A stretch of 64,000 bases of DNA, taken from Chloroflexota bacterium. Lineage in GTDB: Bacteria; Chloroflexota; Dehalococcoidia; GIF9; AB-539-J10. A model generated the notes under the pieces. That model was given only the letters and a program-made list of their open reading frames with translations, was not told the origin of the DNA and searched no databases. Positions 1 through 64,000 of this stretch are shown in pieces; positions within the stretch are counted from its first letter, which is position 1; every line of letters starts with the position of its first letter. The stretch covers positions 45,686 to 109,685 of the forward strand of contig JACAEN010000011.1 of the NCBI GenBank assembly GCA_013388845.1, given 5' to 3'. Position numbers and translations under genes: made by a program.

Positions 1-759
1 CACCAGGTCTGGATAGGCAACCCGTGGGTCCTTGGAAATATCTTGCAATACAACCGGCTCCCCGGTTTGGGCTACCCTTCCTGCCACTCCTTCGCCCAGC
101 CTCATCTTCACCTGCTCAACGTATTTAACAGAGAGGCCACGGTATACCCGGTAGCTTAGCATTTGGGTTTGCTCATGAAGAAGCAGTATCCCCCCTGTGG
201 TAGCACCGATGATTTCCAGCACGGTGTCTAGGGCGATATTCAAGATGGCATCTAAGTCCCACAACCCACTAGTGGCGGTGGAAATACGATTCAGGGCATG
301 GAGATGGTGATGACGCCTTAGAATTTGATTCTCTAACTCCCGTTCTGCGGTGACATCTTTTCTCAGTTCGACAAATGCATTGATATCGCCTTGGTTGTCC
401 CTAAGGGGATAAACGGTGATTTTGACATACCTGTTAGACGTCGTCTCAGTACCAAGTGCATGTTCGGGAGAAATAATTGTCGCCGGCTCGTTACTTTGAA
501 GCACCTTGGCGAGGGGGCATTTCCATAGAGGGAAGCTACAAGGATTGTTCCTGCCCTCGAAGACTTCGTAGCAGAGATTGCCAATAAATGGTTTGCTCTC
601 GGGCAAGCTCTGCTTCATAGCTAGGTTGGCAAAGTTAACACGGTATTGCCTATCGATGACAAAAAGCTTGTCTTCTATGCCATCCACGACATCCTGCAAG
701 TTCATGTCCCAACTTGTAGTTTCACCAGCTTGCCGAATTGCTGCTTTCTTTTGATCCAT
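1..759 (-). CDS. PAS-GAF sensor protein, probable histidine kinase (runs off the window start)
   Basis: Not in the ORF track. Manual translation from ATG 759 (GAGGAG/GAGG upstream) gives MDQKKAAIRQ...LCYEVFEGRNNPC...ALNRISTATSGLWDLDAILNIALD...LGEGVAGRVAQTGEPVVLQDI, i.e. PAS then GAF, closely resembling the kinase at 56094. Confidence 0.85.
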   Translation of the reverse strand, partial: MDQKKAAIRQAGETTSWDMNLQDVVDGIEDKLFVIDRQYRVNFANLAMKQSLPESKPFIGNLCYEVFEGRNNPCSFPLWKCPLAKVLQSNEPATIISPEHALGTETTSNRYVKITVYPLRDNQGDINAFVELRKDVTAERELENQILRRHHHLHALNRISTATSGLWDLDAILNIALDTVLEIIGATTGGILLLHEQTQMLSYRVYRGLSVKYVEQVKMRLGEGVAGRVAQTGEPVVLQDISKDPRVAYPDLV

Positions 760-934
760 TATCGCCTCAGCTCCTCTAGGATTCTTACAGGAATAAAGTA
801 TCTCAGAAGTGCCAAACTTGTCAAAATTGAGTATAAACCGTTGGCTAGATGAAGCTATTTATCGCGATTTTCCCAGAGTGTAAACTCATGCTATACTTCA
901 CGGATTCAACCGTTGAATTGCCGGAGAAAAAGCG

Positions 935-1558
935 ATGATTGTAAAAATGCTAGTGGTTGGTCCTTTGGCCTCTAACTGCTATATCGTTGGTTCAACTTCA
1001 ACCAAGCAAGGGATGATTATCGACCCGGGTGCCGAACCTAGAACTATTCTCAGAACGGTGCGAGAAACGGGCTTATCCATATCCTTAATTGTAATAACCC
1101 ATGCCCACATTGACCATGTCGATGCTCTTGGTGAGGTTAAAGAAAGGACTAAGGCCCAGTTTGCCCTTCATGAGGCAGAGCAGAAATTATTGTCTGCCGC
1201 CCCCATGCATGTTCTAACGTCGCTTGGTCTCTCCCCGTTTAGGTCACCTCCCAAACCAGACAGGTTACTCAGGGGTGGTGACCTCATAGATAGAGACGAC
1301 TTACACTTCGAAGTCCTCCATACTCCCGGACACACTCCTGGCGGAATCTGTCTTTCCGGGCATGGGGTAGTCTTTAGCGGCGATACTCTGTTTAACTGTG
1401 GAATCGGCAGAACCGACTTTCCCGGTGGCAGCTACGAACGTCTGATGAGGAGCATTCGCGAAAAGCTTATGGTCTTGCCTGACGAAACCATTGTCTATCC
1501 CGGCCACGGACCTCCTACCACTATTGGCGATGAGCGTCGAGGAAATCCCTTCCTCTAG
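935..1558 (+). CDS. MBL-fold metallo-hydrolase (glyoxalase II/YcbL-like)
   Basis: THAHIDH, HTPGHTPG, SGDTLF, GRTD and PGHG motifs. Confidence 0.9.
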   Translation: MIVKMLVVGPLASNCYIVGSTSTKQGMIIDPGAEPRTILRTVRETGLSISLIVITHAHIDHVDALGEVKERTKAQFALHEAEQKLLSAAPMHVLTSLGLSPFRSPPKPDRLLRGGDLIDRDDLHFEVLHTPGHTPGGICLSGHGVVFSGDTLFNCGIGRTDFPGGSYERLMRSIREKLMVLPDETIVYPGHGPPTTIGDERRGNPFL

Positions 1559-1638
1559 GAGTATCCCTTCTAGATACTTTTGATGGCCCTTCGCTTTTGC
1601 TGATACTGCTTCGTTTCTCTTGGGACATATTTGCTCAA

Positions 1639-2808
1639 TCAAGGGATATTGCGTAGATAATTACGATAGTTTGCCAGGGTCTCTTTTAGGTTGTCACCGC
1701 CGAATTTCTCCAGGCAGGCATCAGCGAGGACGATAGCCAGCATGGCTTCGCCAATTATCCCGGCGGCTGGCACAACACAAATATCGCTGCGCTCATAGTG
1801 AGCCTTGGCTACTTTGCCGCTGCGCAGGTCTATCGAGGGTAAGGGTTTAGCCAGAGTAGCGATAGGTTTGACTGCTGCCCTCACTATTATATCCTCGCCA
1901 TTGGTTATACCACCTTCGATACCGCCAGCACGATTAGTGACATGTTGCCAGGGGAGCCCTTTTGCTTCGTGACGTGGATCGGGTTTGATGACATCGTGAG
2001 CTTGCGAACCTCTAAGCTCGGCTAAAGAAAATCCCGCCCCAATTTCCACTCCTTTTACGGCATTTATGCTCATTATGGCTTGGGCAATCCGGCCATCAAG
2101 ACGGCGGTCCCAGCTGACGTGGCTGCCTAATCCGATGGGAACATTCGTCGCAATCACCTCAAAAATGCCTCCCAATGTGTCCCCGTTGGTTTTGGCCTCA
2201 TCGATGGCTGACATCATTGCCTTTTCCAGCTTGGCGTTAGCGCAACGGACTGGGGAAGCTTCTACTTGCTGCCAGTCTACAGGGTCTGTTTTGCTTCGTT
2301 CCCAGTGATGTCGCCCAATCGCTATGGTATGGCTATGAATAGCAATGCCCAACTCCTCTAGGAGTCTTCGGGCTACGGCTCCGACAGCTACTCGGGCGGC
2401 TGTTTCCCGAGCACTGGCTCTTTCTATGATAGGCCTGATATCATCGAGACCATATTTAGTCACTCCGGCTAGGTCGGCATGTCCCGGACGGGGACAAGTT
2501 ACAGGCTCAGCCTCTCTCACTACCGGGGAGACGCTTAATTGTTCCTGCCAGTTTTGCCAATCTCGGTTAGTGATAAAGAGCGCGATGGGGCTGCCTATAG
2601 TGAGACCGTACCTAACGCCAGCCATAATTTCCGCCTTATCCTCTTCAATCTTCATACGAGGACCACGCCCATAGCCTTGCTGGCGGCGTTTGAGTTGCTT
2701 GTTAATATATTCCACTTCCAGAGGTAAGTCGGCTACCATCCCTTCCACGATGGCTACCAACCCCTTTCCGTGGGATTCCCCAGCGGTAAGAAAACGAAAT
2801 TGTCCCAT
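1639..2808 (-). CDS. aroC: chorismate synthase
   Basis: TAGESHG, RPGHAD, ERASARETA, GGIEGG and RSD motifs. Confidence 0.97.
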   Translation of the reverse strand: MGQFRFLTAGESHGKGLVAIVEGMVADLPLEVEYINKQLKRRQQGYGRGPRMKIEEDKAEIMAGVRYGLTIGSPIALFITNRDWQNWQEQLSVSPVVREAEPVTCPRPGHADLAGVTKYGLDDIRPIIERASARETAARVAVGAVARRLLEELGIAIHSHTIAIGRHHWERSKTDPVDWQQVEASPVRCANAKLEKAMMSAIDEAKTNGDTLGGIFEVIATNVPIGLGSHVSWDRRLDGRIAQAIMSINAVKGVEIGAGFSLAELRGSQAHDVIKPDPRHEAKGLPWQHVTNRAGGIEGGITNGEDIIVRAAVKPIATLAKPLPSIDLRSGKVAKAHYERSDICVVPAAGIIGEAMLAIVLADACLEKFGGDNLKETLANYRNYLRNIP

Positions 2809-2835
2809 TAAATTAACCCCATAAATTCGACTTCA

Positions 2836-2877
2836 AATTTAACCGGGTTCCCGCGAAAATCACAAGAATTTCGCGGG
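2836..2877 (+). repeat. palindromic repeat family B, copy 1
   Basis: AATTTAACCGGGTTCCCGCGAAAATCACAAGAATTTCGCGGG; related copies at 23190-23233 (reverse) and 32860-32902. Confidence 0.7.
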
Positions 2878-2882
2878 TGGAG

Positions 2883-3812
2883 TCAGCTTTGATATAGAAA
2901 CAGAGGTTGCCTGTAATTATGATTCAAGATTTCCAAGAGAATTATATCTTGGGCACTCAATCCCGATAACCTCACCTTTATAGCATCGGCAAGTCCTAGC
3001 AGCGACCATATTGTTAACTTAGGTGGTTGGTAATACTCCACCATCGCAGTTTCGAGGCCAGCCAGTTCCATTGCCAAATCCGTAGCTGTATTTAGGTCGC
3101 CCAGCTCGTCAACCAGCCCCAACTCTTTGGCTTCGGTACCAGTGTAAATTTGCCCTGTAGCTAGGTTTCTAACCTCCTCCTTGCTTAGCCCTCTGCCCTC
3201 AGCTACCACATCGACAAATTGCTCATAATACTCATCAACCAGTTCCTGCATGATTTCCTGCTCCTCCGGCGTCAACTCCCTGAATCCCCAATACATGTCT
3301 TTATATTTGCCACCTTTGAAGATTTCTATCTGGATGCCCAGCTTCTCCAAAAGCTCCTCGATGTTCGTTACTGCTGAGATAACTCCAATGCTGCCGGTCA
3401 TGGTGGTAGGAAGGGCGACAATCTTATCTGCTTTGGTTGAGATATAGTAGCCGCCTGAAGCAGCTGTGCCACCCATGCTTATTACAATGGGAACGGATTT
3501 TGTCTCCTTAATTCTTTCTATCTCCCAGAGGATTTCTTGGCAAGGCGCTATCTCCCCGCCAGGGCTCTCTATACGGAGGACAATCGCTTTGACTGCTGGA
3601 TCTCCCTCGGCTCTTGTTAAATAATCCCTCACCAGCTTCGGGGTAATGACTGAGCCAGAGAACAACGAAGACTCCTCTGTCGTAATAGACCCAGTGAGCG
3701 GGATGACAACAATCTTACCCGTCACTGGTCTGGGGATGCAGAGAAGCGGAATCAATATTGCTGCAAGCACAGCTACTATGACTACACTGATAATGATGGC
3801 CTTTTTTTTCAC
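2883..3812 (-). CDS. sppA: signal peptide peptidase SppA (S49)
   Basis: N-terminal TM; IESPGG, AASGGYY, TGSIGV, GKYKD and GLVDELG motifs. Confidence 0.93.
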   Translation of the reverse strand: MKKKAIIISVVIVAVLAAILIPLLCIPRPVTGKIVVIPLTGSITTEESSLFSGSVITPKLVRDYLTRAEGDPAVKAIVLRIESPGGEIAPCQEILWEIERIKETKSVPIVISMGGTAASGGYYISTKADKIVALPTTMTGSIGVISAVTNIEELLEKLGIQIEIFKGGKYKDMYWGFRELTPEEQEIMQELVDEYYEQFVDVVAEGRGLSKEEVRNLATGQIYTGTEAKELGLVDELGDLNTATDLAMELAGLETAMVEYYQPPKLTIWSLLGLADAIKVRLSGLSAQDIILLEILNHNYRQPLFLYQS

Positions 3813-4699
3813 CTTTTCCCTCCTGTCAATATTTCCTTGGCTTTATTGAACATTATATCAACTGGAGCTTCCTTTCCTGTCCACAGTTTGAAGGAAGCCG
3901 CTCCCTGATATACTAACATAGGTAGACCGCCAAGTATATTGGCCCCGGCTTTTTGTGCTAACTTCAATAGAGGCGTTAGCCAGGGGTTATATACCAGGTC
4001 ATAAACTAAGACACCCCTAGGAATTACTTCAAGACTCAAAGGAGATTGGCCTTCTTGAGAACTATGCTTCATCCCTATGGTAGTGCAATGAACTATTAAA
4101 TCGCAGTTGTCAAAAGTTTTGGCTGAACTTAGATTTTGCCACTGAAAAGCAGTGACATTCGTCTTCAAATCCTTTGAACTAGGTGAAGCCCTTTTGATGT
4201 GCCTCACCAGATTTTCTACCAGTGCTGTAGCTCGCTCAAAGATACCATCAGTAATAGCCAGTGAAGCTACCTTCCTTTGCACCAGGACGAAACTTACTGC
4301 CCTACCTGCCCCGCCAGCCCCTAGGATGACCACATGTTTTCCTTCAGGGTCGAAGTGTCCTTCTTTGTCCAGCGCCTCAATGAAACCGTGGGCGTCAGTA
4401 TTAAAACCCACGAGCCTATCATCTTTTTTGACTATGGTATTGACAGCGCCGATTGAACTTGCCAGGTCATCAACTTCATCTAATAAAGGAAGAACAGCCT
4501 CTTTGTAGGGCACAGTTACGTTAGCTCCAACATTTTGGGGTTTTCTTAAACCATTCACTGTGTCTGGAAGTTGGGCTGGGCTTGTCTCCCAAGCTTCATA
4601 GCGAATATCAAGTCCATAATAATCTAGGGCTGCCTGCTGGAAATAAGGAGAGATAGAATGCTTAAGGGGGTGACCGATGAGACCTATGTATCTCGGCAT
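3809..4699 (-). CDS. aroE: shikimate dehydrogenase
   Basis: HSISP, NVTVPYK, GAVNT, NTD, GAGGA, DLVYNP and MLVYQ motifs. Confidence 0.95.
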   Translation of the reverse strand: MPRYIGLIGHPLKHSISPYFQQAALDYYGLDIRYEAWETSPAQLPDTVNGLRKPQNVGANVTVPYKEAVLPLLDEVDDLASSIGAVNTIVKKDDRLVGFNTDAHGFIEALDKEGHFDPEGKHVVILGAGGAGRAVSFVLVQRKVASLAITDGIFERATALVENLVRHIKRASPSSKDLKTNVTAFQWQNLSSAKTFDNCDLIVHCTTIGMKHSSQEGQSPLSLEVIPRGVLVYDLVYNPWLTPLLKLAQKAGANILGGLPMLVYQGAASFKLWTGKEAPVDIMFNKAKEILTGGKR

Positions 4700-4702
4700 C
4701 GC

Positions 4703-5197
4703 TCAAGTTCCTTCGCTGTTGCTCCGTCGGTGGCTATCCAGAAAACCCTGGAGGATAATGGCGGCTGCTATGGCATCTACTTTGGCTTTAAGCGGAAAGC
4801 TGTGATTTCTGGCTCCTCTTTTTGCCCCGGAGCGCGGTTTATTTCCCTGGCCACCGGGCCCCATTTTCAAACGCTCGGCAGCTTTGGTGGAGAGTCGTTC
4901 ATCCCATAGTTGCACATCAAGTTGGTTGAGATTGCTTCGCTTCGCTCGCCGTGACAATTTGTCAGCGAAAGCTGTCACCTTACTGGCTTGTTTTCCTATC
5001 TCGCCATTTAGACGGCGAGGCAAGCCAACTACAATGCACTCTGCTTTATATTGCTCCACGAGCTTGAGAATCTCATCTATAGAAGCATCTTCGTCTTTAT
5101 TGGACAGCACAGTTAGCGGGGTCGCCAAAATCCCTTGGGGGTCGCTTATGGCTACTCCGGTTCTCCTATCTCCGATATCTAGCCCCAAACTGCGCAT
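4703..5197 (-). CDS. ruvX: Holliday junction resolvase-like / pre-16S rRNA nuclease RuvX (YqgF)
   Basis: LGLDIGDRRTGVAISD, VVGLP, WDERLST and VDAIAAAIILQGFLD motifs; start placed at ATG 5197 (MRSLGLD); carries repeat-like insertions. Confidence 0.92.
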   Translation of the reverse strand: MRSLGLDIGDRRTGVAISDPQGILATPLTVLSNKDEDASIDEILKLVEQYKAECIVVGLPRRLNGEIGKQASKVTAFADKLSRRAKRSNLNQLDVQLWDERLSTKAAERLKMGPGGQGNKPRSGAKRGARNHSFPLKAKVDAIAAAIILQGFLDSHRRSNSEGT

Positions 5198-5209
5198 TCC
5201 CACTCCGCC

Positions 5210-5250
5210 TGTCACCCTTCGCCCCGATTTTACCGGGGCTCAGGGTGACA
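5210..5250. repeat. palindromic repeat family A (intergenic hairpin with nested CCCCGA-N-CGGGG)
   Basis: TGTCACCCT-TCGCCCCGATTTTACCGGGGCTC-AGGGTGACA. Confidence 0.75.
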
Positions 5251-5262
5251 GAACAACCAATC

Positions 5263-7911
5263 TCAGGAGATTTGGCTAGCAACGACACTTTTGACTAATT
5301 TCAGAGCCTCGTCAATTTTGGCGGCATCCTTTCCACCGGCTTGGGCCATAGCTGCCTTGCCACCACCACCCCCACCGGCGACCTTGGCTACTTGCTTGAT
5401 AATATCGCCGGCATGGAATCCCTTAGCTATCAGGTCAGGAGTCACCATAGCCAAAAAATTAGGCTTACCATTATAAACTGTAGCTAAAACCACTATGGCG
5501 CTCTTGAGCGTGTCTTTTAATATATCGCCTATCTCCCTGAGGACAGGCATGGTCAGCGGTGGCACCTTGACAGCCAGAACTGTAACCCCGGCTATTTGCT
5601 CCGCTTGCCCGAGCAAATCCTCGGCTATTTTGCGCGATAGCTCCCTTTCCAGTGCAAGCGCTCTCTTGCGCTCCGCCTCCAATTCACTGATAAGGGTTTT
5701 CACCTTATTAGGAACTTCGTCAAGCGAGCCTTCTACTTCTTTGGCGATGCTTTGCAAAGCTGTCAAGCGAGATTCAATCAGAGCTTCAGCTTTTCTGCCC
5801 GTTACTGCTTCAATGCGATGTAGTCCTGTGCCGATGCTGCTTTCGCTCGTTATCAGGAATATGCTAATTTCTCCCGTTGACCTCACGTGAGTGCCACCAC
5901 AGAGCTCTTTGCTTATGGCTGGCTCCCCGATTTCTAGCATCCGAACTTCCTCTCCATATTTTTCTTCAAACAAGGCGATAGCGCCTTCAGCGATGGCTTG
6001 GTTATAGGGAACAACTCTTGCCTCCGCTTTCAAGTCCTGGCGTATCCACTCATTGACCTGCCTCTGAATTTCCTTGAGTTGCTCCTCAGTTATGGATGAC
6101 AGATGCGAGAAGTCAAATCGGAGCCTTTCTGGCTCTACTAGCGAGCCTTTCTGGTAAACGTGGCTGCCTAATGTCCGCCTTAAAGCAGCCTGCAAAAGGT
6201 GGGTGGCAGTGTGGTTGCGAGCAATGTCCAGGCGGCGGGCGACATCAATTTTGGCTTCCACTTCGTCACCCACAGATATGCGCCCTTCAATCGCCTTTCC
6301 TTTATGTATTATCACGTCTGAAGGAGTTCTAATAGTATTTGTGACGACTACTTTTCCCTTCTGGCTGTTGATTTCGCCGCTATCGCCCACCTGCCCTCCC
6401 ATCTCGCCATAGAAAGGAGTTTTGTCTAGCACCACGTCAACCTCACTACCTTCAGCCACACTTCGCACAGGGCTTTCGTTAGTTATCAAATCGCGAACCT
6501 TTGACTTAGAGCTGTATCTTTGATAGCCGACAAAATGTGTTTGCTTACGTATGACCGTAAGCTTGCCTTTCACCTCTGCTTTGCCCTCGGAACGACCACT
6601 TAGGTAGACGACCTTTTGTCCCGACCTAGCCCTTTCCCGCTGCTTCTCCATCTCAGCCTGGAAACCTTCCCAATCTATGGAAAGGCCTTTTTCTCGGGCG
6701 ATTTCAGCGGTTAGCTCTGAGGGAAAGCCATAGGTATCGTACAGTCTGAATACCTCTTCACCTGTTAGCCCATCTCTCTTTTGAGCTAAAGCTTCGTTGC
6801 TGAGCTTTTCCACCAGGTTAAGCCCGGTATCGAGAGTAGCGATAAATTTTTCCTGCTCCGCTCTAACTACTTCGCTAATCAAGGTCTGATTAGCCGCAAG
6901 CTCAGGATATATGTGGCTCATCGTGCTGACGACGACTTCAGCTATTTCATTAAGGAAGGGTTTATTCAATCCCAGTTTTGTGCTGAAAACTGAAGCTCGC
7001 CTGAGTATTCGTCTAAGCACATATCCCCGGCCTTCGTTGGAAGGCATTATGCCATCGGCGATAAGGAAGGCAACGCCTCGTGAGTGCTCAGCCACAATCC
7101 TAATGGCTCGGTCGGTATTCTTGCCCCGACCATATTCTTGCCTGGACAATTGACAAATGCGGTCTACCAGAGGGAAAAACAAATCCGTTTCGTAAGGGGA
7201 AGGCTTGCCCTGGATAGCGGCTAAGGTTCTCTCCAGTCCCATACCGGTATCGATGTTTGGTTTGGGTAAAGGGGTGCGCTGTCCATTCTGGTCCTGATTG
7301 TATTGAGTAAATACCAGATTCCAAATCTCAGAGAAGCGACCACATTCGCAATTAGGCTTACATTCAGCTTTACCACAGCCAAGCTCTTCACCCAAGTCAT
7401 AGTGAATCTCGCTACATGGTCCACAGGGGCCAGAATCGCCAACGGGCCCCCAGAAATTGTCCTCTTCGCCGAATCGCAGTATTTTTTTGGCGGGAACGCC
7501 AACCTCTCGCCAATAAGCGAAGGCTTCATCATCGTCAAGATAAATAGTTATCCAAAGCCGCTTCTCAGGCAACTTCAAATACTTGGTAACAAATTCCCAA
7601 GCCCAAGAAATAGCCTCCTTTTTAAAATAATCACCGACACTGAAATTACCCAGCATCTCGAAGAAGGTAAGGTGTTTGCTATCACCCACCGAATCTATAT
7701 CAGTGGTGCGAAAGCACTTCTGGCAGGAAGCTAATCGTCGGCCAGGCGGGGTCTCTAGCCCTAGGAAATATGGCTTAATCTGCACCATGCCAGCGCTGGT
7801 CAGCAGTAAAGTAGGGTCTTTATGAGGCACTAATGAGGAGCTGGGGATTATCTTATGCCCCCTATCCTGAAAAAAACTCAAGAAGGCTTGCCTGAGTTCG
7901 TCACCAGTCAC
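5263..7911 (-). CDS. alaS: alanine--tRNA ligase
   Basis: FFEMLGNFS, IDTGMGLER, NHTATHLL, ELCGGTHV and C-terminal GGGGG motifs. Confidence 0.98.
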   Translation of the reverse strand: MTGDELRQAFLSFFQDRGHKIIPSSSLVPHKDPTLLLTSAGMVQIKPYFLGLETPPGRRLASCQKCFRTTDIDSVGDSKHLTFFEMLGNFSVGDYFKKEAISWAWEFVTKYLKLPEKRLWITIYLDDDEAFAYWREVGVPAKKILRFGEEDNFWGPVGDSGPCGPCSEIHYDLGEELGCGKAECKPNCECGRFSEIWNLVFTQYNQDQNGQRTPLPKPNIDTGMGLERTLAAIQGKPSPYETDLFFPLVDRICQLSRQEYGRGKNTDRAIRIVAEHSRGVAFLIADGIMPSNEGRGYVLRRILRRASVFSTKLGLNKPFLNEIAEVVVSTMSHIYPELAANQTLISEVVRAEQEKFIATLDTGLNLVEKLSNEALAQKRDGLTGEEVFRLYDTYGFPSELTAEIAREKGLSIDWEGFQAEMEKQRERARSGQKVVYLSGRSEGKAEVKGKLTVIRKQTHFVGYQRYSSKSKVRDLITNESPVRSVAEGSEVDVVLDKTPFYGEMGGQVGDSGEINSQKGKVVVTNTIRTPSDVIIHKGKAIEGRISVGDEVEAKIDVARRLDIARNHTATHLLQAALRRTLGSHVYQKGSLVEPERLRFDFSHLSSITEEQLKEIQRQVNEWIRQDLKAEARVVPYNQAIAEGAIALFEEKYGEEVRMLEIGEPAISKELCGGTHVRSTGEISIFLITSESSIGTGLHRIEAVTGRKAEALIESRLTALQSIAKEVEGSLDEVPNKVKTLISELEAERKRALALERELSRKIAEDLLGQAEQIAGVTVLAVKVPPLTMPVLREIGDILKDTLKSAIVVLATVYNGKPNFLAMVTPDLIAKGFHAGDIIKQVAKVAGGGGGGKAAMAQAGGKDAAKIDEALKLVKSVVASQIS

Positions 7912-7984
7912 TTACAAATCTCCTTCCTGATTTTAGAAGGTGCCAGTTTTAATGTCAATTAAGCTGTAAGAGAGCACTGAGTAA

Positions 7985-8052
7985 TGTCATTCTGAGCCCC
8001 GACTCGTCGGGGCGAAGAATCTAGAGGCTCTTCTCTACCGCTCGGGGTGACA
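7985..8052. repeat. palindromic repeat family A, two-armed copy
   Basis: TGTCATTCTGAGC[CCCGACTCGTCGGG]GCGAAGAATCT ... CTCTTCTCTACCGCTCGGGGTGACA. Confidence 0.8.
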
Positions 8053-8088
8053 TATCAGACGTGATGCTTACGCCAACCAAGAATTTAG

Positions 8089-8265
8089 TTATTTCCCCTT
8101 CTTCGCATAATCAGGGCACCAGGTGGTGTTGGGGCGCTCAGGACGATGGCAAGCAGACCTCCAGTTCCATTTACAGTTGTCGCAGAGAAGAATATTAATG
8201 CCGAGGTTTTTCTTGACCTTCAGTTTGAATCTGTCTAGCCAGGTGGGATTGCTTCGCTTGTTCAC
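8089..8265 (-). CDS. small Cys-rich hypothetical protein (58 aa)
   Basis: Manual translation: VNKRSNPTWLDRFKLKVKKNLGINILLCDNCKWNWRSACHRPERPNTTWCPDYAKKGK*. Four Cys, co-oriented between rho and alaS; start uncertain. Confidence 0.6.
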   Translation of the reverse strand: MNKRSNPTWLDRFKLKVKKNLGINILLCDNCKWNWRSACHRPERPNTTWCPDYAKKGK

Positions 8266-8298
8266 TTTGTTCGGCGTGGCAGCTAGGCGATAATATTT

Positions 8299-9564
8299 CT
8301 AGATGTCTTTGGATAGAGTAGCTAAGAATTCAGCGTTATTCCTTGTCTTAGCTAGCCTTTCCAAGATCCTTTGTGTAGCCTCGCTATGGTTGGAGGAATC
8401 GCTATCCAGCATACTAACTATGCGTCTCAGCAGCCATACTTGTTTTAAGGTATTTTCATCCAGCAAGAGCTCCTCTCTCCTTGTGCCGCTAGGTGTAATA
8501 TTTATAGCCGGGAAGATTCTTCGCTCAGATAATCTTCTATCTAAGTGGAGTTCCATGTTACCTGTGCCCTTAAACTCCTCGTATATGAGGTCATCCATAC
8601 GGCTGCCAGTATCCACAAGGCAAGTGGCAATAATGGTTAAACTTCCTCCCTCCTCAATGTTGCGAGCAGTACCGAAGAAGCGTTTGGGGGGATGCAAGGC
8701 TGTGGAATCAATACCGCCAGATAAGGTACGCCCGCTAGGGGGCAGGGCTAAGTTGTAAGCTCTGGTAAGTCTGGTAATGCCATCTAGGAGTATGACCACA
8801 TCTTTGCCCATTTCGACTAGCCTTTTGGCTCTCTCTAAGGCTAATTCCGCTACACGAGTCTGGCTTTCTACCGGTTCATCGAAGGTAGCAGCAATAACCT
8901 CAGCTTTGACTGACCTTTTCATATCGGTGACTTCTTCAGGCCTTTCTCCAATAAGGCAAACCATGAGGTGAATATCGTTGTAGTTAGTCGTTATGGCGTT
9001 GGCAATTTTTTGAAGAAGCACAGTCTTGCCTGCCTTAGGTGGTGATACGATAAGCCCTCTTTGCCCCCGGCCTATGGGTGTCACTAAGTTGATTAGACGA
9101 GTGGATAACTCATCTGACGTTGTTTCCAGATTGATGAGCTTATTGGGGAAGGTGGGCGTCAGCGAACCGAAGTTGCGACGCGTTCTTGCCAGTTCAGGGT
9201 CAAGGCCATTGATGCTCTCTACTCGAAGTAAACTGTAATATTTCTCACCTTCTTTAGGAGGCCTAGCCTGGCCGCAGACAGCATCGCCATCTCTTAAGTT
9301 GAAACGGCGAATCTGGGAATTTGACACATAGACATCGTTAGCACCGCGCCGGAAGGTATCCTGTCGCAGGAAGCCATAGCCCTCGCTGATAGTTTCCAGA
9401 ATGCCTGTTATAAATATATTTCCTTGCTGCTGTGCTTCCGCTTGCAAGATGCGGTGGACAAGCTCGGACTTCTTCAAAGCGGAGAAGCCGATGATGCCAT
9501 ACTCCTTAGCTATCGCCTCTAGCTCCTCTCGATTTTTGTTTTCCAATTCCATTAAAGTTGACAT
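8299..9564 (-). CDS. rho: transcription termination factor Rho
   Basis: GYGFLR, PPKAGKT, GERPEEVT, GRTLSGG and EFKGTGNME motifs. Confidence 0.98.
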   Translation of the reverse strand: MSTLMELENKNREELEAIAKEYGIIGFSALKKSELVHRILQAEAQQQGNIFITGILETISEGYGFLRQDTFRRGANDVYVSNSQIRRFNLRDGDAVCGQARPPKEGEKYYSLLRVESINGLDPELARTRRNFGSLTPTFPNKLINLETTSDELSTRLINLVTPIGRGQRGLIVSPPKAGKTVLLQKIANAITTNYNDIHLMVCLIGERPEEVTDMKRSVKAEVIAATFDEPVESQTRVAELALERAKRLVEMGKDVVILLDGITRLTRAYNLALPPSGRTLSGGIDSTALHPPKRFFGTARNIEEGGSLTIIATCLVDTGSRMDDLIYEEFKGTGNMELHLDRRLSERRIFPAINITPSGTRREELLLDENTLKQVWLLRRIVSMLDSDSSNHSEATQRILERLAKTRNNAEFLATLSKDI

Positions 9565-9578
9565 AATAACCTCTTTTT

Positions 9579-10259
9579 CTACGATTTGGTGCGGGCTTTT
9601 GTAATTCCTTTCTCGCCCATCACCTTCTTCCAGTCTTCTCTAAAACGCTCAATGCCGATATCTGTTAGGGGGTGTCGTATCATTTGTAGCAGCACTTCGT
9701 ATGGCACCGTGGCGATATGAGCCCCAACTTTAGCGGCCATAAAACAATGTTGAGGATGTCTGACGCTGGCAGCGATAACCTGAGTAGGTAGTTGATAGTA
9801 GTCTAGGTACTCCACAATGTCAGCCACCACTTTCATACCATCCTCGCCAATATCATCTAATCTGCCCACAAAAGGGCTGACGAAAGTAGCCCCGGCTGCT
9901 GCCCCCAGCACAGCCTGGTTCAAGGTGAAGCATAAGGTGAAATTCACCTTTATATTTTCACTAGCCAGCACTGAGGTAGCCTCCAATCCTTCAAGGCTAG
10001 CCGGTATCTTCACCACAACGTTCTCCGCCCACTTAGCTATTTCTCTGGCTTCAGCTACCATTGATTTGACATCCTGGCTCAACACTTCGGTGGATACCGG
10101 CCCAGGAACAATGGAACAAATTTTTTTGACTAGCTTCCGGTAGTCAACCTTGCCTTCTCGCGACACAATGCTGGGATTGGTGGTTACGCCTGTGACCACC
10201 CCAAGTCGCACCCCGTGGCGAATATGCTCTATGTTAGCAGTATCTAAAAATATTCTCAT
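9579..10259 (-). CDS. transaldolase / fructose-6-phosphate aldolase family
   Basis: FLDTA, GVTTNPS, VVVKIP, SPFVGR and AASVR motifs. Confidence 0.93.
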   Translation of the reverse strand: MRIFLDTANIEHIRHGVRLGVVTGVTTNPSIVSREGKVDYRKLVKKICSIVPGPVSTEVLSQDVKSMVAEAREIAKWAENVVVKIPASLEGLEATSVLASENIKVNFTLCFTLNQAVLGAAAGATFVSPFVGRLDDIGEDGMKVVADIVEYLDYYQLPTQVIAASVRHPQHCFMAAKVGAHIATVPYEVLLQMIRHPLTDIGIERFREDWKKVMGEKGITKARTKS

Positions 10260-10263
10260 CTTC

Positions 10264-11892
10264 CTAATTTAAAGGTAAGCTTGTCTGAGCACCTTCCACG
10301 AGCGTCTCCTTGGCTGCTCCAATAAATCCTAAGAATAACGGGTGGGGAGAATCGGGACGAGATTTGAACTCAGGATGGAATTGGCAGGCAAGCATCCAAG
10401 GGCGATCTCGTAATTCAGCAATTTCCACTAATCTACCATCTGGAGACAACCCAGAGGGCACAAGACCAGCTTCTTCCAATGGCTGGCGGAAATTATTATT
10501 GAATTCATAACGGTGGCGATGCCTCTCATAAACTACTTCGGTGCCGTAGGCACGCGCTGCTATCGTTCCGGGCACTAAATGGCAAGGATAGGTCCCGAGC
10601 CTCATGGTTCCTCCCTTCTGCTCTATGCCGCGCTGCTCGGGCAGCAGGTCAATCACAGGATAATCGCTGTTGGCATCAAACTCAGTGGAATTTACCTTTT
10701 CGCTGTGGAAAACCCAACGGCCAAATTCAATGACCATAATTTGCATCCCCAAGCATAAGCCAAAATAAGGGACTTCCCTCTCTCTAGCGAATTTGGCAGC
10801 TTTTATCATGCCTTCAATTCCTCGATAACCGAAGCCACCAGGGACAATTATGCCCTGAACTTGCCTAAGCTTGTCATCAGCCGCGCCATCCAATTGCTCT
10901 GAATCCAGCCACTCTATTTTCACTGCGCGATTGTGGGCTAATGCAGCGTGACACAACGCTTCGCGCACTGAGTAGTAAGCATCTCGGAGCCCTACGTATT
11001 TGCCTACCAATCCAATAATTACAGGCTCTTTAGGAGCTTTCAACCTAGCCACCATATCTCGCCATTCATCCAGATTGCTTTTCCCGGCCGTCAATCCCAA
11101 TCGGCGGACTATAAATTCCCCTAACCCGGCATCCTCAAGCAAGAGAGGCACCTCGTAGATGGTTTCGCTGGTAACCAGGGGAATAACTGCCTCCTTATCC
11201 ACGTCGCAGAATAGCGATATTTTATCCTTTATCCCTTCAGATATTTCCTTATCGCTGCGACACAGTATAACATCGGGTTGAATACCAATTCTCCTTAGCT
11301 CATTGACGCTATGCTGAGTGGGCTTGGTCTTTAGTTCATCAGTGGCAGCGATATGTGGCAAAAAGGTGACATGAATATATAGCACATTGTCCCTGCCTTC
11401 GTCCTTTCTCATCTGCCTTATAGCTTCAAGAAACGGTTGGCCTTCGATATCCCCCACGGTGCCACCAACTTCAATGATAATCACCTCAGCCTGAGATATT
11501 TCGGCTACTTTCCTTATCCGTCTTTTTATTTCATTGGTTACATGAGGCACCACCTGAATTGTGCCTCCTAAAAAATCTCCCCGTCTCTCCTGAGCGATGA
11601 CCGAAGAATAAACTTGTCCGGAAGTGACGTTAGAAGCCTGGGTCAGCTCCACTCCAATAAATCTCTCATAATGTCCTAAATCTAAATCAGTCTCGGCACC
11701 GTCTTGAGTAACAAACACTTCACCATGTTGGAACGGGGACATTGTCCCTGGGTCAACATTCAAGTAAGGATCCAGCTTCTGCACGGAGACAGAAATGCCA
11801 CGGCTTTTCAATATTTTGCCGATAGAGGCTACCGAAATTCCCTTACCTACAGAACTAACTACGCCGCCGGTAATAAAGATATACTTACTCAC
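10264..11892 (-). CDS. pyrG: CTP synthase
   Basis: [40 protein letters not shown] and QFHPEF motifs. Confidence 0.98.
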
Positions 11893-12096
11893 CGCTTATT
11901 GCAAGAATACAAGGAAAGCCAAATCTTGTAGGTTGATCCTAGAAAGCGAAGCAAATCTGGGTTTCTTTTTATTATAAGGACTAGGATTCTAAATTGTCAA
12001 GTCTGTCTTGTTGGAATGATTTGGCCCACCCTGTCCTGAATTCAGGCACAGATTTTTGTGGAAAAGGTAGTAGTGCTATAATGGGCATGACAAAAC

Positions 12097-13188
12097 ATGT
12101 CTAAAAAATACATTCTGGTTCTAATAGTGCTAATAGTGGTGGGGCTAAGTATCGGTATTTGGGCCATTGCCCCGACATCCAGCCCGCCTCAGTCTGATAG
12201 CACAGCCCAGCACACTAATCCCGACTGGACATTCCCTTTGGAGAATGAGCCAGCTACTCCTTTGCCTGATTTCCGCCCGGTAGTTGCTGAGGTAATGCCC
12301 TCGGTGGTTTCCGTAACTACGGAGATTGTCGTCTCTGATTTCTTTGGCCGTCAGTATACGGATTATGTTAGTGGATCCGGGATGCTTATTGATGATAAAG
12401 GATACATTGCCACCAACAACCATGTAGTTGAAGATGCCCAGAGCATCTACGTGGAATTGGTTGATGGTAGAACTTTCTCCGCAGATATAGTGGGCACTGA
12501 CTCTTTGTCTGACCTGGCCGTCATAAAGATAGACGCCACAAATTTGCCTTATGCCTATTGGGGTGACTCGAGTTTGTTATCTGTTGGCGAATGGGTGCTC
12601 GCTATTGGCAATGCACTAGGAGAGGGAATAAGGGCGACTGAGGGTATAGTGAGTCGCTTGAATGTATCTGTGAATGTTGGAGGAAATGTTCTGTACGGTT
12701 TAGTTGAGACCACAGCGCCTATCAATCCCGGCAACAGCGGCGGCCCGCTGGTGAACATGTCTGGCGAGGTGGTAGGCATTACCAGTGTTAAGATAGTTGC
12801 GTCCGCGGTGGAAGGCATGGGGTATGCCATAAGCAGTAACGAGGCTAAGCCTATTATCGAGAGCCTGATTCGTTATGGTCGTGTGACCTATCCCTGGCTG
12901 GGGGTAGGAGTAGATACTGTGACTCCCTATGTAGCGAAGACAAGAGGCCTCTCTGTGGACAGGGGAGCGCTTATTGTGCAACTGGTTGCCAATAGCCCTG
13001 CAGAGGCTGCTGGATTAAAAGTTGACGATGTCATCATCCGCTTTGGGGGCCAGGAAATAAGCAACACTGCCGACCTTGTCCGAGCTATTCGAACCAGCCA
13101 AATTGGCGAAGAGGTGGAAATAGTCTTCGTTAGAGGCGAAGATACTAGGACAACTTCAGCCCGACTGATAGAGCGCCCGTCTTCTTAG
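12097..13188 (+). CDS. HtrA/DegP-like serine protease with one PDZ domain
   Basis: N-terminal TM; TNNHVV, DLAVIKI and INPGNSGGPL motifs; C-terminal PDZ. Confidence 0.93.
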   Translation: MSKKYILVLIVLIVVGLSIGIWAIAPTSSPPQSDSTAQHTNPDWTFPLENEPATPLPDFRPVVAEVMPSVVSVTTEIVVSDFFGRQYTDYVSGSGMLIDDKGYIATNNHVVEDAQSIYVELVDGRTFSADIVGTDSLSDLAVIKIDATNLPYAYWGDSSLLSVGEWVLAIGNALGEGIRATEGIVSRLNVSVNVGGNVLYGLVETTAPINPGNSGGPLVNMSGEVVGITSVKIVASAVEGMGYAISSNEAKPIIESLIRYGRVTYPWLGVGVDTVTPYVAKTRGLSVDRGALIVQLVANSPAEAAGLKVDDVIIRFGGQEISNTADLVRAIRTSQIGEEVEIVFVRGEDTRTTSARLIERPSS

Positions 13189-13193
13189 GGAGG

Positions 13194-13328
13194 ACAAATC
13201 CTAAATCCTAGGCTCTAAATCCCAAACAAATTCAAATTTCGAGTGCCCTAAGTTAAAAACCGTTTTGGTCATTCGGCTTTTGAGTTTTGACACTGTTTAA
13301 TGTTTCGTATCTAGTGCTTAGGATTTGT
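13194..13328. repeat. 135-bp low-complexity inverted-repeat element overlapping the ileS stop
   Basis: Perfect 11-bp terminal IR ACAAATCCTAA/TTAGGATTTGT; A/C-rich left arm and T/G-rich right arm with ~7-nt periodicity. Confidence 0.65.
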
Positions 13329-16300
13329 TTTTTTGATTGCTAAAGAGACCTCGCTATTGGAGATATGGTGTTTCTCATCATAAGCGCCTTCAGGAGGCAA
13401 ACCATCAATAAGCTCTTGAGATAAAGTTTCTTGTTTAATGTAGTCGGCAAAAGTGTTTATTACTTGTTTGACGAATGGTTCCTCCGTCTGGTAGTAAGTT
13501 ATGATGTGGTCTGTGATATCAAACTGGGCATTGCGACGCATGTTTTGGAGGTGACGCACAAGCTCTCTACTGACTCCCTCGGCAAGTAGCTCGGGAGTCA
13601 GTTCGGTGCTTATGGCTACCCAGTATCTCGCATCATTGGCTACGCTGTAATCTGGCATATTTGAGGGGAATTCCTCTCGTTCCTTCGCTCTGCTCCACAC
13701 GACGAGTTGCTTGACATTTATCTCTTCCATTACCTCGCTGGCCAAGCTCTCTAAAGCCTTCTTCTCTCCTTCAGTCTCCACCCTGACTATAGCTTTGCCC
13801 AATGGTTGCCGCACTTTGATTCCAGCCCTGGCTCGTGCTGCTCGGCCCAAACTGGATATCTTCATGGCTAGCTCAACATCGCTGTTTAGCTTGTCATCAA
13901 TCTTGCTTTCATCTGCGGTGGGGAAATCAGTTAGATGAACGCTTTCTCTAGCCTGAGAATCGACAGAACGCACCAAATTCTGATAAAGCTCTTCGGCGAT
14001 GAATGGCACAAAAGGAGCTAACAGGTGAGACAGAGTCACTAGGCACTGGTATAGCGTGGTATAGGCGGCTAATTTATCAGCATCATTCTCGCTTTTCCAG
14101 AACCGGCGACGGTTTCTCCTTACATACCAGTTGGAGAGATTATCCACAAATTCCTCAATTCTGCGTGCCGCAGCGGTAGGATTGTAGCTATCCATCAATT
14201 TGGAAACCTCGTTTACGAGCCGGTTAAGCTCAGAAATAATCCAATTATCCAGCTTCGTGAAAGCTTTCGGCTGACCGCTGGCAGCTGTCAACGGCTGAGG
14301 AACAAAACGGTCGATATTGGCATAGAGGGTAAAAAAAGAATATGTATTCCACAAAGTAAGGAAGAATTTGCGTATTGTCTCTTCGAGTATCTTGGTGGAG
14401 AAGCGGTGGTTATCTTCTCCCGGAGTGGAAACCAGCATATACCACCTGAGAGCGTCGGCACCATAATTATTAATTACAGCCCAGGGGTCAATTACATTGT
14501 CCTTGGATTTGCTCATTTTCTCACCCTGAGCATCGACAACATGCCCTAAGCAGATGACATTCCTAAAGCAAGGACGATTGAAAAGTAGAGTAGATATGGC
14601 GTGTAAGCTGTAAAACCAGCCCCTAGTCTGGTCCACTGCCTCGCAAATAAAATCGGCAGGAAAATTCTGCTTAAATTTATCTTTATTCTCGAAGGGATAA
14701 TGCCACTGAGCTACAGGCATAGCTCCAGAGTCAAACCAACAATCGATTACCTCGGGGACGCGCTGCATTATGTCGCCACAATGAGGGCAAAGGAGAAGGA
14801 CCTCGTCAACAGAAGGGCGGTGAAGATCTCCAAGATCTTTGGGATTTCTAATTGGTCTCCCTAGAAGAATTTCCTCCGCTAATTTCTCTGGTTTTGCTTG
14901 CCTTAATCTCTCAAACCCTTCGCACAGCTCTTTTACGCTTCCAATGCATTCATCGTGACCACAGCTCTGACATCTCCAAATATTGAAGGGAGTTCCCCAA
15001 TACCTCTCCCGGGAAAAAGCCCAATCAACATTATTCTCCAGCCAATCGCCAAAACGACCATGCTTAATGTAATCAGGGTACCAGTTGATTTCGTTATTGC
15101 CCGAGATAAGCCTTTCTTTTACCGCCGTTGTTTTGATATACCAAGCTGGCTTGGCATAATAGAGGAGGGGTGCGTCACATCGCCAGCAAAAAGGATAGGT
15201 ATGAATAATCTTTTCACTGCGATAGAGTAAACCACGCGATTGAAGGTCATCGAGAATAAAAGGGTCAGCATCCTTAACAAACTTACTAGCAAAGGGATAG
15301 GTACCAGTAACCTTGCCCTCCAAATCCACAGGTTGAACGAAATCAAGCCCACTACTCATCCCGATGTCAAAGTCAATTTCTCCAAAGGCTGGAGCAATAT
15401 GAACCACTCCAGTGCCCTCCTCTAAAGAGACGAAGTCAGCGCCGATCACAGGGTAAGCTAAATCCTTCTTCATCTGTTTCGCACGCAACGTTGGTAACTC
15501 CAGACGCTGAACAGCAAATCTGTGAGGATTAAACAAAGGCTCATATTCAAGATGCACAAGCTCCTCACCCAAAACAACTCCTGCTTGAGTGTATTCATCA
15601 AGCCCAACCCTATCCACAAGTGTCCTAGCTAGGACGAGATAATCCTGGTCACCTTCCATCACACTATATTCAGCATGAGGAGCAACCGCCAGGGCCGTAT
15701 TGCCTGGGAGTGTCCATGGTGTTGTGGTCCAGGCCAGCAAAAATACCGGTTTACTTGATGTACGAGAGGGCGAGAGAAGAGAGTGGAGTCCTGTTTTCTT
15801 CTCAAGCGAACGAGGGTCGAGTCTGAACTTTATATAAACCGACGGGTCTTCAGCGTCGTCTCGGTACCCCAAAGCCACTTCGTGAGAGCTGAGGGATGTG
15901 CCACATCTAGGGCAATGTGGGGTTACTTTATAGCCCTGATAGATTAAGCCCCTGTCCCAGAGCTGTTTTATTATCCACCAGCAGGATTCAATATAGTTGT
16001 TGTCCAAGGTTATATAAGGATGCTCCATGTCTAACCAGCAGCCAAGGCGCTCAGTCATAGCCTCCCATTCCTTGATGTATTTGAAGACGCTTTGGCGACA
16101 ATGCTCATTGAATCGAGCCACTCCATATTCCTCGATTTGAGCCTTGCTGGTAAGGGCAAGCGAGCTTTCCACCTCTAACTCAACGGGTAAGCCATGGGTA
16201 TCCCACCCTGCTTTTCGTGGCACGTGATAACCTTTCATTGTCTTGTACCGGCAAACAACGTCCTTATATAGACGAGACAGCACATGGTGGACTCCCGGAC

Positions 16301-16457
16301 TACCGTTGGTCGTAGGTGGGCCTTCATAAAAGGCATAATGTGCCGCGCCTTCCCTTGTCTCGATGCTCTTATCAAAAATTCCGTGCTCTTTCCAGAAGCG
16401 AAGGATATCTTCTTCCAGTTGAATAAAGTTGGTCTTACTACTAACTTCTCGGAACAT
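13311..16457 (-). CDS. ileS: isoleucine--tRNA ligase, type 2
   Basis: YEGPP, GWDTHGLPVE, WTTTPWTLP, SRERYWGTP, DQTRGWF and KMSKS motifs; long type-2 C-terminus. Confidence 0.97.
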   Translation of the reverse strand: MFREVSSKTNFIQLEEDILRFWKEHGIFDKSIETREGAAHYAFYEGPPTTNGSPGVHHVLSRLYKDVVCRYKTMKGYHVPRKAGWDTHGLPVELEVESSLALTSKAQIEEYGVARFNEHCRQSVFKYIKEWEAMTERLGCWLDMEHPYITLDNNYIESCWWIIKQLWDRGLIYQGYKVTPHCPRCGTSLSSHEVALGYRDDAEDPSVYIKFRLDPRSLEKKTGLHSLLSPSRTSSKPVFLLAWTTTPWTLPGNTALAVAPHAEYSVMEGDQDYLVLARTLVDRVGLDEYTQAGVVLGEELVHLEYEPLFNPHRFAVQRLELPTLRAKQMKKDLAYPVIGADFVSLEEGTGVVHIAPAFGEIDFDIGMSSGLDFVQPVDLEGKVTGTYPFASKFVKDADPFILDDLQSRGLLYRSEKIIHTYPFCWRCDAPLLYYAKPAWYIKTTAVKERLISGNNEINWYPDYIKHGRFGDWLENNVDWAFSRERYWGTPFNIWRCQSCGHDECIGSVKELCEGFERLRQAKPEKLAEEILLGRPIRNPKDLGDLHRPSVDEVLLLCPHCGDIMQRVPEVIDCWFDSGAMPVAQWHYPFENKDKFKQNFPADFICEAVDQTRGWFYSLHAISTLLFNRPCFRNVICLGHVVDAQGEKMSKSKDNVIDPWAVINNYGADALRWYMLVSTPGEDNHRFSTKILEETIRKFFLTLWNTYSFFTLYANIDRFVPQPLTAASGQPKAFTKLDNWIISELNRLVNEVSKLMDSYNPTAAARRIEEFVDNLSNWYVRRNRRRFWKSENDADKLAAYTTLYQCLVTLSHLLAPFVPFIAEELYQNLVRSVDSQARESVHLTDFPTADESKIDDKLNSDVELAMKISSLGRAARARAGIKVRQPLGKAIVRVETEGEKKALESLASEVMEEINVKQLVVWSRAKEREEFPSNMPDYSVANDARYWVAISTELTPELLAEGVSRELVRHLQNMRRNAQFDITDHIITYYQTEEPFVKQVINTFADYIKQETLSQELIDGLPPEGAYDEKHHISNSEVSLAIKKTNPKH

Positions 16458-16459
16458 GG

Positions 16460-17092
16460 CTAGCCCTGTCTCGGTAAAATAACCACCTTTCTATTCTCGC
16501 CCTCGCCTATGCTCTGAGTTGTCACATCGGGATTGTCAGCCAGAGTTAAATGAATAATACGGCGTTCGTCGGCAGGCATTGGCTCCATAGTTATGGCACT
16601 GCGTTTTGATTTCACCTGCTCAGCCAGATATAAGGCTAGTTTTTGCAGGGAATCATAGCGACGTTTTTTATACCCGGCAACATCGACGTTTAACGGCAGC
16701 CAGGTCTTTAACTGTCCAGCCACTATTAGTTTTGTGACATACTCCAGGGCAACCAAGGTTTGACCTCGCCGACCAATCAAGATACCTAAGTCGTCGCCTT
16801 TGATATCCAAAGCTAAAGGTATCTCATCAGATAGCACTTCAACCTTGCCCGCCACTCCTAGCAATCTGAGCAAAGTATCTAGAATTTCTGTCACTACCTG
16901 AACCACGTCTCTTTCCGGTGGAGTTATTGGAGTTACCCTGATTAAAGCTCCCTTGCCTCCTACTCCCAAAATTCCCGGCTTTCCCTCTCTAATAACCTCC
17001 ACCTTGAATTGGTCTCGGCTCAACCCTAGCTGGGCCTCTGCTTTCTCTATCGCCTGTTCTACTGTTGCAGCTGTTATCTCAATGCTTTCCAT
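16460..17092 (-). CDS. jag: RNA-binding protein Jag/EloR (KH-R3H)
   Basis: Jag_N domain, LIGRRGQTL (KH) and ERRIIH (R3H). Confidence 0.93.
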   Translation of the reverse strand: MESIEITAATVEQAIEKAEAQLGLSRDQFKVEVIREGKPGILGVGGKGALIRVTPITPPERDVVQVVTEILDTLLRLLGVAGKVEVLSDEIPLALDIKGDDLGILIGRRGQTLVALEYVTKLIVAGQLKTWLPLNVDVAGYKKRRYDSLQKLALYLAEQVKSKRSAITMEPMPADERRIIHLTLADNPDVTTQSIGEGENRKVVILPRQG

Positions 17093-17141
17093 AGTACGCT
17101 TTCCTTTTAGTGATTTGCTTTATTGTCAGCGCAGTGTGCAA

Positions 17142-17918
17142 TCACCTCTGTTCTGTAATGCTAGTTTGCTTTCCCTTCGCTGGTTTTGATGGAAATGGGG
17201 AACGGAATTTAAGGTATCCCCAGCTGCCAGTAGCGAAATATTGGGTGATAATACCAATTATATTGGAAACAGCCCAGTAAATAGCCAAGCCACTGGGAAA
17301 CATCAAGGTAAGGAAGCCAAACATGAGGGGCATCATCAGCGTCATTATCCTGTTTGTGGATTCTTGCCTGGGGTCAACTGCTGGCGCTTGGCTCATCTTC
17401 TGCTGTATCCATGTTGTGCCACCGACTATGATAGCTAAAATCCAATATGGGTCAGGTTGTCCTAAATCAAGCCACAAAAACTTGCTGCTCAACGGAATCA
17501 CTTGATTCACTATGTCCCAGGAGTAAAGACGATGAGATAAATCAAGTAAGTTCTCGGGCGTGGTGGCTAGAGCTCTCATGATGGCTTGATAGAGGGCAAT
17601 CCAGATGGGGAACTGAATCAACATAGGCCATAAGCAGCCCAAAGGATTTACTCCGGCTTCCTTGTAAAGTTTCATCATTTCTTGCTGGAGCTTTTGCTGA
17701 TTCTTACCATATTTTTTCTGCAATTCTTGAATCTTCGGTTGCATATCCTGCAAAGCTTTAGTGGACTTGAGTTGTCGGTTATTGAGAGGCCAGGTGATTA
17801 GACGAACGATAATTGTGAGGGCGATGATGGCTAAGCCAAACTGACCGAACAAAAAGTGGCTTAGGGCAATCAGTACATTAAGTACCGGGTTAGCTATGAT
17901 AAAGTCCCAAGGATTCAT
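17142..17918 (-). CDS. yidC: membrane protein insertase YidC/Oxa1
   Basis: LTIIVR, LQKKY, GVNPLGCLWPMLIQFPI, FLWLDL and PSGLAIYW motifs. Confidence 0.95.
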   Translation of the reverse strand: MNPWDFIIANPVLNVLIALSHFLFGQFGLAIIALTIIVRLITWPLNNRQLKSTKALQDMQPKIQELQKKYGKNQQKLQQEMMKLYKEAGVNPLGCLWPMLIQFPIWIALYQAIMRALATTPENLLDLSHRLYSWDIVNQVIPLSSKFLWLDLGQPDPYWILAIIVGGTTWIQQKMSQAPAVDPRQESTNRIMTLMMPLMFGFLTLMFPSGLAIYWAVSNIIGIITQYFATGSWGYLKFRSPFPSKPAKGKQTSITEQR

Positions 17919-17930
17919 TGAGCGCGGCCC

Positions 17931-19043
17931 TCATTCTTCTTCAGTCAACGGGATTGGCTGACTTACCTCCCTCTTTTCAATATCCACAACATACAACTGG
18001 TTATCTTCACCTCGAATGTAAACCAGACCCTCGCGAGCACAAAGAGGCGTCCTTATTTGAGTATTGATGGTCGGTTTGTCGGCATTGTCTGGATTCTTAA
18101 TTCGCTCGCCATCACCGGTCTCAGAATTAATGATATACACATTGCCTGCCTCATTAGCTACTATTAGCAGATTGCCAATCAAAACAGGTGAGGAAACTAT
18201 AGGTTTTCCAGTGTCGAATTCCCACAATTTTTCTCCTGTTTTTGCTTCAATAGCATAAAGCTTGCCATCAAGACAGCCAGCATAAACAATGCCTTCATTA
18301 ACTACAGGAGGCGCCCAGAACCAATTGCCGGCTGGCTTTTCCTGGGGAAATTTCCATACTGGCACATCACTACCTATCTTTATGGCATAAAGACAGCGAT
18401 CGAATGAACCCACAAATATAGTATCTCCGTAAATCACTGGTGAAGAAGCAAAGCCTGCCTGTGATTTAAAAGACCAGTCTAATAACTCTCCCGTTTCCAT
18501 TGATAAAGCATAGATATGACCGTCGAAAGTGCTGACATAAAGAGTATCACCCATAACCGTGGGGCTTGTCCACAGCTTGACAGCCAAGGGCTCAGATTTC
18601 CACTTAAGGTCACCATAAGTTGTATCCAAAGCATAAACCATGCCATCCGAGTTGCTAATATAGATAGTGTCATTAGCTATAACCGGGCTACCTACAATAG
18701 CTCCTATCGAACCTGTTCTGGGGTAAACCCACCTCTCGATGCCCCGGGCTATGGCCAGGGCATATACCCGGCCACTATAAGTGCCAACGTAAACTAATTC
18801 ACCATCCACTATCGGCGTGGTATATATAGCAGCAGGAGGGTCGATAGGATAAGACCAATTCTGGCCTCCGGTCGATGAGTTTATCGCCACCACCCTGCCA
18901 TCTCTGGTGCCCACATAAATGATGCCGTCATGAACTGCAGGCCCCGACCATCCCCCTTTGGGCTGAGCCGTGCCAGAACAGGAAACCAAGATCAAGGGCA
19001 AAAGGGCAATTACAACGAGGAATAATATCTTTGGTTGTTTCAT
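17931..19043 (-). CDS. PQQ-like beta-propeller repeat lipoprotein (BamB-like repeats)
   Basis: Lipobox LILVSC; repeated SP-V-x-DG-x-YV-G...DG-x-YAL...G...W blades; start more likely ATG 19043 than 19073. Confidence 0.85.
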   Translation of the reverse strand: MKQPKILFLVVIALLPLILVSCSGTAQPKGGWSGPAVHDGIIYVGTRDGRVVAINSSTGGQNWSYPIDPPAAIYTTPIVDGELVYVGTYSGRVYALAIARGIERWVYPRTGSIGAIVGSPVIANDTIYISNSDGMVYALDTTYGDLKWKSEPLAVKLWTSPTVMGDTLYVSTFDGHIYALSMETGELLDWSFKSQAGFASSPVIYGDTIFVGSFDRCLYAIKIGSDVPVWKFPQEKPAGNWFWAPPVVNEGIVYAGCLDGKLYAIEAKTGEKLWEFDTGKPIVSSPVLIGNLLIVANEAGNVYIINSETGDGERIKNPDNADKPTINTQIRTPLCAREGLVYIRGEDNQLYVVDIEKREVSQPIPLTEEE

Positions 19044-19050
19044 TCCATAA

Positions 19051-19260
19051 CTAAGGCACTGGGTCGTAGCCACCTTCAGAGAATGGATTACAGCGAACTA
19101 TCCTCTTGGCTGCCAGCCAGCTACCTCGGAGAAATCCATATTTTTTAATTGCCTCAAGCGCATACTGAGAACATGTGGGCTGGAAACGGCAGACACTAGG
19201 GAGACCCTTCGAAAGTGTGTTCTGGTACCATCTAATCAACCACAGAGCTAATTGAGTCAT
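19051..19260 (-). CDS. yidD: membrane protein insertion efficiency factor
   Basis: [10 protein letters not shown]...RCNPF..GGYDPVP. Confidence 0.95.
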
Positions 19261-19595
19261 TCGTTGCTCTCCAATAATTGTGCCCGAGTCAAAAGCTTAG
19301 TCACGGCCCTCTCGAGTTGATGATAGTCTGTGTTGACTGCTGCAGACCGAGCAATGAGGATAATATCCCATCCCGGTTTTAGCGATTGCAACCTCATTAT
19401 TTCCCTGAGTAACCTCTTCAAGTGATTACGCTGCACCGCCTTACCTACTTTTTTGGTCACAGAAAAACCGTATCGGCTTAGACTTAAACCATTGGGCATT
19501 GCCTTCATCACTAGCAAGCTATTTGCCCACGCTTTGCCTTGTCGGTAAACCAAAGTATATTGTGCTCTATTAGTTAAAAATCGAGGCTCCTTCAC
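19257..19595 (-). CDS. rnpA: ribonuclease P protein component
   Basis: [25 protein letters not shown]. Confidence 0.95.
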
Positions 19596-19604
19596 TGGAT
19601 GGAA

Positions 19605-19745
19605 TTAAACTGGAGTTAGCCTATGCCTCCCCTTAAGGCGCCTGGCTTTAAGCACTCGTCTACCAGCGCGAGTGGCCATCCTGGCGCGGAAACCTAAACT
19701 GCGCCTCCGGGGAATGTTCTTTGGTTGGTAAGTCCGCTTTGGCAT
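19605..19745 (-). CDS. rpmH: 50S ribosomal protein L34
   Basis: Below the ORF-track cutoff; manual translation [46 protein letters not shown]. Confidence 0.97.
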
Positions 19746-19748
19746 TTT

Positions 19749-20057
19749 TCAGACTGTCGAACGGGATAGGCCGACGCCTCCTGTTTTCCAAATATGGGTT
19801 GGTGCGTAAGGCAGCATAGCCAGATAACGAGCTCTCTTTATAGCTTGTGCCAAGCTTCTTCGATGTTTAGCGCAGGTTTTGCTCCTCCGTCGTGACACTA
19901 TCTTGCCCTGACCGGAAATATAGCGAGACAACAGAGAAACATCTTTATAGTCGATTTCCATACTTCCTTTGCAGAAGGGACAAACTGCGGGCTTAGTGAC
20001 AAAGTTTCTCGTAGGTCTTACCCTTCCGGTATTAGCTGCTCTTCCAGTATTAGTCAA
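19749..20057 (-). CDS. rpsR: 30S ribosomal protein S18 (Zn-binding C+ form)
   Basis: CPFC...IDYKD...GKI...CAKH...AIKRARYLAMLPY. Confidence 0.93.
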   Translation of the reverse strand: MTNTGRAANTGRVRPTRNFVTKPAVCPFCKGSMEIDYKDVSLLSRYISGQGKIVSRRRSKTCAKHRRSLAQAIKRARYLAMLPYAPTHIWKTGGVGLSRSTV

Positions 20058-20075
20058 ATCTTCCTCTCCTCTATT

Positions 20076-20465
20076 TTAGTCAAAGGGTAAATCTTCAGGC
20101 TCGAGCTCCCCTTCCTCAGCTACCGACACCGGGGTTCGCTTGCCAAGGAAAAGTACGCGCTCCGCAGTCACCTCAAGGCTGGTGCGCGTCTGCCCGTCCT
20201 GTCCTTCCCAATTGCGGGCGTGCAATCTTCCTTCAACGTAAACTTGCCTCCCCTTGCTCAAGAATTGATTGCATTGCTCAGCTTGCTTGCCCCAAACGCT
20301 AACTCGAAACCAGTCCGTCTCTTCCTTGGTCTCTCCGGCCGAAGTGGTATAGCGACGAGTAGTAGCCATACGAAAAGAGGTAACTGCCTTCCCGTTGGGC
20401 GTGTACCTCATCTCCGGGTCGGAACCTAGATTGCCAACAAGTATTACTTTGCTTAGGCTTGCCAT
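20076..20465 (-). CDS. ssb: single-stranded DNA-binding protein
   Basis: VILVGNLGSDPEMRYTP, VYVEGRL and acidic DLPF tail. Confidence 0.97.
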   Translation of the reverse strand: MASLSKVILVGNLGSDPEMRYTPNGKAVTSFRMATTRRYTTSAGETKEETDWFRVSVWGKQAEQCNQFLSKGRQVYVEGRLHARNWEGQDGQTRTSLEVTAERVLFLGKRTPVSVAEEGELEPEDLPFD

Positions 20466-20466
20466 G

Positions 20467-20754
20467 TCAATCCTCCACTTTTACCACAAGATATCGCAGA
20501 ATATTCTCGAAAGCACGGACTTCTGATTCAAGCTCCTTAACCGATTTTGGCATTAACTTAAAGCGAGCTAGAATATAATCAGCCTCCATAAATTTCTTTA
20601 TAGGGTAAGCGAGCTTTCTTCTTCCCCAATTTGTTATCTCCTCCACCGCTCCACCGCGGCTATTAATGGACCGGGTCACCTTGTCTACAATTTTGGACAC
20701 TCCCTCTTCATCAATTTCAGGGCTGATTATAGCTACCATCTCGTAATCATGCAT
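20467..20754 (-). CDS. rpsF: 30S ribosomal protein S6
   Basis: YEMVAI, WGRRKLAYPIKK and ILRYLVVK motifs. Confidence 0.96.
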   Translation of the reverse strand: MHDYEMVAIISPEIDEEGVSKIVDKVTRSINSRGGAVEEITNWGRRKLAYPIKKFMEADYILARFKLMPKSVKELESEVRAFENILRYLVVKVED

Positions 20755-20865
20755 GTCTAAAATTTTATATCACAGGGAATAAAATGGCAACAAGACCTAT
20801 GTTTTAACTACCTATTACGTCTACTAGCTAGAATGTTAAATAGGGCCAGTGTTATAATTCCGCCA

Positions 20866-21870
20866 ATGAAAGTATCTGAGTTGGGAGAATTTGGGCTAAT
20901 TGACCTTATACGAGATATTGTGGCTAAATCCCAAAATCTGGAACGTGCTTCTTGGCAGAAAACTCTGGTGGGAATTGGCGATGATGCCGCCGCTTGGCAA
21001 AGTAATGGGCACATTGAATTGGCTACTACGGACACTCTGGTTCAAAATATACACTTCGACTTGAGGCTGACACGCTGGGAGGAATTGGGCTGGAAAGCAC
21101 TCGCTGTAAACTTAAGCGACATAGCTGCTATGGGTGGTATTCCCAGCTATGCTTTGCTTTCCTTGTCGCTGCCTGGCGAACTCGAAGTTGAAGATATGTC
21201 CAAATTCATTAACAGCATGGTGCATTTGGCTGGGGAATTTGGCGTAGCTATAGTTGGAGGTAATGTAGCAGCCGCTCCTAATGTCGTAATCACAGTAACA
21301 GTAATTGGTTACTCCAAAGGCAAAGCATTACTTAAGAGGTCAACAGCTTCCCCTGGTGAGCAAATAGCCGTCACAGGATACCTGGGATTGTCCGCAGCCG
21401 GCTTGGAGATGCTCCAGGGAAAGATCATCTCAGAACCCGAAACAAACAATATCCTGAGGCAAGCTCACCTTAAGCCTATGCCGCGGGTAAAGGAAGGACA
21501 AATTCTGGTAGAGCAAGGGGTTAAAACTGCCATAGATATAAGCGATGGGCTTGTTGCCGACCTTAGCCATATATGTGAATCCAGCAAAGTCAATGCTAGG
21601 ATAAAGATCGAGAAAGTGCCAGTGCACCCTGTAGTTATAGCCAATTTCCCGAACCATAAAGAGCTGGCTTTATATGGTGGAGAGGATTATGAGCTTCTTT
21701 TTACCGCTGATGAAACCATTATTGCGCGGGTTAAGCAAGCTCTAAACTGCCCAGTGACTGTAATCGGTGACATAACAAAAGAACAGCTGCCAACACGTGT
21801 GACTGTAGTGGACAGTAAGGGAAATAGCATCCCTTATCGAAAGGGGGGCTGGGAACACTTTAAGAATTAA
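20866..21870 (+). CDS. thiL: thiamine-phosphate kinase
   Basis: GEFGLI, GIGDDAA, NLSDIAAMGG, IDISDGL, GGEDYELLF and GWEHF motifs; start at ATG 20866. Confidence 0.95.
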   Translation: MKVSELGEFGLIDLIRDIVAKSQNLERASWQKTLVGIGDDAAAWQSNGHIELATTDTLVQNIHFDLRLTRWEELGWKALAVNLSDIAAMGGIPSYALLSLSLPGELEVEDMSKFINSMVHLAGEFGVAIVGGNVAAAPNVVITVTVIGYSKGKALLKRSTASPGEQIAVTGYLGLSAAGLEMLQGKIISEPETNNILRQAHLKPMPRVKEGQILVEQGVKTAIDISDGLVADLSHICESSKVNARIKIEKVPVHPVVIANFPNHKELALYGGEDYELLFTADETIIARVKQALNCPVTVIGDITKEQLPTRVTVVDSKGNSIPYRKGGWEHFKN

Positions 21871-21872
21871 GA

Positions 21873-22358
21873 ATGCAGTCTTTCAAGTTAAAATCGCATA
21901 GTCCTGAACAAACTCAGCTTTTGGGAAGATACTTGGGGGAACTTGCTCAAAAGGCTGATATTTTTCTTCTCGTAGGCGAGTTGGGAACAGGCAAAACTTG
22001 TCTTGTCCAGGGCATCGCTCGCGGGCTGGATGTCACGGAATATGCCTTCAGTCCTTCTTTCGTTATCCTTAGAGAATATCATGGCCGACTTCCTTTGTAC
22101 CACATCGATTTCTATCGCCTGGATCATATCGAGGAAATTGCTGACCTGGGGCTGGAGGAGTATTTTTACGGCGACGGGGTTTGTGTGGTTGAATGGGCAG
22201 ATAAGGGGCTGCAAGTAGCCCCTCGTGATAATTTGCTTATCACCATACAGTATATTCCTGCCTCGGAGACAGGACGGTCTATTTGCCTAAAACCTCAAGG
22301 CAAGCGCTATTATGAACTAATAGAACAGCTCCAAAAAAAGAAGGATTTGTGGCTTTGA
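21873..22358 (+). CDS. tsaE: tRNA threonylcarbamoyladenosine biosynthesis ATPase TsaE
   Basis: GELGTGKT, SPSF, HIDFYRL and VEWA motifs. Confidence 0.95.
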   Translation: MQSFKLKSHSPEQTQLLGRYLGELAQKADIFLLVGELGTGKTCLVQGIARGLDVTEYAFSPSFVILREYHGRLPLYHIDFYRLDHIEEIADLGLEEYFYGDGVCVVEWADKGLQVAPRDNLLITIQYIPASETGRSICLKPQGKRYYELIEQLQKKKDLWL

Positions 22359-22469
22359 ATGCGAAATGCTAGACCTCTTGACTTTTGCCCTGTTGTTTTG
22401 CAGTTTTATTTTTCTCTTTTGCATTTCCAAGGGATTTGTCTGGGGTTTAGAAACTAGCGTCTCTTTGAT

Positions 22470-23189
22470 ATGGAATTAGCTATAGATACTTCATCCAATA
22501 TTGTCAGCGTTGCCTTGTCTCGTAAAGGTAAGATATTAGCTTCGCTAACCTGGCAAACGACACAAAATCATACAGTAGAGCTGTTGCCGAATTTGGTTTT
22601 CTTGTTACAAAAAGCTAAGGTGGGTCTAGACTCTATAGAAGCGATCATAGTAGCTAAAGGTCCGGGAAGCTTTAATGGACTTCGAGTGGGCATAAGCACT
22701 GCCAAAGGACTAGCTTCTGCTTTGAATATCCCTTTGCTTGGTATAAGCACGCTGGAGGCTGAAGCCTACCTCTTTGCCTTTACTGGATTGCCCCTCCGTC
22801 CCATTCACAAGGCTGGTCGCGAAGAAATAGCCACCGCTCTTTACCGTCAAAAAGATGATGAATGGCAATGTCTGGAGGCGGAAAACTTGACCACAGTCAA
22901 AACTCTGTGCCGTCGAACTAAGCAAAAAACGCTTTTCTGTGGCGAAATCCCTCCTGACATAATAAGCGAAATACAGCAAAAGCTGGGCAAGCGAGCTATA
23001 ATTTCCCAGAATAGTAGGCCATGTCGAGCCAATTCCTTGGCTATATTAGGTTGGCGAGAATTGAGCAAAGGGGAACGAGATGACCCAGCCGCCCTACAGC
23101 CAGTATACCTTCGCCCCCCTCATATAACCAAGCCCAAGGATAAAATACCTCCTTTGTCATTCAGAGTGGAGCAAGGGAATCTAAACTGA
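22470..23189 (+). CDS. tsaB: tRNA threonylcarbamoyladenosine biosynthesis protein TsaB
   Basis: LAIDTS, GPGSFNGLRVG and PVYLR motifs. Confidence 0.93.
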   Translation: MELAIDTSSNIVSVALSRKGKILASLTWQTTQNHTVELLPNLVFLLQKAKVGLDSIEAIIVAKGPGSFNGLRVGISTAKGLASALNIPLLGISTLEAEAYLFAFTGLPLRPIHKAGREEIATALYRQKDDEWQCLEAENLTTVKTLCRRTKQKTLFCGEIPPDIISEIQQKLGKRAIISQNSRPCRANSLAILGWRELSKGERDDPAALQPVYLRPPHITKPKDKIPPLSFRVEQGNLN

Positions 23190-23233
23190 CCCAAGAACAT
23201 CTTGCGATTTTCTTGGAAACCCAGTTAAGATTT
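23190..23233 (-). repeat. palindromic repeat family B, copy 2
   Basis: Reverse complement reads AAATCTTAACTGGGTTTCCAAGAAAATCGCAAGATGTTCTTGGG. Confidence 0.7.
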
Positions 23234-23292
23234 AGAGCAAATTTAGCAGAGTCGCTCAAAAGTCTTACAGGCTTTTTGGGGTAGTTTAGGAA

Positions 23293-24354
23293 ATGGAGAT
23301 TCCCAGATCAGACGCTGAGTGCACAGCAAGGCTTTGTTTTGCCTGTAGCCAGGAGAACCCTATAGGGCTGAAGTTGAAACCTGTTCACGATGGGGAAAAA
23401 GTCACCGCAATGTTCACTGCCGGGGAGTTTCATCAAGGCTGGAATGGTGTTGTCCATGGTGGTATCCTCTATACCCTCCTCGATGAAGTAAATGCCTATG
23501 CTATGCTTTGCCACGGGATTGAGTTTGGCGTTACTGCCAAGAGCGAGATAAGGTTTAAACAGATAGCACCCATCAACGAGCCAATCCAAGCCTCTGCCTG
23601 GGTCACTAAACTGACAAAACGGTTAGTGGAAACTAAGGGAGTGCTTACCCTCAGGGACAATACAGTCATACTCGATGGCGATTTCTTATTCTACGTCTGG
23701 AGGCAGTCCAAGAAGGCAATCCTCTGGGACATGGATGGAGTTATTGCCGATTCCGGCTCCTTGCATTTTGCTGCCTGGCAAGAGACTTTTGCTAAACGGG
23801 GGGTAAAATTCACTCAAGAGGATTTTACCAGGCTCTTTGGCACTAGAAATGACTTCATAATTGGCAGCATTATGGGCAAGGAACTCCCTGAGGAAGATGT
23901 CAAGATCATGGTGCAGGAAAAAGAAGAAAATTTTCGATGGAAGGCAACAGGAAGCATCAAGCCATTTCCTGGGGTGGTAAGGCTGCTGAATGCTATAAAG
24001 AAAGGGAATTTCAAAGTAGTCTTGGTTTCCTCAGCGCCCAAGGAGAATATCGACTTGGTTCTTAGAGAGCTTAGTTTGGAAGGGATTTTTGATTGTATTG
24101 TGTTTGGTCAGGAAGTATCCGAAAGCAAACCCAGTCCCCAGATATATCTTTTAGCTGCCCAGAAATTGGGAGTGACACCTAACGATTGCCTGGTAGTTGA
24201 AGATTCTCCCCTGGGAGTCAAAGCAGCCAAAATTGCGGGGATGAAATGCTTGGCTATAACTAATACACACCCTCGACAAGAGCTCCAGGAGGCTGATAAA
24301 GTAGTTGACTCTTTAGGGAATGTGGATTTGATCACCTTGCTCACGAGGGTTTAG
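23293..24354 (+). CDS. PaaI-type hotdog thioesterase fused to a HAD (beta-PGM-like) phosphatase
   Basis: N-terminal CFACSQENPIGL...HQG...VHGG..LLDE; C-terminal WDMDGVIADS, VSS, KPSP and VEDS..GVKAA. Confidence 0.88.
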   Translation: MEIPRSDAECTARLCFACSQENPIGLKLKPVHDGEKVTAMFTAGEFHQGWNGVVHGGILYTLLDEVNAYAMLCHGIEFGVTAKSEIRFKQIAPINEPIQASAWVTKLTKRLVETKGVLTLRDNTVILDGDFLFYVWRQSKKAILWDMDGVIADSGSLHFAAWQETFAKRGVKFTQEDFTRLFGTRNDFIIGSIMGKELPEEDVKIMVQEKEENFRWKATGSIKPFPGVVRLLNAIKKGNFKVVLVSSAPKENIDLVLRELSLEGIFDCIVFGQEVSESKPSPQIYLLAAQKLGVTPNDCLVVEDSPLGVKAAKIAGMKCLAITNTHPRQELQEADKVVDSLGNVDLITLLTRV

Positions 24355-24390
24355 AAAGGAGCTAGGATAAGGAAGAAGGAGATTAAAATC

Positions 24391-24837
24391 ATGGAGAGAA
24401 GTTTAGTCCTTATCAAACCTGATGCTATACAACGGGGATTGGCCGGGGAAATCATTTCTCGCTTGGAAAAGAAGGGGCTTACAATTGTAGCTATGAAGAT
24501 GTTGTATATGGATAAGAATTTGGCCCAACGTCACTATGCCATTCATAAAGGAAAGGCTTTCTTTAATGATTTGGTGAGTTTTATTACTTCTAGCCCGGTC
24601 ATTGCCATTGTCTTCCAGGGTAAAAATGCTGTGGAAATGATAAGACGAATGATGGGAGAAACTGACCCGGCCAGGGCGCAGCCTGGCAGCATTCGAGGCG
24701 ACTTGGGCATTGATATTGGACATAATCTAATACATGGCTCTGATTCTATAGAAAATGCCTCGAAGGAAATAGACTTATTTTTCTCGAAAGAGGAAATCTT
24801 CAGCTATGACCGGGAGCTTGACAGATGGATTTATTGA
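24391..24837 (+). CDS. ndk: nucleoside diphosphate kinase
   Basis: LIKPDA, PGSIRGD and NLIHGSDS motifs. Confidence 0.97.
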   Translation: MERSLVLIKPDAIQRGLAGEIISRLEKKGLTIVAMKMLYMDKNLAQRHYAIHKGKAFFNDLVSFITSSPVIAIVFQGKNAVEMIRRMMGETDPARAQPGSIRGDLGIDIGHNLIHGSDSIENASKEIDLFFSKEEIFSYDRELDRWIY

Positions 24838-25175
24838 ATTCTGATTACCGGGATCGCCTTGTCCCATAGTTTATCCAGTTGATAATAATCCCGCTGTAAC
24901 GGGGCAAATATGTGAACAATAACCGAACCAAAATCAGCAAGCAGCCAACCTGAATCGGGAGTCCCTTCATTGTGATGAGGTACAATGCCTTTGGTTCTCA
25001 ACACCTCATCGATGCCCTGCCAGATAGCTTCAATATGCCGTTTGGTATCTCCTGTGCAGATGACAAAGTAATCCGCGAAAGAGCACAAGGCTCTCACATC
25101 CAGCATAGCGATATCCCTGGCTTGCTTCTCAGAAGCAAGTTCGGTAGCCAGGCGTGCTATTCCCTCCGCTTCCAG
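24831..25175 (-). CDS. rsfS: ribosome silencing factor RsfS
   Basis: DYFVICTG, WLLADFGSVIVHIF and RDYYQLDKLW motifs; start uncertain (CTG 25175 after GGAGG preferred over ATG 25244). Confidence 0.92.
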   Translation of the reverse strand: MEAEGIARLATELASEKQARDIAMLDVRALCSFADYFVICTGDTKRHIEAIWQGIDEVLRTKGIVPHHNEGTPDSGWLLADFGSVIVHIFAPLQRDYYQLDKLWDKAIPVIRIQ

Positions 25176-25368
25176 AAAGACACTAACCTCCTTTGATAAA
25201 ATTATATCACTTATGGCAATATTTGACCAAGACCATCTTATCATTATAATTTTGAATACAGTGCACCGTGCATTAGGACTTTACCTCCATACTAGTCTGC
25301 CTGCAAATCTGAGAACGAAATTTTTCAATTTGCAATACATCTGCTATAATTAAAATGAGGGTAAGGAT

Positions 25369-27198
25369 ATGCAAACAAAATGGTGGCGTAGCGGGTTTTT
25401 CTACCTAGTGCTTCTAGGAGTGATAGTGGGTCTGGTGCTCGTCTCCATGCCTCGTGAAGGGCCTAAGTACATAGATAAAATTGGGCTCTTTATCGAGAAG
25501 GTCAAGGATCCGAATGAACAGATTGATACCATCCAGCAAGATGGTGATACCCTCATTGCCTTAGAAGATGGCAAAGCTAAGTACAAAACTGGCTTCACCG
25601 GTAGTACTCTCGAGTTGCAGCAACTGCTTAAAAATGAGGGAGTAGACCCTGGTATCGTTGCTCCCATAATTAGTAGTGGTATTGATTGGGGGACGATAGG
25701 ACTAACAGTCATTCTACCCATTGTGCTACTCGGGGCATTATTCTACTTCTTATTCTTCCGTGCCGCCCGTGGTGCAGGAACTCAAGCCTTCAATTTCAGC
25801 AAAAGCCGTGCCCGCTTAACTCTGGACAAGAGGCCAGATGTAACTTTCGCTGATGTTGCTGGAGCTGATGAAGCTAAGGAAGAGGTTCAGGAAATAGTAG
25901 AATTCCTTAAGGCTCCTCAGAAATTCCAGGCACTGGGGGGGCGCATACCCCGAGGAGTGCTTTTAGTGGGGCCACCGGGAACGGGTAAGACTTTGCTGGC
26001 TAAGGCTATAGCTGGAGAAGCCAAAGTGCCTTTTTACTCCATCAGTGGGAGCGAATTTGTGGAGATGTTCGTGGGCGTCGGTGCTGCCAGGGTCAGAGAC
26101 CTGTTTGACCAAGCCAAGCGTAATGCACCATGCCTGATATTTATTGATGAAATTGATGCTGTAGGTCGACACCGTGGTGCTGGCATAGGTGGAGGGCATG
26201 ATGAGAGGGAGCAGACCTTGAATCAGATTCTGGCTGAGATGGATGGCTTCGATACCAATGCCAATGTCATCATCATGGCTGCCACCAATCGCCCCGACAT
26301 CCTTGACCCGGCTCTCCTTCGCCCTGGTCGATTTGACCGACATGTCGTCATTGACCTGCCTGACATAAAAGGTCGCAAGGCTATTCTGGAGGTGCATGCT
26401 AAGGGCAAGCCGCTGGCTAAGGAAGTTGACCTTGAAACATTAGCCAAGGAGACGCCGGGCTTCAGCGGCGCTGACCTTGCCAACCTAATCAATGAAGCAG
26501 CCATCCTAGCTGCGCGGCGCAATCGTAAGGATATTTCACTAAAGGAGCTCGAAGATGCTGCTGACCGCGTTCTAGCTGGACCGGAAAAGAAAAGCCGCAT
26601 AATAAGCCCTAAAGAAAAGGAAATAATTGCTTATCACGAAAGTGGCCATGCCTTGACTGCCAGGCTGTTGCCCAATGCCGACCCTGTGCATAAGATTTCT
26701 ATTGTCACCCGAGGGATACTGGGGGGCTGGACACGCTTTCTGCCAACCGAAGACCGTCATTTATGGACTAAGTCTCAGTTTGATGATAGATTGGCAGTGA
26801 GCTTGGGTGGGCGTGTTGCTGAGGAAATTACCTTCGGCGAAATGACGACCGGTGCCCAACATGATTTGGAGGAAGCAACCAAGTTAGCTAGAAAAATGGT
26901 CACCGAGTACGGCATGAGTGAAAAACTGGGCCCGAGAACATTTGGTCAAAGACAGGAGCTCGTCTTTTTGGGTCGCGAGATCAGTGAACAAAGAGACTAC
27001 AGCGACAAGATAGCTCAAGAAATCGATGAGGAAGTGCATAATATTATCCAGCGGGCTTACGATACCGCCAAGAAGATTCTGACCGAGAATAAAGCCAAAT
27101 TGAAGCAGCTAGCTGAAGAGCTTATAGCTCATGAAACTCTGGATGAATCTGAGCTCAATAAGATATTTGAAGGCTTAGCACCACAGCCAACCACCTAG
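25369..27198 (+). CDS. ftsH: ATP-dependent zinc metalloprotease FtsH
   Basis: Two TMs; [23 protein letters not shown] and HESGH motifs. Confidence 0.98.
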
Positions 27199-27262
27199 TT
27201 AAGTCAAAACGCAAAGGTCAGAATTACAAATTAACAATCAGTTTTTCCCCTTTGATTTTGTT

Positions 27263-28924
27263 TCAGGGAGCTAGGCGGCTACTTTCTTTAGCGACGATAT
27301 CCTCATCTAACTTGACAAATAGCGGTTGAGGCTGGCGCAGTCTCTGCCCCGGAGGCAGAAACTGAACTTTCCAGCCTGCTTCTTTCAAACTACCATCAAA
27401 TCCAAGGAAGGAGTGAAGCCTTTCAGAACTGAAAGGAAGAAATGGATAGAAGATAGTTTTCAGTGCCGCCAGCACAGAAAGGATTGTGTAGGTGGGTTTA
27501 GTCGCCGTTTCTCGTTCGGTCTTGATTGTTTTCCAAGGAGCTTGTTCATCAAGATAACGATTAGCTTCTTGGGCTAGAGACATAGCCTCTTTAACTGCCT
27601 CTTTAAACTCACAGCGATAAAGCAAGTTATTCACAGCATCCAAAGTAGCTTGAGCCTTGTGAATTAGCCCCTGGCTGTGTTCATCCAGTTCACCGGGTGC
27701 AGGCACAGCTCCCTCGAAATTGCGATAAGCAAATGTGAGAATGCGATGAGCTAAATTGCCATAGGTCGCTACCAACTCATTATTATTACGACGAAGGAAT
27801 TCATGCCAGGAAAAATCGCTGTCCCCGCTCTCAGGCATATTCGCTGCCAAAGCATACCTCAGAGGGTCTGGTTCATAGCGTTCCAGGTAATCATGAAGCC
27901 AAATTGCCCAGCCACGGCTAGTGGAAAGTTTTTTGCCTTCGATAGTCAAAAATTCATTAGCGGGGACGTCATAGGGAAGATTCAGACCGTCGTAACCCAT
28001 CAACATCGCCGGCCAAATAAGGGTATGGAAAAAGATATTATCCTTGCCAATGAAATAGAAACTTCTGGCATCGCCCTCCCAGAAAGCTTTCCAGGCATCG
28101 TCATCCCCCTGTGATTTTGCCCATTCCTTGCTTGCCGATAAATAACCAATAACTGCCTCAAACCATACATAAATGCGTTTACGCTCGAAACCTGGCTGCG
28201 GCACAACTACTCCCCAATCCAAATCACGTGTAATAGCTCTGTCCTTTAATCCTTCTCCTAGGAATTTCCAGGTGGTGCTAAGCACATGCTCCCGCCAATG
28301 GGTTTGTTCTTTTATCCAGGCAGTCAACTTATCTTGGAAAGAAGAAAGGCGCAAAAAGAAATGCTCTGAAGACTCGAAGCGGGGTGCAGTGGAACAAAGG
28401 TAACAGTGAAGGTCCTTAAGCTCCCACGGATTCAAAGGCTTACCGCACTCATCACATTCATCACCTCTGGCTTTCGTGAAGCCACAGTGAGGACAAGTGC
28501 CTTGCAAGTAGCGGTCGGGAAGGAACCTTTGACACTTCGGGCAATAAGCTTGAAGCATCTTATCTTTGTAGATATAACCCCTGTCGAGCAGCGTCAGGAA
28601 TATGTCATGAACAACTTGACTGTGATTCGAAGTGCCGGTAGTGGTAAATAAATCGAAAGAGATGCCCAGTTTTTCCCAACAATCAACAAACTGCTTATGA
28701 TATTTGTCCACTACGTTTTGTGGCGTGGTAGATTCTTGTTCGGCACGAATTGTAATCGGCGCTCCGTGTTGGTCGCTACCAGAAACCATCAGCACCCTGT
28801 TACCTTTAAGACGGTGATAACGGGCAAAAATATCGGCTGGCAAATAAGCACCAGCGATATGTCCCAAGTGTAACGGGCCATTGGCATAAGGCCAAGCAAC
28901 ACCAATGAAAATGCGCTCGCTCAA
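27263..28924 (-). CDS. metG: methionine--tRNA ligase (short form, no C-terminal tRNA-binding domain)
   Basis: PYANGPLHLGH, Zn knuckles, YVWFEA, IGKDNIFFH and KLSTS motifs. Confidence 0.97.
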   Translation of the reverse strand: MSERIFIGVAWPYANGPLHLGHIAGAYLPADIFARYHRLKGNRVLMVSGSDQHGAPITIRAEQESTTPQNVVDKYHKQFVDCWEKLGISFDLFTTTGTSNHSQVVHDIFLTLLDRGYIYKDKMLQAYCPKCQRFLPDRYLQGTCPHCGFTKARGDECDECGKPLNPWELKDLHCYLCSTAPRFESSEHFFLRLSSFQDKLTAWIKEQTHWREHVLSTTWKFLGEGLKDRAITRDLDWGVVVPQPGFERKRIYVWFEAVIGYLSASKEWAKSQGDDDAWKAFWEGDARSFYFIGKDNIFFHTLIWPAMLMGYDGLNLPYDVPANEFLTIEGKKLSTSRGWAIWLHDYLERYEPDPLRYALAANMPESGDSDFSWHEFLRRNNNELVATYGNLAHRILTFAYRNFEGAVPAPGELDEHSQGLIHKAQATLDAVNNLLYRCEFKEAVKEAMSLAQEANRYLDEQAPWKTIKTERETATKPTYTILSVLAALKTIFYPFLPFSSERLHSFLGFDGSLKEAGWKVQFLPPGQRLRQPQPLFVKLDEDIVAKESSRLAP

Positions 28925-28970
28925 ATTCTTCCCCCGAAAGTCAGCTTATTGTAACTTATTAGTTGCCCCG

Positions 28971-29056
28971 TGTCATTGCTATGAGCCCAACGTTGTTTGT
29001 TAATTTCACTCTACGGAATTCTGGTTCATCCCGATTCATCGGGGCGAAGAATGACA
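28971..29056. repeat. palindromic repeat family A, degenerate copy
   Basis: TGTCATT...CCCGATTCATCGGGGCGAAGAATGACA. Confidence 0.6.
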
Positions 29057-29112
29057 AGAAAGGTTGCCAAACGGGTTTTAAGCTGAGGCTCTCAAGTGAC
29101 GATTGCCCTTGT

Positions 29113-29316
29113 TTATTCCTTAGGGAGAAAGGTGATTATTTCTTTCCCTTTTTCCGTTCCGTATGAGACATAACCGCGGCTCAGGCAGCAATCAATACAA
29201 AAACGTTGCTTTTCATCTCCCTCCCCGTTGATTACCAGATAGCGCTCTCCGTATTTAATAGGGCGGTGACAACCGTCACATTCTACTTTTCCTACAGCAA
29301 TACAACCACGGCGCAT
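29113..29316 (-). CDS. small CxxC...CxxC hypothetical protein
   Basis: CDGC...CIDCC; AGGAG RBS; starts immediately after the rsmI stop. Confidence 0.75.
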   Translation of the reverse strand: MRRGCIAVGKVECDGCHRPIKYGERYLVINGEGDEKQRFCIDCCLSRGYVSYGTEKGKEIITFLPKE

Positions 29317-29317
29317 T

Positions 29318-30010
29318 TTAGCTCCTTTCCTGAAATTTCAACCAAGCTCGAGTTTTACCCTCGATAACGAGGCTAAACTCCCCTCTTGGTTCGGTGAAAT
29401 GTTCTCTAGCCTGACTCACCCTTCCCCGGAAAACTTCTTCGTGAACCTTGGTTAACTCTCGACAAACAGATACTCTCCTATCCCCTAGAATTTCTTCAAT
29501 ATCACTCAACGCCTCCTTGAGACGATGAGGAGTTTCGAAAGCCACTATAGTCCTCGGTTCATCGAGTATCGAGGTGAGAAGGCGTTGCCTTTGCCCTTTA
29601 CGTCGGGGCAGAAAACCAACGTAAATGAATTGGTCGGTCGGTAATCCGGAAACCACTAAAGCAGTAATCACAGCTGAGGCTCCAGGAATAGGTACCACGG
29701 GAATTCCACGCTCAATGGTTGCAACAATAAGCTTGTAGCCAGGGTCACTGAGTCCCGGCATGCCAGCTTCCGAAACTAAAGCCAAGTCTTCTTTCTCGAG
29801 ATGGTCCAGTAAATAATCGAGTTTGGCCTTCTTACTATGTTCATGATAGCTGGTCACAGGAGTTTTTATATTGTAGGCATTGAGCAGGTGTCGTGTAGTC
29901 CGGGTATCTTCAGCGGCAATAAGTTTCACCTCTCGCAAGAGGCGCAGGGCACGCAGGGAAATATCCTCCAGATTGCCAATGGGAGTACCAATGACATAAA
30001 GAACCGGCAT
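29318..30010 (-). CDS. rsmI: 16S rRNA (cytidine1402-2'-O)-methyltransferase
   Basis: TPIGNLEDIS, AEDTR, SEAGMPGLSDPG, GFLP and RELTKVHEE motifs. Confidence 0.96.
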   Translation of the reverse strand: MPVLYVIGTPIGNLEDISLRALRLLREVKLIAAEDTRTTRHLLNAYNIKTPVTSYHEHSKKAKLDYLLDHLEKEDLALVSEAGMPGLSDPGYKLIVATIERGIPVVPIPGASAVITALVVSGLPTDQFIYVGFLPRRKGQRQRLLTSILDEPRTIVAFETPHRLKEALSDIEEILGDRRVSVCRELTKVHEEVFRGRVSQAREHFTEPRGEFSLVIEGKTRAWLKFQERS

Positions 30011-30086
30011 GGCTCAAAATTATACTCAATAGCCATCATTTTATCCACACAAGATTTTCTTGCCTTTGGAGCAATCAATAGCCCGC

Positions 30087-30186
30087 TGTTATTCTGGACC
30101 CCGATCTATCGGGGCGAAGAATCTCAACTCAGCCAAGACAGAGTGCGCCAAGAATCTACAGACCCTTCGCCGACGCTCAAAGTGAT
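30087..30186. repeat. palindromic repeat family A, two-armed copy
   Basis: TGTTATTCTGGA[CCCCGATCTATCGGGG]CGAAGAATCT ... CAGACCCTTCGCCGACGCTCAAAGTGAT. Confidence 0.7.
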
Positions 30187-30257
30187 GGTTTAACTTGCCT
30201 TGACTTTAGGCCGCCATGCTTGTATAGTTTGTGGCAAATTTTATCAGGTAAAGAAAA

Positions 30258-31403
30258 ATGCCTCACTTTAAATTCAAAGAATTGGAACGCGCTTACGGAT
30301 TTGACGAAGTTTCACTTGTCCCTGGCGATGTAACTGTTAATCCTGACCAAACCAACATAGACTTTACTATAGGAAATTACACCTTTTCCATCCCCATTCT
30401 AGCTTCAGCCATGGATGCTATTGTTGACCCAGCCTTTGCTATCAAATTCAACAAACTTGGCGGGCTAGCTGTCCTTAATCTAGAAGGTGTACAGACAAGG
30501 TATGAGAACCCTGATGAGATCTTAGATCAGATTGCTCAAACTCCTGAGAAAGAGGTCACTCCCCTGCTTCAGAAAATCTACTCTGAGCCCATCAAGGAAA
30601 AGCTCGTTAGCCAGCGGATTGAAGAAATAAAAAGGGCTGGGGCTGTCTGTGCTGCGTCTGTAACTCCAGCCAATACCAAACGATTGGCTCCTATAGCTAA
30701 GGATGCCGGGATGGACATACTTGTGGTGCAATCTACTGTGACGACGGCCAGGCACATTTCCAAGAGCTATCGGGGACTTATCCTGCCCGAACTCTGCCAG
30801 CAACTGTCCTTGCCTATCATAGTGGGCAACTGTTGCAGCTATAGCGCAGCGTTAGAGCTAATGGGAACGGGGATCGATGGCATCTTGGTTGGAGTGGGGC
30901 CTGGGGCTGCTTGCACCACCAGGGAAGTCATCGGTTTGGGAGTTCCCCAGATAACTGCTACTCTGCATTGTGCCGCTGCTCGAGAAGTATATCTCAAGGA
31001 AAGTGGTAAATACGTAGCCGTAATAACAGATGGAGGTATTCGCATTGGTGGCGATTTATGCAAAGCATTCGCTGCCGGCGCTGACGCTGTCATGATTGGC
31101 TCACCTTTAGCTCAAGCAATAGAAGCGCCTGGAAGGGGTTATCATTGGGGCATGTCTCATTCCCATCCAGCATTGCCGAGAGGGACGCGTGTCAGAGTTG
31201 GCACTGCTGCCTCATTAGAGCAGATTCTCTTTGGTCCTACTTCCGTCACCAATGGCACTCAAAACCTAGTTGGTGCTCTACGCACTGGTATGGGAGTATG
31301 TAGCGCTCGGACCATCAAAGAAATGCACAAAGTTAAGATAGTTATTGCTCCATCTATAAAAACTGAGGGGAAATACTTTCAGGCAATTCAGAATGTCCCT
31401 TGA
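30258..31403 (+). CDS. GuaB3-family IMP dehydrogenase-related protein
   Basis: AYGFDEVSLVPG, ASAMD, GVGPGAACTTR, DGGI and HWGM...LPRGTR motifs; no CBS domains. Confidence 0.93.
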   Translation: MPHFKFKELERAYGFDEVSLVPGDVTVNPDQTNIDFTIGNYTFSIPILASAMDAIVDPAFAIKFNKLGGLAVLNLEGVQTRYENPDEILDQIAQTPEKEVTPLLQKIYSEPIKEKLVSQRIEEIKRAGAVCAASVTPANTKRLAPIAKDAGMDILVVQSTVTTARHISKSYRGLILPELCQQLSLPIIVGNCCSYSAALELMGTGIDGILVGVGPGAACTTREVIGLGVPQITATLHCAAAREVYLKESGKYVAVITDGGIRIGGDLCKAFAAGADAVMIGSPLAQAIEAPGRGYHWGMSHSHPALPRGTRVRVGTAASLEQILFGPTSVTNGTQNLVGALRTGMGVCSARTIKEMHKVKIVIAPSIKTEGKYFQAIQNVP

Positions 31404-31405
31404 TT

Positions 31406-32029
31406 TTATAGAAATACCTTAAGGCAAAACCGGACACCAAAGCCGACTAGAATCAAAGCACAAACACTAAAGACAATCCTTTGTACCTTCGGTGTCCACC
31501 AGCGTTTTGACTCGAATGTGCCCACGGAGAGAAATTCACTCCAGGCCAAATCGAGAGGCAAATGCACTATAGTAAACAGAATAACACCGACAAGTCCGAA
31601 CCTGGCAGCACCGGTTATTAAAACTGCACCTGCCGTCACCCACCATATGTAAAAAGCCGGGTTAGTTCCCGTGATCACAATACCTGTTACTAAAGAGCTG
31701 GCAGGCAGACCGCCCACCGCACTGTGTGTCTGACGAGTAGCTCGAAACATTCGAAAACCTAGGTAAAGTAGCATCAAGCCACCAACAAGATATAGTACTC
31801 TTTCCACTTGGGGAGAGCTGAGGAAACGCCCGGACCCAAAATATATTGCAGTCATTACAACTATGAGAGGTATTTCGATAACAGCATGCCCGGCTGCAAT
31901 CCAAGCGCCAGCGTGTTTATCACTATAACCTTTGGCGATGGTGGCCGCAGTCATTGGTCCGGGTAGCATAACACCACTAAGGGAAATCGCCGCTGCTGAT
32001 AATAAAAATAAGCCTAGGCTCGTCTCCAT
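31406..32029 (-). CDS. LysE-family transporter
   Basis: SGVMLPGPM, GHAVIE and NPAFYIWW motifs; ~6 TMs. Confidence 0.85.
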   Translation of the reverse strand: METSLGLFLLSAAAISLSGVMLPGPMTAATIAKGYSDKHAGAWIAAGHAVIEIPLIVVMTAIYFGSGRFLSSPQVERVLYLVGGLMLLYLGFRMFRATRQTHSAVGGLPASSLVTGIVITGTNPAFYIWWVTAGAVLITGAARFGLVGVILFTIVHLPLDLAWSEFLSVGTFESKRWWTPKVQRIVFSVCALILVGFGVRFCLKVFL

Positions 32030-32057
32030 GACTTACTCGGGTAAAGCCAAACTCGGG

Positions 32058-32822
32058 CTAGATTTCCTCTTGTTCCTCATCCTCCTCAGGCGCAACCCCA
32101 CCATAACGAGGGAGCATCACGTCTACTTTAGTGCGGCGACCTCTGGCTCCTCTGGGTAGTTCGCTAATCATCCTCTTTAGCTCTGCCAGTGCCTCAACCG
32201 ACTGTGTTGAAGGCGCAACTACGCCATCTACCCCAGCTTGCCATAAACTGGTTAGCTCAGCCTTCGCGACTAAGGAAGGCAAGGACATGATAACTGGCTT
32301 CTCTAAAAGCTCGACGAGCCTTCGGCAAACAAGCAGATGCTCTACAGTGACAGAAGGCTCTCCGCTTCTGCTGCTGATAACCACACCGTCTACTCCAAGG
32401 CTATTAATGGCTCTAACAAACCCTGGGTCTAACGAAGGCTCTATCATCAAGAATTTGCCTATCCCCTCTTTGTGTAAAACCGCGGCAGGTACTTTGATGT
32501 CAAAGACCGCAAAGTCACACCCCGCGCTCACAAGCTCGTTTATTTTCTCTTCGCTCATGTCTTTCACAAGTATCCCCACAGGGATATTGCCCATAGCCTC
32601 GACCATTTGCTTAACAACCTTGGCGCTTGTGTCCTCGCTCATTATCAAGCCAGCATCAGCATTGGCCTCAGCCACGGTTTTGGCTTCCTTGACCTGTGTT
32701 CCGGATAGACCAGCAATAAGCAACATTGCCGAGCTTTTTAGTTCAGAGGCGGACGGATGAAAGCCTATGGGCGCGGTTGCAGACTTAGAAAGGCTCTGCA
32801 ATTTATCCACAAATTTGCTCAT
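32058..32822 (-). CDS. hypothetical protein (possible TIM-barrel/aldolase-like fold)
   Basis: 254-aa ORF with beta/alpha repeats (AGCDFAVF, GVDGVV twice) and an acidic tail. Confidence 0.7.
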   Translation of the reverse strand: MSKFVDKLQSLSKSATAPIGFHPSASELKSSAMLLIAGLSGTQVKEAKTVAEANADAGLIMSEDTSAKVVKQMVEAMGNIPVGILVKDMSEEKINELVSAGCDFAVFDIKVPAAVLHKEGIGKFLMIEPSLDPGFVRAINSLGVDGVVISSRSGEPSVTVEHLLVCRRLVELLEKPVIMSLPSLVAKAELTSLWQAGVDGVVAPSTQSVEALAELKRMISELPRGARGRRTKVDVMLPRYGGVAPEEDEEQEEI

Positions 32823-32859
32823 ATCACCCCCAGATTAACCTCGATATAAACACATGCTG

Positions 32860-32902
32860 AATTTAAGCAGGGTTCCCAAGAAAATTACAAGATTTTCTTG
32901 GG
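32860..32902 (+). repeat. palindromic repeat family B, copy 3 (just downstream of tRNA-Thr)
   Basis: AATTTAAGCAGGGTTCCCAAGAAAATTACAAGATTTTCTTGGG. Confidence 0.75.
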
Positions 32903-32909
32903 ATGGTTT

Positions 32910-32981
32910 AGCCAGCGGTCGGATTCGAACCGACGACCGACGGTTTACGAAACCGCTGCTCTACCTCTGAGCTACGCTGGC
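32910..32981 (-). tRNA. tRNA-Thr(CGT)
   Basis: GCCAGCG acceptor stem, AGCTCAGAGGTAGAGC D-arm, TT-CGT-AA anticodon loop, GGTTCGAATCC T-arm; CCA not encoded. Confidence 0.96.
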
Positions 32982-33112
32982 ACTCATTTAATTGCCTTTC
33001 GAAATAGCCCTCACAGTTAAGGCAAGAGAAGGGCAATGTTAAAGTTGACTCCTGCTATCCTTAACGGGTCTGTTGGAAGGATTCTACCATACCTTAACAA
33101 GCTGTCCAAATT

Positions 33113-34390
33113 TCAGGGGCTCACTTTCCTGGGTGCTCTAATAAAGGCGAGAAGTATCAGTGCTAGGATAGTGCATATGCCACCCACCATGAAAGCCAGG
33201 TAATAAGTGCCTGTTACATCATATACGCGTCCTCCGAGGAGCGGTCCAATTGCTCCCCCGATGGCTACCCCTAACATTTGAACACCGACAATTGCGCCTA
33301 TGGACTTAAGCTTAAAGATTTCCCCAGCTATCACCGGGAGCTGGGGGACACAACCGCCATAGGCAAACCCGAAGACCGCGGCAAACAGATAGAGCATCCA
33401 TATATCTGTGGCTCTCAGGAGCCAGAACATCGCCAAGGCTTGGAGGACCAAACAGATAGCGAGTGTGCGCTTTCCCCCTAGTCTGTCGGAGACGGCGCCC
33501 ATGGCCAGTCGGCCGATAATGCTCAAGACGCCGATTACAACCAGGAACTTAGCAGCCACTATCTCAGGTATGTTGAGGCCGATTGCATGCTTATCTATAT
33601 TAATCATTACCATTTGGAGACATATAGACCAGAAGATAATTATGGCCAGCAATAGCCAGAATGCTCTGGTTTGAGCTGCGTCTTTTAGTGAGAATCCTGC
33701 TCTTTCTGAAGTAAGGCTGTCTTCTTTTATATTTTGATTCTTCTCATCTCCTGCTATCGCCTCAGCCTTGCCCAATGGTAAAAGCCCCTTGTCCTCAGGA
33801 CTACGCCATAGCAGCAGTGCACCTGGGATAATAATGGCCCAGGCCACGAGCCCAAGAATGATATAGGTCCAGCGCCATTCATAAGTATCGATGAGGTATC
33901 TGGCTAGTAGAGGTATGACCGCTGTGCCCACCCCTGTTCCGGCAACAACAATACCTACCGCTAGACCTCTTTTCTGCACGAACCACCTTGATGCTGTGGC
34001 CACTAAAGGAGCAAAGGCCACACTTAGTCCGAAGCCGACCATTAGGCCGTAGAATAGATACAATTGCCAGGCAGCGCTGATTCGGCTGGTCAATATCAGG
34101 CCCAAACCCAGAAAAAAGCCTCCGATGGCCACTGTTATTCTGGGTCCGTATTTGTCGGTGGCCCGTCCGGTGAGGATAGCTAGGGCGCCACGCGAAAACA
34201 TGAAAAGCGAAGCGGCTCCTGTTACTAATGCCTGACTCCAGCCGAAAGCTTCTGACAGAGGGTCGAGGAATTTGCCGAAGGAGTATTGGACACCGTAAGC
34301 AACAAGGGCCACGCAGAAGGCGGCGGCTACTACTACCCAGCCGTAGAAAAGTCTTTGAGTTTTCGCTTGGTCAACTTTGCCAGATTTCAT
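33113..34390 (-). CDS. MFS transporter (OFA/MCT-like)
   Basis: FYGWVVV, GRATDKYGPR, RWFVQKRGLA and GAVSDRLG motifs; ~12 TMs. Confidence 0.92.
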   Translation of the reverse strand: MKSGKVDQAKTQRLFYGWVVVAAAFCVALVAYGVQYSFGKFLDPLSEAFGWSQALVTGAASLFMFSRGALAILTGRATDKYGPRITVAIGGFFLGLGLILTSRISAAWQLYLFYGLMVGFGLSVAFAPLVATASRWFVQKRGLAVGIVVAGTGVGTAVIPLLARYLIDTYEWRWTYIILGLVAWAIIIPGALLLWRSPEDKGLLPLGKAEAIAGDEKNQNIKEDSLTSERAGFSLKDAAQTRAFWLLLAIIIFWSICLQMVMINIDKHAIGLNIPEIVAAKFLVVIGVLSIIGRLAMGAVSDRLGGKRTLAICLVLQALAMFWLLRATDIWMLYLFAAVFGFAYGGCVPQLPVIAGEIFKLKSIGAIVGVQMLGVAIGGAIGPLLGGRVYDVTGTYYLAFMVGGICTILALILLAFIRAPRKVSP

Positions 34391-35782
34391 TCAGGCCTCC
34401 TGTCGCATATCTTTTATCAATTTTTTAGCTCGAGTGCTTTTTTGTAGTGAGCCGGGGGTTACCAGTTGTATCTCGGGTATGGTCATTTTCCCCGTTTTGA
34501 CATTTTTTTGAACCGGCGGGACTTTTAATATCACTTCCCTTACCAGTTCTTCGACCGCTGCTCCTGTTCTAGCTATCTCTACCTGAAAGGTCAGCTTATC
34601 TTTGCCGCCATCCTTGCTAACGCTCACTTCATAACCAACGATGTCAGGAATTGTATAAAGTGCCTCGTCAAACATGGCGGGATATATCTCGTCCCCGTCT
34701 CCTATCCTTACTACCGACTCCAGCCTTCGAGTTACCTTATCCAGCCTCTTGAGAGCGGTTATGCCACACGTGCAAGGTTTGCTACTCAACCTGGATATAT
34801 CGTGTGTTCTGTATCTGATTAGCGGCATCGCTTCCCTAGTTAAGGTGGTAAAGACTAGTTCTCCCTCCTCTCCCTCAGGCAAAACCTCCCCGGTTTCCGG
34901 GTCTATAATCTCGGCCAGAAGGTCAGCCTCGTTAAAGTGGTAGCCATTATGGGCTGAGCACTCTACTGCTACTCCTAACCCCATCTCGGTTAACCCGTAG
35001 TGGGTGAAGACTTCACAATTCCACGCAGACTGGAGGTTAGCCCTCATCGAGTCAGAGAGATAGTTAGAAGTGAGGAACAAGACTTTGACCCCTAATTTTG
35101 TTAAATCATGATTTTTTCTAGCTTCCACCGTAATTCGATTAAGGCGAAGTGTCTCACAAAACAAAACAGTTGAGCCGTGTCTCTTAATGGCCTGGATTTG
35201 CTCCTCGGGAGTTGGCTCAATTCCAGTGACGACTGGCGTAGCCCCCATTTTCTTGACACCTTGTGCCAGCAGGTCAGACTGTCCTAAGACCATACCCTTG
35301 GGCAGCATTATCTGAACGACATCGTCGCTGGTAGCTACCACGCTCATGCCTGCCCCCATAAAATCGGTCATTACCTCAATATCCTTTTCACTAAAAAAAA
35401 TCCTCTTCTGCGGGCCAGTGGTGCCTGAGCTGGTAAAAGTAATTACTCGGGTCACATCTCCTAGAGGAACACATACGAATCTCAGGGGGTTCTCGGCCAA
35501 TTCCTTGGGGTCAGTCAAAGGCAGCTTAGCTAAATCCGCCAGGGATTGGACTTCACTCGGCTCTATGCCCTTTTTGCTGAACAGTTCTCGGTAAAACAGG
35601 CTCTTGTCATAAGCATAGTGTAAAGTATTCCGAAGCTGGAAAAGTTGAAAATCCTCCAAATCACGTCGGGTTAATTTCTCCAGGCTTTTCTTAGCAATAC
35701 GTTTACGGTATTCTGGAGTCTCCTTTATTCTTTGTGTAATTATCTTGTTGAGTGACTCCTGTAGAGAAATCCGCTCGGCCAT
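34391..35782 (-). CDS. PaaK-like AMP-dependent acyl-CoA ligase (DVU_1553-like)
   Basis: TSSGTTG, HYGLTEMG, EIIDPETG, GELVFTTL and PLIRYRTHD motifs. Confidence 0.9.
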   Translation of the reverse strand: MAERISLQESLNKIITQRIKETPEYRKRIAKKSLEKLTRRDLEDFQLFQLRNTLHYAYDKSLFYRELFSKKGIEPSEVQSLADLAKLPLTDPKELAENPLRFVCVPLGDVTRVITFTSSGTTGPQKRIFFSEKDIEVMTDFMGAGMSVVATSDDVVQIMLPKGMVLGQSDLLAQGVKKMGATPVVTGIEPTPEEQIQAIKRHGSTVLFCETLRLNRITVEARKNHDLTKLGVKVLFLTSNYLSDSMRANLQSAWNCEVFTHYGLTEMGLGVAVECSAHNGYHFNEADLLAEIIDPETGEVLPEGEEGELVFTTLTREAMPLIRYRTHDISRLSSKPCTCGITALKRLDKVTRRLESVVRIGDGDEIYPAMFDEALYTIPDIVGYEVSVSKDGGKDKLTFQVEIARTGAAVEELVREVILKVPPVQKNVKTGKMTIPEIQLVTPGSLQKSTRAKKLIKDMRQEA

Positions 35783-35797
35783 GTGATTTGCCTCCAG

Positions 35798-37147
35798 TTA
35801 TGCTATCCCCGGATAAAGACGCTGCCCAGCGACGCTGGTCAAGTATTTGGCACATAAAGGTACCATCTTCCCGGTAGAAGTAATTATGTGAATACAGCAT
35901 CTCTTCAGTCTTTCCAGGTCGATATTCCAGACATCTTGAAAGGCCATGCCTGAAATGTATAAATACTCCCTTTGCAGATGCTGTAATAAAGTGCTAAAAG
36001 GCGCTGGCTTATGTCGAGGTAACGGGCAGCGTTGTACCTCATCTTCCTCAACAAATCTCCAATATCGCTTGGCAAATCGTCGGGAATGCTCAGCTCCATC
36101 CTCATTGATTCGTCTCGGTTCCAAGTGACTGATTGGTAATAACTTCCCATCCATCAATACGAAAAAGCCTGAAAAAGAGCAGTGAGGATGCTCGCAGACG
36201 GGAGGCGCAAAGTTGCTCTCCCTTAACTCTCCGTTCGTTTGTTCCTCAAGAGCTCTGATTATATCTGGTATGGTCAGCCTATCCTCGTCCCCGGGTGTTC
36301 CTGGATATCTGCCGAAGTAACTGACTGGCTGGAAGTAAACTCCTTTTACTGTGGGCACCCAGCTCTTAGCAAACTGGACGATGTCTCCTATCTGCTCAAA
36401 ATTGACATTGGGGATGATTGTGGGTACCAGCGTAACCCCTATCTTGACTTCGGCGCAATTGCTTATGGCTTGGACCTTGAGGTCGAAGAGGCTTGCGCCG
36501 CGGGTATAACGATATACGTCATCAGTTACACCATCAAACTGAAGATAGATAGTGGTAGCCCCGGCCTCCTTTAATCTACTCAGATATTCCTTATCTTCGG
36601 CCAATCTGATGCCATTGGTATTTATCTGGATATGATTAAAGCCCAGTTTCTTGCCCATAGCAATAACCTGAGGCAAGTCCTCCCGGACAGTTGGTTCCCC
36701 ACCGCATAGTTCTACAGGATATGCCCCGCAAGTATCCAAAATGACTTGGTACATCCTTTTGATGCTGTCCAAGGAAGGCTCATAGACAGGTCTTTCGTCG
36801 CCATAGGTAAAACAGATAGGACAATGAAGGTTACACCTATTAGTAGTCATAATAGCTACAGAAGAAGTGTCTTGTTCATGGTCCGGACAAATGCCACAGT
36901 CATAAGGGCAACCTCCATTATGACTGGTAAGCCTCTTTTTGGGACCTACAGGAGTTCCATTACCGCCGAACTCCGCCCATTTGAGGTAATGTTCAGCATC
37001 CTTTCTCCAGATGATAACTTTATATTCGCCATGTCGGGGGCAACTTTTCTCCAGATAAACCTTGCTGTCTTCGGTGGTTATCTTCGCCGGTATCCGGCTC
37101 AGACAGACTGGACATAGGCTCTCTGTTTCGTTCAGTATCTCTTTCAT
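35798..37147 (-). CDS. radical SAM protein, Tes/MJ0619/TrsS-like, paralog 2
   Basis: TESLCPVC..C.RH, CPYDCGICPDH, CNLHCPIC, GGEPT, NTNG, YLQFDG, FQPVSYFGRYP and RCCIH..PLCA motifs. Confidence 0.9.
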   Translation of the reverse strand: MKEILNETESLCPVCLSRIPAKITTEDSKVYLEKSCPRHGEYKVIIWRKDAEHYLKWAEFGGNGTPVGPKKRLTSHNGGCPYDCGICPDHEQDTSSVAIMTTNRCNLHCPICFTYGDERPVYEPSLDSIKRMYQVILDTCGAYPVELCGGEPTVREDLPQVIAMGKKLGFNHIQINTNGIRLAEDKEYLSRLKEAGATTIYLQFDGVTDDVYRYTRGASLFDLKVQAISNCAEVKIGVTLVPTIIPNVNFEQIGDIVQFAKSWVPTVKGVYFQPVSYFGRYPGTPGDEDRLTIPDIIRALEEQTNGELRESNFAPPVCEHPHCSFSGFFVLMDGKLLPISHLEPRRINEDGAEHSRRFAKRYWRFVEEDEVQRCPLPRHKPAPFSTLLQHLQREYLYISGMAFQDVWNIDLERLKRCCIHIITSTGKMVPLCAKYLTSVAGQRLYPGIA

Positions 37148-37173
37148 CCCATTAGTATTATCCAGATGAATTC

Positions 37174-38574
37174 CTAATCTGTGCGAGACAGAGTGATATC
37201 TGTGGGAAGATTCTGATACAGCCTTTCCCCGCTAATACTGGTGACATAAAAGGCACATAGAGGTATTAGTTGCTTATTGCTGGTGACAACGTGAACGCAG
37301 CATCTTTTTAGCCTGTGTAAATCGAGTGTCCATACATCCTGGAAGGGCATGCCGGTAATCGTCAGGTAGTATAGGCTTTCTCTTTCTAGGAAACGTCGCC
37401 AGGCCTCCTGATTTGGCCCACAGCATTGACCACACCCTTTCTCAGTTTGTTTTGGCTTTTCGCTAGCCAATCTCCAACGTCTACTGATAAAGTTTCTCGC
37501 TGTTACTGCCGGAGGATCTTTTCTATAGCCAAATCCACTTACTGCTTCCTGGGCGATGTCTGTCCTCGCTTGTAATTTGCCGTCTTCCATCAGTACAAAA
37601 AAGCTGCTAAATGAACAGTGCGAGTCCTCACATCTGCGAGGCAGAAAATCTGTTTCTTTAAGTTCGCCGTTGGTCTGGGCGACTAACCCATTCACAATAT
37701 CTGGTAGGGTTACCCTATCTTCGTCTTTTGGTGACCAGGGATACCTGCCAAAATAGCTAACCGGTTGGAAATGGACACCCTTGACAGTAGGTATCCATTG
37801 TTTAGCAAATCGGATGATGTCACCTAGCTGGTGAAGATTAACATTGGGAACCACAGTGGGCACCAGGATGACCCCCATCCTCACCTCCGCACAGTTGCTT
37901 ATTGCTCGAACCTTGAGGTCAAATAGGTTTCTACCACGGATAACGCGATAAACATCGTCAGATACACCATCGAACTGGAGGTATATCAAGTCAGCACCAC
38001 TGTCTTTTAGCCTCGCCAGATATTCCTTATTTTGAGCTATTCTGATGCCGTTGGTGTTTATCTGAATATGATAAAACCCCAATTTCTTGCCCAGAGCTAC
38101 AATGGCGGGCAGGTCGTCCCGTAAGGTAGGTTCCCCACCACTCATCTGCACCGGATAAGGTCCACCCGCTTCTACGATGGTTTGATACATTCCTCGGATT
38201 GTAGCGATATCCGGTTCAAAGCGGGAACCTTCGTTGCCGGAAGCGAAGCAGATAGGACAATCGAGGTTACACTTGTGGGTGACTTCCATCACGGTGGTGC
38301 ATGTATCTGCCTCGTGATCGGGGCAGAGACCACAATCATAGGGGCAGCCCTGAGTAATATCAGTTAGCCTCTTTTGTGAACTGCCAGCTTGCTGGCTGTA
38401 TTGGCTCCAATTGCGGTAAAGTTCAGCATTTCGCCAGATCAAAGCCCTGAAGCTACTGTGTTTGGGACAATCTTTTTCCAGATAAACATCTCCCCTTTCT
38501 ACTACTCTCTTGGCTGGTATTCGGCTTAAGCAAACCGGACATAGGCTCTCTGTCTCAGTTAGCACTTCTTTCAT
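37174..38574 (-). CDS. radical SAM protein, Tes/MJ0619/TrsS-like, paralog 1
   Basis: TESLCPVC..C.KH, CPYDCGLCPDH..TC, CNLDCPICFA, SGGEPT, CEDSHCSF and RCCVH..PLCA motifs. Confidence 0.92.
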   Translation of the reverse strand: MKEVLTETESLCPVCLSRIPAKRVVERGDVYLEKDCPKHSSFRALIWRNAELYRNWSQYSQQAGSSQKRLTDITQGCPYDCGLCPDHEADTCTTVMEVTHKCNLDCPICFASGNEGSRFEPDIATIRGMYQTIVEAGGPYPVQMSGGEPTLRDDLPAIVALGKKLGFYHIQINTNGIRIAQNKEYLARLKDSGADLIYLQFDGVSDDVYRVIRGRNLFDLKVRAISNCAEVRMGVILVPTVVPNVNLHQLGDIIRFAKQWIPTVKGVHFQPVSYFGRYPWSPKDEDRVTLPDIVNGLVAQTNGELKETDFLPRRCEDSHCSFSSFFVLMEDGKLQARTDIAQEAVSGFGYRKDPPAVTARNFISRRWRLASEKPKQTEKGCGQCCGPNQEAWRRFLERESLYYLTITGMPFQDVWTLDLHRLKRCCVHVVTSNKQLIPLCAFYVTSISGERLYQNLPTDITLSRTD

Positions 38575-38643
38575 CTTACTAACCCTCTATTACATAAACT
38601 AAAGGACATATAAGCCTTTTACAGGTGGTAGGAAATTGCTTGC

Positions 38644-39408
38644 CTACGGCTTGGTCAAAGCGATAAGAGCATACCCAAACGTTGTTTGACTGAAAAACTC
38701 CTGGTAAGCCTCAACAGGTATGGCACCGTCTCTTCCGTCTTTACCGAGACAATGCATCCCGGCTGCAACTTTAGCGAAGAATTTTGCAACGGAACCGTAG
38801 TTAACAGCTATCCAATAACCTATCCTTTTCATTTCCTCCGGGTGGTCTTCAATGTAAGGATCTTGGAAGCCCGTTTTTTCGAAGAGACTGACGTATTCTT
38901 CCAGCCGTTTTGCCCCTGCGCAAGGAAGGAAAGTCATTTGGCATTGAAGCTTTTGGGGTATTTCTCTGCGAAGTACAAAATCTGTCACCACCACCTTTCC
39001 GCCGCGCCTTAAGACACGATGAAACTCCTTGGCAGCCCTTTCTTTATCTGCAAGGCCGGAGAAAACAGCTTCACACATTACGGTATCGAATGTATAATCT
39101 GGGAAGGGCAGCTGCATCGCGTCAGCTACCAAGAATTGCACTCTGTGAGACAGTGCCTCAGTCCGAGCTCGCTGGTTAGCCAGAGCAATCATCTTATCTG
39201 AGGCATCAATACCAATGACGTCACAAGCATATTGTTGGGATAAAAAGAGGGCTGACATTCCGTCTCCGCAGCCCACCTCCAGAACTGACCAACCTTCGCC
39301 AAGCTTAGCAACCTTAGCCGTTTGCCTAGTAAGTTCAAACCTGCCGGGACGCATTCCCCAGAATTGCACAAGGGAGTCAAAAGTTACATTAGCTGATGCT
39401 GATTTCAT
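38644..39408 (-). CDS. class I SAM-dependent methyltransferase (DVU_1556-like)
   Basis: RPGRFELT, VLEVGCGDG, DAMQLPF and RVLRRGG motifs. Confidence 0.88.
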   Translation of the reverse strand: MKSASANVTFDSLVQFWGMRPGRFELTRQTAKVAKLGEGWSVLEVGCGDGMSALFLSQQYACDVIGIDASDKMIALANQRARTEALSHRVQFLVADAMQLPFPDYTFDTVMCEAVFSGLADKERAAKEFHRVLRRGGKVVVTDFVLRREIPQKLQCQMTFLPCAGAKRLEEYVSLFEKTGFQDPYIEDHPEEMKRIGYWIAVNYGSVAKFFAKVAAGMHCLGKDGRDGAIPVEAYQEFFSQTTFGYALIALTKP

Positions 39409-39451
39409 GCCTGCCCTTAGCTATTACTTGCGGAGCATATGTACTTACACT

Positions 39452-39640
39452 TTACTTTGACTCTAGCATTTTCTCACCTTCGGTGACTTGCGTGAGCACG
39501 AATTCCTCTAGTAGATATTGAGCATCACATTTAGGACATTTCACCCCAACGGCCCCTGGTATCACTAAATCCTTGTATTTAAAGGATACCTCACCTTCTT
39601 CCATTTTCTCTTTACATTTAAAGCAATACCATTGTGCCAC
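39452..39640 (-). CDS. small CxxC..CxxC redox/Zn protein (DVU_1557-like)
   Basis: WYCFKC...KCPKC...LEE...EKMLESK; AAGGAG RBS, GTG start. Confidence 0.85.
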   Translation of the reverse strand: MAQWYCFKCKEKMEEGEVSFKYKDLVIPGAVGVKCPKCDAQYLLEEFVLTQVTEGEKMLESK

Positions 39641-39645
39641 TTGCT

Positions 39646-39909
39646 TTACTCCTTACCTATCCTTGACCTGTGTGAATAAGCCGTATGGATTATGTAGCCC
39701 TTTTCATCAGTAGAATATTCGACGTAGATTGTCACCTCACCAAGCCTGCATTTAGCCAGGTATCTATTTCCCTCTGGTTGATATAGTTTCTCACCCCCGG
39801 TCTCGGCAAAGTCTATTACCTTCTTCACCTCTTCCTCTGATATATGCCTATCCTCCAGCCGCTTCTTTACCTCATCGCCTACCTGCAACTTTATCTCTTC
39901 CCAGGACAT
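39646..39909 (-). CDS. 87-aa protein resembling the C-terminal domain of DVU_1558-like Fe-S oxidoreductases
   Basis: LEDRHI...VIDFAETGG.KL...VTIYVEY...IHTAYSHR; GAGGTG RBS. Confidence 0.8.
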   Translation of the reverse strand: MSWEEIKLQVGDEVKKRLEDRHISEEEVKKVIDFAETGGEKLYQPEGNRYLAKCRLGEVTIYVEYSTDEKGYIIHTAYSHRSRIGKE

Positions 39910-39936
39910 ATTGACACCTCGCTTCTTAAAACATTT

Positions 39937-40077
39937 TTAATCCCTCTGATAACCAGTAAGAGCAATCAGATTTCTAGCGCTGTCGCGTAAGCCTTTGTGC
40001 TGTCGAGCTTTGCCAGAATCATGAAGAGTGAAGGTCTGACCATTCTGCTTAGCTACCTCGGGAATGCCTCTTTCCAC
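39937..40077 (-). pseudogene. remnant of a second CCG-domain gene
   Basis: VERGIPEVAKQNGQTFTLHDSGKARQHKGLRDSARNLIALTGYQ aligns with VENGLPKEYKGNGQTFSLHDPCKTRWEKEWHESARTLLTLMGYK of 40079-41218. Confidence 0.75.
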
Positions 40078-40078
40078 C

Positions 40079-41218
40079 TCACGATTTTTGTCTCGATTCC
40101 AATTGCGACTTTAGCGCTGCCTGATTCGCCTTCCTTACTTCTACGGAATTTGTCTTTTTTGTTTTATCCTTTTGCCAGTCAGGGTTAAAGAGGAGGTCGA
40201 GAATATGCACACTAGGTCGGCTAAGGGCGAAAGTCTCACGGCAACCTGCGCAGTAGGAAACTATGTCGAAGTGAGCCTCCGCTAATCTTTCTGTAGCCAC
40301 GTTAAATACACGGAAAGGATTGAGACCGAGGCTCAGCCCTCCCTGCCCGCAACAGTAGGTTAGCTCTCTGGAATGTCTCATTTCCTCTATCTTATAACCC
40401 ATGAGAGTGAGCAGAGTTCGAGCGCTTTCATGCCACTCCTTTTCCCACCTGGTTTTACAAGGGTCGTGGAGAGAGAAGGTTTGACCATTACCCTTGTACT
40501 CCTTGGGAAGCCCGTTCTCCACAATTACCTCATAGAGGCCTTTCAGTCGATAGTTGGGTGTAGTCTGCTTGATAGTGTAGTAGCACTCCGGACAACCAGT
40601 AATTAGCTCTGACGCCCCTAATTTGTTCATCTCTTCTTCCAGTTCTCGCGTCATTCCTTGAAACTGAGAACCTTCGCCCAAGCTATGAGGAAGAGCCCCA
40701 CAACATCTTAAGATAATCCCCGTGCCCGGTAGCTTTTCCCTGAGATAATCCCAGACCTTAATAACGATGGAGGGTGAATATGCTGATAAACTACAGCCAG
40801 GGAACCAAACCCGTTCACATTTAGCAGTATCAGGGTCAGGGAGGGTCAGGGTGAAGGAAGGAGACTCGGCAAATTGTTTGAGGTCTTGTATAACTTTATG
40901 TCCGGGCAGTGGGCCAACTCCTTCCTCTACCAATTGCTCTCGAAGTGCTAAACACAAGTTAGAAATGTTCAGTCCGCGCGGACAAACTCCCTTACATAGC
41001 TCACAGATGTTGCACGCATAAGGGACTTCAGGGTGCTGCCGGAAATAATCTCTCATCCCTAACAGGACCATGCGGACCACAGTTCTCGGATTGAAGCTGG
41101 CATCCACGTTTGCCAGCAGGCAGTTACCAGTGCATGCCCCGCACTGAATGCAACTTATGACCTCTCCAGACCGTGCCGCAATCTCTTTCTTAAGTTTTGA
41201 ATCTAGCTTGTCCATCAA
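40079..41218 (-). CDS. Fe-S oxidoreductase: HdrC-like dicluster plus two CCG domains
   Basis: CIQCGACTGNC, CNICELCKGVCP, FPGC, CCG, GCPEC, HDPC, CCGQGG and YCAGC motifs. Confidence 0.9.
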   Translation of the reverse strand: MMDKLDSKLKKEIAARSGEVISCIQCGACTGNCLLANVDASFNPRTVVRMVLLGMRDYFRQHPEVPYACNICELCKGVCPRGLNISNLCLALREQLVEEGVGPLPGHKVIQDLKQFAESPSFTLTLPDPDTAKCERVWFPGCSLSAYSPSIVIKVWDYLREKLPGTGIILRCCGALPHSLGEGSQFQGMTRELEEEMNKLGASELITGCPECYYTIKQTTPNYRLKGLYEVIVENGLPKEYKGNGQTFSLHDPCKTRWEKEWHESARTLLTLMGYKIEEMRHSRELTYCCGQGGLSLGLNPFRVFNVATERLAEAHFDIVSYCAGCRETFALSRPSVHILDLLFNPDWQKDKTKKTNSVEVRKANQAALKSQLESRQKS

Positions 41219-41245
41219 TATTAGTCCTGGCGCTTAACTGACCTC

Positions 41246-42325
41246 TTACCCTTTGCTTAAGCCTTTGCCTTGTGATAGAAGAATCAAGATTTCTGAAGCT
41301 GCTGCCTTGGCCTGGGCTACCGTATCAGCGATGTCCTTAGGACTTTGGCAACATCCAGCGATAAAAATTCCATCGGCTGACGTAGCTACTGGCTCAAGCA
41401 TAGCATGTCTCTCCATGAAGAAGCCATCCTTTCTTCGGCTGATAGAAAAGAGGTTGGCAATTTTCTCAGCATCAGCCCTCGGCTCAATGGCAACACACAG
41501 GATAACCATGTCCACCGGCACGCGGAGTATTCCGCCCGCCAGCGTATCCTCAACACAAACAACTAACTTTCCTTTTTCCTCCTCGTTTAGGGCACGGTTC
41601 GTAACACTGGCTACCTTGCCTCTTATCAAATTCACGCCTTCTTCGGAAAGGCGATTATAGAATTCCTCATGGCCTTCGCCAACACAACGCATATCGATAT
41701 ACATTTGGTATACTTGGGCATTCGTTTTTTCCATAATTACATGGGAATAATTGAGGGCATACATACAGCATACCCGTGAGCAGTACTCATGATAATTCTT
41801 GTCTCGGCTGCCAACACAATGTATAATAGCTACACTTTCCGGAGGCTTGCCATTTTTGAGCAGGATTTGGCCGCCGGTCGGCCCCGTAGCACTACACATT
41901 CGTTCAAATTCAAGGCTGGTGAGTACATTATCGTATTCCTTATAACCGTATAGAGTGATGACCGAGGGGTCGAAGACATCATAGCCTGTAGCTAGAATCA
42001 CTGCGCCTACGCTTACTTCGGTAAGTCCGTTGCGTGCCTTTTCCCGTATCTTGACTTTGAAATCGCCGACATGACCTGAGACCTCCTCAATCTCACTAGA
42101 GGTCATAAGCTTAATGTTGGGATGAGATTCCAATTTTGTTATCTTGGGAGTGAGGATATCCAAGGCGGAATCCAGAGTAGGAAAGACTTTATCAAACTCG
42201 GCCATGTGCCCGCCAATCCTAGGCTCCCTTTCTACCAGAATAACCTTGTATCCAGCTTCAGCAATATCCAGAGCTGCTTGGATACCAGCGATACCGCCAC
42301 CGACAACAAGGTTAGTTTTGTTCAT
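41246..42325 (-). CDS. truncated HdrA-like flavoprotein
   Basis: VVGGGIAG, DKVFPTLD, ILATGY, LEFER, CVGSRD..YCSRVCC and GIFIAGCCQSPKDI motifs; no ferredoxin inserts. Confidence 0.9.
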   Translation of the reverse strand: MNKTNLVVGGGIAGIQAALDIAEAGYKVILVEREPRIGGHMAEFDKVFPTLDSALDILTPKITKLESHPNIKLMTSSEIEEVSGHVGDFKVKIREKARNGLTEVSVGAVILATGYDVFDPSVITLYGYKEYDNVLTSLEFERMCSATGPTGGQILLKNGKPPESVAIIHCVGSRDKNYHEYCSRVCCMYALNYSHVIMEKTNAQVYQMYIDMRCVGEGHEEFYNRLSEEGVNLIRGKVASVTNRALNEEEKGKLVVCVEDTLAGGILRVPVDMVILCVAIEPRADAEKIANLFSISRRKDGFFMERHAMLEPVATSADGIFIAGCCQSPKDIADTVAQAKAAASEILILLSQGKGLSKG

Positions 42326-42383
42326 GTCAACCTCCTATGAGCGCAAGGTATTTCAACCAGTCTCTCATCAGCGCTCCGCTTGA

Positions 42384-43544
42384 CTAAATCACTTCTTGAA
42401 TCAGTTCTGATATATCCTTAATTTCTAGGATATCGCCTTTGCCCATATCCAAGACGCTATCCATTAGATTGGTAATACAATAAGGGCAACAGGTAGCCAG
42501 TATATCTGCCTTAACCTCGAGAGCTTCCTCTACCCTCCGGTTAGAAAATCTTTCCTCCTTTTTGGTTTCCATCCAAAACCTTCCCCCTCCGCCACCGCAG
42601 CAAAGGCTATTCTCAGCAGACCTGGGTAGTTCCACCAGTTCCAAGCCTGGGATACTCTTCAGGACTTCCCGTGGTGCATCGTATATACCACTATGACGCC
42701 CCAAATAGCACGGGTCATGATAACTCACTCTTTTCTTCAATTCTTTGGTAAATCTTAGCTTGCCGTCCCGAATAAGTATGGCTAAATATTGACAGAAGTG
42801 AAACACTTCAAAATTGCCTTTCAACTTCGAGTATTCGTTCTTGTAGGTGCTATAGCAGTGGGGCGAAGTAGTAACAATTTTCTTAACACCAGCTTCGTTA
42901 AAAGCGTTAATATTGCTCTGGGCTAAACTTTGGAATAAGGCCTCGTCACCCGCTTTGCGAACACTCTCGCCACAGCAAACCTCTTTAGCTCCCAGGATGC
43001 CAAAATCTACTCCAGCCTTTTTAAGGATATTAACTGCAGCCCGGGCAACTCGCTGGACTCTTGTGTCATATGCGGGAATGCAACACGGGAAGTATAATAT
43101 TTCGGTGCCTTCGGTGTGGATTTTTACATCAAGGTCCTTTGCCCAATCTGCTCGTTTCCCCGGCTCCTCTCCCAGAGGATTACCAACCCCAGCAATATTT
43201 TTTAGTGTAATTCTAAGTGAGTCAGGTACCTTGGCCACACCTAGTCCCACAATGACCCTCCGCAGAGCCCTCATGACATCTGTCATTTCCACACCACGAG
43301 GACATTTCTGAGCACAGGCGATACAGGTAGTACACATCCATATATCATCGGCTTTGAAGTCGACCAGACCAAGCTGTGCCTGGTGAATAAGCTTTCGGGT
43401 GGCAAACCGTGGCGGAAACCTGCTGACGAGGTTCCATGGGCAAATGGCAGTACAGAAACCACATTGATAGCAAGATTTGAGAGGGTCACCCCCGCTCTCT
43501 ATTACGGCACCCTTTATGTCCCTATCTGGATTTGTTGCTTTCAT
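42384..43544 (-). CDS. HdrD-like Fe-S oxidoreductase (dicluster plus two CCG domains)
   Basis: CYQCGFCTAICP, CTTCIACAQKCP, GNPLGE, CCGE, YHDPCYLGR, CCGGGGG and CPYC motifs. Confidence 0.92.
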   Translation of the reverse strand: MKATNPDRDIKGAVIESGGDPLKSCYQCGFCTAICPWNLVSRFPPRFATRKLIHQAQLGLVDFKADDIWMCTTCIACAQKCPRGVEMTDVMRALRRVIVGLGVAKVPDSLRITLKNIAGVGNPLGEEPGKRADWAKDLDVKIHTEGTEILYFPCCIPAYDTRVQRVARAAVNILKKAGVDFGILGAKEVCCGESVRKAGDEALFQSLAQSNINAFNEAGVKKIVTTSPHCYSTYKNEYSKLKGNFEVFHFCQYLAILIRDGKLRFTKELKKRVSYHDPCYLGRHSGIYDAPREVLKSIPGLELVELPRSAENSLCCGGGGGRFWMETKKEERFSNRRVEEALEVKADILATCCPYCITNLMDSVLDMGKGDILEIKDISELIQEVI

Positions 43545-43584
43545 GATAAAGCGAGACAGCCCTTTGTTCTTATGTAAGCTGGGG

Positions 43585-43613
43585 ATTATAACAAAAATAT
43601 CTTTTTGGGTAAA
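43585..43613 (-). promoter_or_regulatory. putative sigma70 promoter of the 33.1-43.5 kb cluster
   Basis: TTTACC-17 nt-TATAAT with an extended TG, 40 nt upstream of the first gene. Confidence 0.55.
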
Positions 43614-43633
43614 GTACTGCTGAATAGACTCTC

Positions 43634-43705
43634 AGCTAGCGGTCGGATTTGAACCGACGACCCGCGGTTTACAAAACCGCTGCTCTACCTCTGAGCTACG
43701 CTGGC
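43634..43705 (-). tRNA. tRNA-Thr(TGT)
   Basis: Cloverleaf with TT-TGT-AA loop and GGTTCAAATCC T-arm; C3.A70 mismatch in the acceptor stem; CCA not encoded. Confidence 0.93.
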
Positions 43706-43812
43706 ATTCTAGTTCTTACTCAACCTTATATCTACCTTTTGGCTTGTCAGAGGTAACCTTTGGCTTAGCGCCACGTAGTAATATAAGGCTGGCATTCCGG
43801 GGACACAATACT

Positions 43813-44661
43813 TTAATATTCCCGCCAATTCCAATTGAACCCACCTTTGAACACATTGGCATTCATCTCATTACTGATAAAGAGGTTGGCCTCGGGGAAG
43901 CGTTTAACCATGGCGTAGTAAAAACTAGCAACATCGTTTGTTCTGACCAGTTCCTCCTCAGTAGCGACAAGATAATCCTTGGTGAAATCGTAGGAACTGG
44001 AGTCGAAGGGCATTCCGGGTTTCTGATGGCCGGGAATAATGACCTCGGCGTCCATTTTCTGTAAGCGCTCAATATCCCGTATCCACTGCTGGCGTTCTTC
44101 CGCGGTAAGCTCGCAGGTAAAGGGATGTGCCTGGTTAAAAAGAACGTCGCTCCCATACAGAGTCCGTATTGAAGGGATCCAGACCACTGTGTTGTATTTC
44201 ATGTCCCCCATCACTTCCGGGATAATCTCGATGCGTTGCCCTTCCAGTTCGAAGTAGTTCTCGGTAAGAGGCTCAATATTGGTTGTTTTTCTGGGTACGT
44301 TTATAGCTCCTATCACTTTTTCCCAGTACTCGATTTTGCCGAAGAACTGTTTATTGATGATATGGGCTTCTGAAGGGAGCGCTACAACCCGAGCTTGAGG
44401 GAAAGCCTCGGCGATGGTGCCCAGTCCAAAGTAATGGTCAGGATGCGCATGAGTAATATAAATCGTTTTCAGATATTTGCCTGTTTCCAGTATTTCTGCG
44501 ATTACTCGATGGGCATTTGACAACGTCCACTGTGCATCAATAAGAACGGCATCGGTCTTGCCTGTCACGATTACGGAGGCCACTTCGAAACCACTTTCGT
44601 CGCTGAAAAAGACTTTCGTTGCCAGTGAGTTCCGCCCGTGTGTGTTTAATCTAATCTCCAT
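43813..44661 (-). CDS. MBL-fold metallo-hydrolase
   Basis: VLIDAQ, ITHAHPDHYFG and IIPGH motifs. Confidence 0.88.
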   Translation of the reverse strand: MEIRLNTHGRNSLATKVFFSDESGFEVASVIVTGKTDAVLIDAQWTLSNAHRVIAEILETGKYLKTIYITHAHPDHYFGLGTIAEAFPQARVVALPSEAHIINKQFFGKIEYWEKVIGAINVPRKTTNIEPLTENYFELEGQRIEIIPEVMGDMKYNTVVWIPSIRTLYGSDVLFNQAHPFTCELTAEERQQWIRDIERLQKMDAEVIIPGHQKPGMPFDSSSYDFTKDYLVATEEELVRTNDVASFYYAMVKRFPEANLFISNEMNANVFKGGFNWNWREY

Positions 44662-44959
44662 GAACTTTCTCCCTCCAACAAATTTTCTTTAATTTAACAA
44701 GCAGTGTCCTAGATTGCAATAAGACATCAAGATGTTAAAGTCCTTTAATTTTAAAGAAACATGTTTATCGGCAAATAGGCACCTAGGGCAAGCTCAAAGG
44801 ATAGGCTCGAGGGGTTAACCTCGATCCTGTTTTTGCCTATGAAGCCACATTTCGAGCGATTGTGATCCGACGGAAGCCTCTACTACGATATTTGTTTACG
44901 TAGCTTGAGTATCATCTCTCCGAGTGGGATGGTTAGCTGGGCAGATTAAGAATGCTCTA

Positions 44960-45175
44960 TCAGGACAATGCCTGTCTCAAGGCCGGCAGTACCCACGGCG
45001 AGAAAATCAAGCATAGGCCTCCCAAGACCATGAACAAGCCCCAGAAAAGTGGACTCGTAAAGACTTCCTTCGGCTTTGCCGAGCCTTTGGTAACTAGGTT
45101 AATCCCTGAGGCAAAAAGATAGCAACCCCCGACAAACAGAGCATGAGAGATTACAAGTGCCATAGCTAATAGCAT
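44960..45175 (-). CDS. small two-TM membrane protein
   Basis: Strong AAAGGAGG RBS; two hydrophobic segments. Confidence 0.65.
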   Translation of the reverse strand: MLLAMALVISHALFVGGCYLFASGINLVTKGSAKPKEVFTSPLFWGLFMVLGGLCLIFSPWVLPALRQALS

Positions 45176-45314
45176 TTGCCGCCTCCTTTTATCGCTTATT
45201 CTCGGTGCGAAGTGATACTAACCGTAAGGCAGTTAGAGTGTCAATATGCAGGAATTTCTATTTTTGAAGGTAGCGTAACATTGTGGACTTTTGTTGGGCA
45301 AGTTGGTCTAGATG

Positions 45315-45740
45315 CTAACGGTCTGCTTCCTCGAGTTCTTCTTCAGCGAAGCGACTGACTGTTGTGAAGTCTTTGGACTTTATTCTCACCATATACCAGA
45401 AGCGAAAGGTATCCTTAATGGGTTCTTTATCTACGACCCCGGTGTGGCCTCTATACATTGAGGGAGAATTGGTACTGATTCTCACCTTGCTGCCTTGCTT
45501 GAACTTCGGCACTCTTTTACCATACCCCCGGGGAAGATCATACCCCCTCCGTTTAATCGGGTCAGACAGAATAGCATAAGCCTCATTTATTTCTAGCATT
45601 TTTCTATGGGTTTCCTCGCTCGCCTGATGCCTGTCTGGGTGATATTGAAAAGCTAGCTTGCGATAGGCCTTTCTTATTTCCTTTGCGCTCGCAGTCGGCT
45701 CAATGCCCAAAACTTCGTAATAGTCTCGTTCCTTTTGCAT
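45315..45740 (-). CDS. J-domain protein with a small C-terminal SH3/KOW-like domain
   Basis: DYYEVLG...AYRKLA..YHPD...INEAY.ILSD; C-terminal FKQGSKVRI...GHTGVV. Confidence 0.85.
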
Positions 45741-45857
45741 TTTGCGTATCCTGATCTCCTAATGTTCGTTGAGTATTTTAGCACACCCACTGTCACGGAG
45801 ATAATAGATGGTAAAATGTTCCATGGTTATCATTATGGTGGGTGAGCTAGTCCTTAC

Positions 45858-46601
45858 ATGATTGTTAGAGAAGTCTATGCCAGGAGCATACTATCCGAAT
45901 CGAAGGTCTTTGACTACGTGGTGAACCCATACATTGGGTGCCAGCACGGTTGCAGTTATTGCTATGCTCGTTTCATGAAGAGATTCACGGGACATAAGGA
46001 ACCGTGGGGGCAGTTTGTTGACGTTAAGGTTAATGCCCTAGCTCTGCTGCTGCAGGAGATAAAAAAGAAACCGCCCGGTAGAGTGTGGATAAGCGGAGTA
46101 TGCGACCCTTATCAACCGCTGGAGGGACAATATGAGTTGACAAAGAAGTGTCTTGAAGTATTGATTCAACATGATTGGCCAGTTACAATCCAGACGAAAT
46201 CTCCACTCGTGTTGCGTGACATAGACTTATTCAGGAGAGGCGATAAAGTCGAGGTCGGGTTCTCAGTTACTAGTGCCGACGATAAGGTAAGAAAGTTGTT
46301 TGAACCAGGTGTGCCATCTATTGAGGAAAGGCTCAAAGCACTGGAGGAGCTACATCTTGCCGGCATTAGAACTTATGCCATGATTGCGCCGATGCTTCCT
46401 GGGGCGGAGGAACTTGCAGATGGGCTTAAGGGGAAAGTGGACTACGTATTGATCGACAAAATGAACTACCACTATGGCGATTGGGTGTATAGAAAGTATA
46501 ATTTAGAGGGCGCCATGAGCAATGATTTTTTCTCCTTAAAAGGCAAGGAACTGGCCTCTGCCTTTGCAAAACAGGGCATCGAGTGTCGCGTGCTATATTG
46601 A
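45858..46601 (+). CDS. radical SAM protein, spore-photoproduct-lyase-like family
   Basis: NPYIGCQHGCSYCYA, DPYQPLE and TKS..V.RD motifs. Confidence 0.88.
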   Translation: MIVREVYARSILSESKVFDYVVNPYIGCQHGCSYCYARFMKRFTGHKEPWGQFVDVKVNALALLLQEIKKKPPGRVWISGVCDPYQPLEGQYELTKKCLEVLIQHDWPVTIQTKSPLVLRDIDLFRRGDKVEVGFSVTSADDKVRKLFEPGVPSIEERLKALEELHLAGIRTYAMIAPMLPGAEELADGLKGKVDYVLIDKMNYHYGDWVYRKYNLEGAMSNDFFSLKGKELASAFAKQGIECRVLY

Positions 46602-46858
46602 CGGCGCTTGGGTAACGGCCTTTTTGAGTACATTGCTAAGTGAGATGCTGGCAGCGCTCAGCGAGTAAAGCATTCGCCCCAAAATGTGCTGCTATTTACT
46701 TCAATATTAGCCGGTGCGTCTGGCGGTTAGCAAAATGAGTGATTGTTACCTGCGTAGTGTATCGAACTGAACAGGGGCCCGTTAAGTAGCTGCCTCACCG
46801 AGGATAGAGCCTAAGTTTTGGTGGTATAATGATTTCCGAATTGGTCTAGGAGGTGGCG

Positions 46859-48370
46859 ATGGAAAAGTCAATAATCATCATCGGGGGTGGCATTGCTGGC
46901 CTGTCTGCCGGGTGCTATGGACAGATGAATGGCTACCAGACTCAGATATTTGAGATGCACGATAAGAGTGGTGGGGTATGCACCGGCTGGAAACGCAAAG
47001 GCTATACCATTGACGGCTGTATGCACTGGCTGGTAGGCACCAACCCGGCCAACAAGTTCTATCACATTTGGGAGGAGTTGGGGGTGGCGCCGGGGTGGAG
47101 AATCATTGACCACGAGCAGTTTATATCCATTGAAGGAGGGGAAGGCAAGGTCTTTACTGTTTATGCTGACATTGACCGTCTGGAGCAACATATGAAGGAG
47201 CTTGCCCCTGAGGACAAGAATGTTATCGGAGAACTTACCAAAGGAGTGCGTGACTGCACCCATGTGGATATGCCGATAGAAAAAGCTCCCGAATTATATG
47301 GCCCCATTGACGGGTTCAAGATGATATTTGCTATGTTTCCCTTGTTAAAATTCATGAGAAAATGGGGCAAGGTTTCGTCTCTTGGTTTTACCAGGCGCTT
47401 CCAGAATCCCTTCCTGCGCGAGGCTATCTCCGTAGCCTTCTTAGGCGATTTTAGGGATGATTTTCCTCCCTTATTTATGCTTATGACGCTAGCCTGGTTG
47501 CACCAGAAGGCGGCCGGTTATCTAGTTGGTGGTGGCTTGGCGCTGTCCGGCGCTATTGAGCGTCGCTACCTCAGTTTGGGCGGTGAACTTTACTGCAAGT
47601 CAAGAGTGGACAAAATCTTGGTGAAGGATGATAAGGCGGTTGGCGTACGGCTAGCTGATGGGACAGAACACCGTGGTGATATTGTCATCTCCGCTGCCGA
47701 TGGTCACACCACCATTTTTGATATGCTCGATGGAAGATACACCGATGAAAAAATCCGGGGTTATTACGATAATCCTAAGCTGTTTCCGCCGTTGGTATAT
47801 ATCGGCCTGGGGGTCGCTCGTTCGTTCGATAATGTGCCATCTTCAGTAGCCGGGCTGAGCTTCCCTATTGACAAGCCGATTACTATTGCCGGGCAGGAGC
47901 ATAAGCGGCTGGGCGTGCAGATTTACAACTTTGACCCAACCCTAGCCCCAAAGGGCAAGACCGTATTGAAAGTCCAGTTCAATACTGACTATGATTACTG
48001 GAAGAAGTTGAGGCAAGAGCCTGAGCGATATAATGCGGAGAAAGAGCAGATTGCTGAGCAGGTAATTACGGCGCTGGACCGACGTTTCCCCGGCTTAGCT
48101 GCTAAGGTGGAGATGCATGATGTGGCTACGCCTATGACCTGGGAGAGATATACGGGCAACTGGCGGGGTAGCTATGAGGGGTGGCTGCCCTCAGCCCAGT
48201 CTCTGATGAAGCGCATGAGTAAGACTCTCCCCGGACTGGACGACTTCTATATGGCTGGACAGTGGGTTGAACCTGGGGGAGGCCTGCCCACGGCTGCGAT
48301 GTCTGGTCGCAATGTAATACAGATAATCTGCAAAAGGGATGAAAGGCAATTCGTGACAATGGTGGCGTGA
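46859..48370 (+). CDS. phytoene dehydrogenase-like NAD(P)/FAD oxidoreductase
   Basis: IIGGGIAGL, GGVCTGW.RKGY, ATP.TW.RYT and GQWVEPGGG motifs; ATG 46859 follows AGGAGG. Confidence 0.88.
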   Translation: MEKSIIIIGGGIAGLSAGCYGQMNGYQTQIFEMHDKSGGVCTGWKRKGYTIDGCMHWLVGTNPANKFYHIWEELGVAPGWRIIDHEQFISIEGGEGKVFTVYADIDRLEQHMKELAPEDKNVIGELTKGVRDCTHVDMPIEKAPELYGPIDGFKMIFAMFPLLKFMRKWGKVSSLGFTRRFQNPFLREAISVAFLGDFRDDFPPLFMLMTLAWLHQKAAGYLVGGGLALSGAIERRYLSLGGELYCKSRVDKILVKDDKAVGVRLADGTEHRGDIVISAADGHTTIFDMLDGRYTDEKIRGYYDNPKLFPPLVYIGLGVARSFDNVPSSVAGLSFPIDKPITIAGQEHKRLGVQIYNFDPTLAPKGKTVLKVQFNTDYDYWKKLRQEPERYNAEKEQIAEQVITALDRRFPGLAAKVEMHDVATPMTWERYTGNWRGSYEGWLPSAQSLMKRMSKTLPGLDDFYMAGQWVEPGGGLPTAAMSGRNVIQIICKRDERQFVTMVA

Positions 48371-48423
48371 TGTTGACCCCTGACGATATTGGACTGTGGT
48401 AGTGCAGAGGAAACCACCAGTGT

Positions 48424-49104
48424 TCATCTCCTAAGCTTACTCTGGAGAGCGTCACTCTCTAGTTCTTTGAGAGCATCAGAAGCAACCCAGCGCGCAGCCT
48501 TCGAGTCAAGGCGCTGGATTTTCTTGGCAGTATTTATCGCAGCTTCGTTCAGATTGAGGTTCCTTTTTCCGATGTTTCTCAGAGCCCAGTTCACGGCTTT
48601 CTTGACGAAGTTACGCTCATCAGTAGCCCCTCGTATTATTACAGGAAGCAGTTCGATGAATGCCTCATCGCTAGCCTTCTTATCATGCCAGGCCAAGCAA
48701 GCTGTCAGCGAAAAGGCCGTCCTTTTGACAAACTCTTCTTCTCGCTCAGACCAATCGATGATTTTCTTCCAAGCTAATGGGTTCTTTTCAAAAAGATTCA
48801 TGCATACCTGGTCGCAGACATCCCAGGAAGCAATATCTTTCACCCAATCTTCCATCTGCTCTTCAGTTAGCTCAGCAGGGTCATCAACCATCCCAGCCAG
48901 GATTCTGGCTTCAGCTATTCCGGTTCTCCATAAGTCCAGTGCCAGCTTGTGATCTTTTGCTATTTCCTTAGCCAGTTTCCTCATATCAGGAACTGAGACG
49001 CCTAATCTCTGTTCCACGGTCATGCCGTATTTGGCCATTCCTTTTAACTGCTCTGGATGAGCCTTGCTCTGGAGTTTGTCCAGCACATTCTTCACAGAAG
49101 CCAT
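48424..49104 (-). CDS. DNA alkylation repair protein (AlkD-like)
   Basis: LGVSVP, EARILA, WDVCD and VKKAVNWALR.IGKR motifs. Confidence 0.88.
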   Translation of the reverse strand: MASVKNVLDKLQSKAHPEQLKGMAKYGMTVEQRLGVSVPDMRKLAKEIAKDHKLALDLWRTGIAEARILAGMVDDPAELTEEQMEDWVKDIASWDVCDQVCMNLFEKNPLAWKKIIDWSEREEEFVKRTAFSLTACLAWHDKKASDEAFIELLPVIIRGATDERNFVKKAVNWALRNIGKRNLNLNEAAINTAKKIQRLDSKAARWVASDALKELESDALQSKLRR

Positions 49105-49169
49105 TGTTTCCTCGTATGCCGTTACTTCAAAATTACTAACACATATATTGAGTCGTGTGTGAAGATAAT

Positions 49170-49200
49170 GACAAGAGAGAGCATATTACCCTCTCTTGTC
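49170..49200 (-). terminator. hairpin downstream of the caspase-family gene
   Basis: GACAAGAGAG-N11-CTCTCTTGTC, a 10-bp stem; U-tract weak. Confidence 0.4.
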
Positions 49201-49246
49201 CGGTATTTACCGCATTCGGCTTCGGCAAACCGAAGAGGCTTGAGAT

Positions 49247-50146
49247 TTACAAAAGCAAATCGTTACTGAAGGAATCGCTTATCGTCGGTTTTTGCATCTG
49301 GCAGTTAGCCTTGGCGTAGTCGAAAGCCTCTTCAATAGTTACATCGGCGATACCTGGCAGGTTATCGTATCTGTCAGCTAGACCACTCAGCATCCCTTGG
49401 TCAACAAAGTAGTAAGAAAACTGGCCGTTCTGCCACGAGGCATCCTCGTAGGACACCCCACTCTCAGAGCAAGCCATGTTGATGACCCTACCCGGAGCCT
49501 GCAGGTCGGTCATACCGCCGGCCAGGCAACTATCAAATATGAAAATAATCCTCGTGGTATTGAAGCCAGCGAACCAATCCCTTAGTTGCCCATCCCATAT
49601 ATAAACAAAGTTGCCATATTGATTACCATCATGACTGACAATTGCCTCATCAATTTTTTCCCCGTCGCCATCACTTGCCCGGCCACTGGTGCCATGTCCG
49701 CTGAAGAAGAAAACGACTTCATCGCTGGCTACCGCCTTCGATTTGATGTCATTAACAGCACCCTGAATCGCAGTAAAACTGGCATCCATGTCTAGAAGCA
49801 AGTGAATGTTGCTTGAGTTATACCCGTAGAGCGTGGTTAGGGCATTATACATGTCTTGCGCGTCATCATCGCAGTATTCAAGGTCATTGGCGTCGCCCGG
49901 GTAATCGGAAATACCAACTAGAATGGCATATTTGTCTCCTGAGCTTGTCGCACCCAGAATACCGGTGGCCGCTTGCTTTGCTGGCTTACTGCTGCCACCG
50001 GACTTGCCTTGAATGGTAACCTTTTTGACTAGCTCGACATCGGTCGCTGGCAACGGCTTGTTCATATCGGGCTTAGCCACGGCGGCTGGTGTTATGAGCA
50101 CCAACATCAACATTGCCACTAAGACAGCAGCTATTAATTTTTTCAT
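49247..50146 (-). CDS. secreted caspase-family (C14) cysteine protease
   Basis: Signal peptide; AILVGISDY, FSGHG, FDSC and GQFSYY motifs. Confidence 0.88.
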   Translation of the reverse strand: MKKLIAAVLVAMLMLVLITPAAVAKPDMNKPLPATDVELVKKVTIQGKSGGSSKPAKQAATGILGATSSGDKYAILVGISDYPGDANDLEYCDDDAQDMYNALTTLYGYNSSNIHLLLDMDASFTAIQGAVNDIKSKAVASDEVVFFFSGHGTSGRASDGDGEKIDEAIVSHDGNQYGNFVYIWDGQLRDWFAGFNTTRIIFIFDSCLAGGMTDLQAPGRVINMACSESGVSYEDASWQNGQFSYYFVDQGMLSGLADRYDNLPGIADVTIEEAFDYAKANCQMQKPTISDSFSNDLLL

Positions 50147-50383
50147 CTCGCACCTCTTAAGTTTGTTTGACGCCTATTCTAGCACCCAAGCTTACCGTGT
50201 CAAGTGTCTGTCGCTGGTTGGGAGTTGGAAAGTGACAAGCCGTTATGTTGTTGCCGTTCGGGGCAAGGTCGAGAATGCAATCATCTTGACTTCTAATGGT
50301 ATAATTGGCGGTCAGGGATATCGGTTTGAGAGAGCAGCAGGCAAATTGTCTCGACGCGCAGCTTGCAGAAAAGGAGGTTTATC

Positions 50384-50641
50384 TTGGATTGGAAAGAACT
50401 GCTGGGATTCATTGGTGGAGCTTTGACGACACTGGGATTTGTGCCACAAGTATGGCGTCTGTTTAAGCTCAGGAGTGCCCGTGAGATAAGCTTGCCATTC
50501 ACCATCTGCTTCATTTTGGGCATAGCTTTTTGGCTGTCCTTTGGGATTTCATTGGGTCTGCTATCGGTAATTATCTGGAATGCTACAACATTTGTTTTAG
50601 GATGGGGCATGTTGTATGCCAAGCTAAAGTATGGCAAATAG
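50384..50641 (+). CDS. SemiSWEET / PQ-loop transporter
   Basis: LTTLGFVPQV...EISL...WL.FG...IIWN; TTG start after AGGAGG. Confidence 0.88.
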   Translation: MDWKELLGFIGGALTTLGFVPQVWRLFKLRSAREISLPFTICFILGIAFWLSFGISLGLLSVIIWNATTFVLGWGMLYAKLKYGK

Positions 50642-50733
50642 TGCGAGCGAGCATGCGAATTCTGGCAATTCCCAAGAAGACAAGATATCGACACTATTGA
50701 CCGGCAACAGTTTGGGGATTTTTGCAAGCCTCC

Positions 50734-51375
50734 TCAGTAGGCGACAGTGAATCGTTCGCGAATGTGCTGGGGGTGCTCAAGTTCATCGAGCATAGCCACG
50801 GCGTAATCCTGCGTGGAGATTTTGCTGTCGCCTTTTTCGTTCTTGAGAAGTTGGTCTTTGCCGACTCGATAACGTCCCGTCCGCTCTCCGGGTGCAATGG
50901 AAGCAGGCGGACTCAAGAATGTCCACTCGAGTTCTTGTTCTTTCCTTAGCATGTACAGTACCTCCCTGGTTGCCAGCACTCCGCCTTTTATGTTCTCCGG
51001 GAAAGTCACCGTATCAATAAGTTGCACACCGGGGGCGACTTCCAGGCTGCCAGCCCCACCGACAACCAATAATCTTTTGATCCCAGCCTTCTTGACTCCG
51101 CTAATAATCGCTTTATAGCCCTTGATTTGCTCATTGTAGATATCGGGATTGTTCCAGCCGGGATTGTAGGCGCTTATGACTGCGTCATGACCTTTCACGA
51201 GTTCATCGACCTTGTCTTTGAGAATGTCTGCTTTCACAACCCTGAGATGAGGGTGCTGCAGAGTTATTTTCTCAAGATGCCTCACAATCGCTGTTACTTG
51301 ATGCCCTCGTGCCAGAGCTTCATCGCGGATGTACGAGCCAATATTCCCACTGGCTCCGATGATCACTACTTTCAT
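50734..51375 (-). CDS. NAD(P)H-binding oxidoreductase (YwnB/BVR-B-like)
   Basis: IIGASGNIG, VVGGAGSL, WTFLSP, IS..DYAVA and RFTVAY motifs. Confidence 0.9.
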   Translation of the reverse strand: MKVVIIGASGNIGSYIRDEALARGHQVTAIVRHLEKITLQHPHLRVVKADILKDKVDELVKGHDAVISAYNPGWNNPDIYNEQIKGYKAIISGVKKAGIKRLLVVGGAGSLEVAPGVQLIDTVTFPENIKGGVLATREVLYMLRKEQELEWTFLSPPASIAPGERTGRYRVGKDQLLKNEKGDSKISTQDYAVAMLDELEHPQHIRERFTVAY

Positions 51376-51509
51376 GGATGTAACCCTCCCTTTACGCTTT
51401 CAAAGTCGTTTTTGCACGGGTTTCCTTGAACTAGACTTGCTTGTACCTATTATACAGCATTCTAATCGCATGAACACAGCGCAGCATGGGCAAGGTATTC
51501 CCCAAATTG

Positions 51510-51541
51510 AATAGGGTCGAGGTTGACTCCTCGACCCTATT
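51510..51541. repeat. 13-bp-stem hairpin (terminator or REP-like); related copy at 44799-44829
   Basis: AATAGGGTCGAGG-TTGACT-CCTCGACCCTATT. Confidence 0.6.
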
Positions 51542-51569
51542 CCTGCTTTTGCGCAGTAAAGGAGGTATT

Positions 51570-52853
51570 TTAGGCAGCGGGATTGAGGACGCGCCCGACG
51601 AAGAGAATGGCACCCGTCTCAATGTCGCGAATCAAAAAGATGAAAGGGCGGTCTATGGTGACTTCTACAGGATGTTCGGGTACCGATGTTATTCCAACAA
51701 TCACTGCCGTGGCAGCCGCCGCCTCGGTGCCATCTTCATCCACGGCCACGAATGACTTGTGTATAACGTCTGATATGAGCAGCTCAGGATTGCCAGTCAT
51801 TCCGGAGAAATCGGCGTCACCAGAGAAGGCAATCGGCATGCCCGTCCCGGCGAGGGTATCCTTCAGGCTGAATTCTGACTCAAATTCAAACTTGGGCATC
51901 GTCAGGGCAACTTGGGTCTGTCGCAGATTGCTTATAATCTCATAGACCTGCTGGGCCTGCAGCTCTTTTTCAAAAGCCTCGAAGTTCCCAGAGGCAGGAA
52001 GCAAAATCAGCATGGAGAGTTCACCGCCATCGTAGGGCAGCTCGACTGCCTGGTATCCTGCCCCTTCGGCGCAGCCGAACGACTCCGTCTGCTTCATCAT
52101 GGGCACTGTTACCCGCCCGCCGTCAAGTAGGTAGAACGAGCCGTTTACTGTCAGGTCCTCATCGAAGGGGTACGCCCAGGCGGCATTGAAGTAGATGGCA
52201 TTGGTCAGTACCAGCCTGGTCCATTCATCGATTGCGCCTCGCGGGATGAGGTCTTTGATCCGTTCCTCTGTCTGGTTGCTGACCCAATCATTGATGGCAA
52301 GGCGGGACTTTTCTGTCTCCGTTATGAAGTCCAGCACTCTTAAGCCGGCACCGTAGTTCTCAGCCAGGACATCGAGGAACTCGGATAGGAACTCATAATC
52401 TTTCTGCCCCCAGATGGCGTTGACAATGTTCAGCCTGAATCCCTTGCCATCTTTGCCAGCGGCACCTTCGCCTCTCTTGGCAAGCTCGGCATCGAGCCAG
52501 TTGAATGCCGGGTGCAGCCTCTCCTGTTCCAGAAGGAAGTGAAGGGTAGCGGCCATCTGCTCCGCAGTTTCGCCACGCGCTCCGGCATAGGTCATAGCTA
52601 GCGCCAGCGAGATGCTATAAGGAGAGTAGAAAAGATTACCCTCCTGACCTTTAAGCGCCTGATAAAGCTTGAAGGCGAAGGCGCTGTTTCCTTCAACCAG
52701 CAATGCCTGCTCATCTGTGCTGATATTCGGCTCGGGTATCCGGTCTCTATCGGATCTGACTTCTTCGGCTACTGTCGGTTGAGCTAATTGAATAGAGGCT
52801 ATCAGCGGCACCAGCAAAACTGAAGCTAATACGATTATCACTATCTTTTTCAT
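51570..52853 (-). CDS. secreted serpin (inhibitory-type hinge)
   Basis: Signal peptide; NLFYSPYSI, NAIYFNAAW, VPMM, GTEAAAATAV and DRPFIFLIRD..TGAILFVGRV motifs. Confidence 0.95.
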   Translation of the reverse strand: MKKIVIIVLASVLLVPLIASIQLAQPTVAEEVRSDRDRIPEPNISTDEQALLVEGNSAFAFKLYQALKGQEGNLFYSPYSISLALAMTYAGARGETAEQMAATLHFLLEQERLHPAFNWLDAELAKRGEGAAGKDGKGFRLNIVNAIWGQKDYEFLSEFLDVLAENYGAGLRVLDFITETEKSRLAINDWVSNQTEERIKDLIPRGAIDEWTRLVLTNAIYFNAAWAYPFDEDLTVNGSFYLLDGGRVTVPMMKQTESFGCAEGAGYQAVELPYDGGELSMLILLPASGNFEAFEKELQAQQVYEIISNLRQTQVALTMPKFEFESEFSLKDTLAGTGMPIAFSGDADFSGMTGNPELLISDVIHKSFVAVDEDGTEAAAATAVIVGITSVPEHPVEVTIDRPFIFLIRDIETGAILFVGRVLNPAA

Positions 52854-52907
52854 TTCATTTACCTCACATGAACATGCCTAGATTGTTCGGTTTCACTCTC
52901 TTTCTGG

Positions 52908-54986
52908 CTATTTCTGCGGCTCTTCACTTCCAGGCTCAACACCCGCAGGCGGCTCTTCGGGCCGGGTCTCACCCGGGACATGTTCGTAAGGCGTCCAGGT
53001 TGAGTATGGGAGCTCGACCTCGTTAATGTAAGCCAGAGTCTCCAGGCTGTTCATCTTTATCTTGGCGTCTGAAAGGGTGTAGAGAATATCCTCTATATAG
53101 AGCGACCTCGTCACCGCGAACGGAGACCAGAAGTACTGATATGCTTGCTTAGGGTCGGAGATATTCTCAATATGGGTGATTTTACCCTTCAGTTGGATTC
53201 CCTGGTCTAGAGAAATATTAAAGACATAGGCACCCTGCCAGACAGGCTCGCCGTAAGCCCACTCAGGAACTCCTTCAGGATATTGTGACGCATCTACCTT
53301 GGCCTCTAAGATAGGTATGACCATCAGGTTCCTGAACTTATCAAAGAGGAAGGCTTTGTGGTCCCGCAAAACCGGTGAATCGCTGCCTCTGTGACCTATT
53401 ACTTCCTTGTCTACTTCCTGTGGATTCCTGACATCAAAGAGCGATATCTTCACTCCTTGGTACCAGGCGAATTCTCCTTCCTCCGTTGTTTCCTTACCTA
53501 TGCCTATAAGGTGGGTTTCGTCATAGGGGTGAAGGTAGTCTGAGTAGCCAGTTACCTTCAGGTACCCGAGCTCTCTCGGGTTATTGGGGTCACTTAAATC
53601 TATGACGAATAAGGGGTCAACCTGCCTGAATGTTACCAGATAGCCTCTCTCACCCATAAACCTGGCGGAATAAATGGTTTCTCCTTGAGCAAGGTCTGTT
53701 AGTGAGCCGGTAACGTTGAGGCTCATATTCAAGATGTATACATTATTCCAGGACGTTTCCGTGTGGGTTGTGGTGGCCACCCTGAAGTAGCCATCATACT
53801 CATCCATGGAGAACTGATTTAGCACCATACCAGGGACTTCGCCACTGGCCGCGTACTCCATCTGGTCGCCTTGTATTTGAATTCGGTGAATAGAAGTTCT
53901 TTCAAAATCCCCCACGCCTGTTCCCCACACGGGGAAGGTCAGGTAAATGTTGTCTGGAGAGACATAGAGGTTGCTAGAGGCTCCCAGCAGCATTGTTTCG
54001 TATGTTGGCTCCTGGGCATCGTTCTGCGTGTTTACAGCTATAATAGTCGTGTACATATAGTAGTAGTCAGCGACGTCAGAATACCAGATATCTGTAGCCG
54101 GTATTTCCGTCTTGTTGCCACCGGAACAAATCTTAGGCAGGTTTACCTCATTATCCTCTTCGTACACGGGTTCATTGACCACCACATAAGCATAATCTCC
54201 TATCATCCGTGAACTGACGTATTGACCATCGGCGGAAAGCTCCCTTCGCAACTGGGGATTTTCCCTGTCTGAAACATCATATACTTTGACATACGTCTGG
54301 GGTGCCCTATAAGGTATGTAGGTCCTGTCTTCAGTTCCCCACCGCACATCATAGTAGGGATAATAAGGTGTTTCCTCCTCGAGCACGACCAGTTTATCTC
54401 CGTTTATGAAGATTCCTGTCACTGCGCCTTCTAGTTCGATCTCCGATAGGATTTGAGCTTGTTTAGGGGGATACGCCCTCACGATGATGGTCCTGTTCCC
54501 CGAAGCGAGGTAGATATACTCTCCGTCGGTCTTAACGATATCTGCCTCATCTACCCCGGCAACCTGGATATTGGTTACAGAGTAGTTCGTCTTGGATGGC
54601 GCAGGGAGTAAGGCTTCTGCGCTTCCTGAAAAAAGGTCGACGTCTCCCCCCTTAGAGAATCCCCAAAAGAATTGTCTGTAGCCTGCGTTCGTCTTCACAA
54701 ACTCTTGCAACTGCTCATATGAAGAGAACTTATTGATCTCTCCCGCTCCCAGGGGCATAAATGTAGGGACAGCAAGAAGTCCGACAACTGCTATTAAGAG
54801 CACAGCAGCAGTAATGGGAGCCAATAACTTTGCCCAATTCGGAATAGGCCTCTCCCTAAAGCGCCTGGCTGTTTTAAAGTAGCCGGACTTGAGCAGGGCC
54901 ACTCTTAAAGCCCGTCTGTGGCCGGGAAGCTCGATTTCCGGGGTTTTAAGGTTTTCCAGTTTCTTGATTAAGTCTTCGTATTTCAT
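52908..54986 (-). CDS. membrane-anchored beta-propeller protein, probable anti-sigma factor
   Basis: Short cytoplasmic N-terminus and one TM, then TNIQVAGVDEADIVKTDG, NQFSMDE, IYSARF, VDPLFVIDL and GYSDYLHP. Confidence 0.85.
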   Translation of the reverse strand: MKYEDLIKKLENLKTPEIELPGHRRALRVALLKSGYFKTARRFRERPIPNWAKLLAPITAAVLLIAVVGLLAVPTFMPLGAGEINKFSSYEQLQEFVKTNAGYRQFFWGFSKGGDVDLFSGSAEALLPAPSKTNYSVTNIQVAGVDEADIVKTDGEYIYLASGNRTIIVRAYPPKQAQILSEIELEGAVTGIFINGDKLVVLEEETPYYPYYDVRWGTEDRTYIPYRAPQTYVKVYDVSDRENPQLRRELSADGQYVSSRMIGDYAYVVVNEPVYEEDNEVNLPKICSGGNKTEIPATDIWYSDVADYYYMYTTIIAVNTQNDAQEPTYETMLLGASSNLYVSPDNIYLTFPVWGTGVGDFERTSIHRIQIQGDQMEYAASGEVPGMVLNQFSMDEYDGYFRVATTTHTETSWNNVYILNMSLNVTGSLTDLAQGETIYSARFMGERGYLVTFRQVDPLFVIDLSDPNNPRELGYLKVTGYSDYLHPYDETHLIGIGKETTEEGEFAWYQGVKISLFDVRNPQEVDKEVIGHRGSDSPVLRDHKAFLFDKFRNLMVIPILEAKVDASQYPEGVPEWAYGEPVWQGAYVFNISLDQGIQLKGKITHIENISDPKQAYQYFWSPFAVTRSLYIEDILYTLSDAKIKMNSLETLAYINEVELPYSTWTPYEHVPGETRPEEPPAGVEPGSEEPQK

Positions 54987-55012
54987 AGACTTTGCCTCCT
55001 TTCACAACTGAA

Positions 55013-55038
55013 AATGCAGAAGCCCGGAAAAGGTTGCA
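55013..55038 (-). promoter_or_regulatory. putative ECF sigma promoter
   Basis: TGCAAC-N16-CATT between the sigma gene and the downstream gene, ahead of an AAAGGAGG RBS. Confidence 0.5.
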
Positions 55039-55078
55039 TTATTTAACCCCAAAAGTTTTGCGGCTTTCGTGGGGCGGT

Positions 55079-55642
55079 TTACTCTGTTTCTCTTAATTTC
55101 TCTACTGCCCGGTGGAGCAAGGATTTTACCGTTCCCTCTTTTTTGCCCAGAATTTCGGCGATTTCGTTAATCTGTTTCTTCTCAAAAAATCTGAGGGCGA
55201 TGACTTCTTGATATTTGGCCGGGAGGTGAACGATTCTCTCCTGAATTTCCAGAAAGTCCTCATGTTGCTTTAGTTTCTCCTGCGCCTCTATCAGTTCGCT
55301 TTCGGGGTCATAAGGTGATACGGGTTCAAAACCTTGTTCCTGTAATTCTTCTAGTGATACGGATTTTTTGTATTCGGCTTTTCTAAAGTACTGGTTAATC
55401 TCATTGGCGGCGATTTTATAGAGCCACGAGGAAAAAGAGACATCGCGCCAGCGAAATTGCCAGAGCTTCTTCAACGCCTTAAAGAATGTCTCGGAAGTAA
55501 TATCCTGGGCGACTTCCAGATTAGCAGTCCGCCTCAGGGCGTAGCCAAAGATTTTGGGATAATACTGGTCGTAAAGCTTGGCAAAAGCATCGGGGGCTTT
55601 TTGCGCTTGTCTGACGAGTTCTCTTTCTTCGCTTAAATCCAT
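55079..55642 (-). CDS. ECF RNA polymerase sigma factor
   Basis: AFAKLYDQY, AQDITSETF, FSSWLYKIA and EIAEILG..EGTVKSLLHRA motifs. Confidence 0.95.
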   Translation of the reverse strand: MDLSEERELVRQAQKAPDAFAKLYDQYYPKIFGYALRRTANLEVAQDITSETFFKALKKLWQFRWRDVSFSSWLYKIAANEINQYFRKAEYKKSVSLEELQEQGFEPVSPYDPESELIEAQEKLKQHEDFLEIQERIVHLPAKYQEVIALRFFEKKQINEIAEILGKKEGTVKSLLHRAVEKLRETE

Positions 55643-56093
55643 ATTAGCCGGTAAAAAATAAACATACCCCGTTAATATAATGCACTAGTAATAATTTAGT
55701 TTCCCCCAAAATCTCAGTTCATACTGTACCACTCTCCTGCACGGTGTCAAGCATTTTTGCGTCCTTTCTAGATTTTCCTCCGACTGGCGAGGAGTCGACG
55801 AATTGAGTGACAAGGGACTGAGCCTCGTACCCCATACCAACCATAATGGCAAGCTATAGCTGAGAAAACAGTTCAGGCGGTTTCTAGAAGAACTGACCTG
55901 TTACGCACAATCAGGTTTTTGTGCCATTCCCAGCGTTGCTTAATTGTGGCAAAGCGGGGCAGGTTGCAAAAGGTCATGATTTTGTATAGGCTTATTAAGC
56001 TAAGGAATGGTATTTTGTTCGTGGTGGAAGACCCTGTAAGTTTTGCTTGCTGGCTATGGAAAATGTAGGGCTACTTTGGTGAAGTAACTGACA

Positions 56094-57398
56094 ATGAAAG
56101 AAGGTAATGGAGTTAAGAAAGCTATCGATGCAGCTAGTTCTGAGTTGAATCTAGCTGATGAGGGCAGCAAGGCTGATAAATATTATCGTGGCTTCATTGC
56201 TTTGAGCCGAGTCTCGGCGGCGATCAGCGGTCTGCATGAGTTGGATGCTATTCTTAAAATTGGCTTGGACAATGTGCTTAACATCATGAATGGAGCCGTG
56301 GGGGGGATAATGCTCCTGGATGAGCCAAGTCAGACGCTGTTTTACCGTGTTTATCATGGTCTATCTGATAAGTATGCTGAAGAGATGCGTCTTAAACTCG
56401 GCGAGGGCATCGCCGGGAAGGTAGCTCAAAGTGGCCGGGCAGTGCTGCTGGAGGACATTTCCTCGGAACCAAGTGCCGCTCGGATTGACCTGATAGGCTC
56501 AGAGGGTTTAAGGGCATTCATCAGCGTCCCTCTCCGAGCAAAAGACAATGTTCTGGGGGTGATGAATGTCGCTAGCCGCGTGCCCCATCACTTTAGCAAG
56601 GAAGACGTGCATATCTTGCATTCGATTGGGGATCAACTCGGCACAGCTATTGAGCAGGCAATGCTGCAGGAGCGGCTGAGAAAAGCACGGGAGAGATTAC
56701 GCAAACTTGCCCGACAGAATCTTGTAGCCGAGGAGGAGGAACGGAGGAGAATTGCCCGTGAGCTACACGACGAGACCAGTCAATCGCTCTCCGGGATAGC
56801 ACTTCAACTAGAAGCGCTGGTGGAAATGGCTGCGAAATCTAGTAATCAAGATGCTCAGTTTATTGACGGACTAAAGAAAGTCCAATCGCTGACAGTACAG
56901 GTACATAAGGAAGTAAGCAGAGTGATTGCCAATCTCCATCCTACCGTATTGGATACGCTAGGGTTAGTCGCTGCTGTTCGCCAGCATGCTAAGAATACTC
57001 TTCAGCCCCTGAACATTAACGTAACAATAGAGGTCAAGGGGACTGAGAGACGGTTTCCTGCTGATGTAGAAGCTGCTCTTTTCCGTGTTATTCAGGGAAG
57101 CATTGGCAATATTGCCGAGCATTCTAAAGCAAGGAATGCTTCCATAGTGCTGGTATATCAACCTGATGAATTCTCGCTAAGTATTAGTGATGACGGGCAA
57201 GGATTTGACGTTTCCAAGCTCACCGATGTGGAGGCAAGCGGGCGAGGCCGTGGGTTATTCAGTATGAGGGAGAGGATTGGTTCCCTTGGCGGCACCAGCG
57301 GTGTTGAGTCCAAGATTGGAGCAGGAACTACGGTTTGGGCCAAGATTCCAATGGGTCAAGACATTAGATATGGCGAAAATAAAGGTACTGGTAGCTGA
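56094..57398 (+). CDS. cytoplasmic GAF sensor histidine kinase (NarX/HisKA_3 type)
   Basis: GAF domain; EERRRIARELHDETSQ, DDGQGFD and GRGLFSMRER motifs. Confidence 0.93.
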   Translation: MKEGNGVKKAIDAASSELNLADEGSKADKYYRGFIALSRVSAAISGLHELDAILKIGLDNVLNIMNGAVGGIMLLDEPSQTLFYRVYHGLSDKYAEEMRLKLGEGIAGKVAQSGRAVLLEDISSEPSAARIDLIGSEGLRAFISVPLRAKDNVLGVMNVASRVPHHFSKEDVHILHSIGDQLGTAIEQAMLQERLRKARERLRKLARQNLVAEEEERRRIARELHDETSQSLSGIALQLEALVEMAAKSSNQDAQFIDGLKKVQSLTVQVHKEVSRVIANLHPTVLDTLGLVAAVRQHAKNTLQPLNINVTIEVKGTERRFPADVEAALFRVIQGSIGNIAEHSKARNASIVLVYQPDEFSLSISDDGQGFDVSKLTDVEASGRGRGLFSMRERIGSLGGTSGVESKIGAGTTVWAKIPMGQDIRYGENKGTGS

Positions 57399-58023
57399 CG
57401 ACCATGCCATCGTACGTGACGGTATTTGCGCCTTGCTTGCTCTTACCGGGGACATAGAAGCAGTAGGCGTGGCTGCTAATGGTCGGGAGGCGCTAGAAAT
57501 GGTTCCCAAGGTCTCACCTGACATAGTGCTTATGGACATAGTCATGCCTCTTATGGACGGGCTGGAAGCAACTCGCCGAATACACAAGGAGTTCCCGGGG
57601 ACAAAGGTGATAGTACTGACCCAATATGAAGACAAGGAGTATGTGTTGCCCGTTATTAAAGCTGGTGCTAGCGGTTTTATCAGTAAAGTAGTGGCGTCCT
57701 CTGAGCTTACCTCGGCCATTCGGGCTGTGTATCGTGGAGATTCTTTCTTATCTCCATCCATAGCTAGACTCTTAGTTGAGGACTATCGACAGATAGCCAG
57801 AGTGGGAAAAAGCAAGGACGCCTTCGAAGAATTAACAGACCGAGAGAGAGAAATACTGAAACTGTTAGTAGAAGGGCACTCTACTCAAGAGATAGCTCGG
57901 ATGCTGGTTATTAGTCCCAAAACTGTAGAAAGACACAAGACTAACCTGATGGCAAAGCTGGATATCCACAACCGCCTTGACCTGTTCAAATATGCCCTGC
58001 GCAAGGGCATTATCAGCGTCTAA
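57370..58023 (+). CDS. NarL/LuxR-family response regulator
   Basis: VLVADDH, VLMDIVMP and LTDREREIL...ISPKTVERHK motifs; start at ATG 57370. Confidence 0.95.
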   Translation: MAKIKVLVADDHAIVRDGICALLALTGDIEAVGVAANGREALEMVPKVSPDIVLMDIVMPLMDGLEATRRIHKEFPGTKVIVLTQYEDKEYVLPVIKAGASGFISKVVASSELTSAIRAVYRGDSFLSPSIARLLVEDYRQIARVGKSKDAFEELTDREREILKLLVEGHSTQEIARMLVISPKTVERHKTNLMAKLDIHNRLDLFKYALRKGIISV

Positions 58024-58254
58024 GATTGTTGCCTCGTAGTCCTGACAAGTCGGGGCGGCACTGCTTGTTTCTCACCTCCCCTAATGGGAAGCATTATCCC
58101 CATAAATGAGTGGTCAACTGCACGAAAATGCGGTGATATTTTCCCGATTTTTGGGGTAGATACCTCTATTGCTTTCGTAGGCTGGGCGATACACTTTATG
58201 GTAGCAAGCTAAAAGGTAAGCTCCCAAAAATGTACTTGGTAAGGGGGGTGAAAG

Positions 58255-59082
58255 ATGGAAAGGAACACTAAGATTCTGGTGGTGGACGATGAATCAGATT
58301 TTATTGCGGATATGCAAGCTAGATTACTAGCAAAAGGCTGGCAGGTGCTTACCGCTGGCAACAGATTACAGGCAGAGGAGATAGCGCGTCGCGAAAAACC
58401 TGACTTGATTATTTTAGGCACAATAATGCCACGTGGAGATGCCTTTCGGCTGCACCAATGGTTGAAGCAGAGCCCCAATTTCCGAGAAGTGCCGCTCATT
58501 GTAGTTGATGCCCCACAGGAGAAACGTCTGATTAAGGGGTGGCGTATGGATGAAGGCTTGAAGCTTGAAGCCGAACAATATTTAGTCAAGCCAGTCGAGT
58601 CAGCTTCAATAATAGCCTGGGCCGAGAAATTCCTGGATAAGACACTGAGAAGAATCAAGGTGCTGGTGGTAGATGACCATGCTGTAGTCAGGGAAGCAAT
58701 TTGCGCTCTGCTGAGTCTGCAAAAAGACATGGAAGTGATAGGTGAAGCTGTTGACGGGCAAGATGCTATTGATAAAGTGCAGCGTCTTGCGCCGAATGTA
58801 GCAGTGATGGATATAGTCATGCCGGTGATGAGCGGACTTGAGGCCACGAAACGAATAACCGAGGAGTACCCAGAGACAAAGGTTTTGATTCTAACCCAAT
58901 ATGACGAAGAAGAGAACATGTTTGTTGCTAAACAGGTAGGGGCTTATGGCTTTATTGCCAAGAGCGCTGCCAGTTCTGACCTCTTGACTGGCATAAGGAC
59001 AGTAGGTGAAGGAAGATACTTCCCTCGGTCTTTTGCCTACGTGTCTGCCAACTGGCCGGAGGGTCGAGATAAAAAGAAGTGA
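58255..59082 (+). CDS. tandem receiver-domain protein without an output domain
   Basis: ILVVDD...LIILGTIMP...KP, then VLVVDDH...VMDIVMP; no HTH. Confidence 0.88.
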   Translation: MERNTKILVVDDESDFIADMQARLLAKGWQVLTAGNRLQAEEIARREKPDLIILGTIMPRGDAFRLHQWLKQSPNFREVPLIVVDAPQEKRLIKGWRMDEGLKLEAEQYLVKPVESASIIAWAEKFLDKTLRRIKVLVVDDHAVVREAICALLSLQKDMEVIGEAVDGQDAIDKVQRLAPNVAVMDIVMPVMSGLEATKRITEEYPETKVLILTQYDEEENMFVAKQVGAYGFIAKSAASSDLLTGIRTVGEGRYFPRSFAYVSANWPEGRDKKK

Positions 59083-59136
59083 CCCCATCTGGAAAGCCTT
59101 ATTCCCACCTGCTTGTTTATGAAGGAGGATATTAGT

Positions 59137-61803
59137 TTGCAGCCGATAACCATTACCCTTGATGGTCGTGAGGTAAGTGGCTACCTGGGGATGACCATCC
59201 TAGAATTGGCATGCGAATCTGGCATAGAAATTCCGACACTCTGTCACGATAACAACTTACCTTCGACTGGCGCTTGCCGCGTCTGCCTGGTAGAGAATGA
59301 ACAAAATGGAGCGCTGCTGGCATCTTGTGTTACACCGATAGCGTCGGGGATGATAATCAACACGCATTCCCCACGAGTTATAGAGCGCCGCAAAACCATA
59401 GTCAAGTTGATGCTTGCCAGCCACCCTGATTCTTGCCTGGTATGCGATAAAGGCAATCGCTGTCAGCTACGTCAAATTGCCTCAGACCTGGGCATTGGAT
59501 TGGTGGAGTTGCAAAGGATTCCCCAGATGGCTAGCATCCAGGAGGTTAATCCTTTCTTGGAACGGGATTTAAGCAAATGTATACTGTGCGCTAAATGCAT
59601 TCGAGCTTGTCAAGAACTGGTCGTTGAAGGTGCTATTGATTACTTTAGAAGAGGATTTACGACTATACCAGCGACGCTGGACAATGTGCCGCTGGAAAAT
59701 TCTGAGTGCACTTTCTGCGGAACGTGTGTGGCGCTGTGCCCGACAGGCGCGCTGGCAGAGAAGGAGAAAACATATAGAGGAACAACTCAGACTGTTGTCC
59801 AGACGACCTGTCCCTTTTGTGGCTGTGGCTGTAGCATCCGTCTGGAGGCCAAGGATGGCTGTGTAGTGCGGGTCACGCCGGGCCGGGAAAGTTCCGTGAA
59901 CAAAGGCACGCTCTGTGTGAGGGGAAGCTATGGCTGTGATTTTATCCATAGCCCGGACAGGTTGCTCAAGCCCCTGATCAAGGTCAACGGTAACTTTGAG
60001 GAATCGTCCTGGGAAAAAGCTTTGCAACTGGTAGCCACTCAATTCCAGCGAATAAGAGACGAACACGGGAGTGACAGCCTAGCTGTTTTGGGCTCATCCA
60101 AGTGCACTAACGAAGAGAACTATCTTTTGCAGAGATTCGCCAGGGCTGTGCTGGGCACCAACAATATTGATAATGGTGGTCGCTTGTACACCTCTGCCAG
60201 CCGTGTCGGTTTGGGGTCCTCACTTAGCTTCTCTGGCACCACAAATTATCTCAGTGACTTGGAACAAACTGAGCTTATACTAGTTATCGGGGCTGACCCC
60301 GATTCTTCAGCCCCGGCTGTCAGTTATGCTATAAAACGTGCTGTCAAACAGCGCGGTGTCAAACTATTGTTGATAGATCCTCGGCAGACAAAGCTCACTT
60401 TGTTTGCCCGCCTTTGGTTACGCCCTAAAGTCGGCACTGACGTGGCTCTTATAAATGGTCTAGCCAAGGTGATTATTGATGAAGGCTTGCTGGATGAGGA
60501 ATTCGTCGCTAGAAGAACAGATAACTTTGGGGCTTTTGGAGAAAGCTTGAAAAAGTATACCCTGAAGTACGTCGAGGAGATTACTGGCGTTTCAGGTCAA
60601 GAAATTCGTACCGTCGCTCAGCTTTATGCCAGGGCAAGCCGGGCGGCAATTGTCTATGGCACAGGAATCACGCAACATATCACAGGAACGGATGGCGTCA
60701 AGGGCTTGGCAAACTTGGCGTTACTGACGGGAAATATTGGGCGTAAGGGAGGTGGCGTCTATGCTCTGCAAAGAGAAAACAACGGACAAGGCGCCTGCGA
60801 CATGGGAACATTACCCAAATTCCTCCCCGGATATCGGAGTGTAACGGATGCCGAGGCCAGAAAAAAGTTCGAGGAGCGTTGGGGAGCAAGTTTGCCAGCT
60901 GAGGCTGGGCTAACAGCCCTGGAGATTATGGAGCAGACAAAAAAGGGAAAAATTAAAGGCATGTACATTGTTGGAGAAAATCCCGTCTCGAGCTTTCCCA
61001 ATTCGAGGCTTATTGCCGAAATTCTAGCTTCACTTGATTTCTTGGTGGTTCAGGACATGTTCCTTACGGAAACGGCCAAAGTGGCAAATGTAGTTCTGCC
61101 AGCGGCAAGCTTCGCCGAAAAAGACGGTACGTTCACTAATTTTGAGGGCAGGGTGAACAAAGTGCGTAAAGCAATCGAGCCCATTGCTGAAAGCCTGCCA
61201 GACTGGGAAATAATCATGCGCTTGGCTGATAGGATGAATTACCCATTGCCATTTTCCTCTCTACAGGATGTCATGAGTGAGATTGAGGAGTTAGTTCCTT
61301 CATACGAAGCCTATACTGATTCGGAAAGACAGGATGAGTTAGCCTATGGAGTGAGAGGGCGCACCTATGGTAGTCAACTCTTAAAGGGATTTGCCCGTTT
61401 CTCCCCCGTTGAATATACTCCACAAGCGGAGAAGAGAAAATCGGATTACCCCTTTACTCTACTCACCGGGACTATCCTTTACCACTTTGGCACTGGCAAC
61501 AGGAGTTCCAGGGCTTGGCGTCTGAGGAAATTTTTCCCCCAGTCTTTTTTAGAAATTTGTGAGTCTGACGCCAGAAAACTTGCCATCGCTGATGGTGAGA
61601 AGGTCAAGATAATCTCACCTGTAGGCGAGGTGACTACCATCGTCAAGATTAGCGATACGCTGCGTGAGGGGATGCTCTTTATGCCAATTTCATTCTCAGA
61701 GACTCCGGTTAATGCGCTATTCGACATTGTCTTAGAGCCCGAGACAAAAGCACCCTCATTGAAAGCCTGCAGCGTGAAAATGGAGAAAATTCCTCCTTCT
61801 TGA
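59137..61803 (+). CDS. formate dehydrogenase alpha-like molybdopterin oxidoreductase with NuoG-type Fe-S N-terminus
   Basis: IPTLC..GACRVC, HPDSCLVC..C, two dicluster motifs, CPFCGCGC, GENP, QDMFLTETA and EKDGTFTN; TTG 59137 after AGGAGG. Confidence 0.92.
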   Translation: MQPITITLDGREVSGYLGMTILELACESGIEIPTLCHDNNLPSTGACRVCLVENEQNGALLASCVTPIASGMIINTHSPRVIERRKTIVKLMLASHPDSCLVCDKGNRCQLRQIASDLGIGLVELQRIPQMASIQEVNPFLERDLSKCILCAKCIRACQELVVEGAIDYFRRGFTTIPATLDNVPLENSECTFCGTCVALCPTGALAEKEKTYRGTTQTVVQTTCPFCGCGCSIRLEAKDGCVVRVTPGRESSVNKGTLCVRGSYGCDFIHSPDRLLKPLIKVNGNFEESSWEKALQLVATQFQRIRDEHGSDSLAVLGSSKCTNEENYLLQRFARAVLGTNNIDNGGRLYTSASRVGLGSSLSFSGTTNYLSDLEQTELILVIGADPDSSAPAVSYAIKRAVKQRGVKLLLIDPRQTKLTLFARLWLRPKVGTDVALINGLAKVIIDEGLLDEEFVARRTDNFGAFGESLKKYTLKYVEEITGVSGQEIRTVAQLYARASRAAIVYGTGITQHITGTDGVKGLANLALLTGNIGRKGGGVYALQRENNGQGACDMGTLPKFLPGYRSVTDAEARKKFEERWGASLPAEAGLTALEIMEQTKKGKIKGMYIVGENPVSSFPNSRLIAEILASLDFLVVQDMFLTETAKVANVVLPAASFAEKDGTFTNFEGRVNKVRKAIEPIAESLPDWEIIMRLADRMNYPLPFSSLQDVMSEIEELVPSYEAYTDSERQDELAYGVRGRTYGSQLLKGFARFSPVEYTPQAEKRKSDYPFTLLTGTILYHFGTGNRSSRAWRLRKFFPQSFLEICESDARKLAIADGEKVKIISPVGEVTTIVKISDTLREGMLFMPISFSETPVNALFDIVLEPETKAPSLKACSVKMEKIPPS

Positions 61804-61852
61804 GAGGGAAACATTAAGGCTTGTCTATAGCAGAACGAAGGAGCAAATCAAG

Positions 61853-62341
61853 ATGGGTAAAAAAGAGACGGTCAAAGAGGTTGACCTGACACGGATAAAT
61901 GCTATTGTTTCCGAATATAGTGAGCAGAAGTGGGCGTTGATACCGTTGCTGCAAAAAATCCAAAATGAATTCGGGTATATCCCTCCTCAATCTATACCAA
62001 TCATAGCCAGGAATTTGCAACTTTTCCCCAGTCAGGTGCAAGGGGTCATTAGTTTTTATACCCAGCTCTATACTCAGCCGCGAGGCAGAAAAGTTGTGAG
62101 GGTTTGTCGGGGAACAGCTTGCCATGTGCGGGGAGGGAAGACGATACTGAAATTGGTTAAGCAGCACCTGGGTATAGAGGAGGGCGAGACCACCCCTGAT
62201 TTGGAATATACTTTGGAAACTGTAGCCTGCATTGGCGTTTGTGCTCTGGCCCCTAATATAGTCGTGGGTGACCATGTCCATGGTCATATGAACCCTAAGA
62301 AGGTGGAGCAACTGTTTAAGAACCGAAGGAGCAGAGGGTAG
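61853..62341 (+). CDS. NuoE/HydC-like 2Fe-2S subunit
   Basis: LIPLLQ.IQ..FGYIP, VCRGTACHVRG and ACIGVCALAP motifs. Confidence 0.93.
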   Translation: MGKKETVKEVDLTRINAIVSEYSEQKWALIPLLQKIQNEFGYIPPQSIPIIARNLQLFPSQVQGVISFYTQLYTQPRGRKVVRVCRGTACHVRGGKTILKLVKQHLGIEEGETTPDLEYTLETVACIGVCALAPNIVVGDHVHGHMNPKKVEQLFKNRRSRG

Positions 62342-62342
62342 C

Positions 62343-64000
62343 ATGAAAGACCATCGTACTGTTTTCGTCTGTCAGGAGACGCCATGTCTTTCTATGGGGT
62401 CTGATGCTGTCTACGATGCACTTAAGGCGGACGTAGCTCGGCAGGGAGTGAAGAACGTTGTGGTGGAGACCAGCGGTTGCCATGGCCATGGCCTTTGTGA
62501 GCGAGGTCCCAGCGTAGTTATTGAACCCGAAGGCATTTTCTACATCGGTGTTCAAGCCGAGGATGCTGGGGAAATTGTCACCTCTCACCTTCGAGATGGC
62601 AAACCTGTAGGACGACTTCTTTACCACGACCCTGTGAGTGGCAAGGTCATACCTCACTATTCGGAGATAAACTTCTACAAAAAACAGCAGCGCATTATCC
62701 TACGCAATTGTGGGCATATCAATCCAGAAAAAATTGAGCACTATATTGCTGTTGGAGGTTATCGGGCGTTGAGGAAGGCTCTTTTGATGACTCCTGAACA
62801 AATTATCGAGGAGGTTAAAAAATCTGGTCTGCGTGGGCGAGGTGGTGCTGGTTTTTCCACTGGTCTCAAGTGGGAGTTTTGCCGCAAATCTCCTGGAGAT
62901 AAGAAATACGTGATTTGCAATGCGGATGAAGGTGACCCCGGGGCTTTCATGGACCGCTCCATCCTGGAAGCAGACCCTCACGCTGTTATTGAAGGGTTAA
63001 CTATTGCTGGATATGCCATAGGTGCCAACGAGGGCTATATCTATGTCCGTGCTGAGTATCCCTTGGCAGTGAAGCGAGTTCACACTGCTGTAGAGCAAGC
63101 TCGACAGAAAGGCTTTCTGGGTAAAGATATCCTTGGCTCGGGCTTTGATTTTGTAGTGCACATCAAAGAAGGTGCTGGAGCTTTTGTCTGTGGTGAGGAA
63201 ACAGCTTTGATAGCTTCTATTGAGGGTCGGCGGGGCATGCCGCGTCCTCGCCCCCCATTCCCCGCTCAATCAGGATTAGAAGGTAAGCCTACCAACATCA
63301 ATAATGTGAAGACATTGGCTTCTGTCCCTGTGATCATTGACCGCGGGGCTGATTGGTTTGCCGCTATCGGTACAGAAAAGAGCAAGGGGACAGCCGTCTT
63401 TGCCCTCACGGGGAAGATTGCCAATAGTGGATTGGTAGAGGTGCCTATGGGCACTCCTTTATCCACTATAATCTTTGATATTGGGGGTGGTATTCCCCGG
63501 GGCAAGCGCTTTAAGGCGGTGCAGACTGGTGGTCCTTCCGGTGGCTGTATCCCGGCTCGGTTTCTCGATTCCCCGGTGGAATATGAAACACTGGCTCAAT
63601 TAGGCTCGATTATGGGCTCTGGCGGCATGGTGGTGCTGGACGAGACCACCTGTATGGTGGATGTAACCAAGTATTTCTTGAGCTTCACTCAAGCGGAGTC
63701 CTGTGGGAAGTGTGTTCCTTGCCGTCTGGGAACCAGGCAAATGCTCGAAATATTGACCAGAATCACTCAGGGCAAAGGGCGTGAACAGGACATAGATACC
63801 CTGCTTACCATAGCCAAGACGGTTAAGGAATGCTCGCTCTGCGGTCTGGGCCAAACCTGTCCCAACCCCGTGCTCACCACTCTCAATTATTTCAGAGACG
63901 AATATGAAACTCACATAAAAGAAAAGAAATGCCCGGCTGCCGTCTGCGATGCCCTCATGATATCACCGTGTCAACATACCTGCCCGGTAGGAATCAATAT
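62343..64000 (+). CDS. NuoF/HydB-like FMN subunit, probably fused to a GltD-like domain (runs off the window end)
   Basis: Not in the ORF track. Manual translation: MKDHRTVFVC...GLRGRGGAGF...CNADEGDPGAFMDR...GAFVCGEETAL...SCGKCVPCRLG...SLCGLG...CPAAVC...SPCQHTCPVGIN. Confidence 0.93.
   Translation, partial: MKDHRTVFVCQETPCLSMGSDAVYDALKADVARQGVKNVVVETSGCHGHGLCERGPSVVIEPEGIFYIGVQAEDAGEIVTSHLRDGKPVGRLLYHDPVSGKVIPHYSEINFYKKQQRIILRNCGHINPEKIEHYIAVGGYRALRKALLMTPEQIIEEVKKSGLRGRGGAGFSTGLKWEFCRKSPGDKKYVICNADEGDPGAFMDRSILEADPHAVIEGLTIAGYAIGANEGYIYVRAEYPLAVKRVHTAVEQARQKGFLGKDILGSGFDFVVHIKEGAGAFVCGEETALIASIEGRRGMPRPRPPFPAQSGLEGKPTNINNVKTLASVPVIIDRGADWFAAIGTEKSKGTAVFALTGKIANSGLVEVPMGTPLSTIIFDIGGGIPRGKRFKAVQTGGPSGGCIPARFLDSPVEYETLAQLGSIMGSGGMVVLDETTCMVDVTKYFLSFTQAESCGKCVPCRLGTRQMLEILTRITQGKGREQDIDTLLTIAKTVKECSLCGLGQTCPNPVLTTLNYFRDEYETHIKEKKCPAAVCDALMISPCQHTCPVGIN

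Follow-up and report, generated by a model that had tools for sequence, protein, structure and literature searches.

Results

A predicted ten-gene operon between two tRNA-Thr genes

The window, a 64,000-nucleotide stretch of a contig from an uncultured Dehalococcoidia bacterium (Chloroflexota), carries ten open reading frames on the minus strand at positions 33113-43544, separated in order of transcription by gaps of 58, 27, 169, 5, 43, 69, 26, 15 and 0 nt. An ORF check placed all ten exactly where an earlier note on this DNA had put them, confirming its description of co-oriented genes with short gaps, and Pfam and NCBIfam profile matches upheld its family assignment for every one. We predict a single operon, with co-transcription read from the layout. 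The genes and bordering features are as follows.

43634-43705, minus strand: tRNA-Thr(TGT), upstream border (ARAGORN; Rfam 67.8 bits; repeat family D2)
43613-43585, minus strand: promoter-like site between tRNA-Thr(TGT) and the HdrD-like gene (TTTACC, 17 nt, TG-n-TATAAT with extended TG; 10 of 12 matches)
42384-43544, minus strand: HdrD-like Fe-S protein in which an HdrC-type dicluster is joined to two HdrB-type CCG domains
41246-42325, minus strand: minimal HdrA (NF040770 HdrA2, 408 bits in two stretches, cut-off 1100)
40079-41218, minus strand: CCG/dicluster reductase, the NF045663 middle portion as its own gene, TTG start (positions 305-663, 287 bits)
39940-40077, minus strand: relic of a further CCG gene, open for 46 codons, within the 169-nt gap
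39646-39909, minus strand: 87-aa protein, the NF045663 C-terminal domain as its own gene (positions 675-757, 79.8 bits)
39452-39640, minus strand: DVU_1557-like 62-aa zinc-ribbon protein, two CxxC pairs, GTG start (PF24292, 49 bits; NF045645, 40.6 bits, below the cut-off of 60)
38644-39408, minus strand: DVU_1556-like SAM methyltransferase, twin-locus subtype (NF045667, 143.8 bits, below the cut-off of 155)
37174-38574, minus strand: TrsS-1, Tes/GDGT-MAS-type radical SAM enzyme (NF045646, 586 bits, cut-off 490)
35798-37147, minus strand: TrsS-2, diverged paralogue (NF045646, 553 bits, cut-off 490)
34391-35782, minus strand: DVU_1553-family PaaK-like acid-CoA ligase (NF045666, 371 bits, cut-off 300)
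33113-34390, minus strand: MFS transporter of lactate/monocarboxylate/oxalate-formate type (MFS_1, 175 bits; SfMCT, 261 bits, cut-off 320)
32910-32981, minus strand: tRNA-Thr(CGT), downstream border (ARAGORN), adjoining a genus-core gene at 32058-32822

None of the ten genes encodes a regulator, and the ligase is the only CoA-ester enzyme among them. The promoter predicted in the earlier note is present as a site but carries no evidential weight alone, since scanning found 19 such sites against 19.3 in shuffles, an absence of enrichment that makes the match no better than chance.

The two bordering tRNA-Thr genes lie in direct orientation and are 92% identical over 76 nt. The pairing of tRNA-Thr(CGT) with the core gene recurs in eight of the nine genus genomes examined, namely the window, loci L021 and L023, and all but one of the six cassette-free genomes, and one relative has an empty site. 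Within the genus, 6 of 36 other genomes carry the TrsS cassette to which the operon belongs, compared with 0 of 24 genomes from sister families and 4 of 150 across the class. The operon is an accessory unit at a tRNA-Thr-flanked, strain-variable site.

Redox genes and their exchange within the genus

The HdrD-like protein matches Pfam CCG in two stretches (124 bits) together with Fer4_8; in NCBIfam it scores highest against TfrB (184 bits, cut-off 385), and among PDB chains it matches 9OJN_A at 241 bits, with HdrC and HdrB chains matched as well. CCG domains form the thiol/disulfide site of heterodisulfide reductases. The minimal HdrA consists of the thioredoxin-reductase-like FAD domain only, with no ferredoxin domain, whether N-terminal, inserted or C-terminal; it aligns to residues 146-239 and 316-569 of HdrA in 5ODC, and also to the 349-aa sHdrA-type chain 6TJR.

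The earlier note regarded the Hdr-like subunits as additions to the cassette, which applies to two of these proteins only. By their profile matches, the CCG and 87-aa proteins are the cassette's own NF045663 reductase in split form, leaving the HdrD-like protein, read here as an extra electron-input subunit, and the minimal HdrA as the only extras among the redox genes. A split NF045663 with a separate CCG gene occurs at 17 of the 32 loci of the clade to which the window belongs (clade A, below), and a separate ORF of the 87-aa type at 22; the latter gene stays next to the DVU_1557-like and methyltransferase genes even where the CCG gene is placed elsewhere.

One genus holds the same downstream genes, 82-92% identical, behind two different electron-input sets. 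The window and locus L022 have HdrD and minimal HdrA upstream; L021 and L023 have instead a large HdrA followed by MvhD, FrhB-like, Fer4_22 and FlxA-like genes. The HdrD-like gene is 91% identical in L022; its nearest counterpart in L021 and L023 is the CCG gene, with about 26% likeness at best. The window's CCG gene is 92% identical in L022 and only 59% in L021 and L023. The relic has lost its CCG-motif cysteine (HDSG, against HDSC in relatives) and is 65% identical in amino acids to a segment within the CCG gene of L021. L022 carries a copy of it with a 91% match, and a second match, at 52%, lies in that locus's CCG2-homologous gene. The relic is probably the scar of a module swap. Because the same downstream genes sit behind either set, and because this relic was left in the window, the Hdr-like genes are read as an exchangeable electron input, the swap itself being shown by the gene comparison.

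Twin radical SAM enzymes and their partners

TrsS-1 retains all four metal-site motifs and matches the Tes structure 7TOL at E 1e-95; about 50% of residues match over 306 residues of 7TOL. Its AlphaFold model (pLDDT 80.6) superposes on 7TOM with a TM score of 0.78, the next fold reaching 0.37. Preserved in TrsS are the rubredoxin-type motif, the 3Cys+His ligands of the N-terminal cluster, CX3CX2C and the Met ligand of the reactive cluster, and the model and these motifs show that TrsS shares fold and metal sites with Tes. The two copies score 369 and 387 bits against the Tes profile, below its cut-off of 450; residues 313-401 have no detectable likeness to Tes, with low model confidence at 339-351 and 372-386, and the position of Tyr459, fully conserved in Tes, carries Val or Ile.

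The earlier note had the radical SAM gene duplicated, and two TrsS genes are indeed present, but they did not arise by local duplication. In the phylogeny, TrsS-2 forms a separate clade together with second TrsS copies from twin loci of Clostridia (SH-aLRT 99); it is an old, rare paralogue, and the pair is shared with Clostridia. Four changes mark its clade (E97M, A111T, Q143E and S145C; 7 of 7 sequences versus 0 of 77 others), all adjoining the radical SAM cluster and SAM-binding motif.

Wherever a methyltransferase was found beside it, TrsS-2 accompanies one without the first ArsM-type Cys: this position is Ala in the window and in all six methyltransferases found at twin loci, and column counts give Cys in 62 other cassette methyltransferases. 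The second Cys is retained (C163, by alignment to ArsM 5EVJ). The family and ArsM have these two cysteine positions in common, which we take to be arsenic-binding residues, and the methyltransferase's best matches outside its own family are arsenite methyltransferases (98 bits).

The ligase aligns over nearly its full length to the PaaK homologue 4R1L (190 bits) and retains every position at least 90% conserved in its family, including the C-terminal K453. Directly after its stop codon comes the start codon of the MFS gene, whose orthologues are likewise the last operon gene in L021, L023 and L029, so the transporter's place at the operon end, claimed earlier, stands.

Two clades of TrsS cassette

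We compared the operon with 80 TrsS-cassette loci from other genomes, among which TrsS is found in 78, the ligase in 70, a DVU_1557-like homologue in 72 (31 of 32 in clade A) and the methyltransferase in 67; NF045663 is fused in 40, or is split. The NCBIfam matches, with TrsS and ligase above their cut-offs, bear out the likeness to the DVU_1553-1558/TrsS cassette that the earlier note had drawn, and the architecture recurs in other genomes. Its billing as a candidate new pathway overstated the novelty, the gene set being already named in NCBIfam (NF045645, NF045646 and NF045663-NF045669, covering the TrsS/DVU_1551-1559 gene neighbourhood in Desulfovibrio vulgaris and numerous other anaerobes). 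A literature search found no paper on the cassette's function.

What is new here is that TrsS loci form two clades, one linked to a molybdenum aldehyde oxidoreductase (Mo-AOR) and the other, which includes the window, never with Mo-AOR nearby. Gene identities, core-set conservation and clade division are shown by these comparisons. The usual partners named earlier (Mo-AOR, XdhC, an NTP transferase and a C-GCAxxG-C-C protein) were found in the neighbourhoods of the 80 loci: Mo-AOR lies at 25 and XdhC at 19 of the 44 clade-B loci, commonly in the order AOR, NF045663, DVU_1557, methyltransferase, DVU_1555, TrsS, ligase, XdhC, NTP transferase. The earlier note was right that these partners are missing from the operon, and a search of the 93.85%-complete genome for them found no xanthine-oxidase-family enzyme and no XdhC-type, DVU_1551-type or DVU_1555-type gene; this absence is not special to the window, being the rule in clade A (Mo-AOR and the other partners within 10 kb at 0 of 32 loci).

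Genes around the cassette encode regulators, transporters for carboxylates and soluble enzymes of the acid-CoA kind. Among the 32 clade-A loci, 2-hydroxyacyl-CoA-dehydratase-like subunits occur near nine (atlas score 0.96), BcrAD-type ATPases at eight, TRAP DctM at five, fumarate-reductase-like flavoproteins at four and MFS proteins at three; MaoC-type hydratases occur at five loci. The operon belongs to clade A, the Mo-AOR-less form of a widespread TrsS cassette, and represents its rare twin-enzyme subtype.

Discussion

Proposed working of the operon

The operon probably modifies an imported organic acid and does not serve membrane-lipid synthesis. A monocarboxylic acid would be taken up by the MFS transporter and adenylated by the PaaK-like ligase to give a CoA thioester, although the acyl-adenylate could be passed to another acceptor. 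Each Tes-type enzyme would then abstract hydrogen from an unactivated carbon, with the substrate radical held, as in Tes, on sulfur of the C-terminal [4Fe-4S] cluster that has a Met ligand, and the radical steps would finish with a new C-C or C-S bond; the methyltransferase would add a methyl group. The HdrD-like, minimal HdrA, CCG plus 87-aa and DVU_1557-like proteins may deliver electrons to this chemistry or re-reduce a disulfide arising from it. An acid/CoA theme is suggested because the alignment of the ligase to PaaK spans almost the whole protein, the transporter is of monocarboxylate type and clade-A neighbours are acid-CoA enzymes. Several points count against this reading: the ligase is the operon's sole CoA-ester enzyme, a regulator is lacking, and the methyltransferase and DVU_1557-like matches fall below their cut-offs. 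Radical enzymes and a methyltransferase that all consume SAM would also be costly for bulk catabolism; a product needed at low flux, for instance a cofactor, modified lipid or signal, is more likely on that ground. Adenylation, methylation and two radical steps with a dedicated redox supply are plausible from the gene families; we infer the substrate class, CoA acceptor, transport direction, step order and product. We put the chances of this whole reading, a clade-A twin cassette acting on an imported monocarboxylate through a CoA thioester, radical steps and methylation with Hdr-like support, slightly above even.

The twin enzymes might instead insert sulfur: each TrsS would stop at the C-S stage of the Tes mechanism, the pair would give an activated acyl chain two thiol groups, and the CCG reductase would cycle dithiol and disulfide, in analogy to LipS1/LipS2 lipoate assembly beside sHdr. 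CCG domains fit such cycling, the minimal HdrA matches the sHdrA-size chain 6TJR, the order HdrCB-like, minimal HdrA, HdrCB-like, then ligase and two radical SAM genes resembles shdr-lbpA clusters, and the cassette is cysteine-rich (the DVU_1557-like protein, the methyltransferase cysteines and, in clade B, DVU_1555). According to excerpts of one study, Tes passes through an S-C intermediate in which substrate is bonded to sulfur on the Met-ligated cluster (PMC9433317), and TrsS retains the Met and cluster cysteines. We nonetheless consider sulfur insertion unlikely: the resemblance is one of analogy, with TrsS and the PaaK-like ligase matching no LipS or Lpl family in family scans, the operon lacks a GcvH/LbpA-type carrier protein, most cassettes have a single TrsS, and the methyltransferase is left without a role. 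[quoted passage not shown] Bacterial Tes homologues have been put forward as brGDGT enzymes (PMC8941075) and those in Chloroflexota MAGs counted as such (PMC11868695), in both cases unconfirmed according to excerpts of the papers themselves. Such a role is decidedly improbable for an accessory cassette with an empty site in a relative and neighbours of the soluble acid-CoA, carboxylate-transport and regulatory kinds, whose ligase is PaaK-type and not of fatty-acid type, and whose two TrsS proteins fall below the Tes cut-off, diverge at 313-401 and lack Tyr459.

The arsenite methyltransferase matches and the two cysteine positions shared with ArsM raise the prospect of organometalloid or thiol methylation, the methyltransferase and TrsS making a C-As, C-Se or C-S compound for export by the MFS protein; an excerpted table of selenoprotein families also counts TrsS (PMC13188914). 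With the first cysteine replaced by Ala here and at all the twin loci where a methyltransferase was found, no ars or selenium genes seen in the operon, and a transporter resembling carboxylate carriers, we regard this as very improbable. Least credible, and close to refuted for this window, is a role as a molybdoenzyme maturation accessory: it is suggested by the canonical cassette position between the Mo-AOR gene and its XdhC/NTP-transferase genes and accords with the clade-B operon order and partner counts, but the 32 clade-A loci have none of those partners within 10 kb and the genome, in which a missing piece could hide one, yielded no xanthine-oxidase-family candidate.

Comparison with known systems

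The operon has the core of DVU_1551-1559 in unchanged order, from the CCG/dicluster reductase through the small zinc-ribbon protein, the methyltransferase and TrsS to the PaaK-like ligase. Unlike that system, operon and genome lack Mo-AOR, the XdhC-type factor, the DVU_1551 NTP transferase and DVU_1555; the reductase is split in two genes without an NAD(P)H/FAD head, the operon opens with HdrD-like and minimal HdrA genes, TrsS is present twice, an MFS gene closes the operon, and the methyltransferase lacks one family cysteine. Relative to Tes/GDGT-MAS, the archaeal tetraether lipid synthase (MJ0619; 7TOL, 7TOM), TrsS has the same four-domain fold and shares the rubredoxin-type site, the 3Cys+His cluster at the N-terminus, the radical SAM cluster and the C-terminal cluster with its Met ligand, and probably holds the substrate radical in the same way; it differs in its sub-cut-off score, unalignable middle stretch and Tyr459 replacement, and its genes are accessory in the genus and lie among acid-activating, methylating and redox genes.

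Excerpts of PMC10332631 describe shdr-lbpA sulfur-oxidation clusters as accompanied by sLpl(AB), LipS1, LipS2 and LipT. The window likewise sets two HdrCB-type units around a minimal HdrA, next to ligase and paired radical SAM genes. The resemblance is confined to design: the window's radical SAM enzymes and ligase come from other families, a lipoate-binding carrier and sulfur transferase are lacking, and the host is an anaerobe from a different phylum. Clostridia twin-TrsS operons (L047, L050 and L052), which carry 2-hydroxyacyl-CoA-dehydratase-like enzymes, have the same paralogue pair; L047 and L050 also have the Ala-for-Cys methyltransferase subtype and the same ligase next, while the short L052 contig stops at the twin genes and is without a methyltransferase gene. 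The Clostridia loci lack the HdrD/HdrA genes and MFS transporter of the window and encode four to five HGD-D-like subunits along with a BcrAD-type ATPase, a TetR regulator and a pyridine-nucleotide disulfide oxidoreductase. The Flx-Hdr-wired TrsS cassettes (L021, L023, L030 and L031) take electrons through a 1011-aa HdrA with MvhD, FrhB-like, Fer4_22 and FlxA-like proteins, and their CCG gene and methyltransferase are only 59% and 53% identical to the window's, yet they have the same downstream module, with identities in L021 and L023 of 87-92% for the 87-aa protein, 82-83% for TrsS-1, 86-89% for TrsS-2 and 87-88% for the ligase.

Gene content and layout

The ORF listing contains ten co-oriented minus-strand genes, at exactly the coordinates claimed for the operon in the earlier note, and Pfam and NCBIfam HMM searches uphold the family identities that it proposed gene by gene. 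From first to last, the genes are as follows.

Genes of the operon, with nearest families (bit scores against curated cut-offs)
42384-43544, minus strand: HdrD-like protein, two CCG stretches plus dicluster; top named match TfrB, 184 bits against 385
41246-42325, minus strand: minimal HdrA, 359 aa; only the FAD domain of solved HdrA aligned (5ODC residues 146-239 and 316-569)
40079-41218, minus strand: CCG/dicluster protein, 379 aa; NF045663 positions 305-663
39646-39909, minus strand: 87-aa protein; NF045663 positions 675-757
39452-39640, minus strand: DVU_1557-type zinc-ribbon protein, 62 aa; NF045645-type match, 40.6 bits against 60
38644-39408, minus strand: DVU_1556-type methyltransferase, 143.8 bits against 155
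37174-38574 and 35798-37147, minus strand: two TrsS radical SAM proteins, TrsS-1 and TrsS-2, 586 and 553 bits against 490
34391-35782, minus strand: DVU_1553-family ligase; NF045666, 371.3 bits against 300
33113-34390, minus strand: MFS transporter; nearest relatives are lactate and oxalate/formate carriers

The intergenic gaps measure, in the same order, 58, 27, 169, 5, 43, 69, 26, 15 and 0 nt, a spacing that suggests co-transcription of the ten genes. The promoter that had been predicted has a counterpart in a promoter-like site 41 nt 5' of the first start codon, but the scan behind it yielded 19 sites in total against 19.3 in shuffled sequence. Downstream of the MFS gene, the sequence scan found no terminator-like site before the neighboring tRNA is reached, and Rfam detected two tRNAs only in the whole window, with no riboswitch to name a ligand.

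Over almost its entire length, the ligase can be aligned with the PaaK homologue 4R1L (190 bits), and likewise with Burkholderia PaaK. Of the positions that the DVU_1553 family conserves at 90% or more, among them the C-terminal K453, it has lost none. Its gene starts 15 nt after TrsS-2, adjacent to it as is typical of the cassette. The start codon of the MFS gene directly abuts the ligase stop codon, and orthologues are also operon-terminal in three loci from other genomes (L021, L023 and L029), in agreement with the view that a transporter closes the operon.

Two groups of TrsS loci

A TrsS alignment was used as a scan query with one genome per species. At least 563 places were confirmed, of which the best 80 were compared, a sample therefore biased towards relatives of the window. 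ORFs were called and clustered for each locus, and cluster representatives were named by NCBIfam, Pfam and the ESM Atlas. Among these best 80 loci, the core consists of TrsS (78), the ligase (70) and the methyltransferase (67), together with the small zinc-ribbon protein, which an HMM search of short frames recovered in 72 of the 80; the NF045663 reductase is fused in 40 and otherwise split. A maximum likelihood tree (quick IQ-TREE, LG+G4, SH-aLRT support only, midpoint root) was built from 84 TrsS proteins: two come from the window, and the other 82, each 400 aa or longer, represent 76 of the 80 loci; L040, L046, L059 and L091 have no ORF of that length and are omitted.

Two groups emerge from this tree, clade B with the canonical form (44 loci) and clade A with the window (32 loci). 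Clade B loci encode molybdenum aldehyde oxidoreductase (Mo-AOR) in 25 cases, DVU_1555 in 34, an XdhC-type protein in 19, an NTP transferase in 19 and the fused reductase in 31. Within 10 kb of the clade A loci, Mo-AOR, XdhC-type and NTP transferase genes are all at zero; DVU_1555 occurs in only two, the reductase is split in 17 and a separate 87-aa gene is present in 22. What does accompany clade A are 2-hydroxyacyl-CoA-dehydratase-like subunits in nine loci (atlas score 0.96; no Pfam match at 1e-4), BcrAD-type ATPases in eight, MaoC-type hydratases in five, a fumarate-reductase-like flavoprotein in four, a corrinoid protein with RACo in five, TRAP transporters in five and MFS transporters in three.

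The host genome (1.38 Mb in 52 contigs, 93.85% complete) holds no candidate for Mo-AOR (NF045668) anywhere; its best matches are 16.2 bits for the XdhC type and 31.8 bits for the DVU_1551 NTP transferase, with none for the DVU_1555 C-GCAxxG-C-C protein. The reported lack of molybdoenzyme partners thus holds for both the operon and the entire host genome, but it is not peculiar to the window: given the clade A counts (0 of 32 loci), it is a property of the clade.

Several further features were observed around these loci. In L024, L025, L026, L034, L037, L042, L047, L050 and L052, runs of two to six tandem paralogues of about 380-490 aa, without Pfam or NCBIfam matches, are assigned by the ESM Atlas to 2-hydroxyacyl-CoA dehydratases (0.96); they adjoin clade A TrsS cassettes in 9 of 9 loci, with a BcrAD-type ATPase as neighbor in all except L052. 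Deltaproteobacterial clade A loci (L038, L039, L041, L046, L048 and L051) carry subsets of a TRAP transporter, a fumarate-reductase-like flavoprotein with an Fe-S subunit, a corrinoid protein, a RACo-type activator and an IclR regulator, the set being complete in L038, L039 and L041. A histidine-phosphatase gene terminates the canonical AOR-TrsS operon in 16 of the 44 clade B loci (for example L053, L063, L072 and L081), scoring 166.7 bits, barely above the alpha-ribazole phosphatase (CobC) cut-off of 162.9. Sporomusa-type loci have an additional cysteine desulfurase or selenocysteine-lyase-like gene.

The paired TrsS proteins

The duplication of the radical SAM gene noted earlier is confirmed by NF045646, which matches the two proteins at 586.2 bits (model positions 2-441) and 552.7 bits (2-440) against a cut-off of 490. 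Like the archaeal tetraether-lipid synthase Tes (GDGT-MAS), for which PMC13459092 describes four metal sites, TrsS conserves all four, including the methionine that ligates the reactive cluster: C12, C15, C36 and H39, then C77, C81, C84 and H87, then C102, C106 and C109 (CX3CX2C), and finally M409, C425 and C440 of the C-terminal cluster are invariant in the TrsS alignments. TrsS-2 retains all metal-site residues and has Ser at the C92 position. In Tes, a carbon-sulfur intermediate forms on the Met-ligated cluster, according to PMC9433317. TrsS-1 aligns with GDGT-MAS 7TOL over residues 7-312 and 402-443 (E 1e-95), and its AlphaFold model, built from a 39-sequence alignment (pLDDT 80.6), reaches a TM score of 0.78 to 7TOM, the next fold being MoaA at 0.37.

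TrsS also differs from Tes. Both proteins fall under the NF045702 cut-off of 450 (369.3 and 387.5 bits), the main stretch reaching only about 316 of 486 model positions, and TrsS-1 residues 313-401 are not alignable to 7TOL, with model residues 339-351 and 372-386 at pLDDT below 50. Met439 and Tyr459 are fully conserved among 1000 archaeal Tes homologues, again according to PMC9433317; by a mapping in which the numbering of the paper and that of the chain differ by 20, as inferred from motif context, Met439 is kept as M409, and at the Tyr459 position TrsS-1 has V429 and 7 of 7 TrsS-2-type proteins have Ile.

Six other loci have two TrsS genes (three from Dehalococcoidia and three from Clostridia). 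The second copies of all six group with TrsS-2 (SH-aLRT 99) and the first copies lie elsewhere within clade A, so that the pair must be old. Four residues, E97M, A111T, Q143E and S145C in TrsS-1 numbering, are found in 7 of 7 TrsS-2-type proteins against 0 of 77 others, and they adjoin the CX3CX2C motif and the GGE SAM-binding motif. When a profile of the seven TrsS-2-type proteins was compared with 1.84 billion cluster representatives, 932 relatives were found at E <= 1e-30, but only 4 of the best 150 bear the signature, and the subtype is therefore rare. Complex prediction for TrsS-1 with TrsS-2 scored 0.01, giving no answer regarding a heterodimer. A fused twin protein (942-aa open frame) was excluded, as a TAG stop and 26-27 nt intervene and the frames differ in the window. 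Among 86 tblastn matches at 80 loci, the sole stop lies past the C-terminus, and a selenoprotein form of TrsS was not seen in this sample. Extra Tes/TrsS-like genes under the TrsS cut-off occur in two genomes of the genus (G001:C70:16121-17425 at L020, 393 bits; G028:C62:2104-3411 at L015, 383 bits) and may represent a third subfamily.

The methyltransferase and the zinc-ribbon protein

Both the methyltransferase (143.8 against 155 bits) and the DVU_1557-type protein (40.6 against 60) fall under their curated cut-offs; even so, they match no other family better than DVU_1556 and DVU_1557, and other loci have homologues in the equivalent places. Among 62 methyltransferases of the family, Cys is present in 82% at position 47, in 89% at 114 and in 94% at 163. 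In an alignment with ArsM 5EVJ, the two cysteines of the latter, which we take to be its As(III)-binding residues, fall on columns 114 and 163. The window protein differs in having Ala114 at the 'SNC' Cys, though with a Cys two residues earlier, and retains the second as C163; against the ArsM family itself it scores 98 bits, well short of the cut-off of 263.

The change at column 114 follows the twin loci. Columns 113-114 read Glu-Ala in 6 of 6 twin-locus methyltransferases (window, L021, L022, L023, L047 and L050; the L052 contig has no methyltransferase gene) against Glu-Cys in 62 of 63 other rows, the exception being a second, unrelated methyltransferase of L063. Since the twin loci may share an ancestor, these Ala-type enzymes count as one or two evolutionary events rather than six. 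Even so, the twin form stands out as a coherent subtype marked by a Cys lost in the methyltransferase and a Cys gained beside the SAM site of TrsS-2. The window gene is only 53% identical to its L021/L023 counterparts while the flanking genes are 77-92% identical, and it has either been exchanged or evolved rapidly.

Split reductase and Hdr-like genes

The NF045663 reductase is not encoded here as a single polypeptide of about 760 aa. Its positions 305-663 are covered by the CCG protein (287 bits against 530) and 675-757 by the 87-aa protein, its N-terminal head is absent, and a minimal HdrA is located upstream. The idea that Hdr-like subunits have been added is therefore right in part: the HdrD-like protein and the minimal HdrA are extra, but the CCG and 87-aa proteins are the cassette core in split form. 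The HdrD layout of an HdrC-type dicluster with two CCG domains is present in the products of both 42384-43544 and 40079-41218 (two Pfam CCG stretches plus Fer4). Compared with full-length HdrA, the 359-aa window protein has no ferredoxin domains and scores 408 bits against a cut-off of 1100. The HdrD-like protein gives 241 bits to PDB 9OJN_A, a recently solved 1042-aa 'iron-sulfur-binding reductase', far above any Hdr subunit.

Among the 80 loci, the pair of HdrD-like and minimal HdrA genes beside TrsS recurs in L022, in identical order and with 91-93% identity. Two loci of the same genus-level group, L021 and L023, have a 1011-aa-class HdrA, MvhD, an FrhB-like protein, Fer4_22 and a FlxA-like NAD-binding protein ahead of the same downstream genes; this set is also found in L030 and L031, though there the downstream genes share only 44-58% identity with those of the window. 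Identity between the window and L021/L023 is a mosaic, with values of 87-92% for the 87-aa protein, 77% for the zinc-ribbon protein, 82-83% for TrsS-1, 86-89% for TrsS-2, 87-88% for the ligase and 77-78% for the MFS transporter, but the CCG gene drops to 59% and the methyltransferase to 53%.

The 169 nt that separate the CCG gene from the 87-aa gene contain a CCG-gene relic of 46 codons (39940-40077). It has lost the motif cysteine and is 65% identical in amino acids to the L021-type CCG gene, the Flx/HdrA-type sister loci being closest. L022 also has the relic, and by comparison with that locus the window relic resembles the L021 type more than it does the intact CCG gene next to it: the relic copy of L022 matches at 91%, the corresponding segment of its intact CCG gene at only 52%. 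We take this pattern to reflect recombination within the CCG gene that exchanged the electron-input module; the relic would be its scar. With such a swap, the Hdr-like genes would represent an exchangeable supply line to a conserved reductase; in other loci this purpose is served by a NuoF-like protein or by the GltD-like head of the reductase itself.

Genomic setting

The operon is flanked in direct orientation by tRNA-Thr(TGT) at 43634-43705 and tRNA-Thr(CGT) at 32910-32981, 92% identical across 76 nt (direct repeats 32910-32985 and 43634-43709, spaced 10,724 nt), and recombination between these repeats could remove the whole operon. In six cassette-free genomes of the genus, synteny is preserved as far as the homologue of 32058-32822 and the sequence diverges past the tRNA; tRNA-Thr(CGT) lies within about 10 nt of that homologue in five of the six and about 3.5 kb off in L138. 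In another of the six, L135, a DnaJ-like gene follows 1.1 kb on, the corresponding distance in the window being 12.5 kb. In L021 and L023 the cassette directly adjoins the same tRNA-Thr(CGT). Outside the host genome, TrsS was found in 6 of 36 members of the genus, in none of 24 genomes from four sister families and, for the class as a whole, in 4 of 150 genomes that are at least 80% complete. From this sporadic distribution and the synteny comparison, the operon is accessory; its site is variable and flanked by tRNA genes, with no integrase seen next to it.

Three neighboring genes were considered and excluded as operon members. The MBL-fold gene at 43813-44661 lies outside the unit because the upstream tRNA-Thr gene, along with a promoter-like site, stands between. 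The gene at 32058-32822 is genus-core (44 of 52 genomes) and keeps its position without the cassette, and 31406-32029 sits beside it in 6 of 6 cassette-free genomes examined. At the same site, L135 has the CGT copy of tRNA-Thr only and no cassette. About 2 kb upstream of the first gene of the operon, on the opposite strand, is a pair comprising a 247-aa radical SAM protein (45858-46601; best match 'radical SAM mobile pair protein B', 167 bits against 410) and, just downstream, a CrtI-family flavoprotein gene (46853-48370).

Possible roles

The evidence fixes the identity of the parts and that they belong together. We favor a pathway for a monocarboxylate, because carboxylate transporters, CoA-ester enzymes and regulators recur in sister loci. 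The acid would be taken up, activated as a CoA thioester, changed by Tes-type radical chemistry and methylated, with the Hdr-like proteins as putative redox supply. The SAM cost suggests low flux, so that a cofactor-like or signaling product is as likely as bulk catabolism.

There are four rivals to this monocarboxylate pathway. Membrane-spanning lipid synthesis would fit the homology and fold shared with Tes, against which stand the scores under the Tes cut-off and perhaps the residues at the Tyr459 position. Metalloid or thiol methylation finds some encouragement in the ArsM-like cysteine columns and is set against the Ala114 of the window enzyme. Aid to molybdoenzyme maturation suits the canonical clade B neighborhoods but is nearly excluded here, in a host genome with no Mo-AOR candidate. 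Of the interpretations compatible with the Tes mechanism and the CCG reductase, sulfur insertion by TrsS is the boldest. In its full form, to which we give only a slim chance, the twin TrsS proteins would be sulfur-inserting relatives of the tetraether synthase, each fixing a cluster sulfur on an unactivated carbon of the CoA-activated acid to give a new dithiol/disulfide (lipoate-like) redox cofactor or metabolite cycled by the Hdr-like CCG reductase, and the methyltransferase, its catalytic-site Cys lost, would have passed a thiol role to the new TrsS-2 Cys by the SAM site.

Comparison with known systems

Metagenome studies take bacterial Tes homologues as markers of the organisms that make branched tetraethers, lipids that underpin palaeoclimate proxies. 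Such homologues are proposed as brGDGT enzymes, without test, in PMC8941075, PMC11868695 and PMC13159169; by the count in PMC11868695, 111 of 684 Chloroflexota MAGs have them. If many of these hits are TrsS in cassettes with an acid ligase, a methyltransferase and Hdr-like proteins, they mark other chemistry, and the inventories need a finer test. In the literature searched, no functional study was found of TrsS, DVU_155x locus tags, AOR-radical SAM clusters or Tes-homologue neighborhoods; the only mention of TrsS found in print is a table line among selenoprotein families in PMC13188914. Compared with other radical SAM systems of anaerobes that await a solution, the cassette is one of the more widespread, and the twin subtype, with its matched methyltransferase change and interchangeable electron-input modules, offers handles on residues, partners and substrates.

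No LbpA, Lpl-type ligase or LipS-type radical SAM protein is among the NCBIfam and Pfam matches of the ten proteins, and the likeness to sHdr-LbpA with LipS1/LipS2 would be one of design only. Compared with the canonical AOR-linked cassette of clade B (DVU_1551-1559 type), the window lacks Mo-AOR, XdhC, DVU_1551 and DVU_1555. The gene set itself is already known, being named in NCBIfam; to it the window adds a host genome in which no xanthine-oxidase-family enzyme was found, a counted two-clade picture, a putative module swap with its scar, a second-paralogue signature matched to a methyltransferase subtype, and a tRNA-flanked accessory setting.
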